Below, in pieces: positions 1-64,000 of a stretch of 64,000 nucleotides of DNA. The stretch is taken from contig JBAZRH010000001.1 of the NCBI GenBank assembly GCA_041663045.1, positions 84,403 to 148,402 of the forward strand. The letters run 5' to 3'. The position numbers and the translations under genes were made by a program. The notes under the pieces were generated by a model. The model saw nothing but the letters and a program-made list of their open reading frames with translations, was not told where the DNA came from and searched no databases. How positions within the stretch are numbered: the first letter of the stretch is position 1; every line of letters begins with the position of its first letter. This stretch comes from Minisyncoccota bacterium. GTDB taxonomy: Bacteria > Patescibacteriota > Minisyncoccia > Phycocordibacterales > GWA1-40-21.

Positions 1-1908
1 ATTTTGCCGACAGAGAAAGCAAAATATGCCCAGTTTGAAAACAAACCGTTTGAAACTTCTGTAGGAAGACTTTTGTTTAATACTGTTTTGCCTAGCTCAT
101 ACCCGTATGTCAACAAAGAGATTGACAAGAAGACAATGTCAAAAATTATTGATGACCTTATCATTCAAAATGGTCCAGAAAATATCGCTCCTATAATGGA
201 CAAGATAAAGAATTTTGGATTCAAATATGCCACTTATTCAGGTATTACCTGGGGTCTTGATGATATTCAGATTCCGAAAGAAAAGCCCGCTATTGTTAAG
301 GTTGCTAAAGGTAAATCTGCAGAAGTTTTAGAGCAATTCAACGAGGGTTTGCTTACGGAAGAGGAGAGAGTTATGAAAAATGTTGAGATCTGGCAGGCCG
401 CAAAAGGTGAACTTGAAAAGCTTATCCCGGCAGCACTTGATCAGAATGGTTCAGTATATGATATGTGGAAATCTGGTGCTAGAGGATCACTTGGATCTCT
501 TACACAGATGGCTGGTATGAAAGGTTTGATTCAAAACACTGTAGGTGAGACTATTGAGTTCCCAGTTATCAGTTCTACAAAAGAAGGACTTACTCCTATC
601 GAATACTTCATCACTACACACGGTTCAAGAAAAGGTCTTACAGACACCGCACTTAACACTGCAAAAGCAGGATATCTTACGAGAAGACTCTTTGATGTCG
701 CTCAAGATATTATAATCACAGAAGAAGATTGTGGAACAAAAGAACATATTGTCATAGACAGAAATAGCGGAGCGGAAACAGGTGCTTCTATTGCGAAAAA
801 CATTAGAGGAAGAGTTTTGGCACAAGATGTTGTCGGTAAAGATGGAAAGGTAATGTTCAAGAAAGGATACCTTTTGACCAAAAATGACGCTCAAAAGATA
901 GATCAAGCAGAGATAGAAAAGATTCACGTCAGATCTCCTTTGACCTGCAAAACCTTGCACGGAATTTGTGAAGAGTGTTATGGTATGGATCTTGGAAAGA
1001 GCGCTCTTGTAGATATTGGAGAAGCTGTCGGAACAATCGCTGCTCAAGCTATCGGTGAGCCGGGTACACAGCTTACTATGAGAACATTCCATGCGGGAGG
1101 CACGGCTTCTGTTGGCGGAGATATTACTTCAGGTTTACCTCGTGTTGAAGAAATCTTTGAAAAAAGAAGACCAAAAAATCCTGCAGTAGTTGCTACTGTT
1201 TCAGGTACTGTCACTTCAGTTAAGGATTTTGGAAAAGAGAAAATAATTACAGTCATGGCTGATATAGAGGACAAAGGTAAATCAAAGAAAACGGGTGAAA
1301 TTGAATACACATTTAATCCAAAGAGAATGGCTCTTGTAAAAGTCGGCGATAAGGTTACAAAAGGTCAGCTTCTCACAGACGGTTCTGCAGATATCGATGA
1401 AATATTTGAATTTGCCGGAAGAGAAAAAGCGATGGAATATATTATCAGTGAAGTTAGCAAGCCGTATGAGCTTCAGGGTGAGGCCGTGGCAAGAAAACAC
1501 ATTGAGATTATTGTTAAACAAATGTTCTCAAAGAAATATGTTTCAAAACAAGGGAGTTCAAATTACTGTGTCGGCGATACTATAGATGAGCTAGACTTGG
1601 TTGTTGAAAATAAGAACGCAAAATCAAAAGACAAAGAAGAAATAGAAGCAGAATCGGTGGTTATGGGAATTACAGAAGCATCACTTTCAAGAAGAAGCTT
1701 CCTTTCGGCTGCTTCATTCCAGCATACAGTAAGAATTCTTATTAATGCTGCTGTAAGAGGAAATAGAGATGAACTAAAGGGATTAAAAGAAAATGTTATT
1801 ATCGGAAGAGTTATTCCAGCGGGTACTGGTTTCAAAGGAAGCAAGAAACATGAGATAATAGATGAGGTTCAAAAACAATTCGCAGAGGATTCCTTTTTTA
1901 GTGAGTAG
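1..1908 (+). CDS. rpoC: DNA-directed RNA polymerase subunit beta' (C-terminal part; 5' end lies outside the window)
   Basis: Frame is open from position 1. The conserved beta' C-terminal region includes GARGSLGSLTQMAGMKGL. An rpoC..dnaG-rpoD neighbourhood follows downstream. Confidence 0.9.
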   Translation: MLPTEKAKYAQFENKPFETSVGRLLFNTVLPSSYPYVNKEIDKKTMSKIIDDLIIQNGPENIAPIMDKIKNFGFKYATYSGITWGLDDIQIPKEKPAIVKVAKGKSAEVLEQFNEGLLTEEERVMKNVEIWQAAKGELEKLIPAALDQNGSVYDMWKSGARGSLGSLTQMAGMKGLIQNTVGETIEFPVISSTKEGLTPIEYFITTHGSRKGLTDTALNTAKAGYLTRRLFDVAQDIIITEEDCGTKEHIVIDRNSGAETGASIAKNIRGRVLAQDVVGKDGKVMFKKGYLLTKNDAQKIDQAEIEKIHVRSPLTCKTLHGICEECYGMDLGKSALVDIGEAVGTIAAQAIGEPGTQLTMRTFHAGGTASVGGDITSGLPRVEEIFEKRRPKNPAVVATVSGTVTSVKDFGKEKIITVMADIEDKGKSKKTGEIEYTFNPKRMALVKVGDKVTKGQLLTDGSADIDEIFEFAGREKAMEYIISEVSKPYELQGEAVARKHIEIIVKQMFSKKYVSKQGSSNYCVGDTIDELDLVVENKNAKSKDKEEIEAESVVMGITEASLSRRSFLSAASFQHTVRILINAAVRGNRDELKGLKENVIIGRVIPAGTGFKGSKKHEIIDEVQKQFAEDSFFSE

Positions 1909-1913
1909 TGAAT

Positions 1914-1944
1914 AGGGCGGATTTTGCGGAGCAAAATCCGCCCT
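1914..1944 (+). terminator. Hairpin downstream of rpoC (gggcggatttt-gcggagc-aaaatccgccc)
   Basis: GC-rich 11-bp inverted repeat immediately after the rpoC stop. No clean U-run follows. Confidence 0.45.
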
Positions 1945-2027
1945 CTCCCGGCAGTTTCTCCAAATTTGTTTATTAGTTTAATCAAGCCTAAAACATTTTG
2001 ACTACAAAATGTTCGGCGAACAAACAA

Positions 2028-2138
2028 ATGAATTCAAAAAAAGGCTTCGTAATTCCTCTCCTCGTCGCAATCATTGCAATTCTTGCAATTGGTGGCGGTT
2101 ATTACTATACAAGAAACAGTGTTCTAATTAATTATTAA
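2028..2138 (+). CDS. Candidate 36-aa single-TM peptide (MNSKKGFVIPLLVAIIAILAIGGGYYYTRNSVLINY); stop codon abuts the dnaG ATG
   Basis: Hand-translated; too short for the ORF track. Hydrophobic core. The TAA is directly followed by the dnaG ATG (TAAATG junction). No clear SD. Confidence 0.3.
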   Translation: MNSKKGFVIPLLVAIIAILAIGGGYYYTRNSVLINY

Positions 2139-3875
2139 ATGTCATCATCCGTAGAGAAAATAAAAGAAAGATTGAATATTGAGGATGTTGTCGGCTCATA
2201 CATTAAACTGGAAAGAGCCGGAAACAATCTCAAGGCTAAGTGTCCATTTCATAATGAAAAGACGCCGTCTTTCTTCGTATCTCCGGAGAGAAGTTCGTAT
2301 TACTGTTTTGGCTGTGGAGCGAAAGGAGATATATTTTCCTTTGTGCAGAATTTTGAAGGACTAGATTTTGTTGGTGCATTGAAGATTCTTGCCGAAAGGG
2401 CGGGTATAGAGCTTGAAAAATTTGCAACACCGAAAGATGATAAAAAAACCAGACTTTATACATTACTTGAAGCTACTACTTTATTCTTGCAGAAAAATCT
2501 AGCTAGTGAAGAAATCCCACTTGAATATTTGAAAAAAAGGGGACTCACCGACAAGACAATAAAAGATTGGCGCATCGGATATGTTCGAGATGAATGGCGT
2601 TCTATTTATGATCATTTGAAATCAAAAGGTTTTTCGGATGATGAAATGTTGCGCGCAGGTATGGTAAAGACAGAAAATAATAGTACTTATGATAGATTCC
2701 GTGGGAGAATAATGTTCCCAATCTTTGACAGTGCAGGTAGGGTGATAGCTTTTTCCGGAAGAATACTTCATGATGACGGCAAGTCGGCAAAATATTTGAA
2801 TAGTCCGCAAACGGAAATTTTTGACAAATCAAAAACGCTTTACGGTTTTGACAGAGCCAAGCAAGCGATAAGGAAATTTGATTTCTCGGTTCTTGTGGAA
2901 GGGCAGATGGATTTGCTAATGGCTCATCAGGCGGGTTTTGCAAATACTGTAGCATCTTCTGGTACAGCTCTTACAGCCGAACATTTGAAGCTTCTGAAAA
3001 GGATTTCCAATAGAGTAATAATGTCATTTGATTCCGACAATGCCGGAGCAAAGGCATCCGAGCGAGGGTGGATGCTTTCACTTGCAACAGGTATGGAAGT
3101 AAAAGTTGCTGCAATTCCGAAAGGTTTTGATCCGGCCGACTTGATTTTGAAAGACAAGGAAGAATTCAAGAAAGTTTTGAAAGATGCGGTTCATATTATT
3201 GATTTTATTTTAGACAGAGCGATTGTCGAAAATCCTGATAAGAGAAAGGCTGGGCTTGTCATAAAGAGTAGGGCCTTACCGTATCTTTCGCTTCTCGAAA
3301 GTAATATGGAAAAGTCGCATTATGTGAAAAGTATCAGTGACAAAACCAGTATAAAAGAAGACGCGATCTGGGAAGATTTAAAAAATATAAAGTTGGATAG
3401 CGAATATGAAGTTAAAGCGGAAGTCATTGGGGCCAAAGAGGATAAAAAGGTCGGCATCCTCAAGGCTGGAACGGTGGAGAGAAGTTTAGGTGCCATTATA
3501 GCTTTGGAGGAATCATCTTCAAAAAAGCTTATTGATCCGAAAAGTTTGAGAGGAAAAGTGGAAGAAGCTCTCGGTAAAGAAAAATACAAAGAGTTCTCTG
3601 ATGAACTTTTTAAACTTTCTAGTGAGCTTGCCTTTGAAGCGGAAAGTTATTATGGCGAGACGGATGCAGAAAAATTTAATAAAGAGACGGAATACCTCTT
3701 GCTAAACTTGCAAGAAGAAAATTTGAAAAAAGAATTGGCGGATCTTATGTCTGAAATGAAAGTCGCCGAGAACGCCAAAGAGTCGGACAAAGCAATTTCG
3801 CTTTTAAAGCGGTGTGACGATATTACGAAGTTGTTACATAAAATAAAGACGGAGAAAAACAAAAAGTTTAAGTAA
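2139..3875 (+). CDS. dnaG: DNA primase
   Basis: CHC2 zinc finger (CPFHNEKTPSFFV...YYCFGCGAKGD). Toprim region (EGQMDLL...DSDNAG). Located upstream of rpoD. Confidence 0.9.
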   Translation: MSSSVEKIKERLNIEDVVGSYIKLERAGNNLKAKCPFHNEKTPSFFVSPERSSYYCFGCGAKGDIFSFVQNFEGLDFVGALKILAERAGIELEKFATPKDDKKTRLYTLLEATTLFLQKNLASEEIPLEYLKKRGLTDKTIKDWRIGYVRDEWRSIYDHLKSKGFSDDEMLRAGMVKTENNSTYDRFRGRIMFPIFDSAGRVIAFSGRILHDDGKSAKYLNSPQTEIFDKSKTLYGFDRAKQAIRKFDFSVLVEGQMDLLMAHQAGFANTVASSGTALTAEHLKLLKRISNRVIMSFDSDNAGAKASERGWMLSLATGMEVKVAAIPKGFDPADLILKDKEEFKKVLKDAVHIIDFILDRAIVENPDKRKAGLVIKSRALPYLSLLESNMEKSHYVKSISDKTSIKEDAIWEDLKNIKLDSEYEVKAEVIGAKEDKKVGILKAGTVERSLGAIIALEESSSKKLIDPKSLRGKVEEALGKEKYKEFSDELFKLSSELAFEAESYYGETDAEKFNKETEYLLLNLQEENLKKELADLMSEMKVAENAKESDKAISLLKRCDDITKLLHKIKTEKNKKFK

Positions 3876-3902
3876 ATATTATTAGTTATAAATCTAAATC
3901 GA

Positions 3903-5087
3903 ATGAAGAAGAAGACCCAAAAAATAAAAAAAACCTCGAAGACAAAATCAGCAAAGAAGAAGGCCAAAAGAGTTGTTAAAAAACCGATAAAGGTAGCAAA
4001 AGTTACAGCCAAAAGGAAAGAGCTTGATATGAGAGGAGAAAGGCTTCTTGCAAAAGGTAGGGAGAGGGGCTTTATCACGTATGATGAAATTTTGAAAGAA
4101 TTTCCCAAGATTGAAAGCGATGTGATGTTTTTGGACGAACTTTATAATAAACTCACTGTTGGTGGAATAGATGTTCTTGAAGGAGGTGGAATGCTTGGTT
4201 TTAATGAAGATCAGGTTAAAAAATATACTTATGGAGGCAAGTCCGCAGATGCAAGTTATGACTCCATTCAGATTTATCTGAAAGAGATTGGCCAGTATCC
4301 CCTTATCAATGCTTCAATGGAGAAAGACCTTGCTAGGAAAATTCAAAATGGCGACATAGAGGCAAAAAATCTTCTCGCAAAAGCCAACTTGAGACTTGTT
4401 GTTTCTATTGCAAAAAAATATGTTGGTAGGAGCGCTGACCTTACGCTTCTGGATTTGATACAGGAAGGAAACCTCGGTCTTTTTAAGGCTGTTGATAAAT
4501 TTGATTGGACAAAGGGCTATAAGTTTTCTACTTATGCTACTTGGTGGATAAGACAGGCTATTACAAGAGCTCTTGCCGATCAATCAAGAACTATTCGTGT
4601 GCCAGTGCACATGGTTGAGACGATCGCAAAATACAAACAAGTTTACAGAAGGCTTTCACAGGATTTGGGCAGAGAACCGATGCCAGATGAAATTGCTACA
4701 GAGATGGGTCTTGAAGTCGAAAAGGTTTATATGATAGAGAAAATTGATCAAGACACAGTGTCGCTTGAAGCACCGGTAGGGGATGACAGCGATGATGGCA
4801 AGTCCACACTCGGTGATTTTGTTGCGGATGATAAAATCCTTTCGCCCGATCAGGAATCTTCACGTAGGATCCTAGCTGACCAAGTAAAAGAAATCCTCGG
4901 TGATCTTTCACTTAAAGAGAGGAAAATTCTTGAAATGAGACATGGACTAAATGATGGTATAACCCATACTCTCGAAGAAGTTGGAAAGGAATTTGGAGTC
5001 ACTAGAGAGCGCATAAGACAGATTGAAGCTAAAGCTCACGAAAAAATCCGACAGCACGAAAAGATAAATAGGTTACAGAGTTATTAA
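3903..5087 (+). CDS. rpoD: RNA polymerase sigma-70 factor RpoD with a Lys-rich N-terminus
   Basis: Region 1.2 ([11 protein letters not shown]), region 2 ([18 protein letters not shown]...[10 protein letters not shown]) and region 4 ([19 protein letters not shown]) are all present. Confidence 0.9.
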
Positions 5088-5092
5088 AACCC

Positions 5093-5121
5093 TTGCTTTT
5101 TATTTAAAAATAATGTAAAAT
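5093..5121 (+). promoter_or_regulatory. Sigma-70-like promoter (TTGCTT, 17-nt spacer, TAAAAT) upstream of the RGG/zinc-ribbon gene
   Basis: Hexamers read directly with 17-nt spacing. The SD-like AAGGAGA lies 23 nt before the ATG, which is too far for a canonical SD. Confidence 0.4.
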
Positions 5122-5170
5122 AGCAATATCAGTTTAGTAAGGAGAACAGAATAATACCAATAAATAAAAA

Positions 5171-5662
5171 ATGGGAAAATTTAATAGAGATGGTGGAAGT
5201 GGTTTTGGCGGGAATCGCGGAGGTGGCTCCAGTTTTGGAGGTGGTAGAAGAGATGGGGGTTTTAGAGGAGGTGAAAGAAGGGAAGTTGTGATGCATGACG
5301 CAGTTTGCGATGAATGTCATCAAGCTTGTCAGATCCCTTTCAGACCAAGTGGCGACAAACCAGTTTACTGTAAAGATTGCTTTATGAAAAAAGGTGGAGG
5401 CCCGTCAAGACCTTCGAGGGACAATGGTCCAAGAAGAGACTTCGGTAGACCGCAAAGCGCACCTAGCTTTGGTGGAAATAGGAGCGATGACGGTGTCAAA
5501 AAGCAATTGGAAGCAATGAATGTGAAATTAGACAGTCTGATAAGATCAATCGATGGTTTTGTTAAACCGACCAAAGTCGAAGAAAAGAAGACAATAGAAA
5601 AAGTTGCTGATAGAAAAATAAAGGTCAAAACAGTGGCTAAAAAGAAAACAATTAAAAAATAA
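5171..5662 (+). CDS. Gly/Arg-rich (RGG-like) protein with a C4 zinc ribbon and a Lys-rich tail; hypothetical nucleic-acid-binding protein
   Basis: N-terminal GGSGFGGNRGGGSSFGGGRRDGGFRGG repeats. CDEC-x(18)-CKDC zinc-ribbon motif. C-terminal K-rich tail. Confidence 0.5.
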   Translation: MGKFNRDGGSGFGGNRGGGSSFGGGRRDGGFRGGERREVVMHDAVCDECHQACQIPFRPSGDKPVYCKDCFMKKGGGPSRPSRDNGPRRDFGRPQSAPSFGGNRSDDGVKKQLEAMNVKLDSLIRSIDGFVKPTKVEEKKTIEKVADRKIKVKTVAKKKTIKK

Positions 5663-5666
5663 AAAA

Positions 5667-5810
5667 ATGGCAAAAAGAATAAGTACAAGAAGAAAAGCTT
5701 CACGTTCAAAAAAGACACAGAAACGTTTAGCTATAAAGAAAGTACGCTTGGTTTCAAAGAAGGCGGCAAGAAAAGCAAAACTTTCAAAGAGAATAAAGAA
5801 ATCAAAATAA
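5667..5810 (+). CDS. Candidate 47-aa highly basic peptide (MAKRISTRRKASRSKKTQKRLAIKKVRLVSKKAARKAKLSKRIKKSK)
   Basis: Hand-translated. Begins 4 nt after the preceding stop and is followed by a strong intrinsic terminator. About 50% Lys/Arg. Confidence 0.35.
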   Translation: MAKRISTRRKASRSKKTQKRLAIKKVRLVSKKAARKAKLSKRIKKSK

Positions 5811-5820
5811 TCACGAAAAA

Positions 5821-5858
5821 CAGCCCCACACTTTTAAAAAGTGTGGGGCTGTTTTTAA
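5821..5858 (+). terminator. Rho-independent terminator (cagccccacac-tttttaaaaa-gtgtggggctg + TTTTT)
   Basis: Perfect 11-bp GC-rich stem followed by a T-run. Confidence 0.8.
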
Positions 5859-5867
5859 TGTTAGAAA

Positions 5868-5876
5868 TGATATAAT
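5868..5876 (+). promoter_or_regulatory. Extended -10 element (TGaTATAAT) 7 nt upstream of the ATG at 5884; leaderless-type start
   Basis: TGnTATAAT read directly. There is no SD between it and the ATG. Confidence 0.45.
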
Positions 5877-5883
5877 TAGGTCA

Positions 5884-6408
5884 ATGAAAAAGAAGATAGT
5901 CTTAATAGTATGTCTGGCTGTCATTATATTAATAGCGGTCTTTTGGTCGTCAGAATCTAATTATAGTATTGTAGCGGACTATAAAGACGCAACATATTTG
6001 ATAGATGGTAGAGAAGTACAGCTCACAAATGGCCTTGCGGAAGAAGAAAATACTCAAGGTTCGGCCTCAAAAACAATTATAAGGTATTTTGGCAATAAAG
6101 TAGCGGGGGATTTTAATGGAGATGGTACAAATGATACTGCTTTTCTTTTGACGCAAAATACTGGCGGTAGTGGGACTTTCTTTTATATAGCAGTTGCATT
6201 GGGTGACGGCGATGGCTATAAAGGTGCAAATGCGATCCTCCTTGGTGATAGGATAGCTCCTCAAACCACAGAATTTCGTGACGGAAAAATCATTGTAAAT
6301 TATGCCGACCGTAAGGCCGATGAATCTTTTGCAGTAAGACCATCTATCGGTGTCAGTAGATATTTTGAGATTTCTGATGATAAACTTGTAGAAGCTAGTT
6401 CAAAGTAA
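5884..6408 (+). CDS. Secreted/membrane-anchored hypothetical protein with an FG-GAP/VCBS-like Asp-rich motif
   Basis: N-terminal signal/TM (MKKKIVLIVCLAVIILIAVF). GDFNGDGTNDTAFLL calcium-binding-like repeat motif. Confidence 0.5.
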   Translation: MKKKIVLIVCLAVIILIAVFWSSESNYSIVADYKDATYLIDGREVQLTNGLAEEENTQGSASKTIIRYFGNKVAGDFNGDGTNDTAFLLTQNTGGSGTFFYIAVALGDGDGYKGANAILLGDRIAPQTTEFRDGKIIVNYADRKADESFAVRPSIGVSRYFEISDDKLVEASSK

Positions 6409-6443
6409 ATCTTTTTGTATTGTGATAGAATAATTTTATTGGT

Positions 6444-6716
6444 ATGAATCTTTTGGAATTAAGAAAAGAAATAGATAGGATAGACGGCGAACTTTTGAGT
6501 GTATTGGTAGAAAGGATGAAACTCATACCGAAGGTCGCCGAATATAAGAAAGAAAACAATCTCCCGAGATATCAGCCGGAGCGAGAGAAAGAGATAATTA
6601 AAGTCAGGAAAGAATTAGCAGAAGAACTAAATCTCAATCCAGACTTGGTAGAGAAAATATACAAAGAGATAATTGAAGATGCACATAGAATAGAGAAGGA
6701 AATAATGGGGGAATAA
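6444..6716 (+). CDS. Chorismate mutase (AroQ class), monofunctional
   Basis: LRKEIDRIDGELLSVLVERMKL...AEYK matches the AroQ helix-1 signature. It is immediately upstream of prephenate dehydratase. Confidence 0.75.
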   Translation: MNLLELRKEIDRIDGELLSVLVERMKLIPKVAEYKKENNLPRYQPEREKEIIKVRKELAEELNLNPDLVEKIYKEIIEDAHRIEKEIMGE

Positions 6717-6718
6717 TT

Positions 6719-7561
6719 ATGAAAATAGAAATTACTAAAAAAACAGGGTATCTTGGTCCCGAAGGTAGTAATTCTGAAGTGGCGGCCACGTCTTTAGTTC
6801 AGTCTGGTAAAATTATTCCGATTGATACTATTACTAATATCATAAAGAAGGTGAAAGACGGAGATCTGGATTCTGGTGTTGTCCCAATAGAGAATTCTAT
6901 TCAGGGAAGTGTAGTAGAGACAGTAGATGGTTTATATAAAAATAAATTATTTATTCAACAAGAACTTATTATACCTATTAGGCATTGTGTTGCCAGTCTC
7001 ACATCTAAAATCATACCTGACAAGATTGAGATGGTTATATCTCACCCTCAAGCTTTAGGTCAATGTTCTGAATATATAGATAAGTATTTTCCTAATGCTA
7101 AAAGGATAACGACTACAAGTACTGCCGAAGCTTTTAAAAAGATTGCAGAGGAAGGTTTGTTGAATGCGGTTGCTATAGGTACAAAAGTCGCTGCCGATAA
7201 GTATAAATTGAAGATTCTCGCAGAAAATATACAAGACGAAGAAAATAATGAGACAAAGTTCGTCTTAATTAAGAAGATCCCAAGCAGAGACTTAAAAGGC
7301 AAAATTTCGAGTTTAATTATTATTCCTAAAAAAGACAGATCAGGGCTTCTCTTTGATATCTTAAAAAATTTTAAAGATAATAATATAAACTTGAATAAGA
7401 TAGAATCAAGACCATCTAGATTAAAATTAGGAAATTATATCTTTCATATTGATATAGAGGGTAATTTTAAAGATAAAAACGTAGAAAAAGCGATTGCTGG
7501 GATTAAGAAAGAAGGTGAAGTAGTATTTTTAGGTAGCTACAGCACTATCTATTTTTCTTAA
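6719..7561 (+). CDS. pheA: Prephenate dehydratase (PDT catalytic domain plus ACT domain)
   Basis: Signature ISHPQALGQC. C-terminal ACT-like regulatory domain. Start overlaps the upstream chorismate mutase stop by ATGA-type coupling. Confidence 0.8.
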   Translation: MKIEITKKTGYLGPEGSNSEVAATSLVQSGKIIPIDTITNIIKKVKDGDLDSGVVPIENSIQGSVVETVDGLYKNKLFIQQELIIPIRHCVASLTSKIIPDKIEMVISHPQALGQCSEYIDKYFPNAKRITTTSTAEAFKKIAEEGLLNAVAIGTKVAADKYKLKILAENIQDEENNETKFVLIKKIPSRDLKGKISSLIIIPKKDRSGLLFDILKNFKDNNINLNKIESRPSRLKLGNYIFHIDIEGNFKDKNVEKAIAGIKKEGEVVFLGSYSTIYFS

Positions 7562-7581
7562 AATACAGTATTCTCTAGTGC

Positions 7582-9042
7582 ATGGCGAAAGATGAGGCAA
7601 TACTTAGATTTGAAAAGGTGTCGTTTGGATACAGCGAGAATCAACCCCTTCTAGATGAGGTGGATTTTTCTATTCGCCGAGGGACAAAGACGACAATAAT
7701 GGGGCAAAACGGTGCCGGTAAAAGCACTTTATTCGGGCTTATTACGAGATATATTCTACCGGAAAGCGGGATAATAAATGTCGTGAATGGTGTTTCTATC
7801 GCGATTTCGAGGCAAGTGATTCCAAGAGATGAAATAGGTTTGACTGTCCGAGAATTTTTCCAAAAGTGTTTTACACAAAAAGTCTATGATATTGATATAA
7901 AAATAGATGATATTTTGGAAGTAGTGAATTTAAAAGGACATGAGAAAGTGCATGATAGGATTGTGCGGACATTTTCTGGAGGTCAGCAGGCACGGCTTTT
8001 GCTCGCTTCAGCACTTATACAAAATCCAGATCTGCTTTTACTCGACGAGCCGACAAATAATCTCGATAAAGCGGGGATAGAGCACCTCACGAAGTTTTTG
8101 ATTGATTATAAAAAGACCTGTATTGTTATTTCTCACGATGCGGAATTCTTGAATAGTTTTACGGACGGAGTTTTGTATCTTGATGTGTTTACAAGGAAGA
8201 TAGAGCAATATGTCGGAAATTATTTTGATGTGAGAGAGCAGATAGTCGCTCGTCAGGAGAGGGAAAATAGGAAGAACGCCCAGCTTGCAAAAGAGATTCA
8301 AGAAAAGAAAGATAAAGCCAACTTTTTTGCAATGAAAGGGGGTCAGATGCGTCTTGTGGCAAAGAAGATGAGAGAAAAAGCTGAAGAGCTTGAGGAAGAA
8401 AAAGTTGATACAAGAAAGGAAGACAAAACTATTCGCAATTTTATTATCCCCGCACAGATAGACCTTGCCGGAGAAATAGTTCATATAAAAACATTTAAGA
8501 CTTTCAAAAGTCATAAAGCAGTTCAAAGAAAAACGGATATAAGTTTGAAAAGAAATCAGCATCTCTTACTTCGCGGTCCAAACGGTATCGGCAAAAGCAC
8601 CCTCTTGGAGGCGATTGCTAAAAATGAAGCCGTCGGGACGAAAATTGCTCATGGTGTGGTAATCGGCTATTATCGTCAAGATTTTTCGACGCTCAATTTT
8701 GAGGATACTGTCTATCAGTCGCTTTCTGCTGTGTCTCTAAAGATCTCCGAAGAAGCTATGAGAAGCGTGGCAGCAGGTTTTCTTATCACAAGCGATGTAA
8801 TAAATACAAAAATAGGGGATTTATCGGAAGGGCAGAAGGGGCTCGTAGCTTTTGCTAGACTTGTCTTGCAAAAGCCGGGTCTTCTGATCTTAGATGAGCC
8901 GACAAATCATATAAATTTCCGCCATATTCCGATTATCGCCGAAGCGCTGAATAAATATGAAGGCGCGATGATTATAGTCAGCCACGTTCCGGATTTCGTG
9001 CAAAAAATCAGAATTGACTATACGTTGGATTTGGAGAAGTAA
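7582..9042 (+). CDS. ABC-F family ATPase (two ABC domains, no TMD)
   Basis: Two Walker A motifs (GQNGAGKST and GPNGIGKST). Two ABC signatures (LSGGQQARLLLA and LSEGQKGLVAFA). Charged inter-domain linker. Confidence 0.8.
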   Translation: MAKDEAILRFEKVSFGYSENQPLLDEVDFSIRRGTKTTIMGQNGAGKSTLFGLITRYILPESGIINVVNGVSIAISRQVIPRDEIGLTVREFFQKCFTQKVYDIDIKIDDILEVVNLKGHEKVHDRIVRTFSGGQQARLLLASALIQNPDLLLLDEPTNNLDKAGIEHLTKFLIDYKKTCIVISHDAEFLNSFTDGVLYLDVFTRKIEQYVGNYFDVREQIVARQERENRKNAQLAKEIQEKKDKANFFAMKGGQMRLVAKKMREKAEELEEEKVDTRKEDKTIRNFIIPAQIDLAGEIVHIKTFKTFKSHKAVQRKTDISLKRNQHLLLRGPNGIGKSTLLEAIAKNEAVGTKIAHGVVIGYYRQDFSTLNFEDTVYQSLSAVSLKISEEAMRSVAAGFLITSDVINTKIGDLSEGQKGLVAFARLVLQKPGLLILDEPTNHINFRHIPIIAEALNKYEGAMIIVSHVPDFVQKIRIDYTLDLEK

Positions 9043-9050
9043 GTTATTGA

Positions 9051-10277
9051 TTAGAAACAATATTTTCCGTTTTTGTAGATTACTCTCTTGCTGTCATCCT
9101 TGAGTATTGCTGTAATAATCCTTGGGGTAGTAGTAACGATATCTGTATGGACAGAAGAATTATTAAAGCCAAGCTTACTCCAGGTTTTCTTAGACACAGT
9201 GTTTGCTTTTCCATCATAGCAGTCGTGATATGAATTACCCAGAGCTATGTGAGTGTTGCCATTCCTTCCACCAATATTCTCATCATATAAAGTATCTGCC
9301 ATAAATCTTGTAATGTGAGAGAATCTTCTATCTGTCATAGAAAATTCCCCGATTCTATCTGCACCTTCTGTAGCTATCATTTGTCTTAAGAGCTTTTCAT
9401 TTCTCCTAGCTGTACTTTTTACAACTACCCCATCTTTAAATTCAAGTCCTATCCCTTCGACAACATTTCCATATATATAAAGAGGCTGATTAAATTTCAC
9501 CCAGCCATTTGTTCCGCGCCAATCAGGAGAAGTAAATATTTCAAAACTCGGAATATTACGTCCGCTACCATAAGCCCATTGGCGCTTCTTTCCGACAGTA
9601 ATCCATAGATCCACGTCTTTACCCTCAATATGAAGTCTATCAATAGTCATTCTATTGAGTCTCTTTCTGTATTTCTCCAATTCTTTATATATTTTTTTCC
9701 ACCTTGCTACGGGATTATCCTCATTTAAGAAGCATGCTTTGATAATTTGATCCCAGTATTCTCTAACTGACATATTAGCTTCCCTTGCCATTGCTTCAGT
9801 GCCGTAAGAACCAACTGTCCAGGTAAATTTTCCAGCATTTTCTTTTTTATTTCGCCAATCCATCCATGGCTTAAAGGTCTTATTTCTTTTCAATATCTTT
9901 CTCGGATTGATGTTTTGAAGAGAGCGAATGTCTGTTTCACTATTGATGAAAATTGAATGATCAATTTGTTTAATTAAACCCTTAAGATGGTGATATGGAA
10001 AGAAACACAGCTGATGATCTTTACAGTGTAAGTAGAAGTCTTCATCAACATTACAGCTACTTTCATTTGAGGGGAGAAAGTTTGAGATAACATGTGCTCC
10101 AGATTTCCATATTGCTTTTCTAACTTCAAGATACAATGGTTTATTTGATTCTTCGGCCACTAAATATACAACTTCTCCCTTTTTTACTCCCTTACCACTA
10201 TTTAAAGCAAAATTTACTAGGACATTAGCATATTTTTCTAGTATCTTTTTGGGTGGAATATATGAACTTTTCATCAT
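9051..10277 (-). CDS. Aminopeptidase, M29 (AmpS/PepS) family
   Basis: Family-typical N-terminus KYANVLVNFALNSGKGVKKGEVVYL. Start set at the MMKSS methionine (10277), avoiding the implausible upstream extension that overlaps the divergent helicase gene. Confidence 0.65.
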   Translation of the reverse strand: MMKSSYIPPKKILEKYANVLVNFALNSGKGVKKGEVVYLVAEESNKPLYLEVRKAIWKSGAHVISNFLPSNESSCNVDEDFYLHCKDHQLCFFPYHHLKGLIKQIDHSIFINSETDIRSLQNINPRKILKRNKTFKPWMDWRNKKENAGKFTWTVGSYGTEAMAREANMSVREYWDQIIKACFLNEDNPVARWKKIYKELEKYRKRLNRMTIDRLHIEGKDVDLWITVGKKRQWAYGSGRNIPSFEIFTSPDWRGTNGWVKFNQPLYIYGNVVEGIGLEFKDGVVVKSTARRNEKLLRQMIATEGADRIGEFSMTDRRFSHITRFMADTLYDENIGGRNGNTHIALGNSYHDCYDGKANTVSKKTWSKLGFNNSSVHTDIVTTTPRIITAILKDDSKRVIYKNGKYCF

Positions 10278-10334
10278 TTTCTTAGTATATATTAAAAATA
10301 TAAAAATAGTAGGTGTCATGTTATAATTTATAAA

Positions 10335-13300
10335 GTGAATTTTGAGGAACAATATAAAGCACTGAATAAAGAACAGAAAAAGGCGGTAGACACTATAGAG
10401 GGACCGCTTCTTGTCGTGGCTGGCCCTGGGTCTGGCAAAACGCAGATTTTGAGTTTGCGTGTCGGGGAAATATTGAAGAATACTCAAGCGAGGGCTTCAA
10501 ATATTTTGTGCTTGACATTCACCGAATCCGCAAGCGCAAATATGCGAAAACGTCTTGCGACTTTTATAGGTGCCGAGGCTTATCGTGTTGCTATACACAC
10601 CTTTCATAGTTTTTGTGTGGAGATAATACAAAAATATCCGGAATATTTTTATAGTGGAGCTTTTTTCTCTGCAGCGGATGAACTTACTCAAGTGAAAATA
10701 TTAGAAGAGATATTTGAGAATCTCCCAAGGAAAAATCCATTAAAATCTGTCCATCCGGAGCAAGGCTTTGTATATTTGAAAGACACTCTCAAAGTGATTA
10801 GCTATTTTAAAAAAGCGGGTATTACTCCAGAAGAATTTAATAAAATTTTGGAACACAATGAAAGCCTTTTGCCGGAAGTGAATAAGATTTTGGCGAAAGT
10901 CTTTTCCGAAAGAGTAAGTAAAGGAAGTATTGAAAAAGCCAGTTCGGCACTTCTCGATTTTGAGGGTCTTACAAAGAAAAGTGCGGGTGATTTTCCGTCA
11001 CCGTATTTGAAAGATCTCGTCTCAAGTATTACTGAATCTTTCAGGATAGCGGTGGACAAGGCAAATGAAGATGGTAAGGCTTCGGAGCTTTCAGCATGGA
11101 GAGAAAAATGGATAAAGAAAGACAATAAAGATAGGCCGGTGTTTAAAGACACTCAAAATATGGAAAAGCTTCATGCTCTTGCCGATATTTATGAGAAGTA
11201 TAAAAACACAATGCATGAGAAGGGTTACTATGATTTTGACGATATGATACTCGATGTCTTGGAAACTCTTCTGAAAAACCAATCTCTGCGATATGAAATA
11301 CAAGAACAGTATCAGTATATTTTGGTGGATGAATTTCAGGATACAAACGATGCGCAGATGAGACTTTTAAGATTTATTACAGACGCGCCAGTGCATGAGG
11401 GTAAGCCGAATATTATGGCGGTGGGTGATGACGATCAAGCGGTTTATAAATTTCAGGGAGCAGAACTTTCTAATATTTTAAATTTCAAGAATACATTTAA
11501 AGATGTACAAACTGTGACAATGACAGCGAATTATCGTTCCACGCAGGATATTTTGGACATTGCTTCGCATATTATAAAAAAGGGGAGTAAACGTCTCGAG
11601 ACTATTTTACCGGAAATAGAGAAAAACCTTATTGCCTCAAATGAGAGAATCGGCAAAGGAGAAATAGTAAATAAAGAATTTCCGACTTCCGCACATGAGC
11701 TTCATTTTATTTCAAGAGAAATTAAAAAACTTGTTGATAGTGGGCAAAATCCGGAAGAGATAGCTGTGATTGCCAGAAAACATTGGCAACTTGAAGAGGT
11801 CGTGCCCTATCTTGCTGGTGTAAATATCTCAATACGATATGAAAGAGAGCAAAATGTCTTGAAGGAGCCACATGTGGTCGAGCTTATAGATATTGCAAGA
11901 TTTGTCGCTTCAATCGGTAAAAAAGAGAAAGATGAATCGGACGAACTTTTGCCGAAAATACTTTGCTTTCCATTTTGGGGTATAAGTAGAGAAACTGTTT
12001 GGAAAATATCTCTTGCTTCAAGACGCGCTCCAGAAGGCAAGACTTGGCTTGAAAATATGCTTGAATATTCCGATGAGAAAGTACAAAATATCGCAAAGTT
12101 TTTTATAGATCTTGGGGCAAGGGCCGAAAATGAACCACTTGAAAGGGTTTTGGATGAAGTAATCGGTGCAAGGGTCAGCACGGCAAAAGATAATGAAGAC
12201 GATTCAGACGATGAAGTAGAGGGTATAAAGTATAAGTATGAGGGAACAGAGAAGTTTTCTAGTCCTTTTAGAGATTTTTATTTCAGCAAAGACAAATTTG
12301 AACATGCCAGGGCAGAATACATTTCTTTTCTTTCCAGTTTAAGGACATTTATCAGTGCTTTGCGTGAATACAAGAGTGGCGAAATTCTTGCAATAAAAGA
12401 CCTCGTCGAATTTGTAGAGCTTCATGAGAAGAATAAGATTTCAGTAAATGATCAAGGACCTTTTTCTAAACTCGGTAAGGCGGTAAACCTACTCACAGCA
12501 CACAGGGCAAAGGGGCTTGAATTTGAGACAGTTTTCGTGCTTTCTTGCCAAGATGATATCTGGGCGGGCAGAGGTATGCCTAAGAAAATCGTATTGCCGG
12601 CAAATATGCCAATAGAACCAGCCGGAGACACGGAAGATGACCAATTACGCCTGTTTTATGTGGCTATAACGCGTGCCAAGCAACATTTATACCTGACCTC
12701 GTATCTATTAGGGGAAAAGGGTAAAAGTGCCCAAAAACTGCGTTTTCTGATGCCTGGGGAGGATAATAAAGAGCTTGAAAATAAGGCTCTTAAAAAGGCG
12801 TATTTTGCCGATAATTCTTCCGAAAAAAGTGAGGAACCAGAGGCGAGTGAAGTGCTTACAGCCTCATGGCTTTCATATCATACGGCACCATTTCTCGGTT
12901 CGGAAAAGAAGCTTCTCCAATCGCTTCTTGAAGATTATAAACTCTCGGTGACGCATTTAAATAATTTTCTAAATGTTGAAAAAGGAGGTCCACAATATTT
13001 CTTGGAGAATAATCTTTTGAGATTCCCACAAGCAAAGACTCTTTCAAATTCTTTCGGGACGGCGATGCATTCTACACTTGAGAAAGCTGTAATTGAATTA
13101 AAAAATGTCGGGAAATTACCGAGTATAGAAAAAGTTTGTAAATGGCTTTCGGAATTTTTGAAAAAAGAAAGATTACCGTTGGCAGATTTTAAAGAACTTT
13201 TGGAGAGGGGGGAAGAAGCACTTAACGCCTTTTGGAAAGAGAGAAGTAAAGATTTCAATACAAAAGATGTAATCGAATTTAATTTTAAAGACCAAGGGGT

Positions 13301-13748
13301 TGTGGTAAGTGGGGCAAGTCTTTCCGGGAAAATAGACAGAATTGTAAACCTTGGAGGAGGTGAGCTTGAAGTACATGATTATAAGACCGGCAAAGCACCC
13401 AAAAATGAATGGGTAGGTAAAGAGCCTTATGAAAAAGTGAAGCTTCATGAATATGAAAGACAGTTGGTTTTTTATAGATTACTTGTAGAGAATTCACGTG
13501 AATTTAGTGACAGGGGAGTGAAAGTAAAAATGGGTGTTTTGGATTTTGTCGAACCGAGAGAGAAGGATGGGAAAATAGTAAGTTTATCAATCGACATCAC
13601 AGACGAGAAAAGAGATAGACTAGAAAAGCTTATTCAAAAAGTTTATGAGAAAATAATGGATTTAGATTTTCCGGATATAAGCAAATACGCTAAGGATTTG
13701 AAAGGAATAGAGCAATTTGAGGAGGATCTTTTGGAGGGTAAGATATAA
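10335..13748 (+). CDS. UvrD/PcrA/AddA-type superfamily 1 helicase fused to a C-terminal RecB-family PD-(D/E)xK nuclease domain
   Basis: GTG start. Walker A (GPGSGKT), motif II (VDEFQDTN), motif V/VI ([28 protein letters not shown]). C-terminal nuclease motifs IDRIV...EVHDYKTGK...QLVFY. No Cys cluster, so AddA-like rather than AddB-like. Confidence 0.85.
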
Positions 13749-13760
13749 ATATTGTTTTTA

Positions 13761-15707
13761 CTATTCCTTAGGATATTTAGACATTATAATTGGAAAATAT
13801 TGATCTATCGGTATTTTTTCAGCCAGATATTGACTCCCAAAAAGGCTTAAGTGGTTGTTGTCTTTATATAAGAATTGATTATTTATTGTTATAAAACATT
13901 CGGTCTGATTGCATAATACAGAAGATGGATCGATGTTTATGATTTGTGGGTATTTCTTTTTTAGATTGTCTATTCGTCTATTCATACCGGAAATCATTTT
14001 GTCGTATGACTTTCTAGGGAAGGAACAGCCCGTAGTTTTATTCTGCGTAGAGGACAGTGGACGATCGATACATTTTGTCAAATCAAAAGGTATTGTTGGT
14101 GTTTGCGTAAACCAGATCAATTTAATATTATTCGGAAAGTATGAGAGAATATTATCCATACCTTCTCGAAAAAGGTCTCTATTCTTGGACCAAGCATTAT
14201 TCGATATTATTATCGCTTTAGGTTTTCCTAAAAGGACTGTATTGATAACATTTCTTATATTTATATCACAACTCTTTTGTTGTTGGACCGGCATACTCTT
14301 TACGTCTAATAATGAACAGGCACCAATGCCTATGTTGATTACTGTATAACCCCTTTCTGTTAATATTTTACTATAACCCATATAGATAGATTTTGTATGT
14401 GAATCTCCAATTATAAACACACGATTATTACCATCTCCGTTCGCAAAACATATGAGTTTATAAATACTTTGTGGAAAAAGTTTTTTACAAAGTGTTTTAC
14501 CGTCTATTCTCTCTGAGGCTGTTTTAAGTGCATTTTCTTGGATCGGGAAGCGAAAATCAAATCCATGATTTAAATATACAAGTATGCCTCCACTACCTAC
14601 TAATAACATAATACAGCATAATATTATTGGAATATTTCTTATTTTTGTGTGCCGTATAGGCATTTCTATTAACCTGTATGTAATCCAGGCAAATAAGAAG
14701 CTAAATATAATTAAAATTAACTTTACAATCGTAGATACTGCCCCAGAATTGATTATTGTTGCAAATGATAATAATGGCCAATGCCAAAGATAGAGAGGGT
14801 AGCTAATCAGACCTATAAAGACCAACATTTTATTTGAAAGTATATTTTTATTTACCCAAGCTTGTGGCCCAGATGCTATAAGTAAGATTACCCCGATTAT
14901 CGACATAACGACAATACCGCTATGGAAGTTGGAATCATTAATTATAAAAGCAGATAAAACTATCAGAATAATTCCTAACCATGATAATGTGTTATAAATA
15001 AAAGAGTCGGACATATTTTTTATTTTTAGTCTGATAGCTATATTATTTATTAGTCCTCCTTTTAATATAGTGAAATAAGCTAAGAGAGCACCCCCCATAA
15101 GTTCCCAAAAGCGTGTGAAGGGTAGATAAAAAGCTGTGGCAGGGCTTTTAAAGCCCAAGTATATATTTAAAAAGAAAGATATAAGTAATATAATAAATAT
15201 CGTCTGGGGGATTCTTTTAATCTTTTTATATATAAAGACAAGCAGAATCGGCCAAAGTATATAAAACTGTTCCTCGACACCTAGTGACCACAAATGTATC
15301 AATGGTTTTAAAGTAGAGGATATATCGAAATACCCTGATTCAAGCCAGTAAATTATATTTGCAATAAAACCAGCACCAGAAGCTATATTTTTACCGAGAG
15401 AAGCGTATTCTCCGGAAAAAAGTAAAAACCAGCCGGCTATTAGACAGGCTATAAGTACCAATATTAATGATGGGAATATTCTTTTTATACGACGTCTATA
15501 GAAGTCTATATAACTAAATTGATTATTTTCAAGTGCCTTTAATATTATTCCGGATATTAAATATCCTGATATGACAAAGAATATATCCACACCAATAAAA
15601 CCACCCGCAAGTATTGTTGGGAAAGCATGGAATATTATTACCAGTAGTACAGCCAACGCCCTAAGCCCATCTATATCTTTGCGATAATTTAATAAAGTAT
15701 CACTCAT
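13761..15707 (-). CDS. Acyltransferase family 3 membrane protein with a C-terminal SGNH hydrolase domain (OafA/YrhL-like glycan O-acetyltransferase)
   Basis: N-terminal LRALAVLLVIIFH...GVDIFFVISGYLI acyltransferase-3 signature. Multiple TM segments. C-terminal FIIGDSHT GDS(L) block. Confidence 0.8.
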   Translation of the reverse strand: MSDTLLNYRKDIDGLRALAVLLVIIFHAFPTILAGGFIGVDIFFVISGYLISGIILKALENNQFSYIDFYRRRIKRIFPSLILVLIACLIAGWFLLFSGEYASLGKNIASGAGFIANIIYWLESGYFDISSTLKPLIHLWSLGVEEQFYILWPILLVFIYKKIKRIPQTIFIILLISFFLNIYLGFKSPATAFYLPFTRFWELMGGALLAYFTILKGGLINNIAIRLKIKNMSDSFIYNTLSWLGIILIVLSAFIINDSNFHSGIVVMSIIGVILLIASGPQAWVNKNILSNKMLVFIGLISYPLYLWHWPLLSFATIINSGAVSTIVKLILIIFSFLFAWITYRLIEMPIRHTKIRNIPIILCCIMLLVGSGGILVYLNHGFDFRFPIQENALKTASERIDGKTLCKKLFPQSIYKLICFANGDGNNRVFIIGDSHTKSIYMGYSKILTERGYTVINIGIGACSLLDVKSMPVQQQKSCDINIRNVINTVLLGKPKAIIISNNAWSKNRDLFREGMDNILSYFPNNIKLIWFTQTPTIPFDLTKCIDRPLSSTQNKTTGCSFPRKSYDKMISGMNRRIDNLKKKYPQIINIDPSSVLCNQTECFITINNQFLYKDNNHLSLFGSQYLAEKIPIDQYFPIIMSKYPKE

Positions 15708-15712
15708 AAGAC

Positions 15713-18700
15713 CTAAGTTATACTATTTTCTTCAAGTATTTTGACGACCTCGTCATATGATGAGATTTTGTATGATTCTTTCCAGCCGTCTTTACTTTCA
15801 GCCTTAGTTAGGGAGATTTTATGAATACTTTGATTAAGCTTTTTCGTGTCAGCAATGATTTTCATATTTCTTAATATCATAGGATTGGCTCTTCTTTCAA
15901 GAACTGTGATCTTTGCCCTAACCTCATTTAAGAATATTAATGTATGAAATGCCGAACCATTGAATCCCGCTATATGTTTGGCTGAAGCTAAGGTCATTAT
16001 CTGTTCTTTGATCGCATGTTTTTCAGGATGAAATATCATCCACCCTTTTGTAGCGAGAATTTTTTCAAGTTCGTCTTCGTTTGTTATGATCGATTTTGAA
16101 TTTCTTGGTTGAATCATTGATCTTGATAACCAAAGCTTCTTATCCTCAGATTCTTTCGTATCAAAGATGGCAAGGCTTTTTGCATGTTCTACGTCGAAGA
16201 ATTCTCTAAGTAGTAGACCAGGAGTAGGGATAATCAATCTTTCTACTATTGTCGGCTTTTGTATGATAATTTGTTCATTTTTAATATTCAATAAAGATAA
16301 GATCTCCTTCTGCCAATGGTTAGGTTCTGCGGAATTATACATGGGAATCCATATTATAGGTATTTCTGGATGTTTCTTGATATACCAAATTCTTGACAGA
16401 CCTTCGAGAATGAAATGACCGAAATGACTTTGTAAATGACCAGCAAATATATATGTGCCCTTCAAGATTCCTGTGGGCTTTATCGTATTTCTAGAGAATG
16501 TGAATTGTCCATCCTCAATTCTTTTAGGCATCTCTTTAAGACGCAATTTCCCTTCAGAATCGACGACTCCTAATATAGCTTTTCCTCGCATATCTGTTAG
16601 GCATGGGGCGAGAATTGCTTGTTCGATGGTCTCCACTAGTAGTTCATGGTTTGACCTCGAACTATTTGTATTATTACTTTTTTGTTCTTCCTGCGTCTTT
16701 AGTGATTTAGTATATTTTTCTCTCCATAGAGTAGCATACCCCCCGAATCTCTTTTCTGCAAAATCAAAATCTTCTTTAAATGTATTCGCATAGAAATCAC
16801 GAATATTCTCTGGCATATCGGATGGTTTGCCTACAAATATTTTTTCTTTTGATCTTGGAAAATATTTGTCTTTGTATCTTACGTTTAGAAAATCACATAT
16901 TTGTCTTAATAATTTTAATGGATCATTTACTATATCATCATAGAAACCATAGAATATATTCTCTTTTGGAAAGACATTTTCCCAATTCTCTACTATTTCT
17001 TTTATCTTGCTTCTATTTATAATAAATGGTTTGTTATAACACAAGGTAGGATCGATTCCCTTCGTATCAGCCCACATTCTAGATGCAGACCATGCCCGGT
17101 CAATAGGGTTCCTTAGTAATAAGATGATTTTCATTTTAGGATTTACTTTTCGGCAATGTCTTATCTCATTTATAGATAAGATAGAATAGTCTGGTGTGAA
17201 ATCTCCAGTCAGCATACTAGCCGGGGCTGATTCCCATAAGCTTTCGTAGTATCTATCGTCGAGATTTTTTGTAAAGCCAAATTTATTGAAAAATTTCAGG
17301 TCACTTAATATCGGTCCTATACCACCTAGTTTCTGATTTAATGCCCGTGGTATTTTCTCGAGCAATCTCTTCATATTTCTTGCTGCAGATAAAAGCCTTC
17401 TTTCAGCTATCATCGGCCCAGCATGTATTTCATCGAAGTAGTGCACTTCCTTTATCGGGAGTGCCCAGAAATTTGGATGCCTTTTAATATTTTCATAGAG
17501 CCATGTGGTACCAGCCTTTTGCATACCAATACAGAGGAAATCCGGTCTCGATCTTTCCTTCAGTATATCTTTGAAATACTTACCAAGTAGGTTATTTTTG
17601 AGTGCTCTTTTAATAAATGCAGTTCTAATCCTGAACCTCCAGAACGTACTTAAAATATTACCCGTATTCTTAATTGATTTAATATATTCTAGAGTATTTT
17701 CTATAATCTCTTCACACTTTTCTTTTGACATCCTACTTTTATATTCTGATATAAAATCTGTATCCACATGACTTCCATATATATTTTCTTTAAACTTTGT
17801 ACTAGAAATATCCATGTACTTATCATTATATTCCAAACCACAATGTTTGAATATTTTTGGTAGTATCTTTTTGGGATATCTACATAATTCTTCATAGGAT
17901 ACTACCATTATCCTATCTTTATTCTGACCCAGTAAAGCATATTTCAGAGCGATATAATAAGAAAGTAAATGATTGAATGACGCAGGATATTTCTCCTTGA
18001 ACCATTCGTCTATCATTTCATTTCTATCGATGTTTCGTAACCCTATGTCATGTTTACAAGACGACCATACGAGTGATCTCGGGTCCCTTATAATCGCTAC
18101 ACATGGGACACCCGGAGCTTTTTCTAAGACTTCCTCAAGTCTTTGCATATATCTTGGTGTCTTGTCGATGATTTTGTTATTATTGATTACTAACGGGGAG
18201 ATTTCTCTAAGTCGTGAATATGCTTCTGCAAAATCGTCAGTATCACATATTTTGTCCAGATCTCCTTTCTTAATTTTCCAACCATCAAGCATATTTTTAT
18301 AGAACGGGTCAAAACCTATAAAGTCTCTTGGCTTATCTACAAGTAAAAAACCTATTTCAAATCCGGAGTTTATAGATGGATGATTGCTCAATATGTCCAT
18401 GAGCATCGTTGTCCCACTATGCTCATGACCACAGATTATTGCTTGAACACTGTCTTTGATCTTTCTAGTACCCGTCTCTTTTATAGTAGCCTTTATCTTT
18501 GGGTTCTCGTGACGCACGTTTTTTATTAAAAAGTTGCTCCCTTTCAAGTTTAGATAATACTCTCTTTTTTTTGCAAAGTCTACATAAATAATATCTTTTA
18601 TATTATTAAGATCTTCGTTCAAGACATCCTCTGGCTTTCCTTTTGTAATTATTCCCAAGCCTTGATCGCAATCAAGTGTAAAGATATTCAGATCTTTTCT

Positions 18701-19177
18701 TGAAGATCTCAAGTAAATCAAGGTTTTGTATACGTCGCCGTTCCAGGCGGTGCTTTTATCACCATCTCTTTGTCTCAATTTGCGCGCATCAGATTGTGTC
18801 TTTTGTGCCGCCGCCTCTGATTTTGGATTGCAATCGTGTACTACAACAAAACCGTTTTTGTTCAAATGATCGAGGGAATTATTTATGTCTTTCAGCGATT
18901 GTTCGTATGTGTGAAGACCATCTACAAATACGACATCAAGCTCGATATCTCCTATGAGAGAATCATATTCTTTGAAAAATCTATCACTTGTTATTTCATG
19001 ATATGATTCATTTGGTTTTTTTGAATATCCTGGTGGCAATCCAAATCTCGGATCGACAGCGATTTTCTTGTCGACCCTAATCTTTGAAAAGTTATTCCCC
19101 TTAGCGACACCAATTTCTAGATAAGTTTTTGCTCCAATCCTATCAATGAAGTGTTGTATAACATCCGTTCTGTTCAT
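15713..19177 (-). CDS. 1154-aa multidomain glycan-modifying protein: class I SAM methyltransferase-like domain, two tandem sulfotransferase domains, and a GT61 (DUF563)-like glycosyltransferase domain
   Basis: Methyltransferase-like N-terminus (VVFVDGLHTYEQSL...VVVHD). Sulfotransferase 5'-PSB/3'-PB motifs occur twice (CGHEHSGTTML with RDPRSLVWS; GMQKAGTTWL with LLRNPIDRAWSAS). GT61-like C-terminus (GHLQSHFGHFILEGLSRIW...HIAGFNGSAFHTLIFL). Confidence 0.7.
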   Translation of the reverse strand: MNRTDVIQHFIDRIGAKTYLEIGVAKGNNFSKIRVDKKIAVDPRFGLPPGYSKKPNESYHEITSDRFFKEYDSLIGDIELDVVFVDGLHTYEQSLKDINNSLDHLNKNGFVVVHDCNPKSEAAAQKTQSDARKLRQRDGDKSTAWNGDVYKTLIYLRSSRKDLNIFTLDCDQGLGIITKGKPEDVLNEDLNNIKDIIYVDFAKKREYYLNLKGSNFLIKNVRHENPKIKATIKETGTRKIKDSVQAIICGHEHSGTTMLMDILSNHPSINSGFEIGFLLVDKPRDFIGFDPFYKNMLDGWKIKKGDLDKICDTDDFAEAYSRLREISPLVINNNKIIDKTPRYMQRLEEVLEKAPGVPCVAIIRDPRSLVWSSCKHDIGLRNIDRNEMIDEWFKEKYPASFNHLLSYYIALKYALLGQNKDRIMVVSYEELCRYPKKILPKIFKHCGLEYNDKYMDISSTKFKENIYGSHVDTDFISEYKSRMSKEKCEEIIENTLEYIKSIKNTGNILSTFWRFRIRTAFIKRALKNNLLGKYFKDILKERSRPDFLCIGMQKAGTTWLYENIKRHPNFWALPIKEVHYFDEIHAGPMIAERRLLSAARNMKRLLEKIPRALNQKLGGIGPILSDLKFFNKFGFTKNLDDRYYESLWESAPASMLTGDFTPDYSILSINEIRHCRKVNPKMKIILLLRNPIDRAWSASRMWADTKGIDPTLCYNKPFIINRSKIKEIVENWENVFPKENIFYGFYDDIVNDPLKLLRQICDFLNVRYKDKYFPRSKEKIFVGKPSDMPENIRDFYANTFKEDFDFAEKRFGGYATLWREKYTKSLKTQEEQKSNNTNSSRSNHELLVETIEQAILAPCLTDMRGKAILGVVDSEGKLRLKEMPKRIEDGQFTFSRNTIKPTGILKGTYIFAGHLQSHFGHFILEGLSRIWYIKKHPEIPIIWIPMYNSAEPNHWQKEILSLLNIKNEQIIIQKPTIVERLIIPTPGLLLREFFDVEHAKSLAIFDTKESEDKKLWLSRSMIQPRNSKSIITNEDELEKILATKGWMIFHPEKHAIKEQIMTLASAKHIAGFNGSAFHTLIFLNEVRAKITVLERRANPMILRNMKIIADTKKLNQSIHKISLTKAESKDGWKESYKISSYDEVVKILEENSIT

Positions 19178-19190
19178 TTTGGATAAAACT

Positions 19191-19982
19191 CTATTTTACA
19201 AGTATGTCGAGTATCGGTGTGATAGCCTGCAAGGGGAGTGCCCCGTTTAAAACTATTTTTGTTTTGTCGCTTGTGATAGAGATATTTTGTGATAGACCGG
19301 ATTTTACTACCAAGTCATTTATTGATTTTTCTACAGGAGAAGTAAGTGCTTTTCTCAAAACTATCAAACTATAAGGTGTGCCTTGAGCTCCAGCTTTTAG
19401 TCCATCCTGATATTGAGCTTCAACGGTGGCCGCATATTTTCCGCTTGAAAGACATGTGTTGAATTTGGCTTGATCCAAACCGATAGCTTTTGCAAAAACC
19501 GGCAAAAGACTAGGATCCATCTGATTGTTCGATGGCGTATTTGTATAAATCTTATCTATCATATTCCAGAAGCCAGTATTTCCAGCAAGCTCATTTGCGC
19601 ATTCTGTCGCCTCAGCTTCTTTCCTTGTCTTTGGGTGAATACTATCAAGAGGGAAATGTCTGTATACCCAAGCTACTTTGCCATCTTTTCCATATTGGTC
19701 GATTATGCTTTGCATTGTGGTATGAAATCTCTTACAGAATGGGCATTCGGTATCGCTGTATTCCAAAATTGCTACATTGGCATTTGGATTGCCTTTAATA
19801 TGATCCGAGCTATCTATCGTCTTAATTGATATTCCAGATGCAACCTGCTTTTTTACAGGTTGATTTGTATTTTGAGAAGGAGAGCTATCCTTGCCAGTCA
19901 GATAAATCGCTCCTGCGATTATAAATCCTGCCAAGAGTATTGCTGCCGGTACATAATAAACTTTGCTTTGTTCTGATGTCAT
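19191..19982 (-). CDS. DsbA-family thiol:disulfide oxidoreductase, membrane-anchored
   Basis: N-terminal TM segment. CPFC active site within a thioredoxin fold (YSDTECPFCKRFH). Confidence 0.7.
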   Translation of the reverse strand: MTSEQSKVYYVPAAILLAGFIIAGAIYLTGKDSSPSQNTNQPVKKQVASGISIKTIDSSDHIKGNPNANVAILEYSDTECPFCKRFHTTMQSIIDQYGKDGKVAWVYRHFPLDSIHPKTRKEAEATECANELAGNTGFWNMIDKIYTNTPSNNQMDPSLLPVFAKAIGLDQAKFNTCLSSGKYAATVEAQYQDGLKAGAQGTPYSLIVLRKALTSPVEKSINDLVVKSGLSQNISITSDKTKIVLNGALPLQAITPILDILVK

Positions 19983-20052
19983 CTTTTTATGAATTAATTG
20001 ATAAAAAATTGCGTATGACTATTCTATCACAAAAAGGTATAATGTACGCAAT

Positions 20053-20856
20053 ATGCATATATTTAGCTCAATAATTTTGGGAATTGTCGAGGGAGCAACG
20101 GAATTTATACCGATTTCTTCATCGGGACACTTGATAATCGCGCGTGATATTCTCGGTTGGAATGGTTCAAATAGTCTTTCCTTTGACGCTGTCTTACAGC
20201 TCGCAACCGTTCTGGCTCTTGTGGTTTATTTTTGGAAAGATTTATGGCGACTTATCAAAACTTTCTTTGCAATGATCTTACAAAAGCCTGTTGAACATAG
20301 GGATGTGGTGATGATTTTTGCGATAATTCTCGGCACAATACCGGCTATCATTGGCGGACTCCTTCTGGAAAAACAAATGGAGACTATTTTCAGAAGTGCA
20401 GAGCTTGTAGCTTGGGTACTACTTGTTGGAAGTGCCGTGATGTATTTTGCAGAAAAATTTGCAACGAAAGATAAAATGCTTTCTATAGGGAAAGGCTTTT
20501 GGGTGGGACTTTTTCAATGTCTTGCACTAGTGCCAGGTTTTTCTCGTTCGGGTGCGACGATTTCTGGCGGGCTTTTCTTTGGACTCAATAGGGAAGAAGC
20601 GGCGCGATTCAGCTTTTTGCTTTCAATGCCGATAATCTTTGGTTCTGGTGTAAAAAAGTTTTTAGAGATTTACCACGCTGGCCTTAGTGGTGCTTCTGGT
20701 GTTGAACTTTTAGCCGGTTCGCTTACGGCATTTATTGTCGGCCTCCTCGCTATTGGCTTTTTGATGAAATATTTGAGAAATCATACCCTCAATCTCTTTG
20801 TCTGGTATCGTGTAATCTTGGCGGTAGTGGTTCTCTTGGTTTTACATTTTACTTAG
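20053..20856 (+). CDS. uppP: Undecaprenyl-diphosphatase
   Basis: Hallmark N-terminus IILGIVEGATEFIPISSSGHLII plus the second conserved block PGFSRSGATISGG. Confidence 0.9.
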   Translation: MHIFSSIILGIVEGATEFIPISSSGHLIIARDILGWNGSNSLSFDAVLQLATVLALVVYFWKDLWRLIKTFFAMILQKPVEHRDVVMIFAIILGTIPAIIGGLLLEKQMETIFRSAELVAWVLLVGSAVMYFAEKFATKDKMLSIGKGFWVGLFQCLALVPGFSRSGATISGGLFFGLNREEAARFSFLLSMPIIFGSGVKKFLEIYHAGLSGASGVELLAGSLTAFIVGLLAIGFLMKYLRNHTLNLFVWYRVILAVVVLLVLHFT

Positions 20857-20864
20857 TGTAGCCC

Positions 20865-20893
20865 TTGCGAAAAAAGTCATTTTCGTGTAGTAT
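20865..20893 (+). promoter_or_regulatory. Sigma-70-like promoter (TTGCGA, 17-nt spacer, TAGTAT) with the -10 only 8 nt upstream of the rplU ATG (leaderless-type)
   Basis: Hexamers and spacing read directly. No SD before the ATG at 20902. Confidence 0.5.
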
Positions 20894-20901
20894 ATTGGGC
20901 T

Positions 20902-21219
20902 ATGGAATTTGCAGTGATAAAAACAGGCGGAAAGCAATATAAAGTTTCAAAGGGCGATACTCTAAAGGTAGAAAAGCTCCTTGGCGACTATAAAGTAGGC
21001 GATAAAATCGTCTTTGATAAAGTTTTGCTTGTTGATAATGGCAAAGACACCACTATCGGCACACCTTTCATAAATGGTGCAAAAGTAGAAGCAACTCTAG
21101 TAAAATCAGCCAAGCTTCCGACCGTCACTGTCATCCACTACAAGCAGAAAAGCAGATATTTCAAGAAAAACGGACACAGACAGCCATACTTCGAAGTCAA
21201 AATAGAAAACATAAAATAA
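20902..21219 (+). CDS. rplU: 50S ribosomal protein L21
   Basis: MEFAVIKTGGKQYKVSKGDTLKVEKL matches the L21 N-terminus. About 105 aa. Confidence 0.9.
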   Translation: MEFAVIKTGGKQYKVSKGDTLKVEKLLGDYKVGDKIVFDKVLLVDNGKDTTIGTPFINGAKVEATLVKSAKLPTVTVIHYKQKSRYFKKNGHRQPYFEVKIENIK

Positions 21220-21228
21220 TTTTTAAGT

Positions 21229-21262
21229 CCCCGAGCCACTCGCTCGGGGACTTATTTTTTAT
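21229..21262 (+). terminator. Rho-independent terminator after rplU (agtccccgagc-cactc-gctcggggact + TTATTTTTT)
   Basis: 11-bp GC-rich stem followed by a T-run. Confidence 0.8.
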
Positions 21263-21317
21263 TAAGTAGACGGGGATATCTTATGATATAATTAATTAAT
21301 AAATTATTAATAAAAAT

Positions 21318-21788
21318 ATGACACCAGAACAAGGATCATTTGAAGATAAAGAACCGATAGTAAATCCTGAAGCAGGAGCAGAGGATGATGGTTTGAATAC
21401 TATCAGGGAAAGAATAGAGAATATTAAAAAGACAAAAAAGAATATGAAGTTTCTACAAGGGCAAGTAGATGCTTTTAATGATGTGTCTTCTGCTGACCAT
21501 ACGGATTTAGACGGATTTGATAAAACTATTAAAACCGAGACCGCTAACGCTATGAAAGAAATAAGCCAACAATTCGATTTATTGAATGACGAAATAAGAA
21601 AGGCTGGTAAAATAGAATCTTCCTCAGGGGCTTCGTATGATGCAAAGAGTGTTATTAATAAGATTGCTTGGGTTAGACAAGACGCACTCTTAGGTAAAGA
21701 TCCAGATTTTAATTCAATAACAAGGTCTCTTAATTTGAGAGATAGAGTTACCAAACTAGTCAATCTGATTTTAGAACTTAAGAGATAA
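21318..21788 (+). CDS. Hypothetical acidic cytoplasmic protein
   Basis: Charged, non-repetitive composition. Co-directional with rplU and pyrG, and its stop lies 5 nt before the pyrG ATG. The overlapping antisense ORF (21296..21811) is low-complexity. Confidence 0.4.
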   Translation: MTPEQGSFEDKEPIVNPEAGAEDDGLNTIRERIENIKKTKKNMKFLQGQVDAFNDVSSADHTDLDGFDKTIKTETANAMKEISQQFDLLNDEIRKAGKIESSSGASYDAKSVINKIAWVRQDALLGKDPDFNSITRSLNLRDRVTKLVNLILELKR

Positions 21789-21793
21789 AATAA

Positions 21794-23455
21794 ATGCAGA
21801 AGAAATCCCACAAATATATTTTCGTAACTGGTGGAGTTATGTCCGGAGTTGGTAAAGGGATTACCACCTCATCTATTGGAACCCTTCTTCAAGCGAAGGG
21901 ATTTTCTGTGAACCTTTTGAAAGTGGATCCTTATTTAAATGTTGACGCTGGGACTATGAATCCAACAGAACACGGCGAAGTGTTTGTCTTAAATTCCGGT
22001 CTTGAAACGGACCAAGATATGGGAAATTATGAGCGCTTCCTACATCGCGATCTTACAGGCGATGATTACATAACTTCTGGTATGGTTTATAAACATGTCA
22101 TAGAGGCAGAAAGAGCTTTGAAATACGGAGGACATTGTGTGGAAGCTATACCTCATATTCGTGATGAAATAATTCGCAGATTTGAACATTCGGCGAAGAT
22201 AAATAAATCAGACATCACTGTCGTGGAGATTGGTGGTACTGTCGGTGACTATCAAAATATAATGTTTATAGAAGCAGCGCGTACCATGAAAGTCCGCCAT
22301 CCAAATGATGTGGCTTTTGTAATGGTGAGCTATATGCCAGTACCGGGGAAGCTTGGTGAGATGAAGTCAAAGCCAACTCAAAACGCTATTCGTCAGCTCA
22401 ATTCTTATGGTGTGAATGCAGATATCGTCATAGCAAGGAGCGAAGTGCCGATGGATCATAAAAGAAGGGAAAAGATTGCCGTATCTTGTAGTCTGCCTAC
22501 GGAAAATGTGATTTCCGCACCCGATATAGAAAGCGTTTTTGATGTACCGATGAATTTTGAAAAAGACAATCTTAGCGCAACTCTTTTGAAAGTTTTACAT
22601 TTGCGAAAGAAGAAAAACGAACCCGGACTTCACAAATGGATTGCTTTTGCAAAGAAAGTAAAAGAGGTTAAGGATATGGTGGATATTGCTATCGTTGGAA
22701 AATATTTTAATACAGGAGATTTTGTGCTTACAGATGCTTATGTCTCGGTGCTTGAAGCGATAAAATATTCTGCATATAAACTCGGTAAAAAAGCCAAAAT
22801 TCATACTATAAATGCCCGTGATTATGAAGGTGAACACGCAAAGACTGCAGATTGGAAGGCGCTTTTGAAATACGACGGAATACTTGTACCAGGAGGTTTT
22901 GGCGAGTCTGGAATAGAAGGGAAGCTCGCTGTCATAAAATATGCTCGCGAGAAGAAGATTCCATATTTTGGACTTTGTTATGGTATGCAACTTATGGTTA
23001 TAGAATATGCCAGAAATGTGTTGGGGTTAAAAGATGCAAATACCGCAGAGATAAATCCAAACTCCAGCGCGCTTGTGATAGATGTGATGCCGGATCAGAA
23101 GAAAAAAATCGCGGAAGGAAATTATGGTGGAAGTATGCGACTCGGTGCTTATGATGCGAACCTAGAGAGGGGAACTATCGCTCGTGAAGCTTATGGTAAA
23201 GATGTGATACAAGAAAGGCATAGACATAGATATGAAGTGAACCCTGAATTTATAGAAAAGATTGAAGATGCGGGTATGGTATTTTCCGGCAAATCACCAA
23301 ATGGCGTGCTTATGGAGATAGCCGAGCTCCCACGAAAAGTACACCCATTTTTCCTTGGTACACAATTCCATCCGGAATTTCTTGCAAGACCACTCACACC
23401 GCATCCTTTGTTTACGGAGTTTGTGAAGGTAGCAATAAAAAGAAAAAAGATTTAA
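21794..23455 (+). CDS. pyrG: CTP synthase
   Basis: N-terminus KYIFVTGGVMSGVGKGITTSS (synthetase domain). C-terminal glutamine amidotransferase motifs (GLCYGMQL...HPEF). Confidence 0.95.
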   Translation: MQKKSHKYIFVTGGVMSGVGKGITTSSIGTLLQAKGFSVNLLKVDPYLNVDAGTMNPTEHGEVFVLNSGLETDQDMGNYERFLHRDLTGDDYITSGMVYKHVIEAERALKYGGHCVEAIPHIRDEIIRRFEHSAKINKSDITVVEIGGTVGDYQNIMFIEAARTMKVRHPNDVAFVMVSYMPVPGKLGEMKSKPTQNAIRQLNSYGVNADIVIARSEVPMDHKRREKIAVSCSLPTENVISAPDIESVFDVPMNFEKDNLSATLLKVLHLRKKKNEPGLHKWIAFAKKVKEVKDMVDIAIVGKYFNTGDFVLTDAYVSVLEAIKYSAYKLGKKAKIHTINARDYEGEHAKTADWKALLKYDGILVPGGFGESGIEGKLAVIKYAREKKIPYFGLCYGMQLMVIEYARNVLGLKDANTAEINPNSSALVIDVMPDQKKKIAEGNYGGSMRLGAYDANLERGTIAREAYGKDVIQERHRHRYEVNPEFIEKIEDAGMVFSGKSPNGVLMEIAELPRKVHPFFLGTQFHPEFLARPLTPHPLFTEFVKVAIKRKKI

Positions 23456-23501
23456 AGATTGAGATAAAAAGAGGTGCGGGACGAAGTCTCGCACCTCTCT
23501 A

Positions 23502-23530
23502 TTGATGTGCTTGTTGTTTTGGTGTAGTAT
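23502..23530 (+). promoter_or_regulatory. Sigma-70-like promoter (TTGATG, 17-nt spacer, TAGTAT) upstream of the receiver-like gene, which has a strong SD (AAAGGAGGA)
   Basis: Hexamers and spacing read directly. The GGAGG SD lies 5 nt before the GTG start at 23580. Confidence 0.5.
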
Positions 23531-23579
23531 CAATATTAGGAAGTAGGCAAATCACAAATCTTTAAAAAAGGAGGAAATT

Positions 23580-23951
23580 GTGGAGAAACCAAAAGTATTG
23601 ATTGTAGAATTGGTACCAATGTTTTCTGCGATGTATGCCAACTTGCTCGCTAAGGTTGGTATCAAAGTCTTGACGGCAGACAATCTTGTCGATGCGGAAT
23701 TCTTATTCAACGGGCATAGAGAGTCCTTGAGACTCGTCTCTGTCGATGGGGATTGCCTCGGCGTCGATATGACAGTCTTTGTACAGAAGATGAGAAATTC
23801 TGGCTTCAATGGTCCAAAAGATTACATTGTCGCCAATACCGACAATGTAGCATATCGTGATATATTGATGAGAGTCGGATGTTCGCACTACTGTGATAAG
23901 TCTAATGTTCTGACACTTATCAAAAGACTCGTGGACTTCGCTCCATCCTGA
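23580..23951 (+). CDS. Stand-alone receiver (REC)-like domain protein with a degenerate acidic pocket
   Basis: CheY-like alpha/beta pattern (KVLIVEL..., VSVDGD, IVANTDN, YCDKS). The N-terminal DD pair is replaced by EL. GTG start with a strong SD. Confidence 0.5.
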   Translation: MEKPKVLIVELVPMFSAMYANLLAKVGIKVLTADNLVDAEFLFNGHRESLRLVSVDGDCLGVDMTVFVQKMRNSGFNGPKDYIVANTDNVAYRDILMRVGCSHYCDKSNVLTLIKRLVDFAPS

Positions 23952-23967
23952 AATCGGTTACCCAAAC

Positions 23968-24005
23968 ACCCGCGCAATCCAAAAGGAAAGCGCGGGTCTT
24001 TTTAT
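23968..24005. terminator. Bidirectional intrinsic terminator (acccgcgc...gcgcgggt + T-run) between the receiver-like gene and the convergent gene
   Basis: 8-bp GC stem with a T-run on one side and an A-run on the other. Confidence 0.65.
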
Positions 24006-24754
24006 TCCAATTCTATTTTTATATCTCCGAAATATACAAATTCGTCTTTTTTAGGAGCCCAAGTCGCATCATTACCACCAAAGAATGTCGTGAACATAAA
24101 TGAATCTATTCCATAACTCATACCTTTAGCCCTGAAAGTTCCTGTAGTCGAGAGAGCCAATTTCCCATCAAACCGACATGTGATATTCCCATCATTTTCT
24201 CCAGGAGTATTCATTACAATTCTTGTAGTAAGTGTATGCCATTTCCCCGGTATAAACCTAAAAGGTCTCATATCTCCGTCCAAATCAATCCAAGGTAAAT
24301 CATCCCCCCAATTTTTCTTTTCATCTTTTTCCATCCAATACATATATTGGAAAATTTCCCCATTTTCTCTCCACATTACCCTCGCAGTAAAACCATCTCC
24401 GAGATTCGACTTATCGCCACCCCTTGGGGCTGTGCCACCATAAAATCCAGGTAATTTTCCACCCCTTACAAAATCAAATCCTTCCGGAAACATAACCTTA
24501 TATGTAACAGTTGCAGATTCTACAGGCTTATCAAATCTTAAACGCCACCTCGTCTTTTCTTCTTGTATTATTTCTTTTTGATACTTTATCTGTAAAACTT
24601 TTCTGTCATTATTAAGAGGATCTTTTACAATACTACAAAGACCCTCTTTTACACCTACAATTTTAGGAGGATTATTGAAAAGTCTATTTATTATCTTTTC
24701 ATCAATCAATCCGACAATTTCTTTATCAAAAGTAATTTCTATTATTTTAGGCAT
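24002..24754 (-). CDS. Hypothetical beta-sandwich protein, possibly polysaccharide-lyase (PL14)-like
   Basis: GGKLPGFYGG and Gly/Trp-rich beta-strand blocks. No signal peptide. Family assignment is tentative and from memory. Confidence 0.3.
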   Translation of the reverse strand: MPKIIEITFDKEIVGLIDEKIINRLFNNPPKIVGVKEGLCSIVKDPLNNDRKVLQIKYQKEIIQEEKTRWRLRFDKPVESATVTYKVMFPEGFDFVRGGKLPGFYGGTAPRGGDKSNLGDGFTARVMWRENGEIFQYMYWMEKDEKKNWGDDLPWIDLDGDMRPFRFIPGKWHTLTTRIVMNTPGENDGNITCRFDGKLALSTTGTFRAKGMSYGIDSFMFTTFFGGNDATWAPKKDEFVYFGDIKIELE

Positions 24755-24755
24755 G

Positions 24756-25388
24756 TTACCCTCTATTTTTTAAAGCGTTTTTAATAGTCTCTGGGTCGGA
24801 GTATTCAAGCTCTGTGCCAGTAGAAAGTCCGCGACCAAGCTCGGAAATCTTTATATTATATTTCTCGGCGAGCGGGGAGAGGGCTTTTTTCATGATTTCT
24901 GCGGTATATTCTCCTTCGGAGTTGGCATCTAAACCAATAATTATTTCTTTTAGGCCTTTATCGGCATTTCTGCTTACAAGCGAAATCATTTCATTTAATC
25001 TTATCCTTTGTTCCGGATTTTTATCGAGAATCGGTACAAGCCCTCCAAGGACAAAATATTTTCCACTAAAAAATCTGCTTTTTTCTATATTTTCCAAATC
25101 TATATCTCGGCTGACTATCATAAGAGAGCTTGCATCACGGGTAGTATCAGCACAAATATTGCAAAGTTTTTTCAGATCAGCGTTTTTTACCTGTCCGGTC
25201 AGGATAAAATATTTTTTACAATCAGCACAAGTTTCTATTTCACCACGCAGATTAGTGATCTCTTTTCTAAATTCGTCCACATAGCTTGGATTTCTTGTAA
25301 TTAAAAAATACACGAATCTCCTCGCTTGTTTTGGCCCGATACCAGGGAATTCAGAAAATATTTTTGTTAATCTTTCTATGGAGTTCAT
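24756..25388 (-). CDS. recR: Recombination protein RecR
   Basis: HhH motif (FPGIGPKQARRFVYFLI), C4 zinc finger (CADC...CNIC) and Toprim region. Start chosen at MNSIERL (25388) to avoid overlap with the dnaB stop. Confidence 0.85.
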   Translation of the reverse strand: MNSIERLTKIFSEFPGIGPKQARRFVYFLITRNPSYVDEFRKEITNLRGEIETCADCKKYFILTGQVKNADLKKLCNICADTTRDASSLMIVSRDIDLENIEKSRFFSGKYFVLGGLVPILDKNPEQRIRLNEMISLVSRNADKGLKEIIIGLDANSEGEYTAEIMKKALSPLAEKYNIKISELGRGLSTGTELEYSDPETIKNALKNRG

Positions 25389-25398
25389 AAGTTTGCCT

Positions 25399-26772
25399 TT
25401 ATTGCATGGATGCTCCAAAGTCTCCAAAGTCGCTTTTGTCTACAGGTAAGAAAGAAGACTTGTCAGCGTCAAAATATAGATCAACTTTTCCTGTTGGACC
25501 ATTTCTGTGTTTTTCTATGAGAATTTCTGCTGTTTGTTTTCTACCACCACCCTCATCATTTATCTCTCGGTGAATAAACATGACAACATCGGCATCTTGT
25601 TCAATAGAACCTGAATCTCTTAAGTCTGAAAGCCTTGGTTTGCCACCTCTTTGTTCCACAGCTCTCGAAAGCTGTGAAAGAGCAAGGACAGGGATATCAA
25701 ACTCTTTTGCGAGTTGTTTGAGAGAGCGCGAAATTTCAGTAATTTGTTGAACTAAATTGTCATTGTTCTTAGTTTGAACAGGGGACATAAGCTGAAGATA
25801 ATCTATAACAACAAGACCAAGCTTTTTCTCATGTTTAAGACGTCTTACAATAGAGCGAATTTTCAAAATATTGTTTGCAGCTTGGTCGTCCACGTAAATT
25901 GGTGCTTTTGAAAGGGGTTCAAGTGAAGAGCGGATTTTTTCAAACTCGCTATCAAGAGAAAGATTACCCGTGCGGAGTTTCCATGCATCTACACGTGATT
26001 CTGCGGCAAGCATTCTGTCTACGAGTTGTTGAGTACTCATCTCAAGTGAAAAGACTGCTGTTGGTATGCCGTACCTGATCGCCGCGTTTCGCACTATATC
26101 CATCGCAAGAGAAGTCTTACCCATGGAAGGTCTTGCAGCAAGAATAATAAGATCCGAATTTTGTAGTCCAGAAAGTTTGGCATCCAAATCTTTGAAACCG
26201 GTCGGTACTCCACGAAGTTCACCCTTTGTCTTATGAAGGCGATCAAGTCTTTCCATTGCTTTTCCAAGCTCATCTTTTAATTCTATAAAATTACCAGAAA
26301 GGTTTGTGCTCGTAACTTCGTACATTTTCTTTTCGGCCTTATCTAAGAGTTCTTCAAGTTCAAATGCTTCATCATAACCGAGATTGCCGATATGCTCACC
26401 GGCTTCTATCAGGCGTCGCATAGTGTGCTTTTTCTGGACTATTTGCCCATAGTGTTCGGCGTTGGTGGAAGAGGGGACGACACTTGTAAGCTCGGTGAGA
26501 TAACTCATACCACCGACTCTATCAAGCTCACCATTTTCTTTTAGTTTGGAAGAGAGTGTAAGAAGGTCTATTGGTTCTCTCTTATGATACAGATCCATCA
26601 TCGCTCTGAAAATGATTTTGTGTTTTTCAACATAAAAAGCTTCTGGATGAACAAGGTCCATAATTTCAGGTAGCTTGTCTTGGCTCAACATAAGAGAACC
26701 GAGAAGTGCCCTCTCGGAGTCTATGTTTTGTGGCGGAATTCTGATATTTATTTTTTTTGCTTCATTTGCCAT
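25399..26772 (-). CDS. dnaB: Replicative DNA helicase DnaB
   Basis: DnaB N-terminal domain (ERALLGSLML). Walker A (AARPSMGKTSLAM). RecA-like C-terminal domain. Confidence 0.9.
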   Translation of the reverse strand: MANEAKKINIRIPPQNIDSERALLGSLMLSQDKLPEIMDLVHPEAFYVEKHKIIFRAMMDLYHKREPIDLLTLSSKLKENGELDRVGGMSYLTELTSVVPSSTNAEHYGQIVQKKHTMRRLIEAGEHIGNLGYDEAFELEELLDKAEKKMYEVTSTNLSGNFIELKDELGKAMERLDRLHKTKGELRGVPTGFKDLDAKLSGLQNSDLIILAARPSMGKTSLAMDIVRNAAIRYGIPTAVFSLEMSTQQLVDRMLAAESRVDAWKLRTGNLSLDSEFEKIRSSLEPLSKAPIYVDDQAANNILKIRSIVRRLKHEKKLGLVVIDYLQLMSPVQTKNNDNLVQQITEISRSLKQLAKEFDIPVLALSQLSRAVEQRGGKPRLSDLRDSGSIEQDADVVMFIHREINDEGGGRKQTAEILIEKHRNGPTGKVDLYFDADKSSFLPVDKSDFGDFGASMQ

Positions 26773-26852
26773 TGAAACAATTTTATCACGCCCTCTTGAA
26801 AAACTGCAATCAAAAAAGAGAATAAAATGTGAGTAATATGTGGAGAATAAAA

Positions 26853-26890
26853 ATGGCCGGATCTACTCACATGAGCAAATCCGGCCAACC
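26853..26890 (-). terminator. Hairpin (ggccggat...atccggcc) followed on the minus strand by a T-rich run; candidate terminator of the 56-aa peptide gene
   Basis: 8-bp GC stem with a 16-nt loop. The minus-strand downstream sequence is ATTTTTATT. Confidence 0.4.
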
Positions 26891-26899
26891 AAAATCGAT

Positions 26900-27070
26900 T
26901 CAAAATCTAAAAGAGAAGCCGACAAAGATCGTGGAATCGTGACTTTTATGATAGTTTGAAAGATCCAAACCATAGTCGCTTGCATATCCTGCAAGTTCTG
27001 AGGCCAAATATCGTCCGGGGAGGATGATAAGACCAAAAACGATCAGCAAAGTTTGTGCAAACTTTTTCAA
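26900..27070 (-). CDS. Candidate 56-aa secreted/membrane peptide (LKKFAQTLLIVFGLIILPGRYLASELAGYASDYGLDLSNYHKSHDSTIFVGFSFRF), TTG start
   Basis: Hand-translated from the minus strand. AAAGGA SD lies 6 nt upstream of the TTG. Signal-peptide-like N-terminus. Hairpin with T-run downstream. Located in the 360-nt cysS-dnaB gap. Confidence 0.3.
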   Translation of the reverse strand: MKKFAQTLLIVFGLIILPGRYLASELAGYASDYGLDLSNYHKSHDSTIFVGFSFRF

Positions 27071-27133
27071 AATTAGTCCTTTCTAGACTGGGTTCATATC
27101 CAATATATTTATAGCATTTTTAAGGAAGAGGGT

Positions 27134-28585
27134 CTATATTTTGGTGATTTCTTGACCTTCAGATGTATCTTTTACAGTATAACCAAGAGTGAATATTTTA
27201 TCTCTAAGCTCATCTGATTTTTTCCATTCCTTATTTTCTCTCGCAACACTTCTTTCGTCTAATATTTCCTGTATCTCAATTGGCATCTTTTCTATAGTAT
27301 TTGAATTTATTGTTATATCTTTCAAATTCAGTCCAAGTACATTATCAAAATCTAGAATAGTAGCGAGTTTGTCTTCATCGGAGAAGTTTGATCTTAAGAC
27401 TTCACTTAAAATTGCAAGAGCCTGTGGAGTATTAAAATCATCACTAATCTTTTCTGTAAAGTCTTTTTTATATTTCCTATCTATTTTGCCGACTTTTTTA
27501 CCAAGAGATAAGACTTGCTTTCTTAATCTATCAAGACCACTTTGTGCCGCTGTCAGAGATTCCCAAGTGAAATTTTGTTTGGATCGATAGTGTGCCTGCA
27601 AGAAGAGGAAACGTACAGAGAGCGGATCAAAACCCCTTTCTTTTACATCGGCTAAATTATATGCTGTGCCGTCTGATTTTGCCATTTTACCACCGTTTGT
27701 TATAAGCCATTCATTGTGTAACCAATAATGTACAAAAGGCTTTCCATTTGCAGATTCGCTTTGGGCAATTTCGTTTGTATGATGCACTGGTATGTGTTCT
27801 ATACCCCCCATATGTATATCAATAGTATCTCCGAGGAGTTTCTTTGACATTGAAGAACACTCAATATGCCAGCCAGGAAAGCCGTTGCCATTTTCTACAA
27901 GAGCCGACTTAAATGGAGACGGCCAATATTGTATTGCGTTTTTATGTGTGCCTGCGCGGAAAAACCACAAAGCAAAATCTACATGATTTCTCTTTTGCTT
28001 GTCTTCCACATCAGCATGTCCACTGCCGGCCCTATTTTCTTCAAGGTTTTGTCTTGATAGGCGAGTATAATCTTTTGCTTTTGTTACATCGAAATATATG
28101 GCGAGATCTGTGGAATATGCGAAGCCTTTTTTCAACAAAGTCTCGATCATCTGTATGATTTCTTTTATATAGTCAGTTGCACGTGGAGTAAAATCTGGTA
28201 GTGGGATGTTTAAATCTTTAATGTCGTTTTCAAAGATTTCAATATATTTGTCGGCGATTTGTCTGGGGCTTAAACCTTCTCTTTTTACCCCCTTTTCCAT
28301 TTTGTCTTCACCAGAATCACCATCAGAAACAAGGTGACCAACATCGGTATAGTTCCTGACAAACTTTACTTTGTATCCGAGATACACAAATGTCTTACGT
28401 ATGAAATCAGACAAAGTAGCTGCACGGAGATTACCCAAGTGTTGTGTCCAGTATACTGTTGGCCCGCATTGATAGAAACTTACATGACATTTCTTAATCG
28501 ACTTAAATAACTCCTTTTGTTTGGAAAGAGTATTAAAGAGATATATAGGTTTTTCTTCTTTCTTTCTGAAAAAATCTAAGATCAT
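27134..28585 (-). CDS. cysS: Cysteine--tRNA ligase
   Basis: CGPTVY...HLGN (HIGH-region equivalent). KMAKSDG (KMSKS). Zn-binding Cys/His residues. Start set at MILDFF (28585) to avoid overlap with corA. Confidence 0.9.
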   Translation of the reverse strand: MILDFFRKKEEKPIYLFNTLSKQKELFKSIKKCHVSFYQCGPTVYWTQHLGNLRAATLSDFIRKTFVYLGYKVKFVRNYTDVGHLVSDGDSGEDKMEKGVKREGLSPRQIADKYIEIFENDIKDLNIPLPDFTPRATDYIKEIIQMIETLLKKGFAYSTDLAIYFDVTKAKDYTRLSRQNLEENRAGSGHADVEDKQKRNHVDFALWFFRAGTHKNAIQYWPSPFKSALVENGNGFPGWHIECSSMSKKLLGDTIDIHMGGIEHIPVHHTNEIAQSESANGKPFVHYWLHNEWLITNGGKMAKSDGTAYNLADVKERGFDPLSVRFLFLQAHYRSKQNFTWESLTAAQSGLDRLRKQVLSLGKKVGKIDRKYKKDFTEKISDDFNTPQALAILSEVLRSNFSDEDKLATILDFDNVLGLNLKDITINSNTIEKMPIEIQEILDERSVARENKEWKKSDELRDKIFTLGYTVKDTSEGQEITKI

Positions 28586-28586
28586 T

Positions 28587-29504
28587 TTAAAGCCATTTCT
28601 TAAATCTTGCGAGGACAAGTAAAACGACAACAGCAATTACTTCTGTGGAAACTATTATTGGCCAATCGTGTGTATAACCAATAAACGGGGTATTTATGGT
28701 ATTCATCTGGAAGAATCCCGTAATAACAGTAAAAGGAAGAGCCAAGAAAGTAAGTATGGTTAAAGTCTTCATGATTTGATTCTGCTTTGTATTTAAAAGA
28801 GAATCGTTTGTATCACGGAGTTCTTTTAAGAAATCTACGCTATTTTCCATGACATCATGTATCCTATAGTATTCATTGAGGAGTTTATCACAATTATCTG
28901 CAAATTCTTCGCCGAAGAACTTCAATGTAAGTCCTGGCAAAGTCTCGAATATCTCTTTGTGAGAATTTACAGTATGATTTAAGTGTAATAGATCTCTATT
29001 CAGATTTGAAATAGACCAGACCATTTCTTTCTCTTTTCCTCTAAAGACTGATTTTTCAACTCTTTCAAGGGAATCATTTAGAGAGTCAACCTCATCAGAG
29101 ATTGCTTTGTATAATTCTTTTATAATATAGTAGAAGACATATCCAGCGTGATCAGTCATTTTTTCTTTGTGCAAGATTGAATTGACCTCAAATGTTTTTT
29201 GGAATCTTTCAAGGGCGTCGATGGACTCATATCTCGTCGTTATTATAAAATCTTTACCGACTATAAAATCCACCTCCTGATCTTTTGCATCACCATCTGC
29301 CCCTCGTCTTAAGATGGGGAAGTGCATAACAAGATAGAGATAGTTTTTGTGCATAGCTATCTTTTCTTTGTATGTTGGAAGTTGGAGATCTTTGGCTACC
29401 GATGTGTTTACCGAAAATTCCTCTACGAGATCTCGTACATCTTCTGTAGTAGGATTCTCTACATCTACCCAAGTGACGGACTTATATGTATATTTTTTGA
29501 TCAT
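28587..29504 (-). CDS. corA: CorA-family divalent cation transporter with a non-canonical QMN in place of the GMN motif
   Basis: CorA-like N-terminal domain. Two C-terminal TM helices with FTVITGFFQMNTINTP, verified by hand translation of the minus strand. Confidence 0.7.
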   Translation of the reverse strand: MIKKYTYKSVTWVDVENPTTEDVRDLVEEFSVNTSVAKDLQLPTYKEKIAMHKNYLYLVMHFPILRRGADGDAKDQEVDFIVGKDFIITTRYESIDALERFQKTFEVNSILHKEKMTDHAGYVFYYIIKELYKAISDEVDSLNDSLERVEKSVFRGKEKEMVWSISNLNRDLLHLNHTVNSHKEIFETLPGLTLKFFGEEFADNCDKLLNEYYRIHDVMENSVDFLKELRDTNDSLLNTKQNQIMKTLTILTFLALPFTVITGFFQMNTINTPFIGYTHDWPIIVSTEVIAVVVLLVLARFKKWL

Positions 29505-29607
29505 ATAATTTTATATTACTTCCTGAAATTATACCTTTTTAATTATTTTGTAACAAGTTAATAAGAAATTGACCAAGTGGATTAATTTTGAGATACTTAT
29601 GTGAAAT

Positions 29608-30837
29608 ATGGAAAATAATTTCAAATTGAGCAAGTTTGTTTTGGTTCTTGGTGTAATCCTTGCACTAGTCTTTGGAGTAGGTGCTTATGTTGGGGTCAGA
29701 TTCTCAGACTCTTCCATACAGAAGATTGTCTTTGTTGATAATTCTAAAATAGATAATACCTCATCTTCTACCATTGACATGACACCTTTTTGGGAAGTCT
29801 GGAAGGATCTAGAAACCAGATTCGTACCGACAGTTAAAAGTTCAAAAGTCATAAATAATCAAGAAAAAATCTGGGGAGCGATACAGGGTCTAACTACCGC
29901 ATACGGAGATCCTTATACGATTTTTATGCCACCAGAAGATAGCACGGCATTTGAAAGTGATATTAGTGGAAATTTCGAGGGAGTTGGAATGGAAATCGGT
30001 ATCAAAGAGAATAGTTTAATAGTTGTCTCTCCCCTGAAAGCCACCCCTGCATACAATGCTGGTATAAAGAGTGGAGATCAAATACTTACTATAGATGGTA
30101 AATCCACAGAAGGTATATCTGTGGATAAAGCCGTAAAGCTTATTAGAGGAAAGGCAGGTACACAGGTCGTTTTAAAAATAGCCAGGGAAGGTAAAAAAGA
30201 TTCCTTTGAGGTAAAAATCACCAGGGGGATTATAAATGTTCCTACTCTAGACACGGAGATAAAGGGAGATGTTTTTGTGATTAAACTTTATAATTTTTAT
30301 GCACCAGCCGCAGGCGCTTTCAGATCTGCTCTTAGGGAATTTATTGATTCAGGCAAATACAAACTTACTCTTGATCTTCGAGGTAATCCTGGAGGATATT
30401 TAGAGTCTGCCGTAGATATGGCGAGCTGGTTTTTGCCTATGGGTAAGGTGGTTGTAAGTGAAGATTTTGGTATGAAAGGAGGAAAAATATATAGAAGCAA
30501 AGGATACGATGTATTTACAGATCAACTCAAAATGGTAATTTTAGTAGATGGTGGTTCAGCCTCAGCCTCGGAGATTCTTGCCGGAGCTTTACAAGAACAC
30601 GGAGTTGCAAAGCTTGTTGGTGCGAAGACTTTTGGTAAAGGCTCGGTACAAGAACTTATAAAGATAACCCCAGAGACATCACTAAAAATGACCATTGCAA
30701 AATGGCTTACACCAAATGGAAATTCGATTTCAGAGAAAGGGATTACCCCTGATTATGAAGTAAAAATATCCGATGCTGATGCAAAGGCCGGGGTGGATTC
30801 GCAATTTGAAAAAGCGGTGGAGGTGTTATCAAAATAA
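29608..30837 (+). CDS. ctpA: Carboxy-terminal processing protease (S41 family) with a PDZ domain
   Basis: N-terminal TM segment. PDZ region (GDQILTIDGKSTEG). S41 catalytic block LDLRGNPGGYL and the downstream Lys region. Confidence 0.85.
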   Translation: MENNFKLSKFVLVLGVILALVFGVGAYVGVRFSDSSIQKIVFVDNSKIDNTSSSTIDMTPFWEVWKDLETRFVPTVKSSKVINNQEKIWGAIQGLTTAYGDPYTIFMPPEDSTAFESDISGNFEGVGMEIGIKENSLIVVSPLKATPAYNAGIKSGDQILTIDGKSTEGISVDKAVKLIRGKAGTQVVLKIAREGKKDSFEVKITRGIINVPTLDTEIKGDVFVIKLYNFYAPAAGAFRSALREFIDSGKYKLTLDLRGNPGGYLESAVDMASWFLPMGKVVVSEDFGMKGGKIYRSKGYDVFTDQLKMVILVDGGSASASEILAGALQEHGVAKLVGAKTFGKGSVQELIKITPETSLKMTIAKWLTPNGNSISEKGITPDYEVKISDADAKAGVDSQFEKAVEVLSK

Positions 30838-30917
30838 AAAATAAAGACGGAAACCCAGCCTTTGCATATGTACCTGTTTTGTATTAGTATGAACATATAT
30901 AAATTAATAAATATTTT

Positions 30918-31367
30918 ATGAAAATCATACTTATAAAAGATGTAAAGAAGGTTGGGAGGAAATTTGAGATAAAAGATGTGGCGGATGGCTTTGCTATAAA
31001 CTCGCTTATACCGTCTGGCTCAGCTTTGCCAGCGACAGAAGGGAATATCAGAAGTGTTGAATCGAGGAAAGTAAAAGACACTCTTTCTAAAGAGGAATTT
31101 GAAAAAGGATTGGAATCTGCTGTGGCAAAACTGAAAGATGGAAAGCTGTTAATTCTCGGAAAAGTAAATGACAAAGGCCATTTATTTGCTGGAATTCACA
31201 AAGAGCAGATTATAGAAGAATTTAAAAAGCAGACAGGCACCGAGCTTCCTCTCGATATTTTTGAGCTTGAAAAGCCGATAAAGGAAGTGGGGGAGCAGAC
31301 TGTGAATCTAAAGGTGAATGGGAAGAGTTTTGAGATAAAGCTTTTGATAAAGGCAGAAAGTATTTAA
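30918..31367 (+). CDS. rplI: 50S ribosomal protein L9
   Basis: MKIILIKDVKKVGRKFEIKDVADGFAINSLIP matches the L9 N-domain. About 149 aa. Confidence 0.85.
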   Translation: MKIILIKDVKKVGRKFEIKDVADGFAINSLIPSGSALPATEGNIRSVESRKVKDTLSKEEFEKGLESAVAKLKDGKLLILGKVNDKGHLFAGIHKEQIIEEFKKQTGTELPLDIFELEKPIKEVGEQTVNLKVNGKSFEIKLLIKAESI

Positions 31368-31382
31368 GACTAACGAAATTTT

Positions 31383-31590
31383 TGCACGGGGTCCTGTCAA
31401 CCTATTCATTTTGAAATGCACGGATATTTTCTTGCTAAAAAATTCCTCGTTCCTTACAGGAACTGTACACCTTTCACATTTTGAGTACAAAACGTTCAAG
31501 GTCTTTCATTTGGGTCCCAACCCAAATTTCAACTCGCGCCAGTCGCGCTCCCAAGGCATTTCAAAATGAACAGGTTGCCACCCCTACACA
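31383..31590 (-). ncRNA. Candidate structured RNA/repeat element, expanded copy (copy C) of a 3-member intergenic element family
   Basis: No plausible ORF. 5' arm (31386-31423) pairs with 3' arm (31549-31586) over about 30 bp. The single arm mismatch becomes a G·U pair only in the minus-strand transcript. It contains the conserved boxes GAGCGCGACTGGCGCGAG and ACGAGGAATTTTTTAGCAAGAAAATATCCGTG shared with the copy at 42.4 kb. Confidence 0.45.
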
Positions 31591-31604
31591 AAAACTTCGT
31601 TAGT

Positions 31605-31632
31605 TAAAAAAACCACCTTGCGGTGGTTTTTT
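31605..31632. terminator. Bidirectional intrinsic terminator (A7-ccaccttgcggtgg-T6) between rplI (+) and rpmA (-)
   Basis: Perfect short GC hairpin flanked by an A-run and a T-run. Confidence 0.8.
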
Positions 31633-31635
31633 GAT

Positions 31636-31914
31636 TTAGGCTAATTTTACATTTACGAGGTTTCTTCTAGTGATAGTAGAATCAAAATTGTTTTTTCTCT
31701 TTGTGGTGTATTCTACAATGCCGTCCTTGAGAGCAAATAAAGTGTGATCTTTACCGACACCGACATTCTTTCCGGCGATAGTGTTTCTACCTTTTTGTCT
31801 CAAGATTATCTGACCGATTTTGGCGATTTCTCCATGGTTAATCTTCACGCCTAAATATCGTGGATTTGAATCTCGCCCATTTCTTGTTGAACCTTCTGCT
31901 TTACGATGTGCCAT
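31636..31914 (-). CDS. rpmA: 50S ribosomal protein L27
   Basis: [24 protein letters not shown] matches the L27 signature. 92 aa. Confidence 0.9.
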
Positions 31915-31974
31915 TTTATTTTTTGAAAATTAATATCCACAAAACTGTGTGGATTTGATACAATATCTGTACAA

Positions 31975-32454
31975 ATGAGTATAAATGATTTGACCGGAAA
32001 AATCAAGTCCTTTTCTGCGGATATCAAAGACAAGGTATATAGCAAGGAAATTGGCCTTAAAATAGGGGCAGATTTGTTTATTGTGTTTATTATTGTGCTT
32101 GTAGGGATGGCTTCATTTGGTCTGGGTAAATTGTCGGCAATAGAAAAGAAAAAGACGCCGATAGCGGTGTATAAAGTGGAGGAAGCTCTGCTTGCCAATG
32201 CTTTGAAGGAAACTGTGACGGAGGGAGGGGAGGGCGGCGCGTCCGCGGACTCTCGCGCCGCCCAAATTGCTCCCACCCCGACAAATCCTTCAAATGGCCT
32301 AGTCCTCGCCTCAAAAAGTGGCACAAAATACTATTATCCTTGGTGTTCTGGTGTAGATCGCATCAAAGAAGAAAATAAAATCTGGTTTTCTACCATGGAA
32401 GAAGCCAAAGCGAGGGGTTTAGCCCCAGCGGTCGGTTGTACAGGATTAAAATAA
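31975..32454 (+). CDS. Membrane-anchored hypothetical protein with a small C-terminal Cys-containing domain
   Basis: One TM helix (LFIVFIIVLVGMASFGL). Low-complexity Gly/Ala/Pro linker. C-terminal KYYYPWCSG...GLAPAVGC motif. Confidence 0.45.
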   Translation: MSINDLTGKIKSFSADIKDKVYSKEIGLKIGADLFIVFIIVLVGMASFGLGKLSAIEKKKTPIAVYKVEEALLANALKETVTEGGEGGASADSRAAQIAPTPTNPSNGLVLASKSGTKYYYPWCSGVDRIKEENKIWFSTMEEAKARGLAPAVGCTGLK

Positions 32455-32473
32455 TCCGTGATATAATTTATTT

Positions 32474-33061
32474 ATGATAATTGTAGATGTGGAAGCCAGC
32501 GGTCTTGATCCAAATAAACATGGTATTGTATCTATTGGAGCGATTGATTTTGATACACCGATGGAACAATTTTATGGTGAATGTAGGATTTCAAAAGAAT
32601 TGCATATTTTAGATGAGGCCATACCTATTGCTGGTTTTTCCGAGACAGAAATGCGAGATCCACAAAAGCAAACCGACACAGAACTCATAGAAAAGTTTAT
32701 TGACTGGGCTATGAAGCGAGGAGAGCATACTTTCGGAGGTCAGAATCCATCTTTCGATAGAGATTTCTTGCAAGCGACCGCGCACAGGGCTCATTTGGAC
32801 TGGCCTTTTGCTTATAGGACAATAGATCTACATTCTATTTGTTATATGCATATGATAAAGAGGGGATTAATTCCACCTACGGAGAAAAACAGAAGCTCGC
32901 TTAATTCTGCAAAAATAATGCAATATGTAGGAATTCCGGCAGAGATAAAACCACACAACTCTCTAAGAGATGCAAAATCCGCAGGAGAAGCTCTCTCTCG
33001 ATTACTTTTTGATAAGAAATTATTGCCAGAATATGAAAAATACCAGATACCTTGGTTTTAG
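32474..33061 (+). CDS. DEDDh 3'-5' exonuclease (DnaQ/RNase T-like) domain protein
   Basis: Exo I motif (IIVDVEASGLDP). Exo III motif (H-x4-D in HNSLRDAKSAGEA). Confidence 0.65.
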   Translation: MIIVDVEASGLDPNKHGIVSIGAIDFDTPMEQFYGECRISKELHILDEAIPIAGFSETEMRDPQKQTDTELIEKFIDWAMKRGEHTFGGQNPSFDRDFLQATAHRAHLDWPFAYRTIDLHSICYMHMIKRGLIPPTEKNRSSLNSAKIMQYVGIPAEIKPHNSLRDAKSAGEALSRLLFDKKLLPEYEKYQIPWF

Positions 33062-33184
33062 GTACTAGCCTTATATAAATACCACCAAAATTTAGACCAC
33101 AGAATAGGTGAGAAATCAAGGAAAATGTGGCTCAACATAGCCCTTATTTGATGTTTGACGGTGGTCGAAAAGCGTTGTAAAAGC

Positions 33185-33213
33185 TTGACAAGTAAAACCA
33201 AATATGCTAGTAT
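33185..33213 (+). promoter_or_regulatory. Near-consensus sigma-70 promoter (TTGACA, 17-nt spacer, TGcTAGTAT with extended -10), followed by the palindrome aatcagag-cgag-tctctgatt (33221-33243)
   Basis: Hexamers, spacing and TG at -15/-14 read directly. An 8-bp inverted repeat lies between the -10 and the ATG at 33247. Confidence 0.55.
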
Positions 33214-33246
33214 GTATAGGAATCAGAGCGAGTCTCTGATTTTTAT

Positions 33247-33732
33247 ATGATAGAAATAATAACAACATCATTTTTTGTTTTTTCTTCACTATATGGTTCA
33301 GCTTCGACAATAGTTGCTGATAACGTTTCAACAAGCCCTAGGGGAGTGTTGGCACCAATAGAAGAGAAGACAGAAATAAATATTCCAGACAATGAAGGTC
33401 TTAGAAATAAAGTTCAAAAATTATTTGCTGAGGATCCTCTCTTAATAGATATCGCTAGATGCGAATCTCATTTCAGGCAGTATGACAAAGATGGAAGCGT
33501 CTTAAGAGGTAAAGTCAACAAATCAGACGTCGGTGTTATGCAGATCAACTTATATTATCATGCTGATAAGGCAGGTAAACTAGGATATGATCTTATGACT
33601 CCGGAAGGCAATATGGCTTATGCTAAGTATCTTTATAACAGAGAAGGTGTGCAACCATGGATATCTTCTTCGGCTTGCTGGAATGATAATACGGCAGCTA
33701 TCCCGTCAAATCAGATAGCACTTATTAAGTAA
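33247..33732 (+). CDS. Secreted lysozyme-like / lytic transglycosylase (SLT/GH23-like) domain protein
   Basis: Signal-like N-terminus. Catalytic-type block IARCESHFRQYD...DVGVMQINLYYH...AYAKY resembles the ES / GLMQ / AYNAG motifs of SLT domains. Confidence 0.5.
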   Translation: MIEIITTSFFVFSSLYGSASTIVADNVSTSPRGVLAPIEEKTEINIPDNEGLRNKVQKLFAEDPLLIDIARCESHFRQYDKDGSVLRGKVNKSDVGVMQINLYYHADKAGKLGYDLMTPEGNMAYAKYLYNREGVQPWISSSACWNDNTAAIPSNQIALIK

Positions 33733-33751
33733 TTTATTAGAGATTAAACAT

Positions 33752-33790
33752 AAAAGGCGGGCGCACAAAGTGCGCCCGCCTTTTATGTTT
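33752..33790 (+). terminator. Rho-independent terminator (ggcgggcgcac-aaag-gtgcgcccgcc + TTTTATGTTTT)
   Basis: 11-bp GC stem followed by a T-rich tract. Confidence 0.8.
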
Positions 33791-33853
33791 TCCTCGTTGA
33801 CAAAAAACTGCTTTGTAATAGTCTTTAATCAGAACAGAACAAAGGGAGACATT

Positions 33854-34345
33854 ATGAAAATCGGAGTTTTAGTTTTATATTTGCGGAAAGGTAAAATCCT
33901 TCTTTGCAAGAAATGGACCGGTGCAAAAATCGGAGCCAATAAATGGAATAGCTATGGTGGCGAGCTTGAAGTCGGTGAAGACTCGGCAGATGCTGGTGTG
34001 AGGGAAACCCATGAGGAGTCAAACTGGGGTCTCAATGTCAAAAAGAGACATCTTGTACCAAAGGGCGAGATAACTTTCTACGATTGGCAAAACACAGCAC
34101 TCTGGTTTGTTTATCTCTTTACCTGCACTGAGTTTGAGGGTGAACCACTGGAGTCAGAAGAAATGAAGACTCCGACATGGTTCTCTCCAGCGGAGATTCC
34201 GACCTTGGATATGCTACCGGCAGACAAGATCTTTATACCGATGCTTATAGCAGGGGATGAGATCAGGGACGGTTGGGTCAGATTCAGCAAAGATATGACG
34301 GCCGTCGAAGATTATCATCTCCCGACCACTCTCATTGCTGTTTGA
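33854..34345 (+). CDS. NUDIX hydrolase
   Basis: Nudix box GGELEVGEDSADAGVRETHEESN. Start set at MKIGV (33854), which has the AAGGGAG SD. The longer upstream ORF extension overlaps the terminator. Confidence 0.8.
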   Translation: MKIGVLVLYLRKGKILLCKKWTGAKIGANKWNSYGGELEVGEDSADAGVRETHEESNWGLNVKKRHLVPKGEITFYDWQNTALWFVYLFTCTEFEGEPLESEEMKTPTWFSPAEIPTLDMLPADKIFIPMLIAGDEIRDGWVRFSKDMTAVEDYHLPTTLIAV

Positions 34346-34363
34346 TTGTCAGTGTGGAAGTTA

Positions 34364-34400
34364 GTGAGCCGACCTGTTGCACGGTCGGCTTTTCTTTTGC
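34364..34400 (+). terminator. Intrinsic terminator after the NUDIX gene (gagccgacc-tgttgcac-ggtcggctt + TTCTTTT)
   Basis: 9-bp stem followed by a T-rich run. Confidence 0.65.
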
Positions 34401-34529
34401 TCCAGTTTGTGTACCCTAATTGGTTGAGGGAAGAGGGCTTATTACATTATATACATGTCGCACAATATATCTTGCCCGCTATATACATGTATAATAAGGC
34501 TGTTTATCTTTTTAACCACTTCCCCCTCT

Positions 34530-34560
34530 GCAAATCAAAAAAGAACCTTTAGTAGGTTCT
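34530..34560. terminator. Bidirectional terminator (AAAAAAGAACC-tactaa-aGGTTCTTTTTT) serving the minus-strand small membrane protein gene
   Basis: Perfect stem flanked by an A-run and a T-run. Confidence 0.7.
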
Positions 34561-34576
34561 TTTTTGATAATAATTA

Positions 34577-34825
34577 TTATTGTAGAAGATCTAATCCATG
34601 CTGGAAAACTTTCCACACTACCCCAACGATGAGTTTATCCCAAATATAAATTATCGGAGCCGCCAAATAATTGTTCCAGAATGTCTTTATGAAGTCCCAC
34701 ATATAGCCTAGATTACCTTGTACTTTATCCCCACTTATAATACCCCCTATATCGAAGCCAAAGTATCCGAGAATGATCAGAGCGATCACTATTAAAATTA
34801 TCATCTTTATTAAACCTTTTTTCAT
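34577..34825 (-). CDS. Small (82-aa) hypothetical membrane protein
   Basis: N-terminal TM helix (MIILIVIALIILGYFGF). Terminator immediately downstream. Confidence 0.45.
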   Translation of the reverse strand: MKKGLIKMIILIVIALIILGYFGFDIGGIISGDKVQGNLGYMWDFIKTFWNNYLAAPIIYIWDKLIVGVVWKVFQHGLDLLQ

Positions 34826-34889
34826 ATGAGATTATATTTAAAATTTCTATTACCCTACAATTATATCACGTTAAAAGCCCTGTGGGTGT

Positions 34890-36158
34890 TTATAAGTAAG
34901 CCAATGGATCAAGATAAGCTCTTATGTCTGCCATCGGCAATATATATGTACCTTTGCAGACAGCACTTTTTTTACTCATTATTTTTACACCCTGTGAGGC
35001 AAATAATCCAAAGTGGAGGTGCGGACCGGTGGAGTAGCCAGTGTTTCCGGAGTATCCTATTATATCTCCCGTAAATATTTGATCACCGGCCTTAACTTTT
35101 ATAAGAGAAAGATGTCCGTATAAGGTCGTTAGGCCATTATTGTGTTTTATGAGAACCCATTTACCATATGAAGCACCAGAACAGACAAGATCCGTGTCAC
35201 CTGTCCCTTCCACAGTGCCACTTAGTGTGGCTTTAACTCTTGTACCAACAGATGCTCTAAAATCTACCCCATTGTGACTTCCTGTCGTGTAGAGCCTGCC
35301 AGAGTCTGATGTCACCCCAAACCTTTGTGTTATATAGATATTATCTAATGGCCAAGACAAAATGCCTTTTCCAGCCGCAGGGATACTATTTGGATCTATA
35401 GCAAATTTTAGCTCTGATTCAAATTGAGCAAGTTCTTTATCAAAAGCATCTGCAAGGGCCTGTTTCTCTGACAGAAGTCTTTTATAGTTGGATTCTTTAT
35501 TTTTTGTTTCGGTAAGGACTTTATTCTTTTCTTTTTTGTTTATTTCTAAGATTGCTTTCTTATCCTCCAGTTCTGATTTTAGAGATAAAAGTTCTTTTTT
35601 CTTGCTTTCATTGTCTTTCTTATCAATACCGAGATCATCCCTAACCTTCTTTGTTTCTATGAGTTTATTTTTTAATTGATTTTGCAATTTATAAATACCC
35701 TCCATTTCATTCCAGAACTCTGAAAGATCTTTATATTTTAAAAGAGTCTCTATTATAGATGAATTATCAGATTCATTTACTTCATTTATCAAAACCTCTA
35801 TAACCACACTGTTTTTGTCTATTTCTGTTTCTTTCTTTCTTATTTCAATACCAAGCCTCTCTATTTCAAGATTTGCAGAGTTTATATTGTTTTCTGTGAG
35901 TTTTATATCTAAGGAAGTTTTCTTTTCGGTGGCTTCAAGAGTCTTTATGGCTTTGGAAAGTGTATCCGCTTGAGTACCGATATCTTTAAGTTGATTTTGA
36001 TACTGGTCTATCTCTTTTTGTAATTGTTCTCTATTCTTACTTGTTTGTTCTATTTTTTGTTTTATTTCATCTATTGACGAAGAATAGCAGATATTACTTA
36101 ATAAAAGCGAAAGCAGAAAGATAAGCGAATATAAAGCTGTCTTTTTTAAGAAAAACAT
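34890..36158 (-). CDS. M23/LytM-family peptidase with an N-terminal coiled-coil (EnvC-like murein hydrolase activator)
   Basis: Signal peptide. Long coiled-coil region. C-terminal LytM domain (GSHNGVDFRASVGTRVKATLSGTV...HLHFGLF). Start at MFFLKK avoids overlap with gltX. Confidence 0.8.
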   Translation of the reverse strand: MFFLKKTALYSLIFLLSLLLSNICYSSSIDEIKQKIEQTSKNREQLQKEIDQYQNQLKDIGTQADTLSKAIKTLEATEKKTSLDIKLTENNINSANLEIERLGIEIRKKETEIDKNSVVIEVLINEVNESDNSSIIETLLKYKDLSEFWNEMEGIYKLQNQLKNKLIETKKVRDDLGIDKKDNESKKKELLSLKSELEDKKAILEINKKEKNKVLTETKNKESNYKRLLSEKQALADAFDKELAQFESELKFAIDPNSIPAAGKGILSWPLDNIYITQRFGVTSDSGRLYTTGSHNGVDFRASVGTRVKATLSGTVEGTGDTDLVCSGASYGKWVLIKHNNGLTTLYGHLSLIKVKAGDQIFTGDIIGYSGNTGYSTGPHLHFGLFASQGVKIMSKKSAVCKGTYILPMADIRAYLDPLAYL

Positions 36159-36159
36159 C

Positions 36160-37506
36160 TTATTTTGAAAGAATTGTAATTGCATTTTCTATCCTTTGAA
36201 GTGTCTCTTTTTTACCAAGTATTTCACACAAGACAAAAGGATCAGGTGATTTTTCTTTTCCTGATAGAGAAACGCGAAGTGGCCAGAGAACGTTACCCCT
36301 CCCCTTTTCTTCGGCTATTTTCCATATGGTTTCTTTTACTGAATCTTTATTAAAATTATCTTCAGATATTTTTACCAGTAATGTAGATACTAAAGACAAG
36401 TTTTCTTTGGCTTCATCTTCTGTACCCCCCTTTTTCCAGACAAGGATCTCTTCTTTGATACTAGGCTTTTCAAAGAAATATTGAATATCTCCATCGGCTA
36501 CCATTTTATCTATATCAGACCAAACGTTTATTCTTTCTGTTATTATTGGGGTGATTTTATCCACAATATCTTTATCTTGGCAATTAGATGGCAACCTCTT
36601 CCCTATTTCCTCCTTTATTTTTTCACCAGGCAACCTTTTTAGATATTCTTTATTAAACCATAGAAGCTTTTCTTTATTAAATATTGCCCCACCCTTTTGT
36701 ACCTTCCCAATATCAAATTTATTGATTATGTCTTCAATCGTCATCATCTCTATATCACTTCCGGGATTCCAGCCGACCATTGAAATGAAATTTATAAAAG
36801 CTTCTGGAAGATAACCCATCTTTTCATAATATTTTACAGAAGTCATTTCACCATGTTTTCTTTTGGATAATTTTGCCCTATCTTCTGCAAGAATAAGCGG
36901 TAAGTGCGCATATATAGGGGTTGGTGCACCGAGGGCTTCTTGTATGAGAATATGTCTTGGCGTATTGGAAATATGATCTTCACCCCTTATTACATGTGTA
37001 ATACCCATTTCAAAATCATCTATAACAACAACAACGTGAAATATTGGTTCTTCTAAGCTTTTGGCAATAACGAAGTCTCCAAGTTCTGTTGTATCAAATT
37101 CTATTTCCCCGCGTATAAGATCTTTAAACTTTATCTTTTTATTTGGATTTCTAAATCTTATAACTTCTGCTCTCTGACCCTCTTCTTTTATTTCTTCTTT
37201 AGATATATAAGCCTTGTCTTCTTTTATAAGATTTTCTATATATTTTTTATATACATGTTCTCTTTCAGATTGTTTAAAAGACTCATCGTAGCTAAGCCCA
37301 AGCCATTTCATGCCATTTAGTATGTCGTCTGTGTATTCCTTTTTAGACCTTTCTTTGTCGGTGTCTTCAATTCTTAATAGAAATTTACCTTGATTTTGTT
37401 TAGCAAAGACATAATTAAAAAGTGCTACCCTAGCACTACCAACGTGAAAAAGGCCCGTTGGGCTGGGTGCAAATCTAACAACAACTTTTTTGTCGCTATT
37501 GCTCAT
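36160..37506 (-). CDS. gltX: Glutamate--tRNA ligase
   Basis: N-terminus VVRFAPSPTGLFHVGSARVALFNY (HIGH-type region). KLSKR (KMSKS). Confidence 0.9.
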   Translation of the reverse strand: MSNSDKKVVVRFAPSPTGLFHVGSARVALFNYVFAKQNQGKFLLRIEDTDKERSKKEYTDDILNGMKWLGLSYDESFKQSEREHVYKKYIENLIKEDKAYISKEEIKEEGQRAEVIRFRNPNKKIKFKDLIRGEIEFDTTELGDFVIAKSLEEPIFHVVVVIDDFEMGITHVIRGEDHISNTPRHILIQEALGAPTPIYAHLPLILAEDRAKLSKRKHGEMTSVKYYEKMGYLPEAFINFISMVGWNPGSDIEMMTIEDIINKFDIGKVQKGGAIFNKEKLLWFNKEYLKRLPGEKIKEEIGKRLPSNCQDKDIVDKITPIITERINVWSDIDKMVADGDIQYFFEKPSIKEEILVWKKGGTEDEAKENLSLVSTLLVKISEDNFNKDSVKETIWKIAEEKGRGNVLWPLRVSLSGKEKSPDPFVLCEILGKKETLQRIENAITILSK

Positions 37507-38623
37507 GTTGAAGTCCTATTTGGATTATTTCTCCGGCTATTACCTTTGCTGAGTCGCCTTTTATAAAACTTTTTGCTCCAGTAGTCATCTTTTTATATAG
37601 TTCTTTATCATCCATTATTCTAATTATTTCAGTGAGAAGGATATTTGAAGAAAGATTTTTCTCTTCAATAATTGTAGCTGCACCAAATCTAGCATAGTTA
37701 TAAGCGTTTTCTCTTTGATGATTACCGTTTGAGTCTGATATTGGAATTATAATACTAGGAAGTCCCCATGAAGCGATTTCAAATATGGCGGAGCCGGCAC
37801 GCGATATAATCAGACTTGAAACGCCAGCTGCCATACTGATATTTAGATTATCTAAATAATCATACGGCCTATATCTTGTCTTATATTGACTTTCTGAAAG
37901 CACAACACTAGCTGTTCTAGAGACTTCTTCTATATTAGCTTTACCTGTTTGGTGTATTACATAATATCTTTCTACAAGTTGTGGAAGGATATTTAATATC
38001 TGTTCATTGATAAGTTGAGAACCGAGAGATCCGCCGATGATAAAGATCACTGGTGCGTCTTCTTGCATGCCCAAGAACTCTCTTGCTCCGGATACTGTTG
38101 GTGACAGAACAGCTTTTCTTATAGGATTTCCAGTATAAGCTACCTTTGTTTTATCAAAATATTCCATCGTCTCTGGATATGATACTGCAATTTTATTTGC
38201 AAATTTAGCTGACCATGTGTTTGTTCTGCCGGGTATACTATCAGATTCATGTATAATCACAGGGATTTTTAGAAGTCTTGCAGCAAAAAGTACCGGGAAG
38301 CTAGTGTAAGCGCCTTTGCTAAAAATCACATCCGGATAGAGTCTAAAAAGTTTAATCGTTGCAGAAATTATTCCGAAGGAAGTTTTAAACAGATCAAAAA
38401 AATTTAGTAAAGAAAAATATCTACGAACTTTTCCTGCCGATATTTTTATAAAGGTAATATTATTATCTAGAAGCGCTTCAGAATCATAAGGCGAATCTGA
38501 CATAAAAAAGATCTCAACAGGTAAAAGCTTTTCTTCTTTTACTTGTCTGTTTATTTCTTCCGCTACGGCAATAAGTGGATAAAAATGTCCACCCGAGCCA
38601 CCTCCTGTAAGTAATATTTTCAT
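37496..38623 (-). CDS. murG: UDP-N-acetylglucosamine--N-acetylmuramyl-(pentapeptide)-pyrophosphoryl-undecaprenol N-acetylglucosamine transferase
   Basis: N-terminus MKILLTGGGSGGHFYPLIAVAEE. GT28 C-terminal domain. Start set at MKILL. Confidence 0.9.
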   Translation of the reverse strand: MKILLTGGGSGGHFYPLIAVAEEINRQVKEEKLLPVEIFFMSDSPYDSEALLDNNITFIKISAGKVRRYFSLLNFFDLFKTSFGIISATIKLFRLYPDVIFSKGAYTSFPVLFAARLLKIPVIIHESDSIPGRTNTWSAKFANKIAVSYPETMEYFDKTKVAYTGNPIRKAVLSPTVSGAREFLGMQEDAPVIFIIGGSLGSQLINEQILNILPQLVERYYVIHQTGKANIEEVSRTASVVLSESQYKTRYRPYDYLDNLNISMAAGVSSLIISRAGSAIFEIASWGLPSIIIPISDSNGNHQRENAYNYARFGAATIIEEKNLSSNILLTEIIRIMDDKELYKKMTTGAKSFIKGDSAKVIAGEIIQIGLQHEQ

Positions 38624-38627
38624 AATT

Positions 38628-39740
38628 TTAATTTTTCTGTTGTAGTTTTGCTGATCTCGATACACTGATTATAATACCTATTTGTATAAGTGTTATAAAC
38701 ATAGCCGTTCCTCCCTGACTAAAGAAAGCCAATGGTACACCAGAAATAGGTATAACGCCGAGCATTGATGCAATATTCATGAATGAACGGCACGTTATAA
38801 GTATAACAATTCCTATGACCAAAAGTCCACCAAAGGAATCAGGAGATCTTATGGCTATTCTAAAAGCCCTGAAGACGAAAAATAGAAAGAGTAATATTAT
38901 AAAAATACATCCAATAAAACCGAGTTCTTCTCCAGCGACAGCGAAGATGGAGTCGCTTATAGACTCTGGTAGAAATTTAAACTTCTGTATACTTTGTCCA
39001 AGTCCTCTTCCAAACATTCCACCAGACCCCACAGCAATAAGCGATTGCTGTATTTGATACCCTGAAGACTGTGCATTATCTGCTGGATTAAAAAAAGAAG
39101 TAATTCTTGTCATGATGTATGGCCTAGATAATGCAAGGACGACTAAGAATAAAAGTCCAATAAGACCGACAGCGATTATGTGTTTAAATTTACCTCCAGC
39201 CGAGACGAGCATCACTACACCTACGAATCCAAGTATAAGGAAAGAGTCTGCATCTGGTTGTAAAAGTAATAATATTCCAGAAATACCAAGAAGTATAAGT
39301 AGGGGTAATAAGCTGTATCTAAATTGTTCAATTTTATCTTTTACAAAAGAAAACCAGGCGGCCAGGTATATAATAAATCCAGTATTTAATATTTCAATCG
39401 GTTGAAATGTCATGCCCGCAATATCAATCCATCTTTTTGCTCCGTTTATTGATACTCCCAGTTGAGGGACAAAGACAAGTATCATTGATATTACTGATAA
39501 TAAGAAAATATAAAAAGAATATTTTTTGAGAATTCTGTAGTCTAGTCTTGATACTAAGTAGCAGGCAACAAAGCCGACAAAGAGCCCCCAAAAAACCTGT
39601 CTAAACATTATTGATGCAAACTTAGCGCTATCTTTTGCAAGTATTCCCATTGATGCTGAAGTAAAGACAGCAAAACCCAAAACAGCCATAATTAAGACGG
39701 TGGAAAAAAAGACCTTATCTACCTCTCTTTTTTGAGACAT
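38628..39740 (-). CDS. ftsW: SEDS-family peptidoglycan glycosyltransferase (FtsW/RodA)
   Basis: Ten predicted TM segments with conserved SEDS blocks. Located between mraY and murG. Confidence 0.85.
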   Translation of the reverse strand: MSQKREVDKVFFSTVLIMAVLGFAVFTSASMGILAKDSAKFASIMFRQVFWGLFVGFVACYLVSRLDYRILKKYSFYIFLLSVISMILVFVPQLGVSINGAKRWIDIAGMTFQPIEILNTGFIIYLAAWFSFVKDKIEQFRYSLLPLLILLGISGILLLLQPDADSFLILGFVGVVMLVSAGGKFKHIIAVGLIGLLFLVVLALSRPYIMTRITSFFNPADNAQSSGYQIQQSLIAVGSGGMFGRGLGQSIQKFKFLPESISDSIFAVAGEELGFIGCIFIILLFLFFVFRAFRIAIRSPDSFGGLLVIGIVILITCRSFMNIASMLGVIPISGVPLAFFSQGGTAMFITLIQIGIIISVSRSAKLQQKN

Positions 39741-39741
39741 T

Positions 39742-40809
39742 TTATATAAGTGCCAAAATTAATCCGAAGACTGCGCAAACGATGCTTACAATCCAATATC
39801 GCATAGAGACTTTATATCCCGGCCAACCTTTGGCTTCGAAATGATGGTGTATTGGTGCAACAAGAAATATCTTTTTACCTCGAAACTTTTTAGATAAAAG
39901 TTGAATTACTACAGAAAGAGTTGTAATAATTAGCGGAAAGGCAATAATGGGAAGAACCGCAACTCCCCTACCATCTACCATTGAATCTGTCATGAAGGCG
40001 ATAATACCGAGCGTAATAGTAAGTGCCATACTTCCGGTCTCTGACATATAAAAACGTGCCGGAGGGATATTAAACCACAAGAAAGCAAGAATAGAACCGA
40101 CAACAACAATACAAAAGGCTGCAAGATTTATCTGGTTTTGGAAAAAAGCGATACCTGCATATGCAGCAAAAGCGGAAGCAAAAACCCCTCCAGAAAGTCC
40201 ATCTATGCCATCTATAATTCCACCAGAATAGATAAGAAGAATTACCATGATGAAGATTGGAATGAACCAGAAACTAAGATCGATACCGTAAATGAACGGG
40301 AAATTTATTGTATTGACTTCGAGTTTGAAATAAAACCATAGAGAAATCAGAAAAGAAATTATTGCTACAAGAAAAAGTCTTTTTCTTAACGAAAGACCTC
40401 CGGCATAGTTTCCACCACTACCTCTTATATCAAGAATATCATCCAGGAGGCCGATGATTGCACCGAGGAACATTGTCGAAAACGGTATCCACGTCTGATT
40501 TCTACTTAAGAAATCAAGCTTGGTCAAAATGTCTGTCGGGAAAAAGTGCGCCAAGAGCCATAGACCAACGGTTGTAATAATCACCGATGCCCAGATGACA
40601 ATACCTCCCATTCTTGGGGTGCTTGTCTCTCTTGTAGCGTGGAGACTGTTGAATATAGGCGTTCCGCCACCGTCTATTGCGACAGTCTTAGCTTTCTTTT
40701 TCCACATTTCGTTCTTGTATAGAAAGTTTGTGATGAAAGGCGTTATGAGAATACCAACAACGAAGGAAATTATAGCCGGCAATATTACTTTAATTACATT
40801 TATAGCCAT
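39742..40809 (-). CDS. mraY: Phospho-N-acetylmuramoyl-pentapeptide-transferase
   Basis: IDGIDGLSGGV and APIHHHFE motifs in a multi-TM protein. Confidence 0.9.
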   Translation of the reverse strand: MAINVIKVILPAIISFVVGILITPFITNFLYKNEMWKKKAKTVAIDGGGTPIFNSLHATRETSTPRMGGIVIWASVIITTVGLWLLAHFFPTDILTKLDFLSRNQTWIPFSTMFLGAIIGLLDDILDIRGSGGNYAGGLSLRKRLFLVAIISFLISLWFYFKLEVNTINFPFIYGIDLSFWFIPIFIMVILLIYSGGIIDGIDGLSGGVFASAFAAYAGIAFFQNQINLAAFCIVVVGSILAFLWFNIPPARFYMSETGSMALTITLGIIAFMTDSMVDGRGVAVLPIIAFPLIITTLSVVIQLLSKKFRGKKIFLVAPIHHHFEAKGWPGYKVSMRYWIVSIVCAVFGLILALI

Positions 40810-40846
40810 TTGGGTATTATATAATTTTTCGTGACTAAAATAAAGA

Positions 40847-41767
40847 TCACTCGGAGAGTTTTTGTAAAGTGAGTTTGACCAGGTTCTCTACATCCGTAAA
40901 CCTTCCATCCTCGGTCGATCCAAGTGCAACTACAGCGACAGGGTGCATAAAGCCCGCATCAAATACTATAGCCAGATTTCCACCCGCAAGGTCTGTAAAA
41001 CCAGTTTTTGAAGCCAAGATTTGTGGAATCTTATTTATATAGGTATTTGTATTTTTTGCTTCATGTTTGATTTTGTCATCAGAATTATAGGAAGTTTTTT
41101 CTAGGACGGTATCTGATATCAAGCTTGGATTATTTTTAATAATATATGCTAAGAGATGTGTTATGTCGTAAGCAGAGCTATATGCACCGGACAGATCTTT
41201 GTCTATATCAAGACCTGTTTCATTCAGAAATACTGTGTCTCTCAGTAAAATATCTTCAGCTTTCTTATTCATCAGGGATACGGTATTTTCACTACTTGTG
41301 CTATGTATCAGACTATAATTATTTATTGCACTAGCGATAGCCTGTATGCCATCATTTGAAGATGTAATAAGACTAAAATCAATTAAGTTTTTAAGTCCCC
41401 ACCTCTCTCCTACTAATAACCCACTATCCCCTTCTTCTTTTATTGCATCTAAATCTATTTTTATAATAGTATTCTGTGGTAAATTCTCTTTTGCTATAAG
41501 GGCAGTCATAAGCTTTGTGACAGAAGCAAGTGGAAGATGTGTGTGCTCATCTTTTGCGAATATGATTTTGTCTGCCAGGATGTCATAAACACAATACGAC
41601 TTTGCCGTTATGTCTTTAAATGAAGAGTAATCGAATATTTTTAGTGGTTGTTCCACAACCTCTTTCGTCTTTATATCTCTATCTATAATTATAGACAGAG
41701 ACAAAACAACCAAAATTATAATAGCTACAAAAAACCATTTTTTTTTAATAAATACTAAAGTCCCCAT
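40847..41767 (-). CDS. D-alanyl-D-alanine carboxypeptidase (S11 / PBP5-like)
   Basis: Signal/TM N-terminus. SxxK (ASVTK) and SxN (SSND) active-site motifs. Confidence 0.7.
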   Translation of the reverse strand: MGTLVFIKKKWFFVAIIILVVLSLSIIIDRDIKTKEVVEQPLKIFDYSSFKDITAKSYCVYDILADKIIFAKDEHTHLPLASVTKLMTALIAKENLPQNTIIKIDLDAIKEEGDSGLLVGERWGLKNLIDFSLITSSNDGIQAIASAINNYSLIHSTSSENTVSLMNKKAEDILLRDTVFLNETGLDIDKDLSGAYSSAYDITHLLAYIIKNNPSLISDTVLEKTSYNSDDKIKHEAKNTNTYINKIPQILASKTGFTDLAGGNLAIVFDAGFMHPVAVVALGSTEDGRFTDVENLVKLTLQKLSE

Positions 41768-41769
41768 GT

Positions 41770-42363
41770 TTATATCTGTTCTACTGTCTTTTCTTCCGAA
41801 TCTTTAGTTTTATCATCCTCCACCTCTTCTTGTCTTTGAGAATTTTTAAAACCTTCGATTTCCTCTTTTGCTTTGGCGAACTCCGGCATTTCTTCTATTT
41901 TTGAAAGTCCAAGATATGAAAGAAGTTCAAAAGTCGGTTTATATAGGAAGCTTCTCTGATCTTTTGGATTTTGGATTTTTTCTACCAGCCCGCGAATCAT
42001 AAGATTTCTCAAGATAAATGTGGATTGCACGCCTCTGATATAGTCTATTTCTGCGCGAGAAAGTGGTCCCTGATAGATAATGATAGAAAGCGTTTCAAGT
42101 CCTGCTCTACCCAAATCTCTCACAAGCTCTTCTTTTGTAAGTTTTTCTATAAGCTCCGAAGTATCTTTTGAGGTACCAAGTGTGACTTCGTTTTCTTTTC
42201 TCACTAGTACTATTCCTCTATCCAGAAGTTTTTTCTCAAGCTCGATAAGACTTGTCGAAATCTCTTCTTCACTTTTATTAAAAATCTGTGCGAGCTTTTT
42301 GATCGCAATCGGCTCCCCTTTCCAGAAAAGCACCGCTTCTAATTGTTTTTCTAAATTATTCAT
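41770..42363 (-). CDS. scpB: Segregation and condensation protein B
   Basis: LEAVLFWKGEPIAIKKLAQI matches the ScpB winged-helix N-terminus. Acidic C-tail. Confidence 0.8.
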   Translation of the reverse strand: MNNLEKQLEAVLFWKGEPIAIKKLAQIFNKSEEEISTSLIELEKKLLDRGIVLVRKENEVTLGTSKDTSELIEKLTKEELVRDLGRAGLETLSIIIYQGPLSRAEIDYIRGVQSTFILRNLMIRGLVEKIQNPKDQRSFLYKPTFELLSYLGLSKIEEMPEFAKAKEEIEGFKNSQRQEEVEDDKTKDSEEKTVEQI

Positions 42364-42388
42364 AATTGATTTTGTTTAATGGGTGTAG

Positions 42389-42479
42389 ATGCACTCTTTT
42401 TGGAAACTTGCGAGCGCGACTGGCGCGAGCACGAGGAATTTTTTAGCAAAAAAATATCCGTGTTCCAAAAAGAGTGCAT
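42389..42479 (+). repeat. Structured intergenic element, copy A (scpA-scpB spacer) of a 3-member family
   Basis: 17-bp terminal stem (atgcactctttttggaa / ttccaaaaagagtgcat) enclosing the conserved boxes GCGAGCGCGACTGGCGCGAGC and ACGAGGAATTTTTTAGCAAAAAAATATCCGTG. Confidence 0.5.
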
Positions 42480-42491
42480 CGAAACCCCTAA

Positions 42492-43223
42492 TCATCCATA
42501 CATTGGTATTCCAACATGCTTACTTTCCATCTTTATATCATCAAATTTATTTTCCTGCGAGGCTTCTATTATACCTTGTTTTACAAGCTCTAGCATAGCC
42601 AAGAAGCTCACAATCACATTTATTTTTTCTGATTTCCCCATACCAGAGAATTCTTTGAAACTCATTTTCAAATGGTTTTTTACTCTATCTGTAAGACTCG
42701 TAATCATCTCTTCTAAACTCACCACTTTAGTTATTTTTACCTGTGGTTTTTTTTCAAATTTTGGAAGATTTTTAATAACTTCAAAAATAGCCTTGGCGAT
42801 ACTTTCTTTTGTCATGGAAGAATCCGGCGAGAAGACAGGTTCGAATTTTCTAGTATTTGGAAAAAAGATTATCTTTTTACAGAAATTATTTTTTATATGA
42901 ATACTAAGCTCCTTGATTCTCTTATAGATTTTAAGTTTAAGCTCGAGGTCGTGTATATCACTCTTTTCTTCATCAGTAAGGTTGAGTGTCGGTAAAAGAG
43001 ATTTCGATTTTATGAGAAGTAGTGTAGAGGCTATCACGAGGAATTCTGAAGCATCTTTTATCGGGAATTGTTCTCTATTTTGCAAATGTGCGATAAAATC
43101 ATCCGCGACTTTCGCAAGCGAAATATCATTTATCAAGAGTTTTCTCTTTTCAATAAGCGAAAGTAGCAGGTCCATCGGCCCCTCAAATACCTCCGTTTTA
43201 ATTTTGAATTGATTCTCAGTCAT
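42492..43223 (-). CDS. scpA: Segregation and condensation protein A
   Basis: FEGPMDLLLSLIEKRKLLINDISLAKVADDF matches the ScpA N-terminal signature. Confidence 0.8.
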   Translation of the reverse strand: MTENQFKIKTEVFEGPMDLLLSLIEKRKLLINDISLAKVADDFIAHLQNREQFPIKDASEFLVIASTLLLIKSKSLLPTLNLTDEEKSDIHDLELKLKIYKRIKELSIHIKNNFCKKIIFFPNTRKFEPVFSPDSSMTKESIAKAIFEVIKNLPKFEKKPQVKITKVVSLEEMITSLTDRVKNHLKMSFKEFSGMGKSEKINVIVSFLAMLELVKQGIIEASQENKFDDIKMESKHVGIPMYG

Positions 43224-43758
43224 TTTTCAGCTTACTATATAGGTATTCATCCGTCATCTTACCATTCTTAAAATAACTTCTTCTCATAATTCCTTCAAGT
43301 TTAAAACCAGTTTTTTCTAAGACTTTTTTAGACCCTTCATTCCAAGGGTATACTGTAGCTGATATTCTGCATATTTTTGTGTTTTTGAAAATATATTCAA
43401 TAAACAATTCTATTGCTTCTGTAATTATTCCTTTTCCCCAAAATTTTTCGTCTAGCCAGTATCCAAAACTCATAGCACTATTATTACTATTTTCTTTAAT
43501 GCTTCCTCCAATTCCACCAGCAAAGACACCGTTTACTTCTATTGCGAGTTTAAGTGGGAATTTTATGATAGTTTGTTCTTTAAGATTTCTCTCAACCCAT
43601 AATTTTGCGTCTTTTTTAGTGTACGGATTCGGCCAACCAGAATACATATTCTTTGCGATTGCTTTATTGTTCGCAATTTTAGCCATAGGATCTATATCAT
43701 CCTTTTTGTATGATCTCAATACACACTTATTTCCTTTTAATATTATTTCTCTCTTCAT
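43216..43758 (-). CDS. GNAT-family N-acetyltransferase (RimJ/RimL-like)
   Basis: Acetyl-CoA-binding block WLDEKFWGKGIITEA and the GNAT fold pattern. Confidence 0.7.
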   Translation of the reverse strand: MKREIILKGNKCVLRSYKKDDIDPMAKIANNKAIAKNMYSGWPNPYTKKDAKLWVERNLKEQTIIKFPLKLAIEVNGVFAGGIGGSIKENSNNSAMSFGYWLDEKFWGKGIITEAIELFIEYIFKNTKICRISATVYPWNEGSKKVLEKTGFKLEGIMRRSYFKNGKMTDEYLYSKLKND

Positions 43759-43799
43759 TTTATAATTAAAACATCTATAACAACCACAACATTTATAAC

Positions 43800-45197
43800 T
43801 TATTTCTTTTTCTTAATCTCCAATCTCAAATCCCTAAGTTGTTCGGCAGAGACTTCTCCAGGGGCGTTCATCATTAGGTCCTTACCCTCACCGTTTTTTG
43901 AGAAAGCGATAACTTCGCGAATATTCGGTTCGTTTTCAAGAATCATAATCATCCTATCGAGTCCCCAGGCAATACCGCCATGCGGAGGTGTACCAGCACT
44001 CAAAGCTTTCAGCATATGGCCATATTCTCTCTCAATCTTTTCTTCACTGTATTCCATTATTTCGAGCACCTTCTTAAGCGCTTCGGGCTTATGATTTCTG
44101 ATACTTCCGCCACCCATTTCAGAGCCGTTCAATGCTATATCATATTGCGAAGCGACTATCTTTTCTATATTTTTCTTATTCATAAGATCGTCAAAAGATT
44201 CTGGTTTTGTTCCCGAAAAAGGATTGTGTGTAAATGTCCATTTGCCGTCCTCACCTTTTTCAAACATTGGAAAGTCTACAATCCAAGCAAATGCCAATAA
44301 ATCCGGATCATTTTTATCTGTCCTTATATCAGGTTTATCAGAGCCGTATTTCGCCATCGCCTCGGCGTACGGAATCTTTGGAAAAGGAATTTGCTGAATT
44401 TTCTTCTGAGGATACAAAGTCTTCACTACTTCTATAATAGCTTTTTCATTTACAGCCATAACATCTTCTTCTGTGGCGAAGCTCATTTCTAAGTCCATCT
44501 GGGTGAATTCTGGTTGTCTATCACCTCTTGAATCTTCATCTCTATAACACCTTGCAAATTGAAAATATTTTTCAAATCCTGAAGCCATCAATATTTGCTT
44601 GTATTGCTGTGGTGACTGCGGAAGGGCGTAGAAATTGCCCGGCTCCAATCTTGAAGGGACCAAGAAATCTCTTGAACCTTCTGCCGTGGCGACAGTAAGG
44701 CTTGGAGTTTCCACTTCGCAAAAACCCTCCTTCTCCAAAATATTTCTGACAAGAAGCATTACTTTATTTCTATTTCGAATATTTTTCTGCATCCTCGGTC
44801 TTCTCAAATCCAAATATCTGTATTTCAAACGTGCATCTTCTCCTACATCCATGCCGTCACCACGTACATCTATCGCCGGAGTTTCCGCTTCATTTAATAC
44901 AGTCATGAAAAGTATTTCCACTTCTACTGCGCCATTTGCCTCATCTTTATTTACCATCCTTTCCGGTCTTGCATTTACTTTACCTGTAACTTCTACAACC
45001 CATTCAGGACGAACAGTATTTGCTAAAGTATGGGCTTCTTTGTGATTTGGCAATGCCACCATCTGCACCTTGCCGGACATATCACGTATATCTATGAAAA
45101 TAAGTTTTCCGTGATCACGCCTTACATCCACCCAGCCTTTTATGAGGACTTCTTCCCCCACCTTTCTCGCCAATTCTTTTATATATGTTCTTTGCAT
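43800..45197 (-). CDS. aspS: Aspartate--tRNA ligase, bacterial-type catalytic core but lacking the GAD insertion domain (465 aa)
   Basis: N-terminal OB fold. LPQSPQQYKQILMASGFEKYFQFARCYRDEDSRGDRQPEFTQMDLE is the bacterial AspRS motif 2. GSDKPDIR runs almost directly into WIVDFPMFE, so the ~130-aa GAD domain is absent. Motif 3 is present at the C-terminus. Confidence 0.85.
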   Translation of the reverse strand: MQRTYIKELARKVGEEVLIKGWVDVRRDHGKLIFIDIRDMSGKVQMVALPNHKEAHTLANTVRPEWVVEVTGKVNARPERMVNKDEANGAVEVEILFMTVLNEAETPAIDVRGDGMDVGEDARLKYRYLDLRRPRMQKNIRNRNKVMLLVRNILEKEGFCEVETPSLTVATAEGSRDFLVPSRLEPGNFYALPQSPQQYKQILMASGFEKYFQFARCYRDEDSRGDRQPEFTQMDLEMSFATEEDVMAVNEKAIIEVVKTLYPQKKIQQIPFPKIPYAEAMAKYGSDKPDIRTDKNDPDLLAFAWIVDFPMFEKGEDGKWTFTHNPFSGTKPESFDDLMNKKNIEKIVASQYDIALNGSEMGGGSIRNHKPEALKKVLEIMEYSEEKIEREYGHMLKALSAGTPPHGGIAWGLDRMIMILENEPNIREVIAFSKNGEGKDLMMNAPGEVSAEQLRDLRLEIKKKK

Positions 45198-45202
45198 GTT
45201 AT

Positions 45203-45475
45203 TTATAAATTAACTTTATTATTTCTATAATGAAAAGCTAAAAACAATACCAACCAAGAGCCTATTACTCCCGGTATAAAACTCAAGATAATTATAATGT
45301 CATTTATACTGAAACCATAGATCGTCCATAATAAAGTGCCTATTCCAAATGTAAAATATGTAGCAAAAGAGATATTTTCACCGGATTTTGACCTATATAT
45401 TTTATAGGCCTGCGGATAATATCCTAAAGACATTAATATACCTAAGATGGTTGTAGCGATTTGTAGTATGTTCAT
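45203..45475 (-). CDS. SemiSWEET / PQ-loop small sugar transporter (3 TM, 90 aa)
   Basis: Three TM helices with PQ motif (LGYYPQAYKIYRSKS). Length is typical of SemiSWEETs. Confidence 0.7.
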   Translation of the reverse strand: MNILQIATTILGILMSLGYYPQAYKIYRSKSGENISFATYFTFGIGTLLWTIYGFSINDIIIILSFIPGVIGSWLVLFLAFHYRNNKVNL

Positions 45476-45477
45476 AA

Positions 45478-46080
45478 CTATTTTTTAATTCTATTAACCC
45501 ACCATTGGTCTTCTTTGTCTTCAAACCACCACTTATCGGAATCTGTTATTAATATACTTTCTGCCAGTGTCTTTGCTTCGTCCGTCTTCAACCTTTTAAC
45601 CGCACTCTTTATCCAAGACAATGCTCTTTTATTCCCTATGTCCACCTGCTCTTTTAGGGACATAATAAATTCGAGATTATCTGCATCTTTTGCTATCTTT
45701 GATTCAACGGTCTTCCTATCCTCATATTCTTCAATAGCCTCTTTTATCTTTGAACCAAAGAATATTTGCGAAGTCAGATCCTTAACCGCCCCCTTCTCAT
45801 CTCTTTTATTATATTTTTGATGCACATAATTTAAATCAGAAACTCTAGCCTCGGCCAAATCATGAAGTAGACACATATTTAATATTTTAGCCGAATCCAC
45901 ATTTTCCGCCATATTCGCAAGTGACATTCCTATATAACAAACCCTGTTGATGTGTTCTGCGACGCTTTGCTCTCCACTACCAAGAAAGAAGAAACCACTT
46001 CTAGGTGTTTTTGCCAACATCCCCGTCTCAAATAAGAAATTCGTTACTGACTCTAATTCTTTTTTCTCTAATTTCTTCAT
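45478..46080 (-). CDS. HD-domain phosphohydrolase (YfbR-like 5'-deoxynucleotidase family)
   Basis: H...HD motif (VAEHINRV...LLHDLAEARVSD) consistent with the HD superfamily. Confidence 0.7.
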   Translation of the reverse strand: MKKLEKKELESVTNFLFETGMLAKTPRSGFFFLGSGEQSVAEHINRVCYIGMSLANMAENVDSAKILNMCLLHDLAEARVSDLNYVHQKYNKRDEKGAVKDLTSQIFFGSKIKEAIEEYEDRKTVESKIAKDADNLEFIMSLKEQVDIGNKRALSWIKSAVKRLKTDEAKTLAESILITDSDKWWFEDKEDQWWVNRIKK

Positions 46081-46094
46081 TTCAATTTTATAAA

Positions 46095-46334
46095 TTATCC
46101 TTTAATATTATTTTTAACCCATCTACCTACTATCCAATTTATTATTTCTTTGCGATCCGTGTCTGGCGCGTCTTTTAATGCTTCACCGATTTCTTCCCCT
46201 AATGCATTTGGCATTTCCTCACTTCCGCTAACTATTTCTAAATACCTATCGAATTGTCTATCCGTAAGTTTTAAATATGTCTTTACCTCCTCATCTTGTC
46301 TCTCTGGCTTAAGCCATTCTTTAAAAGCTATCAT
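46095..46334 (-). CDS. Hypothetical small protein (79 aa)
   Basis: ORF with mixed charged composition, co-directional with its neighbours. No recognisable motif. Confidence 0.35.
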   Translation of the reverse strand: MIAFKEWLKPERQDEEVKTYLKLTDRQFDRYLEIVSGSEEMPNALGEEIGEALKDAPDTDRKEIINWIVGRWVKNNIKG

Positions 46335-46592
46335 ATTTATTTTATTAATCTTAAATTAAATTGCCCTCGCAAAAATCAAACTAAATCGTTTGGTTTTTGC
46401 GAGGGCGAACGAGTTCGCGGTGCCACCTCACTTTGTTCTCACTTGCCCGTTCGGATTTCTTTCCGAAGAAAATTGTTCGGGTTTTCGGGGCTCTACTTGC
46501 TTTTCAGCTTTCTTCCCCAAGCTCCACCGTGTTTGCGGTTTCAATGCTTATCTTGACATTATAATACCTAAATCTAAAGTATGCAATACAGT

Positions 46593-48377
46593 TTATTTAT
46601 CAGATATAAACCCGCCAGACTGAATTGTCCAGAGCTTATTATATAAACTACTCTTTGAATTTATAAGATCACCATGTGTTCCTTCTTCTGTTATTCTGCC
46701 TTCTGCTATAACCACAATTCTATCCATTTTCTTAATAGTTGAGAGTCTATGCGCTATCACTATAACTGTTTTTCCCTTCATTAAGTTTTCGAGTGCGTTT
46801 TGAATTAGCATCTCTGATTCAGAGTCTAAACTTGAAGTAGCCTCATCTAAGATCAGGATAGGTGCGTTTTTAAGAATCGCTCTAGCAATAGCAATTCTTT
46901 GTCTTTCTCCACCGGAAAGTTTTATTCCCCTTTCACCGACAAAGGTATCATACTTCAAAGGCAGAGAGTCTATAAATTCATTACAATGTGCCAATTTAGC
47001 AGCCCTAAAGACTTCTTCATCACTGGCGTTTTCTCTGCCATATCTTATGTTTTCAAGTAAAGTTCTGTGAAAGAGTATTGGGTCTTGAGGAACCAAACTT
47101 ATTTGACTGTGTAAACTTCTCTGGGTAACTCTTGATATGTCTTGATTGTCGATTTCTATATGGCCGGACGATAGATCATACAAACGTAATATCAATCTAA
47201 TCAAAGTTGTCTTACCGGCTCCCGAAGGGCCAATAAATGCGATTTTTTCTCCAGCAGAAATTTTTAAATTAATATCTTTAAGTACTTCTCTGGTTTCATT
47301 AAAATTGAAGCCGACATTTTTGAGACTTATCTCCCCAGAGACGATTTTTAGATCTTTAGCTTTTATGACATCTTTGACCTCGTGTGGCGTCAGAAGTATC
47401 TCTACCATTTCTCTTGAGTCGGCAAGGCTTTCATATATTCCACGCACTATTCTGTTGAGTCCCCAAAGCCTTTGTGCCAGTGCTATGATATAGACTTGTA
47501 TAAGGACAAAAGTACCTATTGTTGCAAGTCCTTTACTCCAAAATATAGTTGTATAATAAAACGCCAAAAACTCAACCACAGAGATTAGTACAATTTGTAC
47601 AGCATCAGTTAACTGGCCTAAATTCCAAGAGAATCTGGTTTTCTCTGCTTGATCATTTGTAATTTCTTTAAAGTTATTTGTCTCTTTTTCATAGGTAGTA
47701 AATAAAGTAATCGCGTTGTGATTTGTTATGTTGTCAGAAAGTACTCCTGTAACATATGAATCTGTCGAGGATACTTGTATATCATATTTCATTTTCCACC
47801 TCGAAAACAAGACATTGAAGGTAGAGTATGAAATCACCCAAAGTATTATGACAAGAGAAATCAACGGCGCTACAAACCAGGTTACTATCACAGACCCAAT
47901 AATTGTGATTATGAGCGGGACTAAGTTAAATGCAAAACTGTCGGAGAGTCTCTCAAAAGACCTGCTAAATCTATTGACTCTTTGTACCAACGATCCAGTA
48001 AAATTATTTGTAAAGAAACTATAAGAATGTAGCATCATATAGTCAAATGAAATCTGTCTAAGCCTAGCCATAACCCTAGATTCCATGATGTTATAAATAA
48101 ACATTCCGCTTTGAAAGAATAATATACTTATTATGTTTAGGACGGCGATTATTATTATTGTATAGACTAGTGTATGAATATCATCTGTTTTGTTCTGTAT
48201 ATTGCCCAACAAATCAAAAAAGCGTTTATAAAATAATGGTGTGAAGATACCTATAACAGTTGCTGAAATGAGGCAAAAATAACTAATAAAAAACAGCAAT
48301 CTGTATGGCCTGACACCGTACCAGAATTTTTCATATATCTGTCTATTGGAAACTGTATTTTCCTTTTGTTTATTCAT
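46593..48377 (-). CDS. ABC transporter, fused permease/ATP-binding (type I exporter, MsbA-like)
   Basis: Six N-terminal TM helices. Walker A GPSGAGKTT. Signature LSGGERQRIAIARA. Walker B ILILDEATS. Confidence 0.85.
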   Translation of the reverse strand: MNKQKENTVSNRQIYEKFWYGVRPYRLLFFISYFCLISATVIGIFTPLFYKRFFDLLGNIQNKTDDIHTLVYTIIIIAVLNIISILFFQSGMFIYNIMESRVMARLRQISFDYMMLHSYSFFTNNFTGSLVQRVNRFSRSFERLSDSFAFNLVPLIITIIGSVIVTWFVAPLISLVIILWVISYSTFNVLFSRWKMKYDIQVSSTDSYVTGVLSDNITNHNAITLFTTYEKETNNFKEITNDQAEKTRFSWNLGQLTDAVQIVLISVVEFLAFYYTTIFWSKGLATIGTFVLIQVYIIALAQRLWGLNRIVRGIYESLADSREMVEILLTPHEVKDVIKAKDLKIVSGEISLKNVGFNFNETREVLKDINLKISAGEKIAFIGPSGAGKTTLIRLILRLYDLSSGHIEIDNQDISRVTQRSLHSQISLVPQDPILFHRTLLENIRYGRENASDEEVFRAAKLAHCNEFIDSLPLKYDTFVGERGIKLSGGERQRIAIARAILKNAPILILDEATSSLDSESEMLIQNALENLMKGKTVIVIAHRLSTIKKMDRIVVIAEGRITEEGTHGDLINSKSSLYNKLWTIQSGGFISDK

Positions 48378-48401
48378 AACCTATATAGCTTAACGGGGTT
48401 T

Positions 48402-49412
48402 TTAATATAGTTCCACCCCGACTTTCTCCCTCACTTCTTTCATTTTTTTCTCCACTCTTGCGCGAGCGCGAGCGCCGCCAGCTTTTAGTATGTCAAGCAC
48501 GGTGTCAATATCTTTGGCGAGCATCTCTCTTTTTTCGCGTATTGGTTTTATAAATGCCGACAAATCTTTGATAAGTGATTCTTTTGCTTCTTTGTAGCCC
48601 ATACCACCTTTCTTGTATTTTTCTGCCAGAGCTTTTTGGCCGGCTTCATCCAAAAGCAATCTGTGAATTGCGAATATTATGGATTCCTCTGGATTTTTCG
48701 GTTCATCAACACCTTTTGAATCTGTTGGTATGCTCATCACGGCTTTTTTGATTTCTGCATCTGTGGCAAAAAGCGGTATGATATTGCCATAACTTTTGCT
48801 CATCTTCCTGCCATCTGTCCCTGGCACGGATTCTACATTGGGAATTATGAATGGTTCTGGTAGCTTGAATGTCTCACCAAAAGTGTTGTTGAACTTTTGT
48901 GCGATATCACGGGCGTATTCTAGATGTTGCTTTTGGTCCTGACCTACTGGCACGATATCGGAATCTTGTATAAGAATGTCAGCAGCCATAAGTATCGGAT
49001 AATCAAATACTCCGACATTGATTTCTTTATTCTTCGCTTCGGCATCTTTGTAAGCGTGCGCTCTCATAAGATACGGCACCGTGGTAATACAGTTGAAAAT
49101 CCAAGCGAGCTCTGCAACCTGTGGAATATCGGACTGTTTGAATAGGCAAACTTTCTTCGGATCAAGGCCGATGGCAAGGTAGTCAAGTGCCACGTCAAGT
49201 ATCTGCTTTGACATTTCTTTTTTGTCCTGAACCGTAGTCATAGCATGATAATCGGCAATGAAAATATGGCAATCATGCTCACCTTGCATATTGACAAACT
49301 GCTTCATAGCACCAAAATAATTGCCCAAATGCACCGTGCCCGTCGGCTTTACCCCAGAAAGTAATATCTTCCTTGCCCCGTGTGAATTCCCGCTTTGTTT
49401 TTGATTTAACAT
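48402..49412 (-). CDS. trpS: Tryptophan--tRNA ligase
   Basis: LLSGVKPTGTVHLGNYFGA (HIGH-type region). KMSKS present as KMSKSYGN. Confidence 0.9.
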   Translation of the reverse strand: MLNQKQSGNSHGARKILLSGVKPTGTVHLGNYFGAMKQFVNMQGEHDCHIFIADYHAMTTVQDKKEMSKQILDVALDYLAIGLDPKKVCLFKQSDIPQVAELAWIFNCITTVPYLMRAHAYKDAEAKNKEINVGVFDYPILMAADILIQDSDIVPVGQDQKQHLEYARDIAQKFNNTFGETFKLPEPFIIPNVESVPGTDGRKMSKSYGNIIPLFATDAEIKKAVMSIPTDSKGVDEPKNPEESIIFAIHRLLLDEAGQKALAEKYKKGGMGYKEAKESLIKDLSAFIKPIREKREMLAKDIDTVLDILKAGGARARARVEKKMKEVREKVGVELY

Positions 49413-49559
49413 ATCTTCAATATAGGTTATTTATATCTAATAGTAAACTGACATTATTTATAAGAATTCTTTACGGGGTTTGTATTTGTTTTCATCCGAT
49501 TAATAATATCAGATATAGTCTTTTTTTGAAAGTTTAGATAAAGATGTTGACGTGATTTT

Positions 49560-50237
49560 CTAGGATTTTCCTAGGGTCATAATCTTTAGATATTCATTTA
49601 CAAAATCTTTGACACTAGGACTAGTCCCCCAAAGATTCTGGGCTTTGATTAATTTGTCCTGTAATTCAGGATAAAATAGTTTTTCTTCTATTTCAATAAT
49701 TTCTCTAAATTGAGGTAAATTTAGGATTATTACATTAAATATTTCTGATAATTCCCATAATATTCCAGAGTTTTTATTCAACCCTTTAATTTGATCAAAA
49801 AAGTATTTATCCAAATATTCAAAGAAAGCAAAATGAAGCGATTCATGAAAGATGACTTCAAGAGCATGTTTCAAATCTTTCTTCCAGTAGATTTGGAAAG
49901 TTTTCGTCTCTGGCCACCTAGGATTACAATTAAATATAGAAAGGTAACCATGATAAGTATTTTGACTAAAATCAATATCAAATAATTTTGTTAATTCACC
50001 AAAAAAATGTTTTTGCTTTTCTTCTAAAATTTGTTTAATTCCTTTTTGCTTTTTAAGCATATCTGATTTTTTAGCAGTATAAAAATCATCAATGTATTTA
50101 TTGTAGTTTTTCAGGTTTATTTTAGGATGTTCTTTTTTAATTAGTTCTCCAAAGTTCGCTCCAGCTACAGAAAAATCCCAAAAGTCAGCATAAACCTCGT
50201 AATCTAATTGTTTGTTTAAATCTATTTTAAACATCAT
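49560..50237 (-). CDS. Hypothetical protein with an HExxH motif (putative zinc metallo-protein), immediately downstream of the rSAM/SPASM gene
   Basis: IFHESLHFAFFE contains HExxH. No other recognisable domain. Position suggests possible linkage to the RiPP-like locus. Confidence 0.4.
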   Translation of the reverse strand: MMFKIDLNKQLDYEVYADFWDFSVAGANFGELIKKEHPKINLKNYNKYIDDFYTAKKSDMLKKQKGIKQILEEKQKHFFGELTKLFDIDFSQNTYHGYLSIFNCNPRWPETKTFQIYWKKDLKHALEVIFHESLHFAFFEYLDKYFFDQIKGLNKNSGILWELSEIFNVIILNLPQFREIIEIEEKLFYPELQDKLIKAQNLWGTSPSVKDFVNEYLKIMTLGKS

Positions 50238-50248
50238 TCAATAATAAA

Positions 50249-50275
50249 GCCCCCTTGTGTTTTAAGCAAGGGGGC
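50249..50275 (-). terminator. Hairpin (gcccccttg...caagggggc) between the rSAM stop and the HExxH gene start, with the minus-strand T-run abutting the start codon
   Basis: 9-bp GC stem. Minus-strand TTTATTATT follows and runs into ATGATG. Confidence 0.45.
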
Positions 50276-50296
50276 CGGCTTCCTTTCTCTTGAACT

Positions 50297-51715
50297 TTAG
50301 ACTCTTTTGTACAGGTCCCAGATCAACCATTTGAGGGTCGCTAGGGAGTGAATACAGAAACGGTCGTCTACAGACCAGATACTGCCATTTCGTAGCCATG
50401 ATCCATAAGCACAACCACCACCACAGATACCGAGGGCAGGACACCCAAAGCACTGTGGCATGTTCAAGGGCGTTCGTCTTTTCCACTCACTAATCACGGG
50501 ATTGTGGTGAAAATCGAAGTTTTTCGATACTTTGGCAAAGAAGAATTGCTTAGCACCGATACCTTCATGACAAACACCCAAATGACCATCAGGTGTACAG
50601 ACGAGCTGAGCCCCGAGAGCTTGGCAATCATACGCATGGATACGTTTTTCCATAAAGGACTTTGCCTTACGCATTATTCTGTCTTCGTACACCCCTTCCT
50701 TCCGAGCGAGTTTGAAGTACTCGATCATTCGTTTGGAAACACGTTGCATATATTCTAAACTCACCGTATTGTTTGCCGTATCGACCAGAGGATTCAGGTT
50801 GATTGAGGCAAAGCCATACCTACGATGAAGCTTGAGAAGTGATGGTAGATTGTCAATGTTGTGTTCTCCAACAGTTGTTGAGAGAGAAACGTCTTTCTTG
50901 CCACCAACCCCCTTCAGAAGCTTCACACCCCTTATCGCTTTGTTGAATGATCCGCATCCACCTACGCATATCCTTTCGGTGTCATGAATTTTCTTTGGAC
51001 CATCAATCGATATGGCGATATCGATGTTATCGTGAGCTCCGATAAACCGAGAGATTTCCTCGGTTATCATCGTCCCGTTAGAGACAATGGCTAATCGTAG
51101 CTTTGGTCCCAAGGCGACAACTTCATTCTTGTAAGCAGATTCGATGTATTCCACCGACTGCTTGATCAGAGTGAAGTTGAGGAACGGTTCTCCCCCATAG
51201 AAGAAAATCGTCTTCTTGAGACCGGTATATTCGGGCGGATTGAGTGATAGGTTCCGAAAGAACATGTCAATCGCTTCTTTCGCAACCCTAAACGACATCA
51301 TGCTAGGGCGATATCCCTCTGGCATATTGTTGTTGATGAAGCAGTAGCGACATCGGAGATTACAACTGTCGGTCACAATGAGATAAAGCGTCTCAAGGCC
51401 AGGAGGTAGAACATGAATTCTCCTCTTTTCCTCAAGTAACTTTACATCATCGCTTTCTACAGCCACAATCATTCCGGTCCGCCAAAGTTCTTTTATCACT
51501 CGAACCATCTCTTTCGAGAACATAGGGAACTTTTGATGAAGGTGCTCTGTCGTTGTTCCCAAATGTAGCAATTCCACAACCTGCAGGTATTTCTTTCGAA
51601 GAAACACCAGTTCCATGTTCAGCGAGTGGTAAAGGGCAATGTGACCTCTACCTTTTTCACAAAACAGGTGTGTCCACGAGGACAATCTCATAGATAGATT
51701 ACGTATTTTTTTCAT
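50297..51715 (-). CDS. Radical SAM / SPASM-domain enzyme with a ~115-aa N-terminal extension (RiPP maturase-like)
   Basis: CNLRCRYC is the Cx3Cx2C radical SAM cluster at residues 118-125. C-terminal SPASM signature CFGCPALGICGGGC plus additional Cys. N-terminal extension precedes the radical SAM core. Good SD (AAAGGAGA). Confidence 0.85.
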   Translation of the reverse strand: MKKIRNLSMRLSSWTHLFCEKGRGHIALYHSLNMELVFLRKKYLQVVELLHLGTTTEHLHQKFPMFSKEMVRVIKELWRTGMIVAVESDDVKLLEEKRRIHVLPPGLETLYLIVTDSCNLRCRYCFINNNMPEGYRPSMMSFRVAKEAIDMFFRNLSLNPPEYTGLKKTIFFYGGEPFLNFTLIKQSVEYIESAYKNEVVALGPKLRLAIVSNGTMITEEISRFIGAHDNIDIAISIDGPKKIHDTERICVGGCGSFNKAIRGVKLLKGVGGKKDVSLSTTVGEHNIDNLPSLLKLHRRYGFASINLNPLVDTANNTVSLEYMQRVSKRMIEYFKLARKEGVYEDRIMRKAKSFMEKRIHAYDCQALGAQLVCTPDGHLGVCHEGIGAKQFFFAKVSKNFDFHHNPVISEWKRRTPLNMPQCFGCPALGICGGGCAYGSWLRNGSIWSVDDRFCIHSLATLKWLIWDLYKRV

Positions 51716-51743
51716 CTACCATTCTCCTTTCTAGTTTTGGTTT

Positions 51744-51780
51744 AAAAAAAGAGGCTGGACGATACGCACGTCCAAGCCTC
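51744..51780 (-). terminator. Intrinsic terminator/attenuator between the precursor-peptide candidate and the rSAM gene (minus strand: gaggcttggacg-tgcgtat-cgtccagcctc + TTTTTTT)
   Basis: 11-bp stem with one bulge, followed by a 7-T run on the transcribed strand. Location is 20 nt after the peptide stop and 28 nt before the rSAM SD. Confidence 0.7.
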
Positions 51781-51800
51781 AGCCCACGAAGAGCGTCTCA

Positions 51801-51899
51801 TTAGCATGAGCATCCGCACTGGCACTTGCTCAGTGCGACTTTGCCGAGATCGATTTTGCCGATCACGGATCTTCGCTTGGCACTGCCTATCTTTTTCAT
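51801..51899 (-). CDS. Candidate RiPP precursor peptide, 32 aa: MKKIGSAKRRSVIGKIDLGKVALSKCQCGCSC
   Basis: Hand-translated; not in the ORF track. AAAGGG lies 6 nt upstream of the ATG. Basic leader-like N-terminus and a C-terminal CxCxCxC cluster. A leaky terminator and an rSAM/SPASM gene follow. Confidence 0.5.
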   Translation of the reverse strand: MKKIGSAKRRSVIGKIDLGKVALSKCQCGCSC

Positions 51900-51998
51900 G
51901 GCTTGCCCTTTCTTTGTGATGAACTACCACTACCTTAGAACTCCTAAGGTTTCTGCTATAAAGCGTAACAAATAATCAAATCACCGTCAAATCCCTCT

Positions 51999-53624
51999 TT
52001 ATTTCACCGGCAACGCCACAAAAAACCTCGCCCCCTTGCCTCTCCCATCGGATTCCGCCCAGATTTTGCCGGCGTGGTTTTCTACGATTTTCTTGACGAT
52101 ATATAAGCCGTAGCCGGTGCTGTTTACATTGTATTTTAGAGAGTCTTCACCCTTACCTCCTTCGGTAAAGAGCTTGGTCTTATCTTTCTCCGTAAAGCCT
52201 ATTCCTGTATCGCTCACCTCAAACACAGCTCTCTTTTTACCCTCCACCATAACCGCTTTTAGAGAAATAGTAAGCCCTCCGCTTGGCGTGTATTTGATAG
52301 AATTATCTATGAGATTTTTGAAAACTTGCGTGATCTGTATTTGGTCTGCCAAGACGACGACAGGTGTATCGGAAATATTTGTCTTCAGCGTAAGTCCTTT
52401 GTCGGCAAGCTCTTTTGCAAAGTTGGCACAGACATCTTTTACCACGAGAGAAAGGTCGACATCTTTTAGATTGTAAGCGACAGTCCCCTTTTTGTAGTTG
52501 GACGCGCCGAGAATATCTTGAATCATAGTGACGGCATTGTTGTCCGAAAGAAGCCCTTCTTTTGCCACCGCTTTCAATGTATCCGAGCTTTTTTCAAAAT
52601 CATCTTCCAGAATCCCCGCAAAAATCATCTTGCTCTTTGTAAAGAAACCCTTTAGCTGGTGAGAAATGAAATGTATAAGAGATGTTTGATTGTTATTAGC
52701 AATCTCCAGCTCCTCTCGCAAAGCAACTTCCTTTTTGACACTGCGGATAATGACAAGCCCAAGCCAGCCAGAAATCACAAGTGTCAGGGCGGTAAGTATC
52801 CTATTTACATCACTCTGAATGAAGAAGAATTCTGATCCAATAATAATAATCAAAGACCAAACAAGTGCCTGTGTGGCAAGGAGCTTAATATCAAATGCTT
52901 TGAATTTGACGATGATATAAGCGATAACTGCCAAAAAGATAGGCATGCCAGCCAATGCTATGAGTGACCAGTTATAACTTTCTACATAATCAGATATATA
53001 TAGTACAGCGAAATAAAAGGCTAAGAAAAAAGCGATACCAATAAAGAATATTGTGTTTTTAAGACGATTTTGTCTTAAGATCTTAAAAAAGCTTACTATA
53101 TATGAATAGATAATCAAACACATGTAAAATATATCTGCAAAGGGTACAAAACGATTTATGACATTTGAGTTTTCATTTGCTTGGCAAAGTATTGTGTCGT
53201 AATTTTGTAAGACCATTCCCATGACTGTAAAATAGAAAATGGGCAAAATTGGGATTAGTAATATTAGGTTTGTCCCTAAAGATATCTTTTTATTAAAGAA
53301 GAATATGTAGGTGAAATTGAAAGATAGAAAGAAAAACGATACCTCAAGGAGTTCCATTACTGACCATACAAACATGGTTAATGAACCGTTATAACACATG
53401 ATCCAAGTTATTAGATCTATTATTACCCAAACAACAAATATAATAACCATGGTAGAAAAATACCTTGATAAGATATCTTTTTTATTCTTAATTAAGATAA
53501 AGAGAGCAAAAAAAATACTTATTAATATAACTGGCAAGTGTGAATAGTAGACCAATACAACTGGGATTTGTTCCTGAAGAGCTTGCAAACAGCCTTGAAT
53601 ATTGGTGATATAATTAAAGATCAT
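51999..53624 (-). CDS. Sensor histidine kinase (multi-TM sensor, HisKA-like region, HATPase_c)
   Basis: About seven N-terminal TM helices. H-box-like FISHQLKG. N, G1 and G2 boxes (LIDNSIKYT, DTGIGF, GYGLYIVKKIVENHAG). Confidence 0.8.
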   Translation of the reverse strand: MIFNYITNIQGCLQALQEQIPVVLVYYSHLPVILISIFFALFILIKNKKDILSRYFSTMVIIFVVWVIIDLITWIMCYNGSLTMFVWSVMELLEVSFFFLSFNFTYIFFFNKKISLGTNLILLIPILPIFYFTVMGMVLQNYDTILCQANENSNVINRFVPFADIFYMCLIIYSYIVSFFKILRQNRLKNTIFFIGIAFFLAFYFAVLYISDYVESYNWSLIALAGMPIFLAVIAYIIVKFKAFDIKLLATQALVWSLIIIIGSEFFFIQSDVNRILTALTLVISGWLGLVIIRSVKKEVALREELEIANNNQTSLIHFISHQLKGFFTKSKMIFAGILEDDFEKSSDTLKAVAKEGLLSDNNAVTMIQDILGASNYKKGTVAYNLKDVDLSLVVKDVCANFAKELADKGLTLKTNISDTPVVVLADQIQITQVFKNLIDNSIKYTPSGGLTISLKAVMVEGKKRAVFEVSDTGIGFTEKDKTKLFTEGGKGEDSLKYNVNSTGYGLYIVKKIVENHAGKIWAESDGRGKGARFFVALPVK

Positions 53625-53663
53625 ATCCTATATTATATAAGATTCTACATGCAAAAGCAAAAC

Positions 53664-54458
53664 CTAGGTAAAGCTTTGTGGGTAGATAGATGGAGTTTTT
53701 GACAAATTGATAATTTCATCTAACCTTTCTCTTGGATACCCCCACCACTTAGGATTATTTTCATCACTGATTTCTTGCATCTTACATATTAGAGGCTTTT
53801 CACCAAACTTATCGTGTAAATATTCAAGTGCGGGTATTGCTATTTCATTTAGAAAAATGGATTCCTCACCATGATCCCTAAAATTGTCGAAAAGTATACC
53901 ATTGCAGATAAACAGAGCAAACATTTTTTTGTAGTATTCCTTAGCATACGGTCCATTTTTATGGAACCAAAGAGAAATGTCAAAGATATCCTTCATATTA
54001 TCAGGATAAAACGACTTCAAAAGTCTGTGATGAAAGGAAACCAATGATTCTCCCCATAGTGTATTAATGTCTGGTATTAATTTACCTTCACTTGTATCAA
54101 AATCTATGACTTTAAAGCTACGAGTGTTAACGTGCCCTTTTGAATCGGTGTTTAAATAAAATGACATTTTACCCAATGAATACTTATCTTCATTTATGGC
54201 CACGAATTTATCCTCTGTGTATTCAAATAAAATAGGTCTTGCATTAATTTTCTTAGTTTTTTCTAAAAAAATATCAAGCTCATAATCAGGAGTAAAAATG
54301 TTACGAAAAAGGGCCGCATTTATTTCACCACTTAACATTGGTTCTGGTATCTCCCCTAAGAAATCCGTGACTTTTTTCACAAGTTCCTTATCCCTTCTTC
54401 TTTCTTTCAAAATCCTAACTGCTTCCTCTGGCTCTGTATAAAAATCTTCAACTTTCAT
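53664..54458 (-). CDS. Hypothetical protein (264 aa)
   Basis: Uninterrupted ORF with balanced composition. No recognisable motif. Confidence 0.4.
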   Translation of the reverse strand: MKVEDFYTEPEEAVRILKERRRDKELVKKVTDFLGEIPEPMLSGEINAALFRNIFTPDYELDIFLEKTKKINARPILFEYTEDKFVAINEDKYSLGKMSFYLNTDSKGHVNTRSFKVIDFDTSEGKLIPDINTLWGESLVSFHHRLLKSFYPDNMKDIFDISLWFHKNGPYAKEYYKKMFALFICNGILFDNFRDHGEESIFLNEIAIPALEYLHDKFGEKPLICKMQEISDENNPKWWGYPRERLDEIINLSKTPSIYPQSFT

Positions 54459-54475
54459 ATATGTCTTTACAAGAA

Positions 54476-55594
54476 TTATTTTTCAGCAATTATAAAACAA
54501 TTTTCTTCCCCGAAGCTTGGTATTAACACGTCTTCTTTGTTTACTTTTGAAAAAGTCTTTTTGGCAATTCTTTCTATGATTTTAGCTGTATCCAAGTGGC
54601 TTTTTGTGACAATTGAAGTCCCCGCCTGTATGGATAGCCAGCCGTCTTTGTTTAGGTGTGCCTTTATTAATGGAACAATTTGCTCAAAGAATCTAGTATA
54701 GTCTTCTGCGTAGGTATTATCAAACTCAAGAGCTGGATTGTCGGTCAAATCAGAGACGATACCATCTACCGAATTTCCTTTCACGGCCTTTAAATATTGT
54801 AGTGCATCACCAATGTATAATTTTACATTTGGATGATCAAATACTTTTTGTCCTAAATATTTTCTAGCGACATTCACTACTTCTACATCAAGATCTACAA
54901 TAGTTATCTTAAGGTCCGGATTAATCCTAAGGGCTTCTTCAGCCACATAGCCATCTCCCCCACCTAAGATTATTATTTCTTTGTCTGTCTTTGAAAGGCC
55001 TTTTAGTATAGCTCTATCATATAAGGTATGGTCTTTTTCCGAGGTTTGTATGAGATTGTCTATGATCATACAGCGGCCAAACTCTTCCGTATCGACAATT
55101 TCAATCTGCTGGAATGGAGATTTTATGTTTTCTACCCTTTTCGTTACGTGTATTACTTGTTCTGAACCGTCTTTATAAACAGCCATTTTTATAATAGGTT
55201 CATTTCCGTTTTTCTTTGAAATTAAATTATAAGTTCTATCTACGGTCTTTACAACCGCTTCTCTGTGACAAATCTTTTCAAGAATGTAGTCGACAATTTT
55301 CCTTGTCATCTTCTCACTTGAACAGCTATATATATCAATAGAAATATATTCGTGTTCAGGCCAGGAGTGAAATGACATATGTGAAGTCGATAACAAGAAG
55401 AAACCAGTTACTCCCTGTGGGTCAAAACTATAAAATGCGTGGTTAAGTATTTTTATATCCGTTCCATTGATTGATTCCATCAGCACCTTCTTGAGGAAGT
55501 CAGAAGAATTTATCTGCTTTCTATTACATCCAAAAAGATCCACAATGTAGTGGGTCCCGATAATTCTATTATCATCAAGCGATTTGTTTTTCAT
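54476..55594 (-). CDS. Fusion of S-adenosylmethionine decarboxylase (SpeH/SpeD class 1b-like) and spermidine synthase (SpeE)
   Basis: N-terminal GVTGFFLLSTSHMSFHSWPEHEYISIDIYSC resembles the SpeH proenzyme core, but with TS where ES is usual at the self-cleavage site. C-terminal ILGGGDGYVAEEAL...DLTDNPA is the aminopropyltransferase signature. Confidence 0.75.
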   Translation of the reverse strand: MKNKSLDDNRIIGTHYIVDLFGCNRKQINSSDFLKKVLMESINGTDIKILNHAFYSFDPQGVTGFFLLSTSHMSFHSWPEHEYISIDIYSCSSEKMTRKIVDYILEKICHREAVVKTVDRTYNLISKKNGNEPIIKMAVYKDGSEQVIHVTKRVENIKSPFQQIEIVDTEEFGRCMIIDNLIQTSEKDHTLYDRAILKGLSKTDKEIIILGGGDGYVAEEALRINPDLKITIVDLDVEVVNVARKYLGQKVFDHPNVKLYIGDALQYLKAVKGNSVDGIVSDLTDNPALEFDNTYAEDYTRFFEQIVPLIKAHLNKDGWLSIQAGTSIVTKSHLDTAKIIERIAKKTFSKVNKEDVLIPSFGEENCFIIAEK

Positions 55595-55597
55595 TAT

Positions 55598-56020
55598 CTA
55601 TTGTTTAGCTGATTCAATATCTGAAGCAATAATGCCTTCTATTTCTGTGCATGATTCAGAATCTGAAAGATTTTCTTCGCAATTTAGTTTTTCAGCCAAG
55701 CCTTTTGCATAAAGGTCTAAGATACAGGCGTCATCTTGCTTATCTCCACAGAATTTCTGTAATTCGCTGGCTTTGACTATGAATTTATTATAGTTTGTGT
55801 CGCTGTCTGTTGTACACACCTCTACCGTTGGATCACACTCTGTGTGTAAATATATATTATAATCAAGACGGATATAATAGCGTATAAAACTTACAATAAT
55901 AGCGACTAATATAAAAAACAAAACCAACAATATAATGTAATCAACTTTTGGCTTTTCTTCTCTTTTCTCCTGCATACTTTGTATTATATTCCTTTTTATG
56001 AAAAGTAAAAGGGGCATCAC
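55598..56020 (-). CDS. Hypothetical membrane-anchored Cys-rich protein
   Basis: One TM helix (IILLVLFFILVAIIVSFI) followed by a Cys/Asp-rich extracytoplasmic region. True start may be the internal MQEK. Confidence 0.35.
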   Translation of the reverse strand: MMPLLLFIKRNIIQSMQEKREEKPKVDYIILLVLFFILVAIIVSFIRYYIRLDYNIYLHTECDPTVEVCTTDSDTNYNKFIVKASELQKFCGDKQDDACILDLYAKGLAEKLNCEENLSDSESCTEIEGIIASDIESAKQ

Positions 56021-56052
56021 TTGCGTGTGCCCCAGTTCTAGTCCCTTTCAGG

Positions 56053-56676
56053 CTAGGTTAGAAGTTTCCAAATCCAAACGAAACCAGCTTTTGCTACTCC
56101 GAAGAGGACGCCGTTTCTTGCACTCCAGTAAATGCAACCCACTAGTGTGCTCAAAACGAATACGGTGTAATCCTTGCCAGACAATCTTCCCCCAACCCTT
56201 CCACGAAGGATCGTTGTTGCCACAAACGAGTCTTCGACGATAGTTAGAAGGAAAAACGTTCCCAACCAGATAAGAATTCTGATTGAAAGACTGTAGAGAT
56301 CACGGTGATCTCTTGCTCTGGCCTTCACAAACCACTTGTCTGTGCGATCCCTCGTCTTCTTACTAAGAGTCTCAAAAGCATCAACGCCCAACCAGTCAAC
56401 TTCCTTTCTCTGATACCAAACCAGAAAGATAAAGTTGTTGATAAAGGCACTGATCGTCATCACGATAGACCCAATGACAATTCCTTTAACATTACCGAAG
56501 TGGTAGCTAAAGTATCCGATGACACCAAGCCAAATCGGATTGTCACAAACCCAGGTCCAGCATGAGTACAACCCGTAACCAGCCAAAATCCGTAACACTT
56601 TCTTCCAACTCTTGGAAGTGAGGTACAGAATGGCAACGCCGAGCATTATGCCAACGATATAAAGTGCGATTTTCAT
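56053..56676 (-). CDS. Hypothetical polytopic membrane protein
   Basis: Five to six hydrophobic helices. Strong SD (AAGGAGGTG) before the ATG. Confidence 0.45.
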   Translation of the reverse strand: MKIALYIVGIMLGVAILYLTSKSWKKVLRILAGYGLYSCWTWVCDNPIWLGVIGYFSYHFGNVKGIVIGSIVMTISAFINNFIFLVWYQRKEVDWLGVDAFETLSKKTRDRTDKWFVKARARDHRDLYSLSIRILIWLGTFFLLTIVEDSFVATTILRGRVGGRLSGKDYTVFVLSTLVGCIYWSARNGVLFGVAKAGFVWIWKLLT

Positions 56677-56889
56677 TCCGCACCTCCTTTTTTCTTTAAA
56701 TCATTGTGAAAGAACTTACTTTCCAAGAACACCTTGGATAACTACAAGTATAGCATATCTAAAGTATTTGTCAAGCTCACTTTCCAGAATAAAATCCTTC
56801 CAGACATCAACTTTTGGTCGATATCCAATAGATTGAGAAGAGGCAAAAGGTGATTTGTTTGTTCAAGTCGCCTTTTAAAATATAAAAAA

Positions 56890-58068
56890 CTATTTAATCT
56901 TTACAAAAAATCTCTTACCTTTCTGGATTATGTCACCCACTTTTACCGTGGCTTTTGGATCGGAGATTTCTGTCTGATTTATCTTTACACCGCCTTGCTC
57001 TATATTACGTCTTGCCTCTGCTCTTGAAGGGCAGAAACCAGCTTCTATCAAAACCGTGATAATGTCATTTACGGACGGCTTGAGCTCCTGCATTTCTGTT
57101 GGCACTTCTTTTTTTGAAAATGTGTTTACCCAATATTCCCCGGCTTTCTGTGCTTCTTTTTCTGAATGATAGAATTTGGTAAGCTCGAAGGCCAATTTCT
57201 TTTTTATATCACGAGGATTTACTCCGGATTCAAGCTCCTTTTTATATTGTTCGATAGTTGCCAAATCTACTCTTGTTGTAAAAGTAAAATATTTGATAAT
57301 CAATTCATCGCTAAGCGACATTGCTTTACCATACATATCATTTGGGGAATCAAAAAGATTGATAGTGTTGCCCCAGCTTGAGCTCATCTTTCTGCCGTCG
57401 AGGCCTTCTATAAGAGGGTTTAAGACGATATCTTGTGGTTCTTGTTTGTAGAGTCTTTGCAATTCCCTACCGGCTAGAATATTGAATGTCTGATCTGTGC
57501 CACCGACTTCAATGTCTGCTTCTGTCGCTACTGAATCATAGCCTTGCATAAGCGGATAGACGACCTCTCTCAACGAAACTCTTTTTCCTGTGTCGAGTCG
57601 CTTCTTTATATTTTCTCTTGATATAAAATCGCTGACAGAAAAAGCATTTGCTTGCATGCAGATTTCTTTGTAGCCGAGCTTGCCGAGCCATTTGCTATTG
57701 TAATAGATTTTGGCTTTTCTTAAGTTTAAGATTTTGCCGGCTTGCTTCGCATAACTTTTCATATTTTCTTTAACCTGCTTTTCTGAAAGCATCGGTCGCT
57801 CGCTTTCTTTGTCCGAAGTATCACCGATGACGCCGGTAAAGTCGCCGATAATGAGAATTATTTTGTGGCCGAGATTTTGGAAGTCGCGAAGTTTGAGGAG
57901 AGGGATGGACCTACCGAGGTGAATATTTGGACTCGTCGGATCTATGCCGTGCTTGATACGGAGAGTTTTACCACTTTTTAATTTTTTTGTGATTTTATCT
58001 TTGTCTATAACGCTTTCAACACCGCGTGTAAGAACCTCATTAATTTTTTCAGTGTCTGTGATTATCAT
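56890..58068 (-). CDS. tyrS: Tyrosine--tRNA ligase
   Basis: HGIDPTSPNIHLGR (HIGH). KMSSS (KMSKS). C-terminal S4-like domain. Confidence 0.9.
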   Translation of the reverse strand: MIITDTEKINEVLTRGVESVIDKDKITKKLKSGKTLRIKHGIDPTSPNIHLGRSIPLLKLRDFQNLGHKIILIIGDFTGVIGDTSDKESERPMLSEKQVKENMKSYAKQAGKILNLRKAKIYYNSKWLGKLGYKEICMQANAFSVSDFISRENIKKRLDTGKRVSLREVVYPLMQGYDSVATEADIEVGGTDQTFNILAGRELQRLYKQEPQDIVLNPLIEGLDGRKMSSSWGNTINLFDSPNDMYGKAMSLSDELIIKYFTFTTRVDLATIEQYKKELESGVNPRDIKKKLAFELTKFYHSEKEAQKAGEYWVNTFSKKEVPTEMQELKPSVNDIITVLIEAGFCPSRAEARRNIEQGGVKINQTEISDPKATVKVGDIIQKGKRFFVKIK

Positions 58069-58256
58069 ATGCTTAAGATTATATCAAAGTCTATGAATAT
58101 TTCCACAATACTATAGGAATGTATCGTGCGGATGTATTATGTGAATGTATACATGTATCATGTGTATAAATACGTAAATAATAACGCGACCGCGTTCTTA
58201 TTTACGTATAGTCTTACCTAATCTTACCGGGACGTGAAGTACATAAGTAATAAAAG

Positions 58257-58300
58257 AAAAGGCGCCCCCACCTGTGCACAGGTGGGGGCGCCCTTTCTGC
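58257..58300 (-). terminator. Intrinsic terminator downstream of dnaJ (perfect palindrome ggcgcccccacctg-tgca-caggtgggggcgcc, T-run on the minus strand)
   Basis: 14-bp GC-rich perfect stem followed by TTTTCTTTT on the transcribed strand. Confidence 0.8.
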
Positions 58301-58391
58301 TTTTTCTATTCTGTCATCCCGTACTTGATACGGGATCCAGGACATGAATCGAAGATGGATTCCGGCCTTCGCCGGAATAACAATACTTCTC

Positions 58392-59483
58392 CTAGAACCC
58401 CTCCTCTTTCAATTTCTCCACCGCCTCTTTTGCCTCCCTTGAAAGCCTATGCGGAAGCTTAATATTGATTTTTACCAGCAAATCACCCCTTTTTGAGGCG
58501 GAAATAGGCACTCCTTTGCCCCTAATTCGCAAGATTTCGCCGTAGGCGACCCCTTCCGGAATCTTAAGCTCTATATCGCCATCCAAGGTTTTGAGGCTGT
58601 ATTTTGAGCCAAGTAGAGCGTCGGAAATCTTGATGTTTAATTCAGTCACAAGGTTCTTCCCCTCCTTTGAAAACAGTGGGTCAACTTTCACATGAATCTT
58701 GATATAGAGATCACCAGAGATACCACCCTTGAGGGCTTCGCCTCCACCAGATAGGCGGATCACTTGCTCGTCGTCAATGTCTGCTGGGATTTTAATCTCA
58801 AGCTCACTTTCTTTTTTCAATATTCCCGCACCACGACATTCAGCACACTTCTCTCTAGGAACTTTTCCAGAACCACCGCAATTGTCGCAGATTTTTTCTG
58901 TCGCAAAGTTTCCAAAGATGGATCTCTTTGTTTCGCGTACTCTTCCGTGTCCATTGCAAACCGAACATTTTTCCATGCCAGTGCCTCTTTTTGCACCAGT
59001 ACCATCACAAGTATTGCATTTTGAAGTTTTCGTTAGTCGAATCTTCTTCTCGGCGCCAAAGATTGATTCGCTGAAAGAAATTTCCATATCAACAGAAATA
59101 TCCCTTCCTTTTTTCGGTGCACGTCTCGCACCTCCGCCAAAAATGTCTCCAAAGATATCTCCTAAGTCAAAATCAAAACCTTGTCCACCAGCCTGATTTT
59201 GAAAACCGGAAAAATCAAAACCAAAATCGCCAAAGCCACCTTGGCCGAAGCCGCCCGCACCTCTGCCACTGCCGGCAGGTCCTGCGCTTCCGTATGTGTC
59301 GTATTGTTGTCGTTTTGTATCATCGGAAAGTACCGAATAGGCCTCGCTTGCCTCTTTGAATTTTTCCTGATTTCCACCCTTATCCGGATGATGCTCGTGA
59401 GCGAGCTTTCTAAACGCTTTCTTAATGTCTTCTTTGGAAGCGTTTCGTTCAAGGCCTAATGTTTTATAGTAGTCTTTTGACAT
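58392..59483 (-). CDS. dnaJ: Chaperone DnaJ
   Basis: J domain (DYYKTLGL...HPDK). Gly-rich region. Four CxxCxGxG zinc-finger repeats. Confidence 0.9.
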
Positions 59484-59568
59484 TTTTGATTAATTTTAAT
59501 GATTTGACAATTCTTCTGTTATATGATACCCTTTGATTACTGATACGATTCAGAAGGGAGTGTTCAGT

Positions 59569-59760
59569 ATGAAGAATAAAACGATAGTTGTTGTAAGCCC
59601 CGAAGCATATCATAAAGGGATGTTGATTGGTGGAATCTTTGTTCTGGTTGTTGCTATCGTTATCGCAATCATGAACAAAGTTTCGTATCCAATCTACGGC
59701 CCGCTTGGGGTCTTGGCTGGTGTAGTCGGCGCTCATCTTCTTCGCAGGAGATTCAGCTAA
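59569..59760 (+). CDS. Small (63-aa) membrane protein encoded on the opposite strand between dnaK and dnaJ
   Basis: SD GAAGGGAG 8 nt before the ATG. Two hydrophobic helices. Strong terminator downstream. Confidence 0.45.
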   Translation: MKNKTIVVVSPEAYHKGMLIGGIFVLVVAIVIAIMNKVSYPIYGPLGVLAGVVGAHLLRRRFS

Positions 59761-59772
59761 CCATACCAGCTC

Positions 59773-59810
59773 GCCTGTGTCGAGGTCGTCCATGTGGCGA
59801 CCTCGTTTTT
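59773..59810 (+). terminator. Rho-independent terminator (cgaggtcg-tccatgtgg-cgacctcg + TTTTTTTATTT)
   Basis: 8-bp GC stem followed by a T-run. Confidence 0.8.
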
Positions 59811-59885
59811 TTATTTAATTTTTAATTTCCTGGACTCCCGTATTCACGAGAATGACAGAGGAGAAATAAGTAAGCGAGCGAAGTA

Positions 59886-59972
59886 CCAGGCTTTTTGGAG
59901 ACTCTCGGAAGGCGACGGCCTGAGAGGGAGCAAATTTTTAGCGAAAAATTATGCGTGCTCCAAAAAGTCTGG
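59886..59972 (+). repeat. Structured intergenic element, copy B (downstream of dnaK) of the 3-member family
   Basis: 15-bp terminal stem (ccaggctttttggag / ctccaaaaagtctgg, with one G·U in the plus-sense RNA) enclosing a core GAGCAAATTTTTAGCGAAAAATTATGCGTG related to copies A and C. Confidence 0.45.
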
Positions 59973-59986
59973 TATTGAGCGAGCCT

Positions 59987-61885
59987 CTATTTCTTCTCTT
60001 CCCCACCCTTCTCCTTAAACTCCGCGTCCTTCACATTATCTTCTTTCTTCTCTGTTGCCCCTTGCTGGCCGGCTTGATCTTTCTGCGCTTTTGCCATCGC
60101 TTCACCTATCTTTTGCATCTCGGCTGAAAGGGCTTCTGTCGCTGTTTTTATCGCAGCTGAATCCGTGCCGTTTTTGGCAGTCTTCAAAGCGGAAATCTTA
60201 TCTTCCACACCTTTTATAATTTCTGGTGTAATCTTTGCACCATTGTCTTTGATAGCTTTTTCTGCAGTGTAGATCATCTGGTCGGCAATATTTTTGACCT
60301 CCACTTCCTCTTTCTTTTTCTTATCTTCATCGGCGTGAAGCTCAGCTTCTTTTTTCATCTTTTCAATATCTTCTTTCTTGAGCCCTGAACTTGCCTCGAT
60401 TCTGATACTCTGCTCTTTATTTGTCGTTTTGTCTTTTGCTTTTACATTGAGTATTCCATTTGCATCGATATCAAAGGCGACCTCAACTTGTGGCATACCT
60501 CTTGGCGCAGGTGGTATTCCGTCTAGGATAAATTTACCGAGGCTTTTGTTGTCGCTCGCCATCGGTCTTTCACCTTGGACGATATGGATTTCTACAGAAG
60601 TCTGATTGTCTGCTGCTGTCGAGAATATCTGGCTTCTTGTTGTAGGGATTGTCGTATTCTTTTCAACCAAATGTGTTGCAACTCCGCCCATTGTTTCAAT
60701 ACCGAGTGATAGCGGAATAACATCAAGCAAGAGAACATCTTTGACATCTCCCCTCAAGATTCCTCCTTGTACTGCGGCACCGGCGGCGACGACCTCATCT
60801 GGATTCACAGACATATTCGGCTCTTTACCAAACAAATCTTTTACAGCTTTTACAATAGCTGGCATTCTTGTCTGACCTCCAACCATTATTATTTCTTGAA
60901 TTTCATTCATCTTGAATGGTGAAGCAGAAAGTGCTCTTTTTGTAATTTCTATCGATCTCTCAATCAAGTCCTTGATCAGGTTTTCCAAAGTCGCCCTTGA
61001 GAGTTTGATAAGCAAATGCTTTGGTCCGTCTGTGCCTGAAGTGACGAACGGAATATTGATTTCTGATTCGACAGCCGTTGAAAGCTCTATTTTGGCTTTT
61101 TCTGCAGCTTCGTCGAGCCTCTGAAGTGCAAGTGCATCTTTTCTCAAATCAATACCGTTTTCTTTTTGGAATTGTTCTGCCATCCAGTCAACGATTCTCT
61201 TGTCTATATCGCGACCACCGAGGTGTGAGTCCCCGTCTGTTGAGCGGACTTCGACGACGCTGTCGCCTATTTCAAGGATCGAGATATCGAATGTTCCACC
61301 TCCAAAGTCGTATACAGCGATTTTTTCATTTTTATTTTTATTGAGACCATATGCAAGAGCTGCGGCTGTCGGCTCATTTATTATTCTCAATACATTAAGC
61401 CCGGCAATCTGCCCAGCATCTTTTGTAGCTTGTCTTTGTGAGTCGTTGAAATATGCGGGAACGGTGATGACTGCGTCGGTGATTTTCTCACCGAGGCGAG
61501 CTTCTGCGTCATTCTTGAGTTTCTGCAAAATCATAGCCGAGATCTCCTCTGGCCTATAATTTTTTCCTGCCATGGCGACTTCTACTCCGCCGTTTGAGGC
61601 TTTCAAGACATCAAATGAAACGGATGCCTTATCTTTCTGCACTCCAGCATCGTCAAACTGATGACCCATAAAACGTTTTATCTGAAAGATTGTGTTTTTT
61701 GGATTTGTGACGGCTTGGCGTCTTGCAAGAAGACCAACAAGTCTTTCACCTGTCTTTGTCGTTGCGACTATAGACGGCGTTGTCCTCGCACCCTCTGCGT
61801 TTTCTAAGATTTTTGGAGCATTACCTTCCATAACCGCAACGGCTGAAAAGGTTGTCCCTAAGTCTATACCGATTATTTTACTCAT
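59987..61885 (-). CDS. dnaK: Chaperone DnaK (Hsp70)
   Basis: N-terminus [35 protein letters not shown]. Substrate-binding domain and acidic C-tail. Confidence 0.95.
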
Positions 61886-62081
61886 AGTTAATATTTAATT
61901 TAAAATTAATATAAAGTGTTCCCTTTATATCGCCTGCCTCGGTTCGGAAATAAAAAAGATTACTCTTTTATTTCGCTCACCTTACGTTGGCGATAACATC
62001 CAAATTTTAAATTACCATATTTAAAAATCTGGATTAGATAGATTACAGCAGAAATTTCCTTCGGAAATTTCTGCTTCATTA

Positions 62082-62411
62082 TTAAAAAGTAGGAGCTCTG
62101 GGTTGCTGACAAGTGATAAAAGCTAAATCTTTTACAAGAGTTGAAATATAAGAAAAGAATGGGCTGACTATTGGTTCAATAGTTTCTCTTTCAAAATATG
62201 CAGGTAAAGCGAGGATAACTTCCTGATCAAAACATTTCTCACCAAGGATTTTTCCGCAGACCGCTTTTGCGACAATTTTTCCATTTACTTCAACCAATTC
62301 AAAGACAACCAAAGCCCACGAGCCATTTGGCAATTGGACCGCCTTTCTGATGTATTTTGCTTGCCACGAGGTTGATAAACTTTTCGTGGGTTGTGTTTGT
62401 AAAGCTAACAT
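62082..62411 (-). CDS. Hypothetical protein (109 aa) between grpE and dnaK
   Basis: ORF preceded by TTGACT, 15-nt spacer, TATAAT, with the -10 about 7 nt before the ATG (leaderless-type). No recognisable motif. Confidence 0.35.
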   Translation of the reverse strand: MLALQTQPTKSLSTSWQAKYIRKAVQLPNGSWALVVFELVEVNGKIVAKAVCGKILGEKCFDQEVILALPAYFERETIEPIVSPFFSYISTLVKDLAFITCQQPRAPTF

Positions 62412-62490
62412 TGGGTCAATTATAGCATATTTATATAGAAGTCAAATATTGGTTAATTTGTTGTATTTATTGATGAAATATGAAATTTGC

Positions 62491-62519
62491 TTGACAAAAA
62501 GAATGAATGGGTGTATAAT
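62491..62519 (+). promoter_or_regulatory. Perfect-consensus sigma-70 promoter (TTGACA, 17-nt spacer, TATAAT) driving the 51-aa hydrophobic peptide gene
   Basis: Both hexamers match consensus exactly with a 17-nt spacer. Confidence 0.6.
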
Positions 62520-62569
62520 ACAAGTAGAAAGATAAATCACCCCAGCAAGGTGGTTTAAGGAAGGATTTG

Positions 62570-62725
62570 ATGAAAGAGTTTATTTCTTCTTTTATTATCT
62601 GCTATGCAATTGGCTACATGCTGTACGTTCGTCCTCGGTATCAGAAGAAAAACATCTCAAAGGAGACAGACTTTCTTTTCTACGGGAGCCTGTTTATCCT
62701 GAGTGTATTCAGGTATTTGTTGTGA
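62570..62725 (+). CDS. Candidate 51-aa hydrophobic peptide (MKEFISSFIICYAIGYMLYVRPRYQKKNISKETDFLFYGSLFILSVFRYLL)
   Basis: Hand-translated. AAGGAAGGA SD lies 4 nt before the ATG. Consensus promoter upstream. Strong bidirectional terminator downstream. Two hydrophobic segments. Confidence 0.4.
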   Translation: MKEFISSFIICYAIGYMLYVRPRYQKKNISKETDFLFYGSLFILSVFRYLL

Positions 62726-62738
62726 CGACAAAAATCGC

Positions 62739-62790
62739 TGGCGTAATCGCCGCAACGGAGGAAAGTTCCTCTCGTTGCGGCGATTTTTAA
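62739..62790. terminator. Bidirectional intrinsic terminator (aatcgccgcaacg...cgttgcggcgatt, T-run on the plus side and A-run on the other) shared by the small peptide gene (+) and grpE (-)
   Basis: 12-bp GC-rich stem with an internal mini-hairpin, flanked by TTTTT and AAAAA. Confidence 0.7.
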
Positions 62791-62797
62791 TTATATT

Positions 62798-63421
62798 TTA
62801 TTTCTTAAACTCCCCCACTACCACCTTCGGAGCAACAATCACCCTACCATTCAAACTAAAGCCTTTTTTATTTACTTTAAGAATTATTCCATCTTCTTTT
62901 TCATTGCTCGTAGCTTTTAATTCGTCGGCGACATGATTCATCGGGTCAAATTTTTCTCCGATTGGGTCAAGCTCTACCAAGCCATTTTCTTTCAAGACTT
63001 TCATAAATTGAACATGGATGTACTCTACACCTACTCTCCAATTCTTATCAACTTTCTCCCAAGCTTCTTTATTTGAAAAAGCCATATCAAAACTCTCTAT
63101 CACAGTGAGTAGCTCGGCGATAAGATTTTCATTGGCGTATTTCACCGTTTCAACTTTTTCGCTCTCCATACGCTTTTTAAAATTCACAAAATCAGCACGC
63201 TCTCTCTGCCAGCCGTTCATGTATTCCTGCTTTTCTTTTTCAAGGATTTTGGCTTTTTCTTTGAGCTTTTTTACAAGAGCTTCAAGTGAATCATTTTCTT
63301 CGTCGAGAACTATATCAGAATCAGCTTGTTTGGCTGTTTTCTTGGCTTTTGTATCGTCTTCATAGACGATTTCATCATTGTTTCGTTTGTTTTTATCGTC
63401 TTTATTCATAAGTATGACCAT
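62798..63421 (-). CDS. grpE: Nucleotide exchange factor GrpE
   Basis: Charged N-terminus. Coiled-coil. Conserved GrpE core (ADFVNFKKR...LDPIGEKFDPMNHVA). Confidence 0.85.
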   Translation of the reverse strand: MVILMNKDDKNKRNNDEIVYEDDTKAKKTAKQADSDIVLDEENDSLEALVKKLKEKAKILEKEKQEYMNGWQRERADFVNFKKRMESEKVETVKYANENLIAELLTVIESFDMAFSNKEAWEKVDKNWRVGVEYIHVQFMKVLKENGLVELDPIGEKFDPMNHVADELKATSNEKEDGIILKVNKKGFSLNGRVIVAPKVVVGEFKK

Positions 63422-63569
63422 TTTATCATATTTTCGAGTGGAATCAAGAAATCTTATTAATTAACGGAGATCGGCTTGCGAAATGGTAATCCATTGAGCA
63501 AGCCGAGTTGTGTTCAGAAGTCCGCGGCGGCGGACCCTTTTACCGTAAAGAAAACCTGGTATTCAAAAA

Positions 63570-63602
63570 ATAAAACCGCATCATAAGCGGTTTTATTTTT
63601 TG
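63570..63602 (-). terminator. Intrinsic terminator downstream of rpsI (aaaaccgc-atcataa-gcggtttt + TTTTTT)
   Basis: Hairpin with a T-run on the transcribed (minus) strand side. Confidence 0.6.
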
Positions 63603-63610
63603 AATTTTTC

Positions 63611-64000
63611 TTAACGTTTTGACCACTGTGGGCTCTTTCTTGCTTTCTTCAAACCGAATTTTCTCCTTTCTTTTGCTCTCTGATCTCTTTCTAGGAAACC
63701 AAGCTTTTTGAGTTCCTTTCTTAGTTCAGGATCGTGCTTGATAAGGATTCTTGCAATACCGAGTCTAAGTGATTCTGCTTGTGAATTGAATCCCCCGCCA
63801 GAAATCATGGCTGTAAATGAGAACGTTAATGGGGATTTTAATTTTGTGATAGATTCATTTGCGATCAATCTTTGCTTCTCTGTCTTGAAATAGCTTTCTA
63901 TATCCTTACCCCCATTTATTTCAAAAGAATTTTTAGCAGACGGAACAGCCCTCACTCTTGCGATCGATGTCTTTCTTCTACCAACCGCTTCTATGTATTT
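63611..64000 (-). CDS. rpsI: 30S ribosomal protein S9 (N-terminus/start lies beyond the window end)
   Basis: C-terminus RRKFGLKKARKSPQWSKR. The in-frame upstream sequence encodes AVGRRKTSIARV, which is the S9 N-terminal signature, so the reading frame continues to position 64000 and beyond. Confidence 0.85.
   Translation of the reverse strand, partial: KYIEAVGRRKTSIARVRAVPSAKNSFEINGGKDIESYFKTEKQRLIANESITKLKSPLTFSFTAMISGGGFNSQAESLRLGIARILIKHDPELRKELKKLGFLERDQRAKERRKFGLKKARKSPQWSKR

What the first reader, a model, noticed from the sequence alone, without database searches (positions are those of the whole stretch)
13761..19982. Glycan-decoration locus with a four-domain fusion enzyme containing two sulfotransferase domains
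The 1154-aa protein at 15713..19177 concatenates four domains. First is a class I SAM methyltransferase-like domain (VVFVDGLHTYEQSL...VVVHD). Then come two complete sulfotransferase domains, each with textbook PAPS-binding loops: 5'-PSB HSGTTML and KAGTTWL, and 3'-PB RDPRSLVWS and RNPIDRAWS. Last is a GT61/DUF563-like glycosyltransferase (HFGHFILEGLSRIW...HIAGFNGSAFHTLIFL). Its neighbours are an acyltransferase-3/SGNH O-acetyltransferase-like membrane protein and a membrane-anchored DsbA-like oxidoreductase. Together these could glycosylate, methylate, doubly sulfate and O-acetylate a surface glycan or glycoprotein. Sulfotransferases are uncommon in bacteria, and tandem sulfotransferase domains fused to a glycosyltransferase and a methyltransferase in one polypeptide appear unusual. 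In a streamlined genome, this implies that a sulfated surface or secreted glycoconjugate matters to the organism. No PAPS-synthesis genes (sat, cysC, cysDN) are in this window.
Basis: partly seen in the sequence, partly recalled or inferred. Interest (0 to 1): 0.7.

Follow-up and report, generated by a model that had tools for sequence, protein, structure and literature searches.

The report
Four-in-one sulfated-glycan tailoring enzyme
A tiny-genome (Paceibacterota/CPR) bacterium encodes one 1154-residue protein that joins a methyltransferase, two sulfotransferases and a glycosyltransferase; other microbes carry these as neighbouring separate genes for decorating exported sugar polymers, so it is a rare fusion of an otherwise ordinary toolkit.

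Summary
ORF 15713..19177(-) encodes a 1154-aa soluble protein with four domains, all above Pfam gathering scores: Methyltransf_24 (1-217), a TPST/CurM-like sulfotransferase (ST-A, 240-500), a heparan-sulfate-3-OST-like sulfotransferase (ST-B, 541-822) and GT61 (844-1150). PAPS-binding and catalytic residues are conserved among homologues. The GT61 domain model matches only POMGNT2.

Among 1.84 billion cluster representatives this four-domain architecture is unique. The parts are not rare. In one genome (L007) the four modules are adjacent separate genes behind a giant tandem GT4 enzyme. Two-domain and three-domain fusions are common.

The closest relatives lie on contigs of a small-genome MAG whose record is titled 'archaeon'. 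There they sit between a tandem GT4 enzyme and a Wzm/Wzt-like exporter, near AglB and the PAPS genes CysNC/CysD.

Most likely the protein tailors a lipid-linked glycan in the cytoplasm: it adds a sugar, O-methylates and sulfates twice.

The 'locus' reading is only partly supported. The AT3-SGNH neighbour is an OafB-like polysaccharide acyltransferase, but neither it nor DsbA travels with the cassette elsewhere. The window has no PAPS, exporter or polymerase genes, and the rest of the genome could not be searched.

Verdict: a new variant of a known kind, of moderate interest.

The parts
15713..19177 (-). Gene for the 1154-aa four-domain fusion enzyme (MT, ST-A, ST-B, GT61). It is soluble, with no TM segment or signal peptide.
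   Evidence: ORF. Pfam. Identical to P0001, which NCBI names 'MAG: sulfotransferase [Candidatus Paceibacterota bacterium]'. Logan assembly L003 carries the same ORF. Maximum 19-residue Kyte-Doolittle mean is 1.24, so no TM segment.
18527..19177 (-). Residues 1-217: class I SAM-dependent O-methyltransferase-like domain (Methyltransf_24). Motif I is LEIGVAKG; the DGLH and HDC motifs are also present.
   Evidence: Pfam E=1.3e-10. Many stand-alone 210-240-aa homologues define the boundaries. Invariant residues in 26 sequences: E21, G27, D42, D86, G87, H89, D115. AF2 pLDDT is about 90, and Foldseek matches cation-dependent O-methyltransferases at target TM 0.5-0.55.
17678..18460 (-). Residues 240-500: sulfotransferase domain ST-A (Sulfotransfer_3; TPST/CurM-OLS-like). 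The 5'-PSB loop is EHSGTT (H253), the putative catalytic base is E274 (GFE), IDKTPRY lies at 337-343, and the 3'-PB is RDPRSLVWS (R364, S372).
   Evidence: Pfam E=9.3e-36. Alignment to TPST1 places E274 on the second Glu of TPST's 'CGEE' motif; that this Glu is the catalytic base comes from memory. Foldseek matches OLS/CurM ST at 2.5e-9 and TPST at 1e-7. Motif conservation.
16712..17557 (-). Residues 541-822: sulfotransferase domain ST-B (Sulfotransfer_1; heparan-sulfate 3-OST-like). The 5'-PSB loop is QKAGTTW (K554), the catalytic motif is KEVHYFD (E577, H579), and the 3'-PB is RNPIDRAWS (R689, S697). Residues 591-617 can be drawn as a cationic amphipathic helix.
   Evidence: Pfam E=2.7e-23. 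PDB sequence hits: 3rnl at 4.6e-11 and 3-OST-1/3/5 at about 1e-5, with the KxGT and EVHFFD motifs aligned. Motif conservation. 672 homologues at E<=1e-8. Hydrophobic-moment scan.
15728..16648 (-). Residues 844-1150: GT61 (DUF563-type) glycosyltransferase domain. It carries the HFGHFILEGLSR motif and the AGFNGSAFH motif.
13761..15707 (-). Downstream neighbour (5-bp gap): a membrane AT3 acyltransferase fused to an extracytoplasmic SGNH domain, with GDSH and DNNH motifs. It is a probable polysaccharide O-acyltransferase. Its link to the fusion enzyme rests on operon position only.
   Evidence: Pfam Acyl_transf_3 2.8e-29 and SGNH 6.5e-30. About 10 hydrophobic segments. The SGNH domain's only PDB sequence relative is 6se1, 'putative lipopolysaccharide modification acyltransferase', E=0.002. 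It is not found beside the cassette elsewhere.
19191..19982 (-). Upstream neighbour (13-bp gap): a membrane-anchored DsbA-like thiol-disulfide oxidoreductase with a CPFC motif. It is probably co-transcribed. No evidence ties it to the glycan pathway.
   Evidence: Pfam Thioredoxin_4 5.8e-23 and DSBA 5.4e-12. One N-terminal TM segment at residues 7-31. Sequence.

Best explanation
The 1154-aa protein is a Rosetta-stone fusion of a recurring four-module glycan-tailoring cassette. Shown: it has four separately folding catalytic domains, namely an O-methyltransferase-like class I SAM domain, two different PAPS-type sulfotransferases with intact nucleotide-binding and catalytic residues, and a GT61 glycosyltransferase. 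It has no membrane segment or signal peptide, so it works in the cytoplasm. Also shown: homologues of the four modules are adjacent separate genes directly behind a giant tandem GT4 glycosyltransferase in another genome. Its closest relatives lie between a tandem GT4 enzyme and a Wzm/Wzt-like ABC exporter, next to AglB, Alg13/14 and the PAPS-synthesis genes CysNC/CysD. Inferred: on the cytoplasmic face of the membrane, the GT61 domain adds a sugar to a polyprenol-linked glycan built by other glycosyltransferases. The MT domain then O-methylates the product using SAM, and the two ST domains sulfate it at two different positions using PAPS. The finished glycan is exported and displayed on the cell surface as a wall polymer or glycoprotein glycan. 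Fusion keeps the four steps stoichiometric and channelled in a small genome. The adjacent AT3-SGNH enzyme may O-acylate the same or another glycan after export. That link rests on position only.
For: Domain calls are all above Pfam gathering scores. Domain boundaries come from hundreds of stand-alone homologues. Catalytic and PAPS-site residues are conserved in both ST subfamilies, and ST-B aligns with 3-OST across KxGT, EVHFFD and RDPxxRxxS. ST-A aligns with TPST/CurM, including the Glu taken to be the catalytic base. The MT fold matches cation-dependent O-methyltransferases. The GT61 fold matches POMGNT2. L007 encodes tandem GT4 (1485 aa), then ST (matches ST-B, E=3e-50), ST (matches ST-A, E=6e-69), GT61 (E=2e-76) and an MT-like protein (E=1e-19) as consecutive genes. 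In L001 and L002 the related multi-ST proteins lie between a 66%-identical tandem GT4 and a 72%-identical Wzm-like permease plus ABC ATPase; L002 also has AglB/STT3, Alg13/14, CysN-CysC (APS kinase E=1e-71), CysD and TauE. ST+GT61 adjacency or fusion recurs in Desulfosediminicola, P0091 and Trichodesmium P0010. About 38 GT61+MT fusions occur among 161 relatives. Stand-alone relatives sit in polysaccharide clusters. Published sulfated-capsule clusters combine PAPS genes, sulfotransferases, a GT61 and an ABC exporter (PMC11641403). There is no TM segment or signal peptide.
Against: In this window none of the conserved partners is present: no tandem GT4, Wzm/Wzt, oligosaccharyltransferase or PAPS-synthesis genes. 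The rest of the genome could not be searched, so the PAPS supply and the acceptor pathway in this organism are unverified. No acceptor, donor sugar or product is known for any member of these four subfamilies. ST-A has His253 where canonical enzymes have the Lys/Arg that contacts the 5'-phosphosulfate. The ST-B part of the full-length model was low-confidence, so active-site geometry was not checked structurally. The order of the four reactions is a guess.
Confidence: 0.6

Rival explanations
1. Chain-terminating cap. The enzyme acts only at the non-reducing end of a polymer made by a tandem GT4 polymerase. It adds one sugar and methylates and sulfates it, so that polymerisation stops and the ABC exporter recognises the finished chain. 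This is the role of WbdD (kinase plus methyltransferase) and the K. pneumoniae O7 ORF6 terminator.
For: In relatives the tailoring gene sits exactly between a tandem GT4 enzyme and Wzm/Wzt-like genes. The content of that slot differs between two otherwise 66-72% identical loci, as serotype-specific terminators do. GT+MT pairing is typical of terminators (PMC11231755). In the relatives the ABC ATPase is 329-367 aa long, longer than I recall for a bare nucleotide-binding domain.
Against: No coiled-coil molecular ruler was found: zero heptad windows, and the longest helices predicted in the inter-domain regions are about 22 residues. No Wzt_C/CBM family was detected in the relatives' ABC ATPases at E<=0.01. 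There are no Wzm/Wzt genes in this window. Two sulfotransferases plus a methyltransferase is more chemistry than a single cap needs.
Confidence: 0.2
2. Direct protein modification. ST-A is a TPST/RaxST-like tyrosine sulfotransferase, and the GT61 domain, like POMGNT2 or EOGT, extends or starts a protein-linked glycan. The target would then be a pilin, S-layer protein or secreted peptide rather than a lipid-linked polymer.
For: ST-A's nearest solved relatives include TPST1/2 (Foldseek 1e-7). The only structural relative of the GT61 domain is POMGNT2, which acts on an O-mannosyl peptide.
Against: Sequence similarity to TPST is marginal (E=0.1-0.4) and no better than to the CurM/OLS sulfotransferases, which from memory act on acyl-carrier-bound intermediates rather than on proteins. 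Every genomic context found is a polysaccharide-type cluster with large polymerising GTs, rfb genes or ABC-2-like exporters. ST-B is of the carbohydrate (3-OST) type.
Confidence: 0.08
3. Decoration of a small secreted or membrane glycolipid or oligosaccharide, similar to Nod-factor tailoring, rather than a cell-surface polymer. From memory, that tailoring uses NoeE/NodH sulfation, NoeI methylation, NodZ glycosylation and acetylation by the AT3-family enzyme NolL.
For: There is a weak NCBIfam hit of ST-A to NoeE (E=1.3e-4, 20.8 bits against a cutoff of 500). The gene set here (ST, MT, GT and a neighbouring AT3 acyltransferase) mirrors Nod-factor decorations. No polymerase or exporter is nearby in this genome.
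Against: The NoeE score is far below its cutoff. Relatives are embedded with giant polymerising GT4 enzymes and ABC-2-like exporters. No backbone synthase was seen in the window's Pfam scans.
Confidence: 0.07
4. A partly or wholly inactive relic. The gene was acquired as a block, the genome cannot make PAPS or the acceptor, and one or more domains (for example ST-A with His253) no longer catalyse their reaction.
For: No partner or PAPS genes are in 64 kb. The canonical Lys/Arg is missing in ST-A. An MT-like paralogue with degenerate SAM motifs exists in L007, so module decay does occur in this cassette.
Against: The 3.46-kb reading frame is intact. All catalytic and cofactor-binding motifs are conserved in all four domains. 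His is the commonest residue at that position in the ST-A subfamily, so it is not a lesion. GC, GC3 and codon usage are indistinguishable from the housekeeping neighbours, which argues for long residence under selection.
Confidence: 0.05

Closest known systems
Unfused ST-B / ST-A / GT61 / MT-like gene cassette behind a tandem GT4 enzyme (L007, GCA_011391125.1 contig JAABRE010000018.1; organism not verified)
   Same: The same four module families occur, one gene each, adjacent and co-directional. Identities to our domains are 35%, 40%, 41% and 31%, with E-values from 3e-50 to 1e-19.
   Different: There they are four separate polypeptides next to their presumed polymerase. The MT-like member has degenerate SAM motifs (YLEIMATDE, LNDVH). 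Here all four are fused in the order MT, ST-A, ST-B, GT61, with intact motifs and no polymerase nearby.
Multi-sulfotransferase proteins P0002 (1904 aa) and P0003 (971 aa), on contigs of or related to 'MAG: archaeon isolate SO_2017_GW1_71'
   Same: These are the closest relatives of MT (55%), GT61 (50%) and ST-A (43%). The MT-to-ST-A junction is shared with P0002, and the ST-A-before-ST-B order is shared with P0003.
   Different: The domain sets and orders differ: P0002 is MT, GT2/GT92, GT61, ST, ST and Sulfotransfer_2; P0003 is ST-A, ST-A', an unassigned region and ST-B. They sit in a full cluster with tandem GT4, Wzm/Wzt-like genes, AglB, Alg13/14 and CysNC/CysD. The archaeal assignment comes from the record title only.
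Multi-module terminator and polymerase proteins of ABC-transporter-dependent O-antigen assembly (E. coli O9a WbdD; K. pneumoniae O7 ORF6, O12 WbbB)
   Same: Cytoplasmic multi-module proteins combine a methyltransferase with other tailoring or GT modules. The modules are variably split or fused between organisms. They are associated with tandem-GT polymerases and Wzm/Wzt (PMC11231755; PMC3482155, listed).
   Different: Those proteins use a kinase or Kdo-transferase, not sulfotransferases. They carry a coiled-coil ruler, which is absent here, and a Wzt carbohydrate-binding module, which was not detected in the relatives.
Sulfated capsular polysaccharide clusters of marine bacteria (e.g. Vibrio sp. 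KMM 8419)
   Same: The clusters hold PAPS-synthesis genes, sulfotransferases, a GT61/DUF563 enzyme, an acyltransferase and an ABC exporter. The authors call PAPS genes plus sulfotransferase genes in a polysaccharide cluster a hallmark of sulfated polysaccharide synthesis (PMC11641403).
   Different: All functions there are separate genes in an 80-gene cluster of a Gram-negative bacterium. Here four functions are in one polypeptide and the rest of the pathway is not in view.
Heparan-sulfate 3-O-sulfotransferases and NDST sulfotransferase domain (for ST-B); TPST1/2 and CurM/OLS sulfotransferases (for ST-A); POMGNT2 (for GT61)
   Same: The fold and the PAPS-binding and catalytic motifs are shared. 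The GT61 fold is shared.
   Different: Identity is only 13-21%. The acceptors of those enzymes (heparan sulfate, tyrosine, acyl-ACP, O-mannosyl peptide) cannot be transferred to this protein. ST-A has His at the position where TPST and the OLS sulfotransferase have Arg.

Membership tests
PAPS-dependent sulfotransferase, Sulfotransfer_3 type (ST-A, residues 240-500) | Profile HMM match above the curated threshold | tested here: met
   PF13469 scores 124.5 bits against a cutoff of 27, E=9.3e-36, covering positions 3-216 of 216.
PAPS-dependent sulfotransferase, Sulfotransfer_3 type (ST-A) | 5'-PSB loop (xxGTT) with a Lys/Arg contacting the 5'-phosphosulfate | tested here: inconclusive
   G255-T256-T257 are invariant in 21/21 sequences, but the Lys/Arg position is His253. 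In the subfamily that position is H10, R7, G3, K1. Whether His substitutes functionally is unknown.
PAPS-dependent sulfotransferase, Sulfotransfer_3 type (ST-A) | 3'-PB Arg and Ser, and a catalytic base Glu | tested here: met
   R364 is R17/K4, S372 is S17/T3 and E274 is conserved 20/21. E274 aligns with the second Glu of TPST1's 'CGEE' and with the Glu of the OLS ST 'PPE'; that these are the catalytic bases is from memory.
PAPS-dependent sulfotransferase, Sulfotransfer_1 / HS 3-OST-like (ST-B, residues 541-822) | HMM above threshold; 5'-PSB Lys; catalytic Glu in the E-x-H-F/Y-F motif; 3'-PB Arg and Ser | tested here: met
   PF00685 scores 83.1 bits against a cutoff of 22. K554 15/15, E577 16/17, H579 14/17, R689 17/17 and S697 16/17. 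The motifs align with 3-OST-1 and 3rnl.
Sulfotransferases (both domains) | PAPS-dependent sulfate transfer, and a PAPS supply in the cell | not testable with these tools
   No assay is possible. No sat/cysDN/cysC genes are in the window. A relative has CysNC/CysD 4.5 kb away.
Glycosyltransferase family 61 (residues 844-1150) | HMM above threshold and a GT61 fold | tested here: met
Glycosyltransferase family 61 | Donor and acceptor specificity | not testable with these tools
   No member of this bacterial subfamily found here has a named function beyond 'capsular polysaccharide biosynthesis protein' or 'GT61 family protein'.
Class I SAM-dependent methyltransferase, Methyltransf_24 (residues 1-217) | HMM above threshold; glycine-rich motif I plus acidic residues; Rossmann MT fold | tested here: met
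   PF13578 scores 42.6 bits against a cutoff of 26.3. E21, G27, D42, D86, G87, H89 and D115 are invariant in 26 sequences. AF2 pLDDT is about 90, with Foldseek matches to cation-dependent O-methyltransferases. By sequence there is only a weak profile hit, to 6g7d (E=0.088).
WbdD-type chain terminator of the ABC-transporter-dependent pathway | Coiled-coil molecular ruler in the terminator protein | tested here: not met
   No 42-residue heptad window was found. The longest helices predicted in the inter-domain regions are about 22 residues.
WbdD-type chain terminator of the ABC-transporter-dependent pathway | Genetic linkage to Wzm/Wzt, with a Wzt C-terminal carbohydrate-binding module | tested here: not met
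   There is no Wzm/Wzt homologue in the window. In relatives an ABC-2-like permease (19-21 bits, below the 26.9 cutoff) and an ABC ATPase follow the gene, but no Wzt_C family was detected at E<=0.01.
AT3-SGNH polysaccharide O-acyltransferase (OafA/OafB-like), the neighbour gene | AT3 membrane domain plus SGNH domain with GDS(H) and DxxH catalytic motifs | tested here: met
   Both Pfam domains are above threshold. GDSH and DNNH are present. The SGNH domain aligns over nearly its full length with 6se1 (E=0.002).
AT3-SGNH and DsbA as members of the same glycan-decoration system | Conserved co-occurrence with the ST/GT61/MT cassette | tested here: not met
   Neither family is adjacent to the cassette in L001, L002, L006, L007, L012 or L013. 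Only the 5-bp and 13-bp spacing here links them. Synteny around the flanking helicase is not conserved in relatives.

The most novel reading that the evidence does not exclude
The ST-B/ST-A/GT61/MT module set may define an undescribed pathway that installs a methylated, doubly sulfated sugar on ABC-exported glycans. On this reading the pathway is phylogenetically scattered: a cyanobacterium-like genome, a small-genome MAG labelled as an archaeon, and a CPR bacterium. The CPR and small-genome archaeal lineages would have exchanged it across domains, since the closest relatives of three of our four domains are on the 'archaeon' contigs. They would use the resulting anionic surface glycan for attachment to, or recognition by, their hosts. 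If this genome lacks PAPS synthesis, it would also have to obtain activated sulfate from a host.
Probability: 0.15. Interest if true: 0.65.

Novelty: new variant of a known kind. Interest (0 to 1): 0.4.

Why it matters
A fusion like this is direct genomic evidence that four enzyme families work on one substrate. It ties together a GT61 subfamily, a Methyltransf_24 subfamily and two sulfotransferase subfamilies. None of the homologues seen here carries more than a generic functional name. It also points to the unfused cassette in a larger, cyanobacterium-like genome (L007), which may be easier to study experimentally.

It is also evidence that a Paceibacterota (CPR) bacterium may make a sulfated, methylated glycoconjugate. 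The searched literature contains nothing on this. In addition, its nearest relatives sit in an AglB-containing cluster with dedicated PAPS synthesis, in a small-genome MAG labelled as an archaeon.

Against that, every domain is a recognisable member of a large family. Similar two- and three-domain fusions are common, and the protein is already annotated as 'sulfotransferase' in NCBI. The finding extends a known theme rather than opening a new one.

Tried and rejected
(1) Assembly or frameshift chimera. Rejected: the Logan assembly carries the same ORF, and the MT/ST-A and ST-B/GT61 junctions are conserved in independent metagenomes.

(2) Recent horizontal acquisition detectable by composition. 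Not supported: the gene has GC 0.350, GC3 0.319 and codon score -1.03, all within the range of the housekeeping neighbours. The small GC dip is mainly the AT3 gene.

(3) Synteny test via the flanking UvrD/AddA-like helicase in metagenome contigs. Four loci were found. The closest (65% identity) ends 1 kb after the helicase with an unrelated secreted repeat protein, and the more distant ones share no neighbours. Uninformative.

(4) GTDB species-representative scan with the ST-A alignment. Only the 'archaeon' contig was found, and our own MAG is not among the representatives.

(5) Single-sequence and profile searches of PDB sequences for the MT and GT61 domains gave nothing significant. This was resolved by structure prediction plus fold search.

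(6) The full-length AF2 model was poor outside the MT domain because of a shallow, domain-shuffled alignment (mean pLDDT 58.9). I used it only for the MT and ST-A regions.

(7) The promoter and terminator scan gave counts no higher than shuffles and no internal minus-strand terminator between the genes. It adds nothing beyond the short gaps.

(8) Literature searches on sulfotransferases or PAPS in CPR, Parcubacteria and DPANN found nothing relevant.

(9) Looking for PAPS genes in the rest of the genome was not possible. The contig look-up returned only 10-12-kb Logan contigs, not the 428,695-bp NCBI contig.

(10) Cluster-member names for the nearest domain relatives were mostly absent.

Full report
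OBSERVATION

The minus strand between 13761 and 19982 carries three tightly packed ORFs:
- a DsbA-like protein, 19191..19982, 263 aa;
- a 1154-aa protein, 15713..19177;
- an AT3-SGNH protein, 13761..15707, 648 aa.

The gaps between them are 13 and 5 bp. Pfam assigns four domains to the large protein, all above gathering thresholds:

| Domain | Pfam family | E-value | Best stretch |
|---|---|---|---|
| MT | Methyltransf_24 | 1.3e-10 | 39-116 |
| ST-A | Sulfotransfer_3 | 9.3e-36 | 247-452 |
| ST-B | Sulfotransfer_1 | 2.7e-23 | 545-769 |
| GT61 | Glyco_transf_61 | 1.2e-19 | 919-1085 |

The neighbours are Acyl_transf_3+SGNH and Thioredoxin_4/DSBA. The identical protein is in NCBI as 'MAG: sulfotransferase [Candidatus Paceibacterota bacterium]' on a 428,695-bp contig. 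The same ORF and neighbours are present in the Logan assembly of run SRR18595301, which may use the same reads.

DOMAIN ANATOMY

An exhaustive phmmer search of 1.84 billion cluster representatives gave 22,249 hits at E<=1e-3 and 745 at E<=1e-30. Because each domain has many stand-alone homologues, the boundaries are sharp: MT 1-217, ST-A 240-500, ST-B 541-822, GT61 844-1150. The protein has no hydrophobic segment or signal peptide, so it is cytoplasmic. The AT3-SGNH protein has about 10 hydrophobic segments, and the DsbA-like protein has one N-terminal anchor.

ARE THE SULFOTRANSFERASE DOMAINS REAL AND INTACT?

ST-B aligns with bacterial sulfotransferase 3rnl (E=4.6e-11) and with heparan-sulfate 3-O-sulfotransferases (about 1e-5). 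The alignments cover the KxGT 5'-PSB loop, the 'EVHFFD' motif (KEVHYFD here) and the RDPxxRxxS 3'-PB. From memory, the Glu of that motif is the catalytic base in 3-OST.

ST-A aligns weakly by sequence with TPST1/2 and the CurM/OLS sulfotransferases. At the fold level the match is significant: 2.5e-9 for OLS ST and about 1e-7 for TPST. Its E274 falls on the second Glu of TPST's 'CGEE' motif, which from memory is the catalytic base.

Motif conservation among homologues:
- ST-A: GTT 21/21, E274 20/21, DKTP 20-21/21, R364 as R/K 21/21, S372 as S/T 20/21.
- ST-B: K554 15/15, E577 16/17, H579 14/17, R689 17/17, S697 16/17.

One nuance is that ST-A has His253 where canonical enzymes have Lys/Arg. His is the most frequent residue at this position in the subfamily (H10, R7, G3, K1). 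It is therefore a subfamily trait rather than a lesion, but its functional meaning is untested.

THE OTHER TWO DOMAINS

The MT domain keeps motif I (LEIGVAKG) and the acidic residues that are invariant in 26 homologues. It is modelled at pLDDT about 90 and matches cation-dependent O-methyltransferases of the CCoAOMT/catechol-OMT type.

HOW UNUSUAL IS THE ARCHITECTURE?

I mapped the four domains onto the 161 proteins retrieved:
- one MT-STA-STB-GT61 protein, which is ours;
- 32 GT61-MT, 5 MT-GT61 and 1 GT61-GT61-MT;
- 2 STB-STB and 1 STB-GT61 (P0091, collinear with ours over residues 550-1095, E=5e-57);
- P0002 (MT, GT2/92, GT61, ST, ST, Sulfotransfer_2; 1904 aa) and P0003 (ST-A, ST-A', an unassigned region, ST-B; 971 aa).

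A Trichodesmium protein, P0010, is ST-GT61-MT. A protein with all four domains would outscore the listed two-domain hits. The four-domain fusion therefore appears unique in this library, while its sub-combinations are common.

Sulfotransferases of these types are not rare in prokaryotes. ST-B alone has 672 hits at E<=1e-8, from Dehalococcoidia, Chthoniobacterales, cyanobacteria, Eremiobacterota, Actinomycetota, Bacteroidota and others.

GENOMIC CONTEXT ELSEWHERE (THE KEY FUNCTIONAL EVIDENCE)

(i) L007 (GCA_011391125.1) encodes consecutive genes: a 1485-aa TPR plus tandem GT4 enzyme, then four modules:

| L007 gene | Matches our domain | Identity | E-value |
|---|---|---|---|
| ST, 281 aa | ST-B | 35% | 3e-50 |
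| ST, 267 aa | ST-A | 40% | 6e-69 |
| GT61, 332 aa | GT61 | 41% | 2e-76 |
| 232-aa protein | MT | 31% | 1e-19 |

Our protein is therefore a Rosetta-stone fusion of a cassette that exists unfused.

(ii) P0002 and P0003 lie in two loci whose flanks are 66% identical (tandem GT4, about 930 aa) and 72% identical (ABC-2-like permease). In both loci the tailoring gene sits between the GT4 enzyme and a permease plus ABC ATPase pair. L002 also carries an STT3/AglB-like oligosaccharyltransferase, Alg14/Alg13, a GT2, a CysN-CysC fusion (APS kinase E=1e-71), CysD and TauE. Its contig is titled 'MAG: archaeon isolate SO_2017_GW1_71' (985,290 bp). I did not verify that assignment independently.

(iii) The closest ST-B relative, P0166, follows GT2-GT1 and tandem GT4 giants and precedes another ST, a GT92 and a Sulfotransfer_2 protein.

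(iv) In Desulfosediminicola ganghwensis the order is ST, GT61, GT2, GT92-like.

(v) The closest MT relative, P0004 (62% identity), lies in a GT2, MT-fusion, GT4, GT2 cluster.

(vi) Stand-alone relatives on Roseobacter-group plasmids lie beside rfbFGH and a 1288-aa glycosyltransferase.

(vii) A published sulfated-capsule cluster in Vibrio combines cysNDC, sulfotransferases, a GT61/DUF563, an acyltransferase and an ABC exporter. Its authors call PAPS genes plus sulfotransferases in a polysaccharide cluster a hallmark of sulfated polysaccharide synthesis (PMC11641403).

CONTEXT IN THIS WINDOW

The rest of the 64 kb is housekeeping: rpoC, dnaG, sigA, pheA, an ABC-F protein, an M29 peptidase, a UvrD/AddA-like helicase, UppP, L21, CTP synthase, RecR, DnaB, several aminoacyl-tRNA synthetases, the MraY/FtsW/MurG cluster and DnaK/DnaJ/GrpE. 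tblastn with the relatives' CysNC, CysD, TauE, Wzm, tandem GT4 and AglB finds nothing except generic ABC-ATPase similarity. So the statement 'no PAPS genes in the window' is confirmed, and the conserved pathway partners are absent too.

The gene's GC, GC3 and codon usage match its neighbours, so there is no sign of recent acquisition. Synteny around the flanking helicase is not conserved in relatives.

THE NEIGHBOURS

The AT3-SGNH protein has intact GDSH and DNNH motifs. Its SGNH domain's only solved sequence relative is 6se1, deposited as 'putative lipopolysaccharide modification acyltransferase' (E=0.002). From memory that entry is the Salmonella O-antigen acetyltransferase OafB. The neighbour is thus a credible polysaccharide O-acyltransferase acting outside the membrane. 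However, neither it nor the DsbA-like protein accompanies the cassette in any other locus examined. The 'locus' therefore rests on spacing alone, and nothing ties DsbA to glycan decoration.

MECHANISM

Shown: four intact catalytic modules in one cytoplasmic polypeptide, and genomic coupling of these modules to each other across several lineages. Their closest relatives are also coupled to giant polymerising GT4 enzymes, ABC-2-like exporters, an oligosaccharyltransferase and PAPS synthesis.

Inferred: the protein tailors a polyprenol-linked glycan on the cytoplasmic face. GT61 adds a sugar, the MT domain O-methylates, and ST-A and ST-B sulfate two different positions with PAPS. The product is then exported and displayed. 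I give this a confidence of about 0.6.

A more specific version is a WbdD-like chain-terminating cap that licenses ABC export. This is attractive given the gene's position in relatives and the literature on variably fused terminator modules (PMC11231755). However, the defining coiled-coil ruler is absent, and no Wzt carbohydrate-binding module was detected. I give it about 0.2.

Direct protein modification, a Nod-factor-like small glycolipid and a decaying relic are less likely, for the reasons given under the rival explanations.

NOVELTY AND VERDICT

The domain families, the logic of fusing tailoring modules, and sulfated-polysaccharide clusters are all known. The protein already carries an automatic 'sulfotransferase' name. 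Three things are new:
- the complete four-module fusion, unique in the library searched;
- the recognition that ST-B, ST-A, GT61 and an MT-like protein form a cassette (complete but unfused in L007), with subsets recurring in several lineages;
- its presence in a CPR bacterium, with closest relatives in an AglB/PAPS cluster of a small-genome MAG labelled 'archaeon'. No paper in the searched library addresses this.

I rate it a new variant of a known kind, with interest 0.4. The main open question is whether this genome can make or obtain PAPS and where the acceptor glycan is built.

Noticed in passing
L002 / L005 (JBAZYC010000001.1, 'MAG: archaeon isolate SO_2017_GW1_71', contig positions 102092-125007): A small-genome MAG labelled as an archaeon carries a compact cluster: AglB/STT3-like oligosaccharyltransferase, two LamG proteins, tandem GT4, MT23, a triple-sulfotransferase protein, an ABC-2-like permease plus ATPase, Alg14/Alg13, GT2, a CysN-CysC fusion, CysD and TauE. 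This looks like a self-sufficient pathway for a sulfated protein-linked glycan exported by an ABC transporter.
   Followed up: partly
L001 5927-11641 versus L002 8958-12916: Two loci with 66-72% identical flanks (tandem GT4 and Wzm-like permease) hold completely different tailoring genes in the slot between them. One has a 1904-aa MT, GT2/92, GT61, ST, ST, ST2 protein; the other has an MT23 gene plus a 971-aa triple-ST protein. This is a serotype-like variable cassette.
   Followed up: partly
P0002 residues ~265-305 (L001): After its MT domain, P0002 keeps only the first ~25 residues of an ST-A domain (VKAIICRVKGGGTTLLSEV), and a GT2/GT92 domain follows. This looks like a scar of domain insertion into an ancestral MT-ST-A fusion like ours.
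   Followed up: no
window 18419-18421 (His253 codon); alignment of 21 ST-A homologues: The ST-A subfamily mostly has His (10/21) or even Gly (3/21) at the 5'-PSB position that is Lys/Arg in characterised sulfotransferases. The Gly variants occur as second copies in tandem-ST proteins (P0002, P0003 domain 2). They may have altered PAPS handling or be non-catalytic partner domains.
   Followed up: partly
window 17327-17407 (residues 591-617 of the fusion): This is the highest hydrophobic-moment segment of the protein: a putative amphipathic helix with net charge +4 to +5. It lies in the stretch between the EVHYFD motif and the TPDY motif, which is absent from the ST-B-like domain of P0003. It could be a membrane-docking or acceptor-binding element.
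   Followed up: no
L007 12709-13407: The MT-like gene of the unfused cassette has lost the glycine-rich SAM motif (YLEIMATDE) and the DGxH motif (LNDVH). It may be a non-catalytic pseudo-methyltransferase retained in the cassette.
   Followed up: no
window 24002-24754 (-): A 250-aa protein is a strong match to polysaccharide lyase family 14 (PF21294, E=1.8e-43). It lies 4 kb from the fusion gene, next to recR and dnaB.
   Followed up: no
window 54476-55594 (-): A single 372-aa protein fuses S-adenosylmethionine decarboxylase (E=3e-29) with spermidine synthase (E=3e-22). This is another pathway-compacting fusion in the same genome.
   Followed up: no
window 50297-51715 (-): A 472-aa radical-SAM protein stands out compositionally from the rest of the window: GC 0.450, GC3 0.490 and codon score -1.27, against about 0.32-0.43 GC and -0.94 to -1.19 for most other genes. 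It is a possible recent acquisition.
   Followed up: no
window 9051-10487 (-) versus 10335-13748 (+): The mechanical ORF for the M29 aminopeptidase (478 aa from a TTG) overlaps the helicase start by about 150 bp. The gene called on the Logan contig is 408 aa, so the true start is probably an internal codon.
   Followed up: no

What the first reader, a model, noticed from the sequence alone, without database searches (positions are those of the whole stretch)
42389..42479. Family of related structured intergenic elements with a conserved 33-nt core and covarying terminal stems (copies at 31.4, 42.4 and 59.9 kb)
Three intergenic loci share a near-identical core, ACGAGGAATTTTTTAGCAA[A/G]AAAATATCCGTG. 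Copy A (42389-42479, + sense) and copy C (31383-31590, - sense) differ by 1 of 33 nt. Copy B (59886-59972, + sense) is about 75% identical. A and C also share the box GAGCGCGACTGGCGCGAG. Each copy is closed by a long terminal stem whose sequence differs between copies but whose pairing is preserved. The arms are atgcactctttttggaa/ttccaaaaagagtgcat in A, ccaggctttttggag/ctccaaaaagtctgg in B, and caacctattcattttgaaatgc/gcatttcaaaatgaacaggttg in C. The single arm mismatches in B and C resolve to G·U pairs only in the strand that also presents the core in the same sense. This is a consistent orientation signal, and it favours a functional RNA over a DNA-level TIR. Compensatory stems around a conserved interior suggest an sRNA or RNA motif family rather than decaying MITE copies, although a mobile-element origin cannot be excluded. 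The ORF-track peptides overlapping these loci all contain EEFFSKKISV or FLAKxYxCSKKS only because they translate the shared core.
Basis: seen in the sequence. Interest (0 to 1): 0.6.

Follow-up and report, generated by a model that had tools for sequence, protein, structure and literature searches.

The report
Three-way-junction hairpin repeat of Patescibacteria
The three loci are copies of an undescribed, multi-copy hairpin element of ultrasmall (CPR/Paceibacteria) bacteria, with a highly conserved three-stem core, outer stems that change sequence but stay paired, and a position just after stop codons, mostly on the opposite strand.

Summary
The window holds exactly three copies: A 42381-42487 (+), B 59858-59998 (+) and C 31375-31598 (-).

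A degenerate core pattern hit at least 120 loci in the genome collection. Nearly all are Patescibacteria MAGs, and several MAGs carry more than 12 copies.

Eighty-one distinct copies support a three-way junction:
- P1, a long outer stem whose sequence differs between copies.
- P2, with an invariant tandem G·A and a GAC(U)G loop.
- P3, AU-rich with an AGCA loop.

95% of cells are paired, against 74% in shuffles, and 21 of 29 pairs show double changes. G·T outnumbers A·C 61 to 19, and G·A outnumbers C·T 43 to 6.

The element is not a free-standing sRNA gene. It has no promoter or terminator of its own. It abuts stop codons antisense to the gene (56 against 12). Copies A and B are missing from the same spacers in relatives with 79-96% identical flanking proteins.

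There is no match in Rfam, phage or plasmid collections, or the searched literature.

Best reading: a MITE-like element recognised by structure, propagating through a folded single strand. Whether that strand is RNA or ssDNA is unresolved.

The parts
42381..42487 (+). Copy A, the whole hairpin element. It lies between the scpA stop (42492, - strand) and the scpB start (42363, - strand).
   Evidence: RNA MFE is -53.1 kcal/mol, z=-8.05. The CM score is 101.5 bits. The flanking genes were identified with Pfam. The element is absent from the scpA-scpB spacer (11-35 nt) of four relatives and replaced by an unrelated 182-nt spacer in a fifth.
42388..42405 (+). Copy A, P1 5' arm. It pairs with 42463-42480.
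42409..42431 (+). Copy A, P2: UGC / tandem G·A-A·G / GCGC stem / GACUG loop.
   Evidence: columns 17-42 of alignment A1
42435..42459 (+). Copy A, P3: GGAAUUUUUU-AGCA-AAAAAAU(A)UCC. It has an AGCA loop and one bulged A.
42463..42480 (+). Copy A, P1 3' arm. It is preceded by the junction GUG at 42460-42462.
59858..59998 (+). Copy B, the whole element including the outer helix and a GA-rich internal loop. Its 3' end overlaps the dnaK stop codon (59987-59989, - strand).
   Evidence: RNA MFE is -67.4 kcal/mol, z=-6.0. The CM score is 85.7 bits. The element is absent downstream of dnaK in relatives with 87-96% DnaK identity.
59882..59976 (+). Copy B, from P1 to P1. P1 5' arm 59882-59900, P2 59902-59926, P3 59930-59954, GUG 59955-59957, P1 3' arm 59958-59976.
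59871..59881 (+). Copy B, 5' half of the internal loop (UAAGCGAGCGA). Opposite 59977-59985 (GAGCGAGCC) it can form G-C pairs interleaved with tandem G·A pairs.
   Evidence: Read. The same GAGCGA/GAGCG flanks recur in the Yonathbacteria-type copies.
31375..31598 (-). Copy C, the whole element, a five-helix variant. It lies between the rplI stop (31367, + strand) and the rpmA terminator hairpin (31612-31637).
   Evidence: RNA MFE is -95.3 kcal/mol, z=-10.0. The CM score is 40.3 bits. The genes were identified and the terminator.
31449..31532 (-). Copy C, an extra domain of three hairpins inserted between P2 (31533-31552) and P3 (31422-31446). It is shared with locus L007, with compensated changes (GUUCC/GGAAC against GUCCC/GGGAC).
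31398..31418 (-). Copy C, P1 3' arm. It pairs with 31557-31577 and includes one G·U.

Best explanation
The element is a non-autonomous, MITE-like interspersed repeat specific to Patescibacteria (Paceibacteria/Parcubacteria). The whole hairpin, about 95-220 nt, is the copied unit.

What is conserved is a fold rather than terminal sequences. A long outer stem of any sequence presents a three-way junction whose unpaired nucleotides, tandem G·A pairs and two loops (GAC(U)G and AGCA) are nearly invariant. I infer that some trans-acting machinery recognises this fold on one single strand, the 'core-sense' strand. That strand would be ssDNA or, less likely, an RNA copy. This recognition is what keeps all three helices paired and the core constant while the arms drift by compensatory change.

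New copies land in the few nucleotides between a stop codon and the next gene's translation signals. They survive mostly when antisense to local transcription. There the mRNA carries only the weaker reverse-complement hairpin.

Shown: the fold, the folding strand, multi-copy status, recent gain, the placement and orientation bias, and the absence of a TSD or TIR.

Inferred: structure-specific mobilisation, the nature of the intermediate, and selection against sense insertions.
For: Fold:
- 95.2% of cells are paired, against 73.5% in shuffles and 40-58% when partners are slid.
- 21 of 29 pairs show double changes.
- The covariation score is 0.551 against 0.137. RNAalifold agrees.
- Divergent subtypes add more covariation in P3 and P2a, while GA/GA, the AGC loop and GUR stay fixed.

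Strand:
- G·T 61 against A·C 19; G·A 43 against C·T 6.
- The sign is the same whether the neighbouring gene is antisense (34/5, 15/0) or sense (8/1, 7/0).
- The core-sense fold is more stable in 87 of 96 copies.

Repeat and mobility:
- About 150 copies by CM search.
- Eight copies of one ~131-nt unit in MAG CAZFHL.
- Copy A is missing from the scpA-scpB spacer of 5 relatives, and copy B from the dnaK-dnaJ spacer of relatives.
- Occupied and empty orthologous sites: L073 against L022/L079/L109, and L044 against L057.

Orientation:
- 56 antisense against 12 sense at stop codons (p=6e-8).
- Orientation flips with gene direction within 2 kb.
- Pairs between convergent genes are always <-E E->.

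Core-sense RNA is unlikely at the window's three sites. A is antisense inside an operon. B and C each have a terminator-like hairpin just upstream in the core-sense direction. No promoter signal is enriched.
Against: - No transposase, HUH, recombinase or RT gene was found in the window or recurrently in 120 loci. The mobilising factor is therefore hypothetical.
- There is no TSD and no defined cleavage site.
- Some copies sit at the same site in several species with unrelated P1 sequences (dnaK end in 4 species; L070/L074/L027). In L048/L073/L099 the P1 is alignable with compensated changes. That pattern could mean host-level selection at the locus rather than selfish turnover.
- The orientation follows transcription, not replication. 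This is not what IS200/IS605-type ssDNA transposition predicts, so the bias must be attributed to selection, which was not tested.
- Repeated tandem G·A motifs and modular helix insertions look more like a structured RNA than a DNA site.
Confidence: 0.45

Rival explanations
1. A host-serving RNA element that works in the core-sense orientation. It sits at a gene's 3' end facing outward. It would act on polymerases or transcripts that enter the gene from the wrong direction (convergent, read-through or spurious antisense transcription). It might do this by binding a conserved protein through the three-way junction, or by being cut.
For: - The folding strand is antisense to the abutting gene in 56 of 68 cases.
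- Each of two convergent genes has its own outward-facing copy.
- The wobble asymmetry is strongest in exactly these copies (34 against 5).
- The same gene ends (dnaK, rplI, a PilB-like gene) carry copies in several species.
- Compensated changes occur in the orthologous copies L048/L073/L099.
- Tandem G·A pairs and conserved loops are typical of protein-binding RNA.
Against: - There is no U-tract after the hairpin and no promoter feeding it.
- In the window, B and C already have a terminator upstream in that direction, and A lies inside an operon.
- Close relatives do without copies A and B.
- About 30% of copies in co-directional gene arrays are in sense (40 against 17).
Confidence: 0.2
2. 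A REP/BIME-like mRNA element that works in the mRNA itself, that is, as the reverse complement in most copies. The long hairpin right after the stop codon would protect the upstream cistron from 3' exonucleases or create an RNase III site between cistrons. The conserved core would be only a relic of the repeat's origin.
For: - The element sits 3-10 nt after stop codons and inside operons such as scpA-scpB and dnaK-dnaJ.
- Copy C lies between the rplI stop and the terminator, so it is part of the rplI 3' UTR.
- P1 plus the outer helices give 18-45 bp of near-perfect duplex in either sense.
- In L044 the element occupies the place of a plain terminator hairpin present in L057.
Against: - A hairpin function does not explain a ~56-nt core that is nearly invariant across many candidate phyla.
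- It does not explain mismatches that are wobble or G·A only on the non-mRNA strand.
- It does not explain the orientation bias itself.
- In the mRNA sense the conserved tandem G·A pairs become U·C/C·U mismatches.
Confidence: 0.15
3. An independent small-RNA gene family, the first reader's preferred reading, giving a discrete ~90-nt transcript from each locus.
For: There is strong covariation, a defined folding strand, and very favourable folding energies (z from -6 to -10).
Against: - There are no promoter-like sites at A, B or C, and no enrichment upstream in 98 copies.
- No terminator follows the element.
- It usually fills the whole spacer between two co-directional genes on the other strand.
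- Its presence varies between close relatives.
Confidence: 0.05
4. A self-cleaving ribozyme, or another catalytic RNA, carried by a repeat. Sense insertions would be harmful because they cut the host mRNA.
For: - The architecture is a three-way junction with a conserved core, variable stems and tandem G·A next to a helix.
- The element is multi-copy.
- It shows a bias against the sense orientation inside operons.
Against: - No Rfam ribozyme family matches, even at E<=5-10.
- The positions that would correspond to hammerhead G5/A6 are a covarying base pair here (U17:A42 to A:U).
- Sense copies are tolerated between co-directional genes (L009, L058, L076).
Confidence: 0.05

Closest known systems
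REP/BIME elements and their RAYT (TnpA_REP) enzymes
   Same: Both are short palindromic repeats in intergenic regions, concentrated at gene 3' ends and often in inverted pairs. REPs are thought to be recognised as a folded single strand by an HUH enzyme (from my own knowledge). They also form mRNA hairpins.
   Different: REPs are 20-40-nt simple hairpins with a conserved GTAG head and a stem sequence conserved within a genome. This element is 95-220 nt, has a three-way-junction apex that is the conserved part, and has stems that differ between subfamilies. No RAYT-like gene was seen.
Integron attC sites
   Same: In attC the stem sequence is free but the structure is conserved, the substrate is one folded strand, and the site sits directly after the stop codon of the upstream ORF with the folding (bottom) strand antisense to that ORF (established knowledge of attC). 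All of these parallel.
   Different: attC conserves the base of the stem (R''/R' boxes RYYYAAC/GTTRRRY, extrahelical bases) and varies the apex. Here it is the reverse. The neighbouring genes are housekeeping genes, not cassettes. There are no arrays and no intI gene.
Bacterial MITEs that fold as long RNA hairpins (Correia/NEMIS, ERIC/IRU, RUP, BOX)
   Same: Both are 100-150-nt non-coding interspersed repeats that are polymorphic between relatives, co-transcribed with neighbouring genes, and form long hairpins.
   Different: Those families have conserved terminal inverted repeats and usually a target duplication (TA for Correia). Here the termini vary, the interior is conserved, and no TSD is detectable.
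IS200/IS605-derived palindrome-associated elements (PATEs)
   Same: Neither has a TIR or a TSD, activity is strand-specific, and recognition is of DNA hairpins rather than terminal sequences.
   Different: Those elements have separate subterminal hairpins at the two ends and a conserved target tetranucleotide, and their orientation follows replication. Here there is one hairpin with a branched apex, no conserved flank, and an orientation that follows transcription.
TIGR-Tas stem-loop arrays (PMC12045711)
   Same: Both are found in CPR bacteria. Both have variable palindromic stems flanking a short conserved module with G·A-type (box C/D) pairing.
   Different: TIGR units carry two variable 8-12-nt spacers, stand in tandem arrays, and lie next to a Nop-domain Tas gene. 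Here the interior is constant, the copies are dispersed singly, and no Tas-like gene is nearby.

Membership tests
Any Rfam 15 family | A covariance-model match at or near the gathering score | tested here: not met
   There were 0 hits at gathering score in the whole window. At E<=5-10 over A, B and C there were only chance hits far below threshold, such as plant miRNA precursors and terminator-containing sRNAs.
Classical MITE | Terminal inverted repeats whose sequence is conserved among copies | tested here: not met
   The outer 3 pairs of the 12-bp P1 window use all four Watson-Crick types in comparable numbers. The arms differ completely between subfamilies. The arms are shared only within a recent subfamily.
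Classical MITE | A target-site duplication of fixed length | tested here: not met
   The longest direct repeat between the flanks has the same distribution as in mismatched flank pairs. The exceptions are a 19-nt repeat at L096 and a possible TAAT at copy A.
Classical MITE | Multi-copy, with presence/absence polymorphism between relatives | tested here: met
REP/RAYT | A conserved 5' GTAG-type head plus a short imperfect palindrome, with a RAYT gene flanked by REPs | tested here: not met
   There is no conserved tetranucleotide at the hairpin base (position profile). No Y1/HUH gene is among the recurrent ORF families of the 120 loci or the 30 window ORFs scanned. Whole genomes were not available.
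Integron attC | R''/R' core sites (RYYYAAC ... GTTRRRY) at the base of the stem | tested here: not met
   The bases of A, B and C read GGGTGTAG.../...CGAAACCC, GAGGAGAAA.../...TTTCTTCTC and GAAGTTTTTG.../...CAAAAATTTC. No consensus appears in the flank profiles.
Integron attC | Arrays of cassettes next to an intI integrase | tested here: not met
   Copies are single or in pairs, lie between housekeeping genes, and no integrase was found.
Integron attC | One strand folds, and it is antisense to the upstream ORF | tested here: met
   This is a resemblance in behaviour only.
Hammerhead ribozyme | A CUGANGA ... GAAA ... UH catalytic core around a three-way junction | tested here: not met
   The corresponding strand reads CUUGCGA ... 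GAGCA. The U and G at the G5/A6 positions are base-paired and covary (columns 17:42 and 18:41). There is no Rfam hammerhead hit.
Kink-turn | A three-nucleotide bulge followed by tandem G·A/A·G between a C stem and an NC stem | tested here: not met
   The tandem G·A (columns 20·39 and 21·38) is flanked by Watson-Crick pairs on both sides with no bulge in type-1 copies. Type-2 copies have an asymmetric GCAA/GA loop of unclear geometry.
Intrinsic terminator | A G+C-rich hairpin followed within 0-2 nt by a U-tract | tested here: not met
   There is no T-run after the 3' arm in either sense at A, B or C. The right-flank profile shows GAG and then the reverse-complemented stop codon, not a T-tract.
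TIGR-Tas stem-loop unit | Two variable spacers between box C and box D, tandem arrays, and an adjacent Tas (Nop-domain) gene | tested here: not met
   The interior is invariant apart from a 3-4-bp stem, copies are dispersed, and no such gene is present.

The most novel reading that the evidence does not exclude
The element defines a new class of mobile or genome-organising element in CPR bacteria. It would be recognised purely as a folded three-way junction on one single strand, with free-sequence stems and no TIR or TSD. That strand is the template strand of the upstream gene. It could therefore be ssDNA, or a cDNA-like copy of the gene's 3' UTR comparable to retron msDNA made from many loci. 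It would be handled by a structure-specific enzyme not yet linked to it.
Probability: 0.2. Interest if true: 0.85.

Novelty: new variant of a known kind. Interest (0 to 1): 0.66.

Why it matters
Patescibacteria make up a large share of bacterial diversity and have tiny, tightly packed genomes. Almost nothing is known about their non-coding DNA.

This element has about 56 nucleotides that are nearly identical across MAGs labelled Nomura-, Yonath-, Taylor-, Zambryski-, Lloyd-, Vogel-, Kaiser- and Moraniibacteria. Some genomes carry a dozen or more copies, and copies sit inside essential operons.

If the element is mobile, it shows a mode of recognition (fold, not ends) that standard MITE and IS finders would miss. 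It also implies an unidentified enzyme active in these reduced genomes.

If it serves the host, it is a lineage-wide gene-end signal.

Either way it supplies a well-supported covariance model (three helices, tandem G·A). The model can be used to annotate these genomes, to mark insertion polymorphisms in populations, and to guide RNA-seq or biochemical tests.

Tried and rejected
- Known RNA family: rejected. Rfam gave nothing at gathering or permissive thresholds.
- Phage or plasmid origin: rejected. There were no hits in IMG/VR by pattern or in the phage and plasmid collections by blastn.
- Literature: no paper contains the core string. CPR and repeat keyword searches found nothing relevant. 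The gLM intergenic-feature preprint does not mention CPR. TIGR-Tas stem-loop arrays were read and excluded.
- More copies in the window: none.
- Target-site duplication: none in general.
- Core inserted into a pre-existing hairpin or terminator: rejected for copy A, because relatives have 11-35-nt spacers without a hairpin. It is not supported at L044/L057, where the two hairpins are unrelated.
- Copy-specific palindromic flanks outside a shared unit: not better than mismatched flank pairs (cis 8.75 against trans 8.09).
- Own promoter: the best -10 matches are equal on all four flank/strand combinations, and there are no promoter-like sites at A, B or C.
- Orientation set by replication: rejected, because orientation flips with gene direction within 2 kb. 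The window's GC skew simply tracks gene orientation.
- Associated protein gene: clustering 819 ORFs from 120 loci gave only housekeeping families, and window ORFs are housekeeping.
- Sibling copies carrying copy A's P1: 0 hits in the metagenome collection.
- Hammerhead, kink-turn, attC and REP membership: each fails a defining feature (see the membership table).
Full report
**1. The observation**

The three loci read as the first-stage reader described.
- The 32-nt core with one R position matches exactly at 42431-42462 (+) and 31419-31450 (-). No shuffle of the window produced a match.
- Copy B is the same module with 7 of 32 differences.
- A and C also share the GAGCGCGACTGGCGCGAG box.
- A covariance model built later from relatives and run over the whole window without filters finds these three copies and nothing else. 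Scores are 101.5, 85.7 and 40.3 bits. Everything at 14 bits or below is an ordinary terminator hairpin.

The elements are longer than reported.
- Folding gives A 42381-42487, B 59858-59998 and C 31375-31598.
- Energies lie 6 to 10 standard deviations below shuffled sequence.
- C is an expanded version with three extra hairpins (31449-31532) between the second and third helix.

**2. The family**

The window is from a Candidatus Paceibacterota MAG. Its ScpA and DnaK are 100% identical to proteins on a 428,695-bp contig.

- Apart from records labelled only 'uncultured bacterium' or 'bacterium', and one contig binned as Gammaproteobacteria, all are Patescibacteria.
- Named groups are Nomura-, Yonath-, Taylor-, Zambryski-, Lloyd-, Vogel-, Kaiser- and Moraniibacteria, Minisyncoccia and Paceibacterota, plus TPA bins labelled Saccharibacteria.
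- Single MAGs contribute many loci: 14 from CAZFHL and 11 from bin-744.
- The model finds about 150 copies in these loci, including some 30 divergent ones the pattern had missed.

Nothing similar was found elsewhere.
- IMG/VR: no hits.
- Phage and plasmid collections: no hits.
- Rfam 15, even at permissive thresholds: no real hits.
- The paper library: nothing relevant.

**3. Anatomy**

Eighty-one distinct copies, each trimmed to 12 nt of arm on either side, align cleanly (A1). RNAalifold and explicit pair counting agree on a three-way junction.
- **P1** is the outer stem. It is 9-34 bp long, median about 20. Its sequence is unrelated between subfamilies, except for three conserved U:A pairs near the junction.
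- **J1/2** is (A/C/G)CU.
- **P2** is U-G-(C), followed by a tandem G·A/A·G, then a 3-4-bp stem of free sequence and a GACG or GACUG loop.
- **J2/3** is C-GA.
- **P3** is G[G/C/A]AA[U/A]UUUUU-AGCA-AAAAA[A/U]U(A)U[C/G/U]C.
- **J3/1** is GUG.

Pairing statistics:

| Measure | Observed | Control |
|---|---|---|
| Cells paired | 95.2% | 73.5% when 3' partners are shuffled; 40-58% when slid by 1-3 columns |
| Pairs with changes on both sides | 21 of 29 | - |
| Covariation score | 0.551 | 0.137 (0 of 500 shuffles reach the observed value) |

P1 was located by its pairing, so its numbers are partly circular. P2 and P3 were not.

Divergent subtypes extend the evidence.
- P3 becomes UUUCC/GGAAA, UUCCC/GGGAA or AAAAAUC/GAUUUUU.
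- P2a becomes UUUU/AAAA.
- The GA/GA, the AGC of the P3 loop and GUR stay fixed.

Many copies continue outward through a purine-rich internal loop. GCGAGCGA opposite GAGCGAGC can form G-C pairs interleaved with tandem G·A pairs. Beyond this loop lies a further helix.

**4. Which strand folds**

With scoring that treats G·T and A·C alike, 90 distinct P1 stems contain 61 G·T and 19 A·C (p=3e-6). They contain 43 G·A/A·G and 6 C·T/T·C.

The asymmetry does not depend on the neighbouring gene.

| Copy class | G·T / A·C | G·A / C·T |
|---|---|---|
| Antisense to the abutting gene | 34 / 5 | 15 / 0 |
| Sense to the abutting gene | 8 / 1 | 7 / 0 |

Whole-element RNA energies favour the core-sense strand in 87 of 96 copies, by 5.1 kcal/mol on average. 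P1 limits for this test came from a GU-tolerant search. The conserved tandem G·A pairs would be U·C/C·U on the other strand.

These data cannot tell RNA from ssDNA, because G·T and sheared G·A are tolerated in both (established nucleic-acid chemistry).

**5. Context**

In the window (Pfam):
- A lies between scpA and scpB.
- B lies directly after dnaK, with its outer helix overlapping the stop codon.
- C lies after rplI, convergent with rpmA.
- In all three the element's 3' side faces the stop codon of a gene on the other strand.

Across the loci, with crude ORF calls:
- 56 copies abut (within 60 nt, often 3-10 nt) the stop codon of an opposite-strand gene, against 12 for a same-strand gene (p=6e-8).
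- In co-directional gene arrays the ratio is 40 to 17.
- Orientation switches with gene direction within 2 kb (L021, L013, L044).
- All four adjacent pairs between convergent genes are arranged <-E E->.
- The bias is therefore tied to transcription, not replication. The window's skew change at 34-36 kb merely follows gene orientation.

The element has no expression signals of its own.
- No promoter-like signal is enriched on either side, and none is found at A, B or C.
- No U-tract follows the hairpin.
- At B a + strand terminator-like hairpin (59781-59805) lies 53 nt upstream.
- At C the rpmA terminator (31612-31637) lies 13 nt upstream.
- A is antisense within an operon.
- Core-sense transcription of the three window copies is therefore unlikely (inference). 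All three should be transcribed mainly as the reverse complement within scpA-scpB, dnaK and rplI mRNAs.

**6. Gain and loss**

Relatives with 79-90% identical ScpA have scpA-scpB spacers of 11-35 nt with no hairpin. One has an unrelated 182-nt spacer. The window has 128 nt.

Relatives with 87-96% identical DnaK have dnaK-dnaJ spacers of 8-341 nt without the element. The window has 503 nt. The model finds no copy in any of these loci. A and B are therefore recent gains.

Comparison suggests that copy A's whole 107-nt hairpin entered 3 nt after the TGA. TAAT is present on both sides, which may be chance.

Other occupied and empty pairs:
- L073/L048/L099 against L022/L079/L109.
- L044 against L057, where a plain terminator hairpin stands in the same place.
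- L093 against L041.

In MAG CAZFHL eight copies share a ~131-nt unit including P1 and the outer helices. So the copied unit is the whole hairpin.

Flanking direct repeats are no longer than in mismatched controls, apart from a 19-nt duplication of the dnaK end at one copy in L096.

No transposase, recombinase or RT recurs near the elements.

**7. Points that do not fit a simple selfish-repeat story**

- The same gene ends carry copies in several species: dnaK in four, rplI in two, and a PilB-like ATPase gene in three.
- At the PilB-like site the three P1 stems are alignable and differ by compensated changes. The 5' arm there includes the gene's last codons and stop codon. At other shared sites (L070/L074/L027) the stems are unrelated, which looks like repeated insertion.
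- Among the otherwise near-identical CAZFHL copies, the 3-4-bp distal stem of P2 differs in a compensated way: CUU/AAG, UUU/AAA, CUC/GAG and CGCG/CGCG, with or without the loop U. Short-patch conversion between copies, or fast GC-to-AT decay with selection for pairing, could explain this. Neither was tested.

**8. Interpretation**

The fold, the folding strand, the multi-copy dispersed distribution, the recent insertions and the orientation bias are all shown.

I think the most likely synthesis (0.45) is a non-autonomous element that is recognised and copied as a folded single strand. The three-way junction would be the recognition module and the stem a structural requirement. That would explain why the interior is conserved and the ends are free, the opposite of a TIR-based MITE.

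The antisense bias is then best explained by selection. Inside operons the native fold in the mRNA would be more stable, or would be recognised, whereas the reverse complement is a weaker, anonymous hairpin.

Because core-sense transcription looks unlikely at the window's sites, I lean to ssDNA rather than RNA as the folded form, but only weakly. Repeated tandem G·A motifs and modular helix insertions are more typical of RNA.

The rivals are:
- a host gene-end RNA facing incoming antisense transcription (0.2);
- a REP-like mRNA hairpin function in the mRNA sense (0.15);
- an independent sRNA (0.05);
- a ribozyme (0.05).

**9. Comparison with known systems**

In behaviour the closest are integron attC sites and REP/RAYT.
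- attC shares the free stem sequence, a folded single strand antisense to the upstream ORF, and a position at the stop codon.
- REP/RAYT shares gene-end palindromes, often paired, handled as folded ssDNA.

The element fails the defining features of both. It has no R boxes, cassette arrays or intI. It has no GTAG head or RAYT gene. It equally fails those of classical MITEs, hammerheads, kink-turns, intrinsic terminators and TIGR-Tas units (see the membership table).

I therefore file it as a new variant of the known kind 'structured interspersed intergenic repeat', not as a member of any named family.

**10. Limits**

- Gene calls in the loci are longest-ORF heuristics.
- Copies from related genomes are not independent.
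- The family was ascertained with a pattern that fixes 24 core positions, so core conservation is overstated. The model-based hits show more diversity.
- Whole genomes, expression data and protein co-occurrence were not available.

Noticed in passing
window 59484-59986: The dnaK-dnaJ spacer is 503 nt here, against 8-16 nt in relatives L127 and L128. Besides copy B it holds a + strand terminator-like hairpin with a T-run (59781-59805) and an ORF (59464-59793, -) with no Pfam match that looks hydrophobic.
   Followed up: partly
L096 4778-4859 and flanks: This copy, downstream of dnaK, is flanked by a 19-nt direct repeat (TTTTATCGAAGCGGTTCAT) that duplicates the 3' end of dnaK. It is the only long flanking duplication among 116 copies.
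   Followed up: partly
L014 5954-6173; L021 2505-2698; L066 1232-1429; L075 2596-2890: Two elements lie side by side between convergent genes. They are always arranged 5'-ends-inward (<-E E->), so each is antisense to its nearer gene.
   Followed up: partly
L009, L023, L047, L052, L072, L080, L094, L118 (MAG CAZFHL): Eight copies share a ~131-nt unit almost base for base. They differ in the 3-4-bp distal stem of P2 by compensated changes and by a one-base loop indel. This is a local hot spot of change or conversion.
   Followed up: partly
L022 ~5560, L048, L073, L079 ~2770, L099, L109 ~5050: A conserved intergenic motif AATCTCTAA(A/G)CAAT(A/C)CTTT lies downstream of a PilB/GspE-like ATPase gene in six species, whether or not the element is present.
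   Followed up: no
window 31612-31637, 33752-33784, 21224-21254, 46363-46406: These are ordinary G+C-rich hairpins, and the two inspected (31612-31637, 33752-33784) carry A/T tracts (bidirectional terminator type). They show that this genome's normal terminators differ in kind from the AT-rich stems of the element.
   Followed up: partly
window ~34000-36000: GC and AT skew change sign where gene orientation switches from mostly + to mostly -. Within the window the skew tracks coding strand locally, so it cannot be used to place the origin or terminus.
   Followed up: partly
L123 2230-2411: In a Taylorbacteria relative the scpA-scpB spacer is 182 nt. It contains short AGTATAAG-type repeats and a different hairpin (GTCATTCCCGCGGAGGCGGGAATCC). 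scpB is called as two ORFs, which suggests a frameshift or pseudogene.
   Followed up: no

What the first reader, a model, noticed from the sequence alone, without database searches (positions are those of the whole stretch)
49560..53624. Compact RiPP-like locus: histidine kinase, 32-aa Cys-rich peptide, leaky terminator, rSAM/SPASM enzyme with N-terminal extension, HExxH protein
A 32-aa ORF (51899..51801, minus strand, missed by the ORF track) has an RBS and encodes MKKIGSAKRRSVIGKIDLGKVALSKCQCGCSC. This reads as a basic leader-like N-terminus followed by a 7-residue C-terminal CxCxCxC cluster. Twenty nt downstream is a strong intrinsic terminator, and then comes a radical-SAM enzyme with good SD. 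That enzyme (CNLRCRYC at residues 118-125) has a full SPASM Cx2Cx5Cx3C C-terminal domain and a ~115-aa N-terminal extension. This architecture resembles peptide-modifying rSAMs with an RRE/PqqD-like domain (PqqE, MftC, sactipeptide/ranthipeptide synthases) rather than anaerobic sulfatase maturases, whose cluster sits at residue ~15-25. A hairpin and a protein carrying HExxH (possible leader peptidase) follow. A sensor histidine kinase lies immediately upstream, with its stop ~100 nt before the peptide ATG. An ABC exporter is 2 kb further downstream. Precursor, terminator, then modifying enzyme is the classic expression architecture of RiPP operons. The peptide resembles none of the named precursor families I can recall; it is shorter and more Cys-dense than SCIFF and lacks PqqA or MftA motifs. 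This looks like an undescribed rSAM-modified peptide or cofactor system in a reduced-genome bacterium.
Basis: partly seen in the sequence, partly recalled or inferred. Interest (0 to 1): 0.85.

Follow-up and report, generated by a model that had tools for sequence, protein, structure and literature searches.

The report
Tiny Cys-rich RiPP cassette in Paceibacterota
A real but never-annotated 32-residue peptide gene ending in CxCGCSC sits in front of a radical-SAM peptide-modifying enzyme and a zinc-protease-like protein. This three-gene unit recurs across many ultra-small (CPR) bacteria and is a divergent, chemically uncharacterised branch of the catalogued "FibroRumin" peptide family.

Summary

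- **Precursor is a real gene.** A homologous small ORF lies 60-103 nt upstream of the rSAM gene in all 16 related loci that have upstream sequence. Fourteen of them carry an invariant C-x-C-G-C-S-C. Core codons vary synonymously.
- **N-terminal extension is an RRE.** It aligns to the crystallographic RRE of TigE. The full-length model superposes on the thioether synthase CteB.
- **Cluster-binding cysteines.** The seven SPASM cysteines have CteB's spacing.
- **HExxH protein.** It is the only conserved neighbour, found in 46 of 79 loci. It has a zincin-like fold with HExxH plus a downstream Glu, and no Pfam or NCBIfam family.
- **Not part of the system.** The histidine kinase and the ABC exporter are not conserved next to the cassette.
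- **Family placement.** The enzyme's best model is NCBIfam TIGR04136 (FibroRumin maturase) at 280 bits, below the 400-bit cutoff. The precursor is not recognised by the FibroRumin target model TIGR04135.

I read this as a new variant of a known, purely in-silico RiPP family. Thioether cross-linking followed by leader removal is the likeliest mechanism, but it is inferred, not shown.

The parts
51801..51899 (-). Precursor peptide gene (32 aa). Leader is roughly residues 1-25 with invariant G14 and I16. Core is C26-x-C28-G29-C30-S31-C32, followed directly by the stop codon.
   Evidence: Sequence. Homologous ORF upstream of the rSAM in 16/16 related loci; alignment A3; synonymous codon variation in the core; 4 further examples from metagenomes, each followed by the rSAM. 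Single copy in the window.
51907..51912 (-). Shine-Dalgarno-like AAAGGG, 7 nt upstream of the precursor ATG.
   Evidence: Sequence. GAAAGGAG / GAAAGGGGG-type motifs occupy the same place in related loci.
51744..51780 (-). G+C-rich hairpin (51780-51751) plus T7 run (51750-51744) between the precursor and the maturase genes. Read as an attenuator or mRNA-stabilising 3' structure.
   Evidence: A 9-17 bp hairpin occupies this intergenic position in 16/16 loci with unrelated sequences. A clear U-tract is present in only about 4 of them.
50297..51715 (-). Radical SAM/SPASM peptide maturase (472 aa) of the FibroRumin-like clade.
   Evidence: TIGR04136 279.9 bits, full-length alignment, cutoff 400. 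PDB profile hits TigE 8VPO and CteB 5WGG. AF2 model pLDDT 92.9. Foldseek TM 0.75-0.80 to CteB.
51461..51694 (-). RRE-type winged-helix domain of the maturase (about residues 8-85): four beta strands then three helices.
   Evidence: Secondary structure of the model. Profile alignment from position 5 onto TigE residues 4-105, whose RRE is residues 3-85 in the crystal structure (PMC10878394). Full-length Foldseek match to CteB, against about 390 columns for anSME.
51341..51364 (-). CX3CX2C motif (C118, C122, C125) for the radical-SAM [4Fe-4S] cluster.
   Evidence: invariant in 31 sequences.
50300..50638 (-). SPASM domain with seven invariant Cys. By homology to CteB, C364/C382/C435 bind auxiliary cluster 1 (three ligands, one open site) and C422/C425/C431/C454 bind auxiliary cluster 2.
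   Evidence: Invariant columns of A1. Spacing identical to CteB C344/C362/C413 and C400/C403/C409/C432 (PMC10177961). Alignment to CteB.
50248..50276 (-). Second hairpin (10-bp stem, -18.6 kcal/mol) followed by TTTATTATT, between the maturase and HExxH genes.
   Evidence: A comparable hairpin is present in 8 of the 9 loci whose spacer is long enough to fold.
49560..50237 (-). Conserved 225-aa zincin-like partner protein (HExxH at residues 131-135, invariant E165 on the next helix). Likely leader peptidase. The true start is probably the second ATG (50234).

Best explanation
This is a three-gene RiPP cassette of a Candidatus Paceibacterota (CPR) bacterium: precursor peptide, RRE-radical SAM-SPASM maturase and a zincin-like partner. 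It is a divergent branch of the in-silico-defined FibroRumin family of rSAM-modified Cys-rich peptides.

Proposed mechanism:
1. The precursor is transcribed first. A conserved hairpin after its stop codon either terminates part of the transcripts or stabilises the short mRNA, so that precursor outnumbers enzyme.
2. The leader of about 25 residues, with its conserved phi-x-G-x-I motif, docks on the maturase's N-terminal RRE.
3. A core cysteine thiolate binds the open iron of auxiliary cluster 1.
4. The 5'-deoxyadenosyl radical abstracts a hydrogen from a nearby residue, and one or more intramolecular thioether cross-links form in the C-x-C-G-C-S-C core.
5. The zincin-like protein then removes the leader and releases a very small cross-linked peptide of 7-15 residues.

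Shown here: gene reality, the three-gene association, domain architecture and cluster-binding residues, and family relationships. Inferred: leader binding, the thioether chemistry, the protease role, the role of the hairpin, and where the product acts. No exporter or immunity gene is conserved with the cassette.

The confidence of 0.7 is for the statement as a whole. My estimates for its parts are about 0.85-0.9 for the cassette identity, about 0.5 for thioether chemistry and about 0.55 for the peptidase role.
For: **Precursor**
- Conserved in 16/16 loci, with synonymous core codon changes.
- In the reverse direction, all 4 genuine peptide hits from a metagenome pattern scan are followed by the rSAM.

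**Enzyme**
- Best NCBIfam match is FibroRumin at 280 bits over the full length. The next best hits are the thioether formers PapB (166), QhpD (142) and the SCIFF maturase (135). anSME scores only 77.
- TIGR04136 scores form a continuum, from 790 bits in Firmicutes to 250-280 in the window clade.
- Relatives sit next to Cys-rich peptides. Two of these pass the TIGR04135 cutoff and others hit it weakly.
- RRE: profile alignment to TigE's crystallographic RRE, a four-strand/three-helix N-terminal domain in a pLDDT 93 model, and full-length TM 0.75-0.80 to CteB.
- The seven SPASM Cys have CteB's exact spacing, which implies a three-Cys auxiliary cluster 1 with an open site as in CteB, PapB and Tte1186.
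- The GYW motif of cyclopropyl synthases is absent.

**Partner protein**
- It is the only conserved neighbour.
- In L054, L055 and L068 the precursor sits directly upstream of the HExxH gene, on the strand opposite the rSAM.
- It has HExxH plus an invariant Glu about 30 residues later on the following helix and a zincin fold.

**Hairpin**
- Conserved in 16/16 loci although the sequences are unrelated.
Against: - No member of the FibroRumin family has published chemistry that I could find, so the thioether assignment is by analogy only.
- The best solved-structure match by sequence is TigE, a C-C bond former.
- The seven-residue core lacks Asp, Glu, Thr and Asn, the acceptors used by PapB, QhpD, CteB and NxxcB. 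It offers only A/Q/N/S, Gly and Ser between the cysteines.
- The enzyme and the precursor both fall below the curated NCBIfam cutoffs.
- Two close loci, L013 and L016, lack the HExxH gene within 4 kb.
- The window's hairpin alone is not statistically unusual (z = -1.4), and most orthologous hairpins lack a U-tract.
- No promoter-like site was found upstream of the precursor.
- There are no expression data.
Confidence: 0.7

Rival explanations
1. The HExxH protein is not a leader peptidase. It is a tailoring enzyme of the alpha-ketoglutarate/Fe(II) HExxH type (as in ChlH, BpmH, PflC) that hydroxylates or oxidatively cleaves the peptide after the rSAM step.
Confidence: 0.2
2. The maturase installs something other than thioethers. 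Candidates are C-C bonds (as in TigE/TvgB), epimerisation, or oxidation of Cys (formylglycine-like). Alternatively, the four thiols stay free and the mature peptide is a metal-, Cu- or Fe-S-binding mini-cofactor.
For: TigE, a cyclopropyl synthase, is the top PDB sequence match. The core lacks the acceptor residues of known ranthipeptide synthases. CxC repeats are typical metal-binding motifs (general knowledge). The invariant G(V/L/I)(Y/H)EDR(I/V/M)MR motif sits where TigE's cluster-ligating GYW lies, so auxiliary cluster 1 might be ligated by a protein carboxylate instead of substrate. That last point is my inference.
Against: The GYW motif that defines cyclopropyl synthases is absent, and the core has no conserved Val or Ile. 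The closest characterised HMM families are all thioether formers. The structural best match is CteB. A CxCxC motif donates three Cys-to-Gly sactionines in the characterised StsA/StsB system (PMC10288494).
Confidence: 0.3
3. The cassette makes an intracellular, housekeeping-type modified peptide, as is suspected for SCIFF, rather than a secreted bacteriocin or signal.
For: No exporter, immunity gene or regulator is conserved with the cassette in 79 loci. The precursor has no recognisable export motif. The cassette is retained in many reduced-genome CPR lineages.
Against: Patchy distribution, variable gene orientation, an apparently decaying copy (L005) and loss of the partner gene in L013 and L016 look more like an accessory trait. 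General exporters encoded elsewhere could serve.
Confidence: 0.35
4. The histidine kinase, precursor, maturase, peptidase and ABC exporter form one quorum-sensing or bacteriocin locus.
For: They are physically close and on the same strand in the window. The C-terminal half of the kinase gene shares the higher G+C of the rSAM gene.
Against: Kinase homologues occur in only 2 of 79 loci, and not in the same position. ABC homologues occur in 2 of 79. TrpRS lies between the cassette and the exporter. No response regulator is adjacent.
Confidence: 0.07

Closest known systems
FibroRumin system (NCBIfam TIGR04136 maturase plus TIGR04135 Cys-rich target peptide)
   Same: - TIGR04136 is the best-scoring model for the enzyme, aligned end to end.
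- The signature G(V/L/I)(Y/H)EDR(I/V/M)MR and EW..R(T/S)PL.M motifs are shared.
- Precursors lie immediately upstream and carry a phi-x-G-x-I leader motif and a CxC-rich core.
- Scores run continuously from bona fide members to the window clade.
   Different: - The enzyme scores 280 bits against a 400-bit cutoff.
- The precursor gives no TIGR04135 hit at E <= 10.
- The core is reduced to seven residues (CxCGCSC) with no acidic ...EW tail.
- There is a single precursor instead of two tandem types.
- The partner is a zincin-like protein instead of the UvrA-like ABC ATPase seen in 8 loci, mostly Firmicutes.
- The FibroRumin family itself has no published chemistry that I could find.
CteB / SCIFF, PapB and QhpD (thioether-forming ranthipeptide-type rSAM-SPASM maturases)
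   Same: - Three-domain RRE-rSAM-SPASM architecture.
- Best structural match is CteB at TM 0.75-0.80.
- Identical spacing of the seven auxiliary-cluster cysteines.
- The substrate is Cys-rich.
   Different: - Only 135-166 bits against cutoffs of 340-453.
- 23% identity to CteB.
- The core lacks the Thr/Asp/Glu acceptors those enzymes use.
- The precursor is shorter than SCIFF and is not matched by its model.
TigE/TvgB cyclopropylglycine synthases (PDB 8VPO)
   Same: TigE is the top PDB sequence hit, at 166 bits from profile position 5. The match includes the RRE.
   Different: The family-defining GYW motif, whose Tyr ligates auxiliary cluster 1, is replaced by YEDRIM. The core has no Val/Ile repeat.
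Gluzincin metallopeptidases used as RiPP leader peptidases (M1-type AplP/EryP; YydH/LiaK)
   Same: HExxH plus a downstream Glu on the next helix, and a zincin-like fold. There are weak hits to EryP and to the YydH/LiaK model.
alpha-KG-dependent HExxH peptide hydroxylases (ChlH, BpmH, PflC; IPR026337/TIGR04267)
   Different: No hit to the family model in 34 members. It is about 225 aa against about 340 aa. The third conserved ligand candidate is a Glu, as in peptidases.

Membership tests
Radical SAM superfamily | CX3CX2C motif in a partial TIM barrel (PF04055) | tested here: met
   C118/C122/C125 are invariant in 31 sequences. PF04055 scores 56 bits against a cutoff of 29.5.
SPASM subfamily | C-terminal seven-Cys pattern including Cx2Cx5Cx3C, binding two auxiliary clusters | tested here: met
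   C364, C382, C422, C425, C431, C435 and C454 are invariant. Their spacing is identical to CteB's cluster ligands. No separate SPASM-domain Pfam family appeared among the four Pfam hits.
RRE-containing RiPP maturases | N-terminal PqqD-like winged helix (three beta strands plus three helices) preceding the catalytic domain | tested here: met
   Model shows strands at 8-11, 15-19, 25-30 and 35-40, then helices at 41-52, 56-62 and 64-79, with pLDDT above 90. The domain aligns to the TigE RRE, residues 3-85. Full-length match to CteB. RRE-Finder itself was not run, and peptide binding was not tested.
FibroRumin maturase (TIGR04136, equivalog) | Score at or above the curated cutoff of 400 bits | tested here: not met
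   279.9 bits. Bona fide members score 461-791, one CPR relative scores 402, and the window clade scores 250-280.
FibroRumin maturase (TIGR04136, equivalog) | Adjacent Cys-rich target peptide of family TIGR04135 (cutoff 45 bits) | tested here: not met
   The window peptide gives no hit at E <= 10. Desulfosporosinus and L075 peptides score 57 and 69 bits, and other CPR variants score 15-21 bits. A profile-profile comparison aligns only the 18-residue leader (probability 40%).
SCIFF system (TIGR03974 maturase) | Score at or above 425 bits, with a six-Cys-in-45 precursor | tested here: not met
   135 bits. The precursor matched no NCBIfam model.
PapB-type ranthipeptide maturase (NF047865) | Score at or above 340 bits, with CX3D/E repeats in the substrate | tested here: not met
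   165.9 bits. The core has no Asp or Glu.
Anaerobic sulfatase maturase (TIGR03942) | Score at or above 349 bits, with the radical-SAM cluster near the N-terminus and no RRE | tested here: not met
   77.4 bits. anSME residues 14-331 align to profile positions 115-433, so the first roughly 110 residues are extra.
Cyclopropyl synthases (TvgB/TigE) | Strictly conserved GYW motif whose Tyr ligates auxiliary cluster 1 (PMC10878394) | tested here: not met
   TigE G338-Y339-W340 aligns to the conserved YEDRIM segment. There is no GYW.
Gluzincin metallopeptidases | HExxH on one helix plus a Glu ligand on the following helix, in a zincin fold | tested here: inconclusive
alpha-KG HExxH peptide hydroxylases (TIGR04267/IPR026337) | Match to the family model, with Fe(II)/alpha-KG-dependent oxidation | tested here: not met

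The most novel reading that the evidence does not exclude
The CxCGCSC peptides are the founding members of a CPR-wide class of minimal RiPPs whose chemistry is new. The seven-residue core lacks every acceptor residue used by known ranthipeptide synthases. The maturase might therefore build an unprecedented compact multi-thioether or other sulfur-based cage on Gly/Ser/Ala carbons. Alternatively it might produce a tiny metal- or redox-active cofactor that is trimmed by a new zincin-like enzyme family and used by ultra-small episymbiotic bacteria inside the cell or at the host interface.
Probability: 0.3. Interest if true: 0.8.

Novelty: new variant of a known kind. Interest (0 to 1): 0.55.

Why it matters
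- **Natural products in CPR bacteria.** CPR/Patescibacteria are usually reported to have little or no natural-product biosynthesis. One survey found no biosynthetic gene clusters at all in its Patescibacteria MAGs (PMC11613949). Here a compact, recurrent RiPP cassette is found in many of these lineages.
- **An invisible gene family.** The precursor gene is invisible to standard gene calling. None of ten family members is present among 15 billion predicted proteins.
- **A tractable entry point.** The cassette offers a short, synthetically accessible substrate (32 aa) for working out the chemistry of the whole FibroRumin superfamily. As far as I could find, that family has been known only as HMMs.
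- **An unannotated partner family.** The partner protein defines a zincin-like family of about 800 cluster representatives. Its activity, protease or oxygenase, bears on a current question in RiPP enzymology.

Tried and rejected
- The exact-sequence look-up of the precursor found nothing.
- The AlphaFold-database fold library was unavailable.
Only 4 of the 80 listed loci were genuine, so it gives no census.
- Literature searches for FibroRumin, TIGR04136 and TIGR04135 returned nothing.
- Haft & Basu 2011, Hudson et al. 2019 and Morishita et al. 2024 are not held. The supplement of PMC10288494 is not held either.
- No sigma-70-like promoter was reported upstream of the precursor.
- No Rfam family matched the intergenic hairpins.
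- The window's hairpin alone is not significant against shuffles (z = -1.4). The argument for it rests on conservation across loci.
- I considered horizontal transfer as the cause of the G+C step between the rSAM and HExxH genes. The same step recurs in related loci, so it is not specific to this genome.
- PHROGs gave nothing for the HExxH protein or the 264-aa neighbour.
- I considered and rejected the kinase and the ABC exporter as components.

Full report
**What is in the sequence**

On the minus strand of 49560-53624 the order is as follows:
- a 541-aa sensor histidine kinase (51999-53624);
- a 99-nt spacer;
- a 32-codon ORF (51899-51801) encoding MKKIGSAKRRSVIGKIDLGKVALSKCQCGCSC;
- an 85-nt spacer containing a G+C-rich hairpin (51780-51751) and a T7 run;
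- a 472-aa radical SAM protein (51715-50297) with CNLRCRYC at residues 118-125 and Cx2Cx5Cx3C at 422-435;
- a 59-nt spacer with a second hairpin;
- a 225-aa ORF (50237-49560) with HESLH at residues 131-135.

A 100%-identical copy of the HExxH protein is annotated as a hypothetical protein of a Candidatus Paceibacterota MAG, on a 428,695-bp contig. The window therefore comes from a CPR bacterium.

**The small ORF is a real, conserved and unannotated gene**

A scan of one genome per species returned 79 loci encoding relatives of the rSAM protein. Eighteen of them have an enzyme at least 45% identical to the window's. Sixteen of those have sequence upstream of the enzyme gene.
- All sixteen carry a homologous small ORF ending 60-103 nt before the enzyme gene.
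- Fourteen of them have an exact C-x-C-G-C-S-C. Alignment A3 (those fourteen plus the window) has M1, G14, I16 and the CxCGCSC tail invariant. The middle of the peptide is free to vary, and 0-7 residues may follow the last Cys.
- The core codons vary synonymously between loci (TGC/TGT, GGA/GGT/GGC/GGG, TCA/TCG/TCC/TCT) while the amino acids stay fixed. That is the signature of selection on the protein.
- A metagenome pattern scan was mostly swamped by TGC-repeat DNA. Its four genuine peptide hits (L086, L087, L111, L138) are each followed by the rSAM gene, and by the HExxH gene where the contig allows.
- The peptide is not gene-called in a public assembly of the very same DNA. Ten of ten family members are absent from a collection of about 15 billion predicted proteins.

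**The enzyme**

*Family scores.* NCBIfam's best model is TIGR04136, the 'FibroRumin system radical SAM peptide maturase'. It aligns end to end (residues 12-471 to model positions 2-456) and scores 279.9 bits, below the 400-bit cutoff. Next come PapB (166), QhpD (142) and the SCIFF maturase (135). The anaerobic sulfatase maturase scores only 77.

*Solved structures.* A profile of 31 homologues finds TigE (8VPO, 166 bits, aligned from profile position 5) and CteB (5WGG, 155 bits) as the best matches. anSME aligns only from profile position 115.

*The RRE.* The TigE crystal structure defines residues 3-85 as a winged-helix RRE (PMC10878394). The AlphaFold model of the window protein (pLDDT 92.9) shows four strands followed by three helices at residues 8-79. 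The whole model superposes on CteB with TM 0.75-0.80 over about 475 columns, against about 390 columns for anSME.

*The auxiliary clusters.* The seven invariant C-terminal cysteines (C364, C382, C422, C425, C431, C435, C454) have exactly the spacing of CteB's cluster ligands. Those are AC1 C344/C362/C413 and AC2 C400/C403/C409/C432 (PMC10177961). This implies an auxiliary cluster 1 with three protein ligands and one open site. In PapB and Tte1186 that open site binds the cross-linking cysteine.

*Not a cyclopropyl synthase.* The GYW motif that marks cyclopropyl synthases, and supplies a Tyr ligand to that cluster in TigE, is replaced here by the family-wide motif GVYEDRIMR.

**Relationship to the FibroRumin family**

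TIGR04136 scores form a continuum:

| Enzyme source | TIGR04136 score (bits) |
|---|---|
| L058 (Lachnospiraceae) and L075 (unclassified MAG) | about 790 |
| Desulfosporosinus | 461 |
| Two CPR relatives | 402 and 385 |
| Window clade | 250-280 |

- Nearly all related loci carry Cys-rich small ORFs next to the enzyme gene.
- The Desulfosporosinus and L075 peptides pass the TIGR04135 'FibroRumin family radical SAM-modified Cys-rich RiPP' cutoff, at 57 and 69 bits against 45.
- Other CPR variants (for example CDCTACGSCRCTPCK and KCGACNSCTG) hit TIGR04135 weakly.
- The window peptide does not hit it at all.
- A profile-profile comparison aligns only the leaders, through the shared phi-x-G-x-I motif (probability 40%).

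I found no paper describing FibroRumin chemistry. The window's system is therefore a divergent branch of a family that is catalogued but uncharacterised. Its core is the most reduced of the family.

**The HExxH partner**

*Conservation.* Clustering all ORFs of the 79 loci shows one recurrent neighbour only, a protein of about 234 aa homologous to the window's HExxH ORF. It is present in 46 loci, in either orientation. In L054, L055 and L068 the precursor lies directly upstream of the HExxH gene, on the strand opposite the rSAM gene. That ties the HExxH protein to the peptide itself.

*Sequence features.* H131, E132, H135 and F136 are invariant, as are W161, S164 and E165. In the pLDDT 96 model these lie on consecutive helices, 122-145 and 158-172. 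That is the gluzincin arrangement.

*Fold matches.*
- Foldseek finds nothing significant.

*Family membership.*
- No Pfam, NCBIfam or PDB sequence match exists.
- Two of 34 members touch the YydH/LiaK RiPP metalloprotease model weakly. None touches the alpha-KG-HExxH model.
- The family has about 800 representatives at the 50% identity level.

A leader peptidase is the most economical reading. However, recent work shows that HExxH proteins next to RiPP rSAM enzymes can be oxygenases (PMC12636437), so I keep that as a live rival.

**What is not part of the system**

- Kinase homologues occur in only 2 of 79 loci, and not in the same position.
- ABC exporter homologues also occur in 2 of 79 loci. 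TrpRS separates the exporter from the cassette in the window.
- No exporter, immunity protein or regulator is conserved with the cassette.

**The hairpins**

A strong hairpin lies between the precursor and the enzyme genes in 16 of 16 loci, although the sequences are unrelated. Only about four of these, including the window's, are followed by a clear U-tract. The window's hairpin on its own is not statistically unusual. A second hairpin separates the enzyme and HExxH genes in 8 of the 9 loci whose spacer is long enough to fold. The conserved position supports a role in setting the precursor-to-enzyme ratio. Whether this works by partial termination, or by protecting the 3' end of a short precursor mRNA, cannot be decided here.

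**Most likely mechanism, and how sure I am**

| Claim | My estimate |
|---|---|
| Three-gene RiPP cassette in which the RRE-bearing maturase acts on the upstream peptide | about 0.85-0.9 |
| The modification is one or more Cys-derived thioethers | about 0.5 |
| The HExxH protein is the leader peptidase | about 0.55 |

For thioethers, the supporting points are these:
- the nearest characterised HMM families are all thioether formers;
- the best structural match is CteB;
- the auxiliary-cluster scheme matches CteB, PapB and Tte1186;
- a CxCxC motif donates three Cys-to-Gly sactionines in the characterised StsA/StsB pair (PMC10288494).

Against thioethers, the core lacks the usual ranthipeptide acceptors, and TigE is an equally close relative.

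**Novelty and score**

The kind of system, an rSAM-SPASM RiPP of the FibroRumin type, is known. This clade differs in several ways:
- it falls below both curated family cutoffs;
- it has a distinctive minimal core;
- it has an unannotated precursor;
- its partner belongs to an uncurated protein family;
- it is widespread in CPR bacteria.

I rate it a new variant of a known kind, with interest 0.55.

Noticed in passing
window 49560-51715; L001, L002, L006, L012 and others: The adjacent, co-oriented rSAM and HExxH genes differ sharply in G+C. In the window, GC3 is 0.49 for the rSAM gene against 0.23 for the HExxH gene. A step in the same direction recurs in all nine related loci checked, for example L001 (0.59 vs 0.35) and L006 (0.56 vs 0.32). 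It is therefore not a one-off transfer scar in this genome. The cause is unknown.
   Followed up: partly
L005:1-1920: This looks like a decaying copy of the cassette. The precursor core is cut to ...GTCICG followed by a stop. The rSAM reading frame is split into ORFs of 424 and 85 aa. The usual HExxH partner is missing.
   Followed up: partly
L012:4708-5463; L005:2125-2868; also L036, L068: A second unannotated family of about 250 aa, with its own HExxH (GEHEDTH...AEGLAEY), sits beside the cassette in four loci. In L012 it directly follows the first HExxH gene. It has no Pfam match.
   Followed up: partly
L058:5396-7540 and L064, L067, L069, L072, L074, L075, L079: Eight of the related loci, mostly from Firmicutes, carry a 711-aa UvrA-like ABC ATPase (ABC_tran plus UvrA_DNA-bind) right after the maturase. 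L058, L064, L067, L069, L072 and L074 also carry two different tandem precursor types; only one was found in L075 and L079. The CPR branch has neither feature.
   Followed up: partly
L054, L055, L068 (rSAM on +, HExxH and precursor on -): In some CPR relatives the precursor is encoded upstream of the HExxH gene, convergent with the rSAM gene. The precursor-HExxH link is therefore at least as tight as the precursor-rSAM link.
   Followed up: partly
L065 (Nanoarchaeota MAG), L067 (Kosakonia arachidis), L044/L046 (cyanobacteria): Relatives of the rSAM enzyme appear in a DPANN archaeal MAG that also carries the HExxH partner and a Cys-rich precursor. They also appear in scattered non-CPR bacteria. 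This is either wide horizontal spread or binning errors. Several close CPR-like loci are labelled Hyphomicrobium, Bdellovibrionales or Coxiellaceae.
   Followed up: no
window 53664-54458 (-): This 264-aa ORF has no Pfam or PHROGs match. Its only relative among the fetched loci (31% identity) lies about 2.4 kb beyond the cassette in L001, the closest related locus. That may be coincidental shared synteny.
   Followed up: partly
window 54476-55594 (-): This 372-aa protein combines S-adenosylmethionine decarboxylase (AdoMet_dc) and spermidine/spermine synthase domains in one polypeptide.
   Followed up: no
window 51999-53624 (-): The histidine kinase has a large N-terminal multi-pass membrane region and a clear HATPase_c domain. 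It has no Pfam HisKA hit and no adjacent response regulator. G+C rises from 0.32 in the membrane half to 0.43 in the catalytic half.
   Followed up: no
window 50234-50237: The HExxH ORF begins with two consecutive ATG codons. The identical public protein is 224 aa, so it is annotated from the second one.
   Followed up: no
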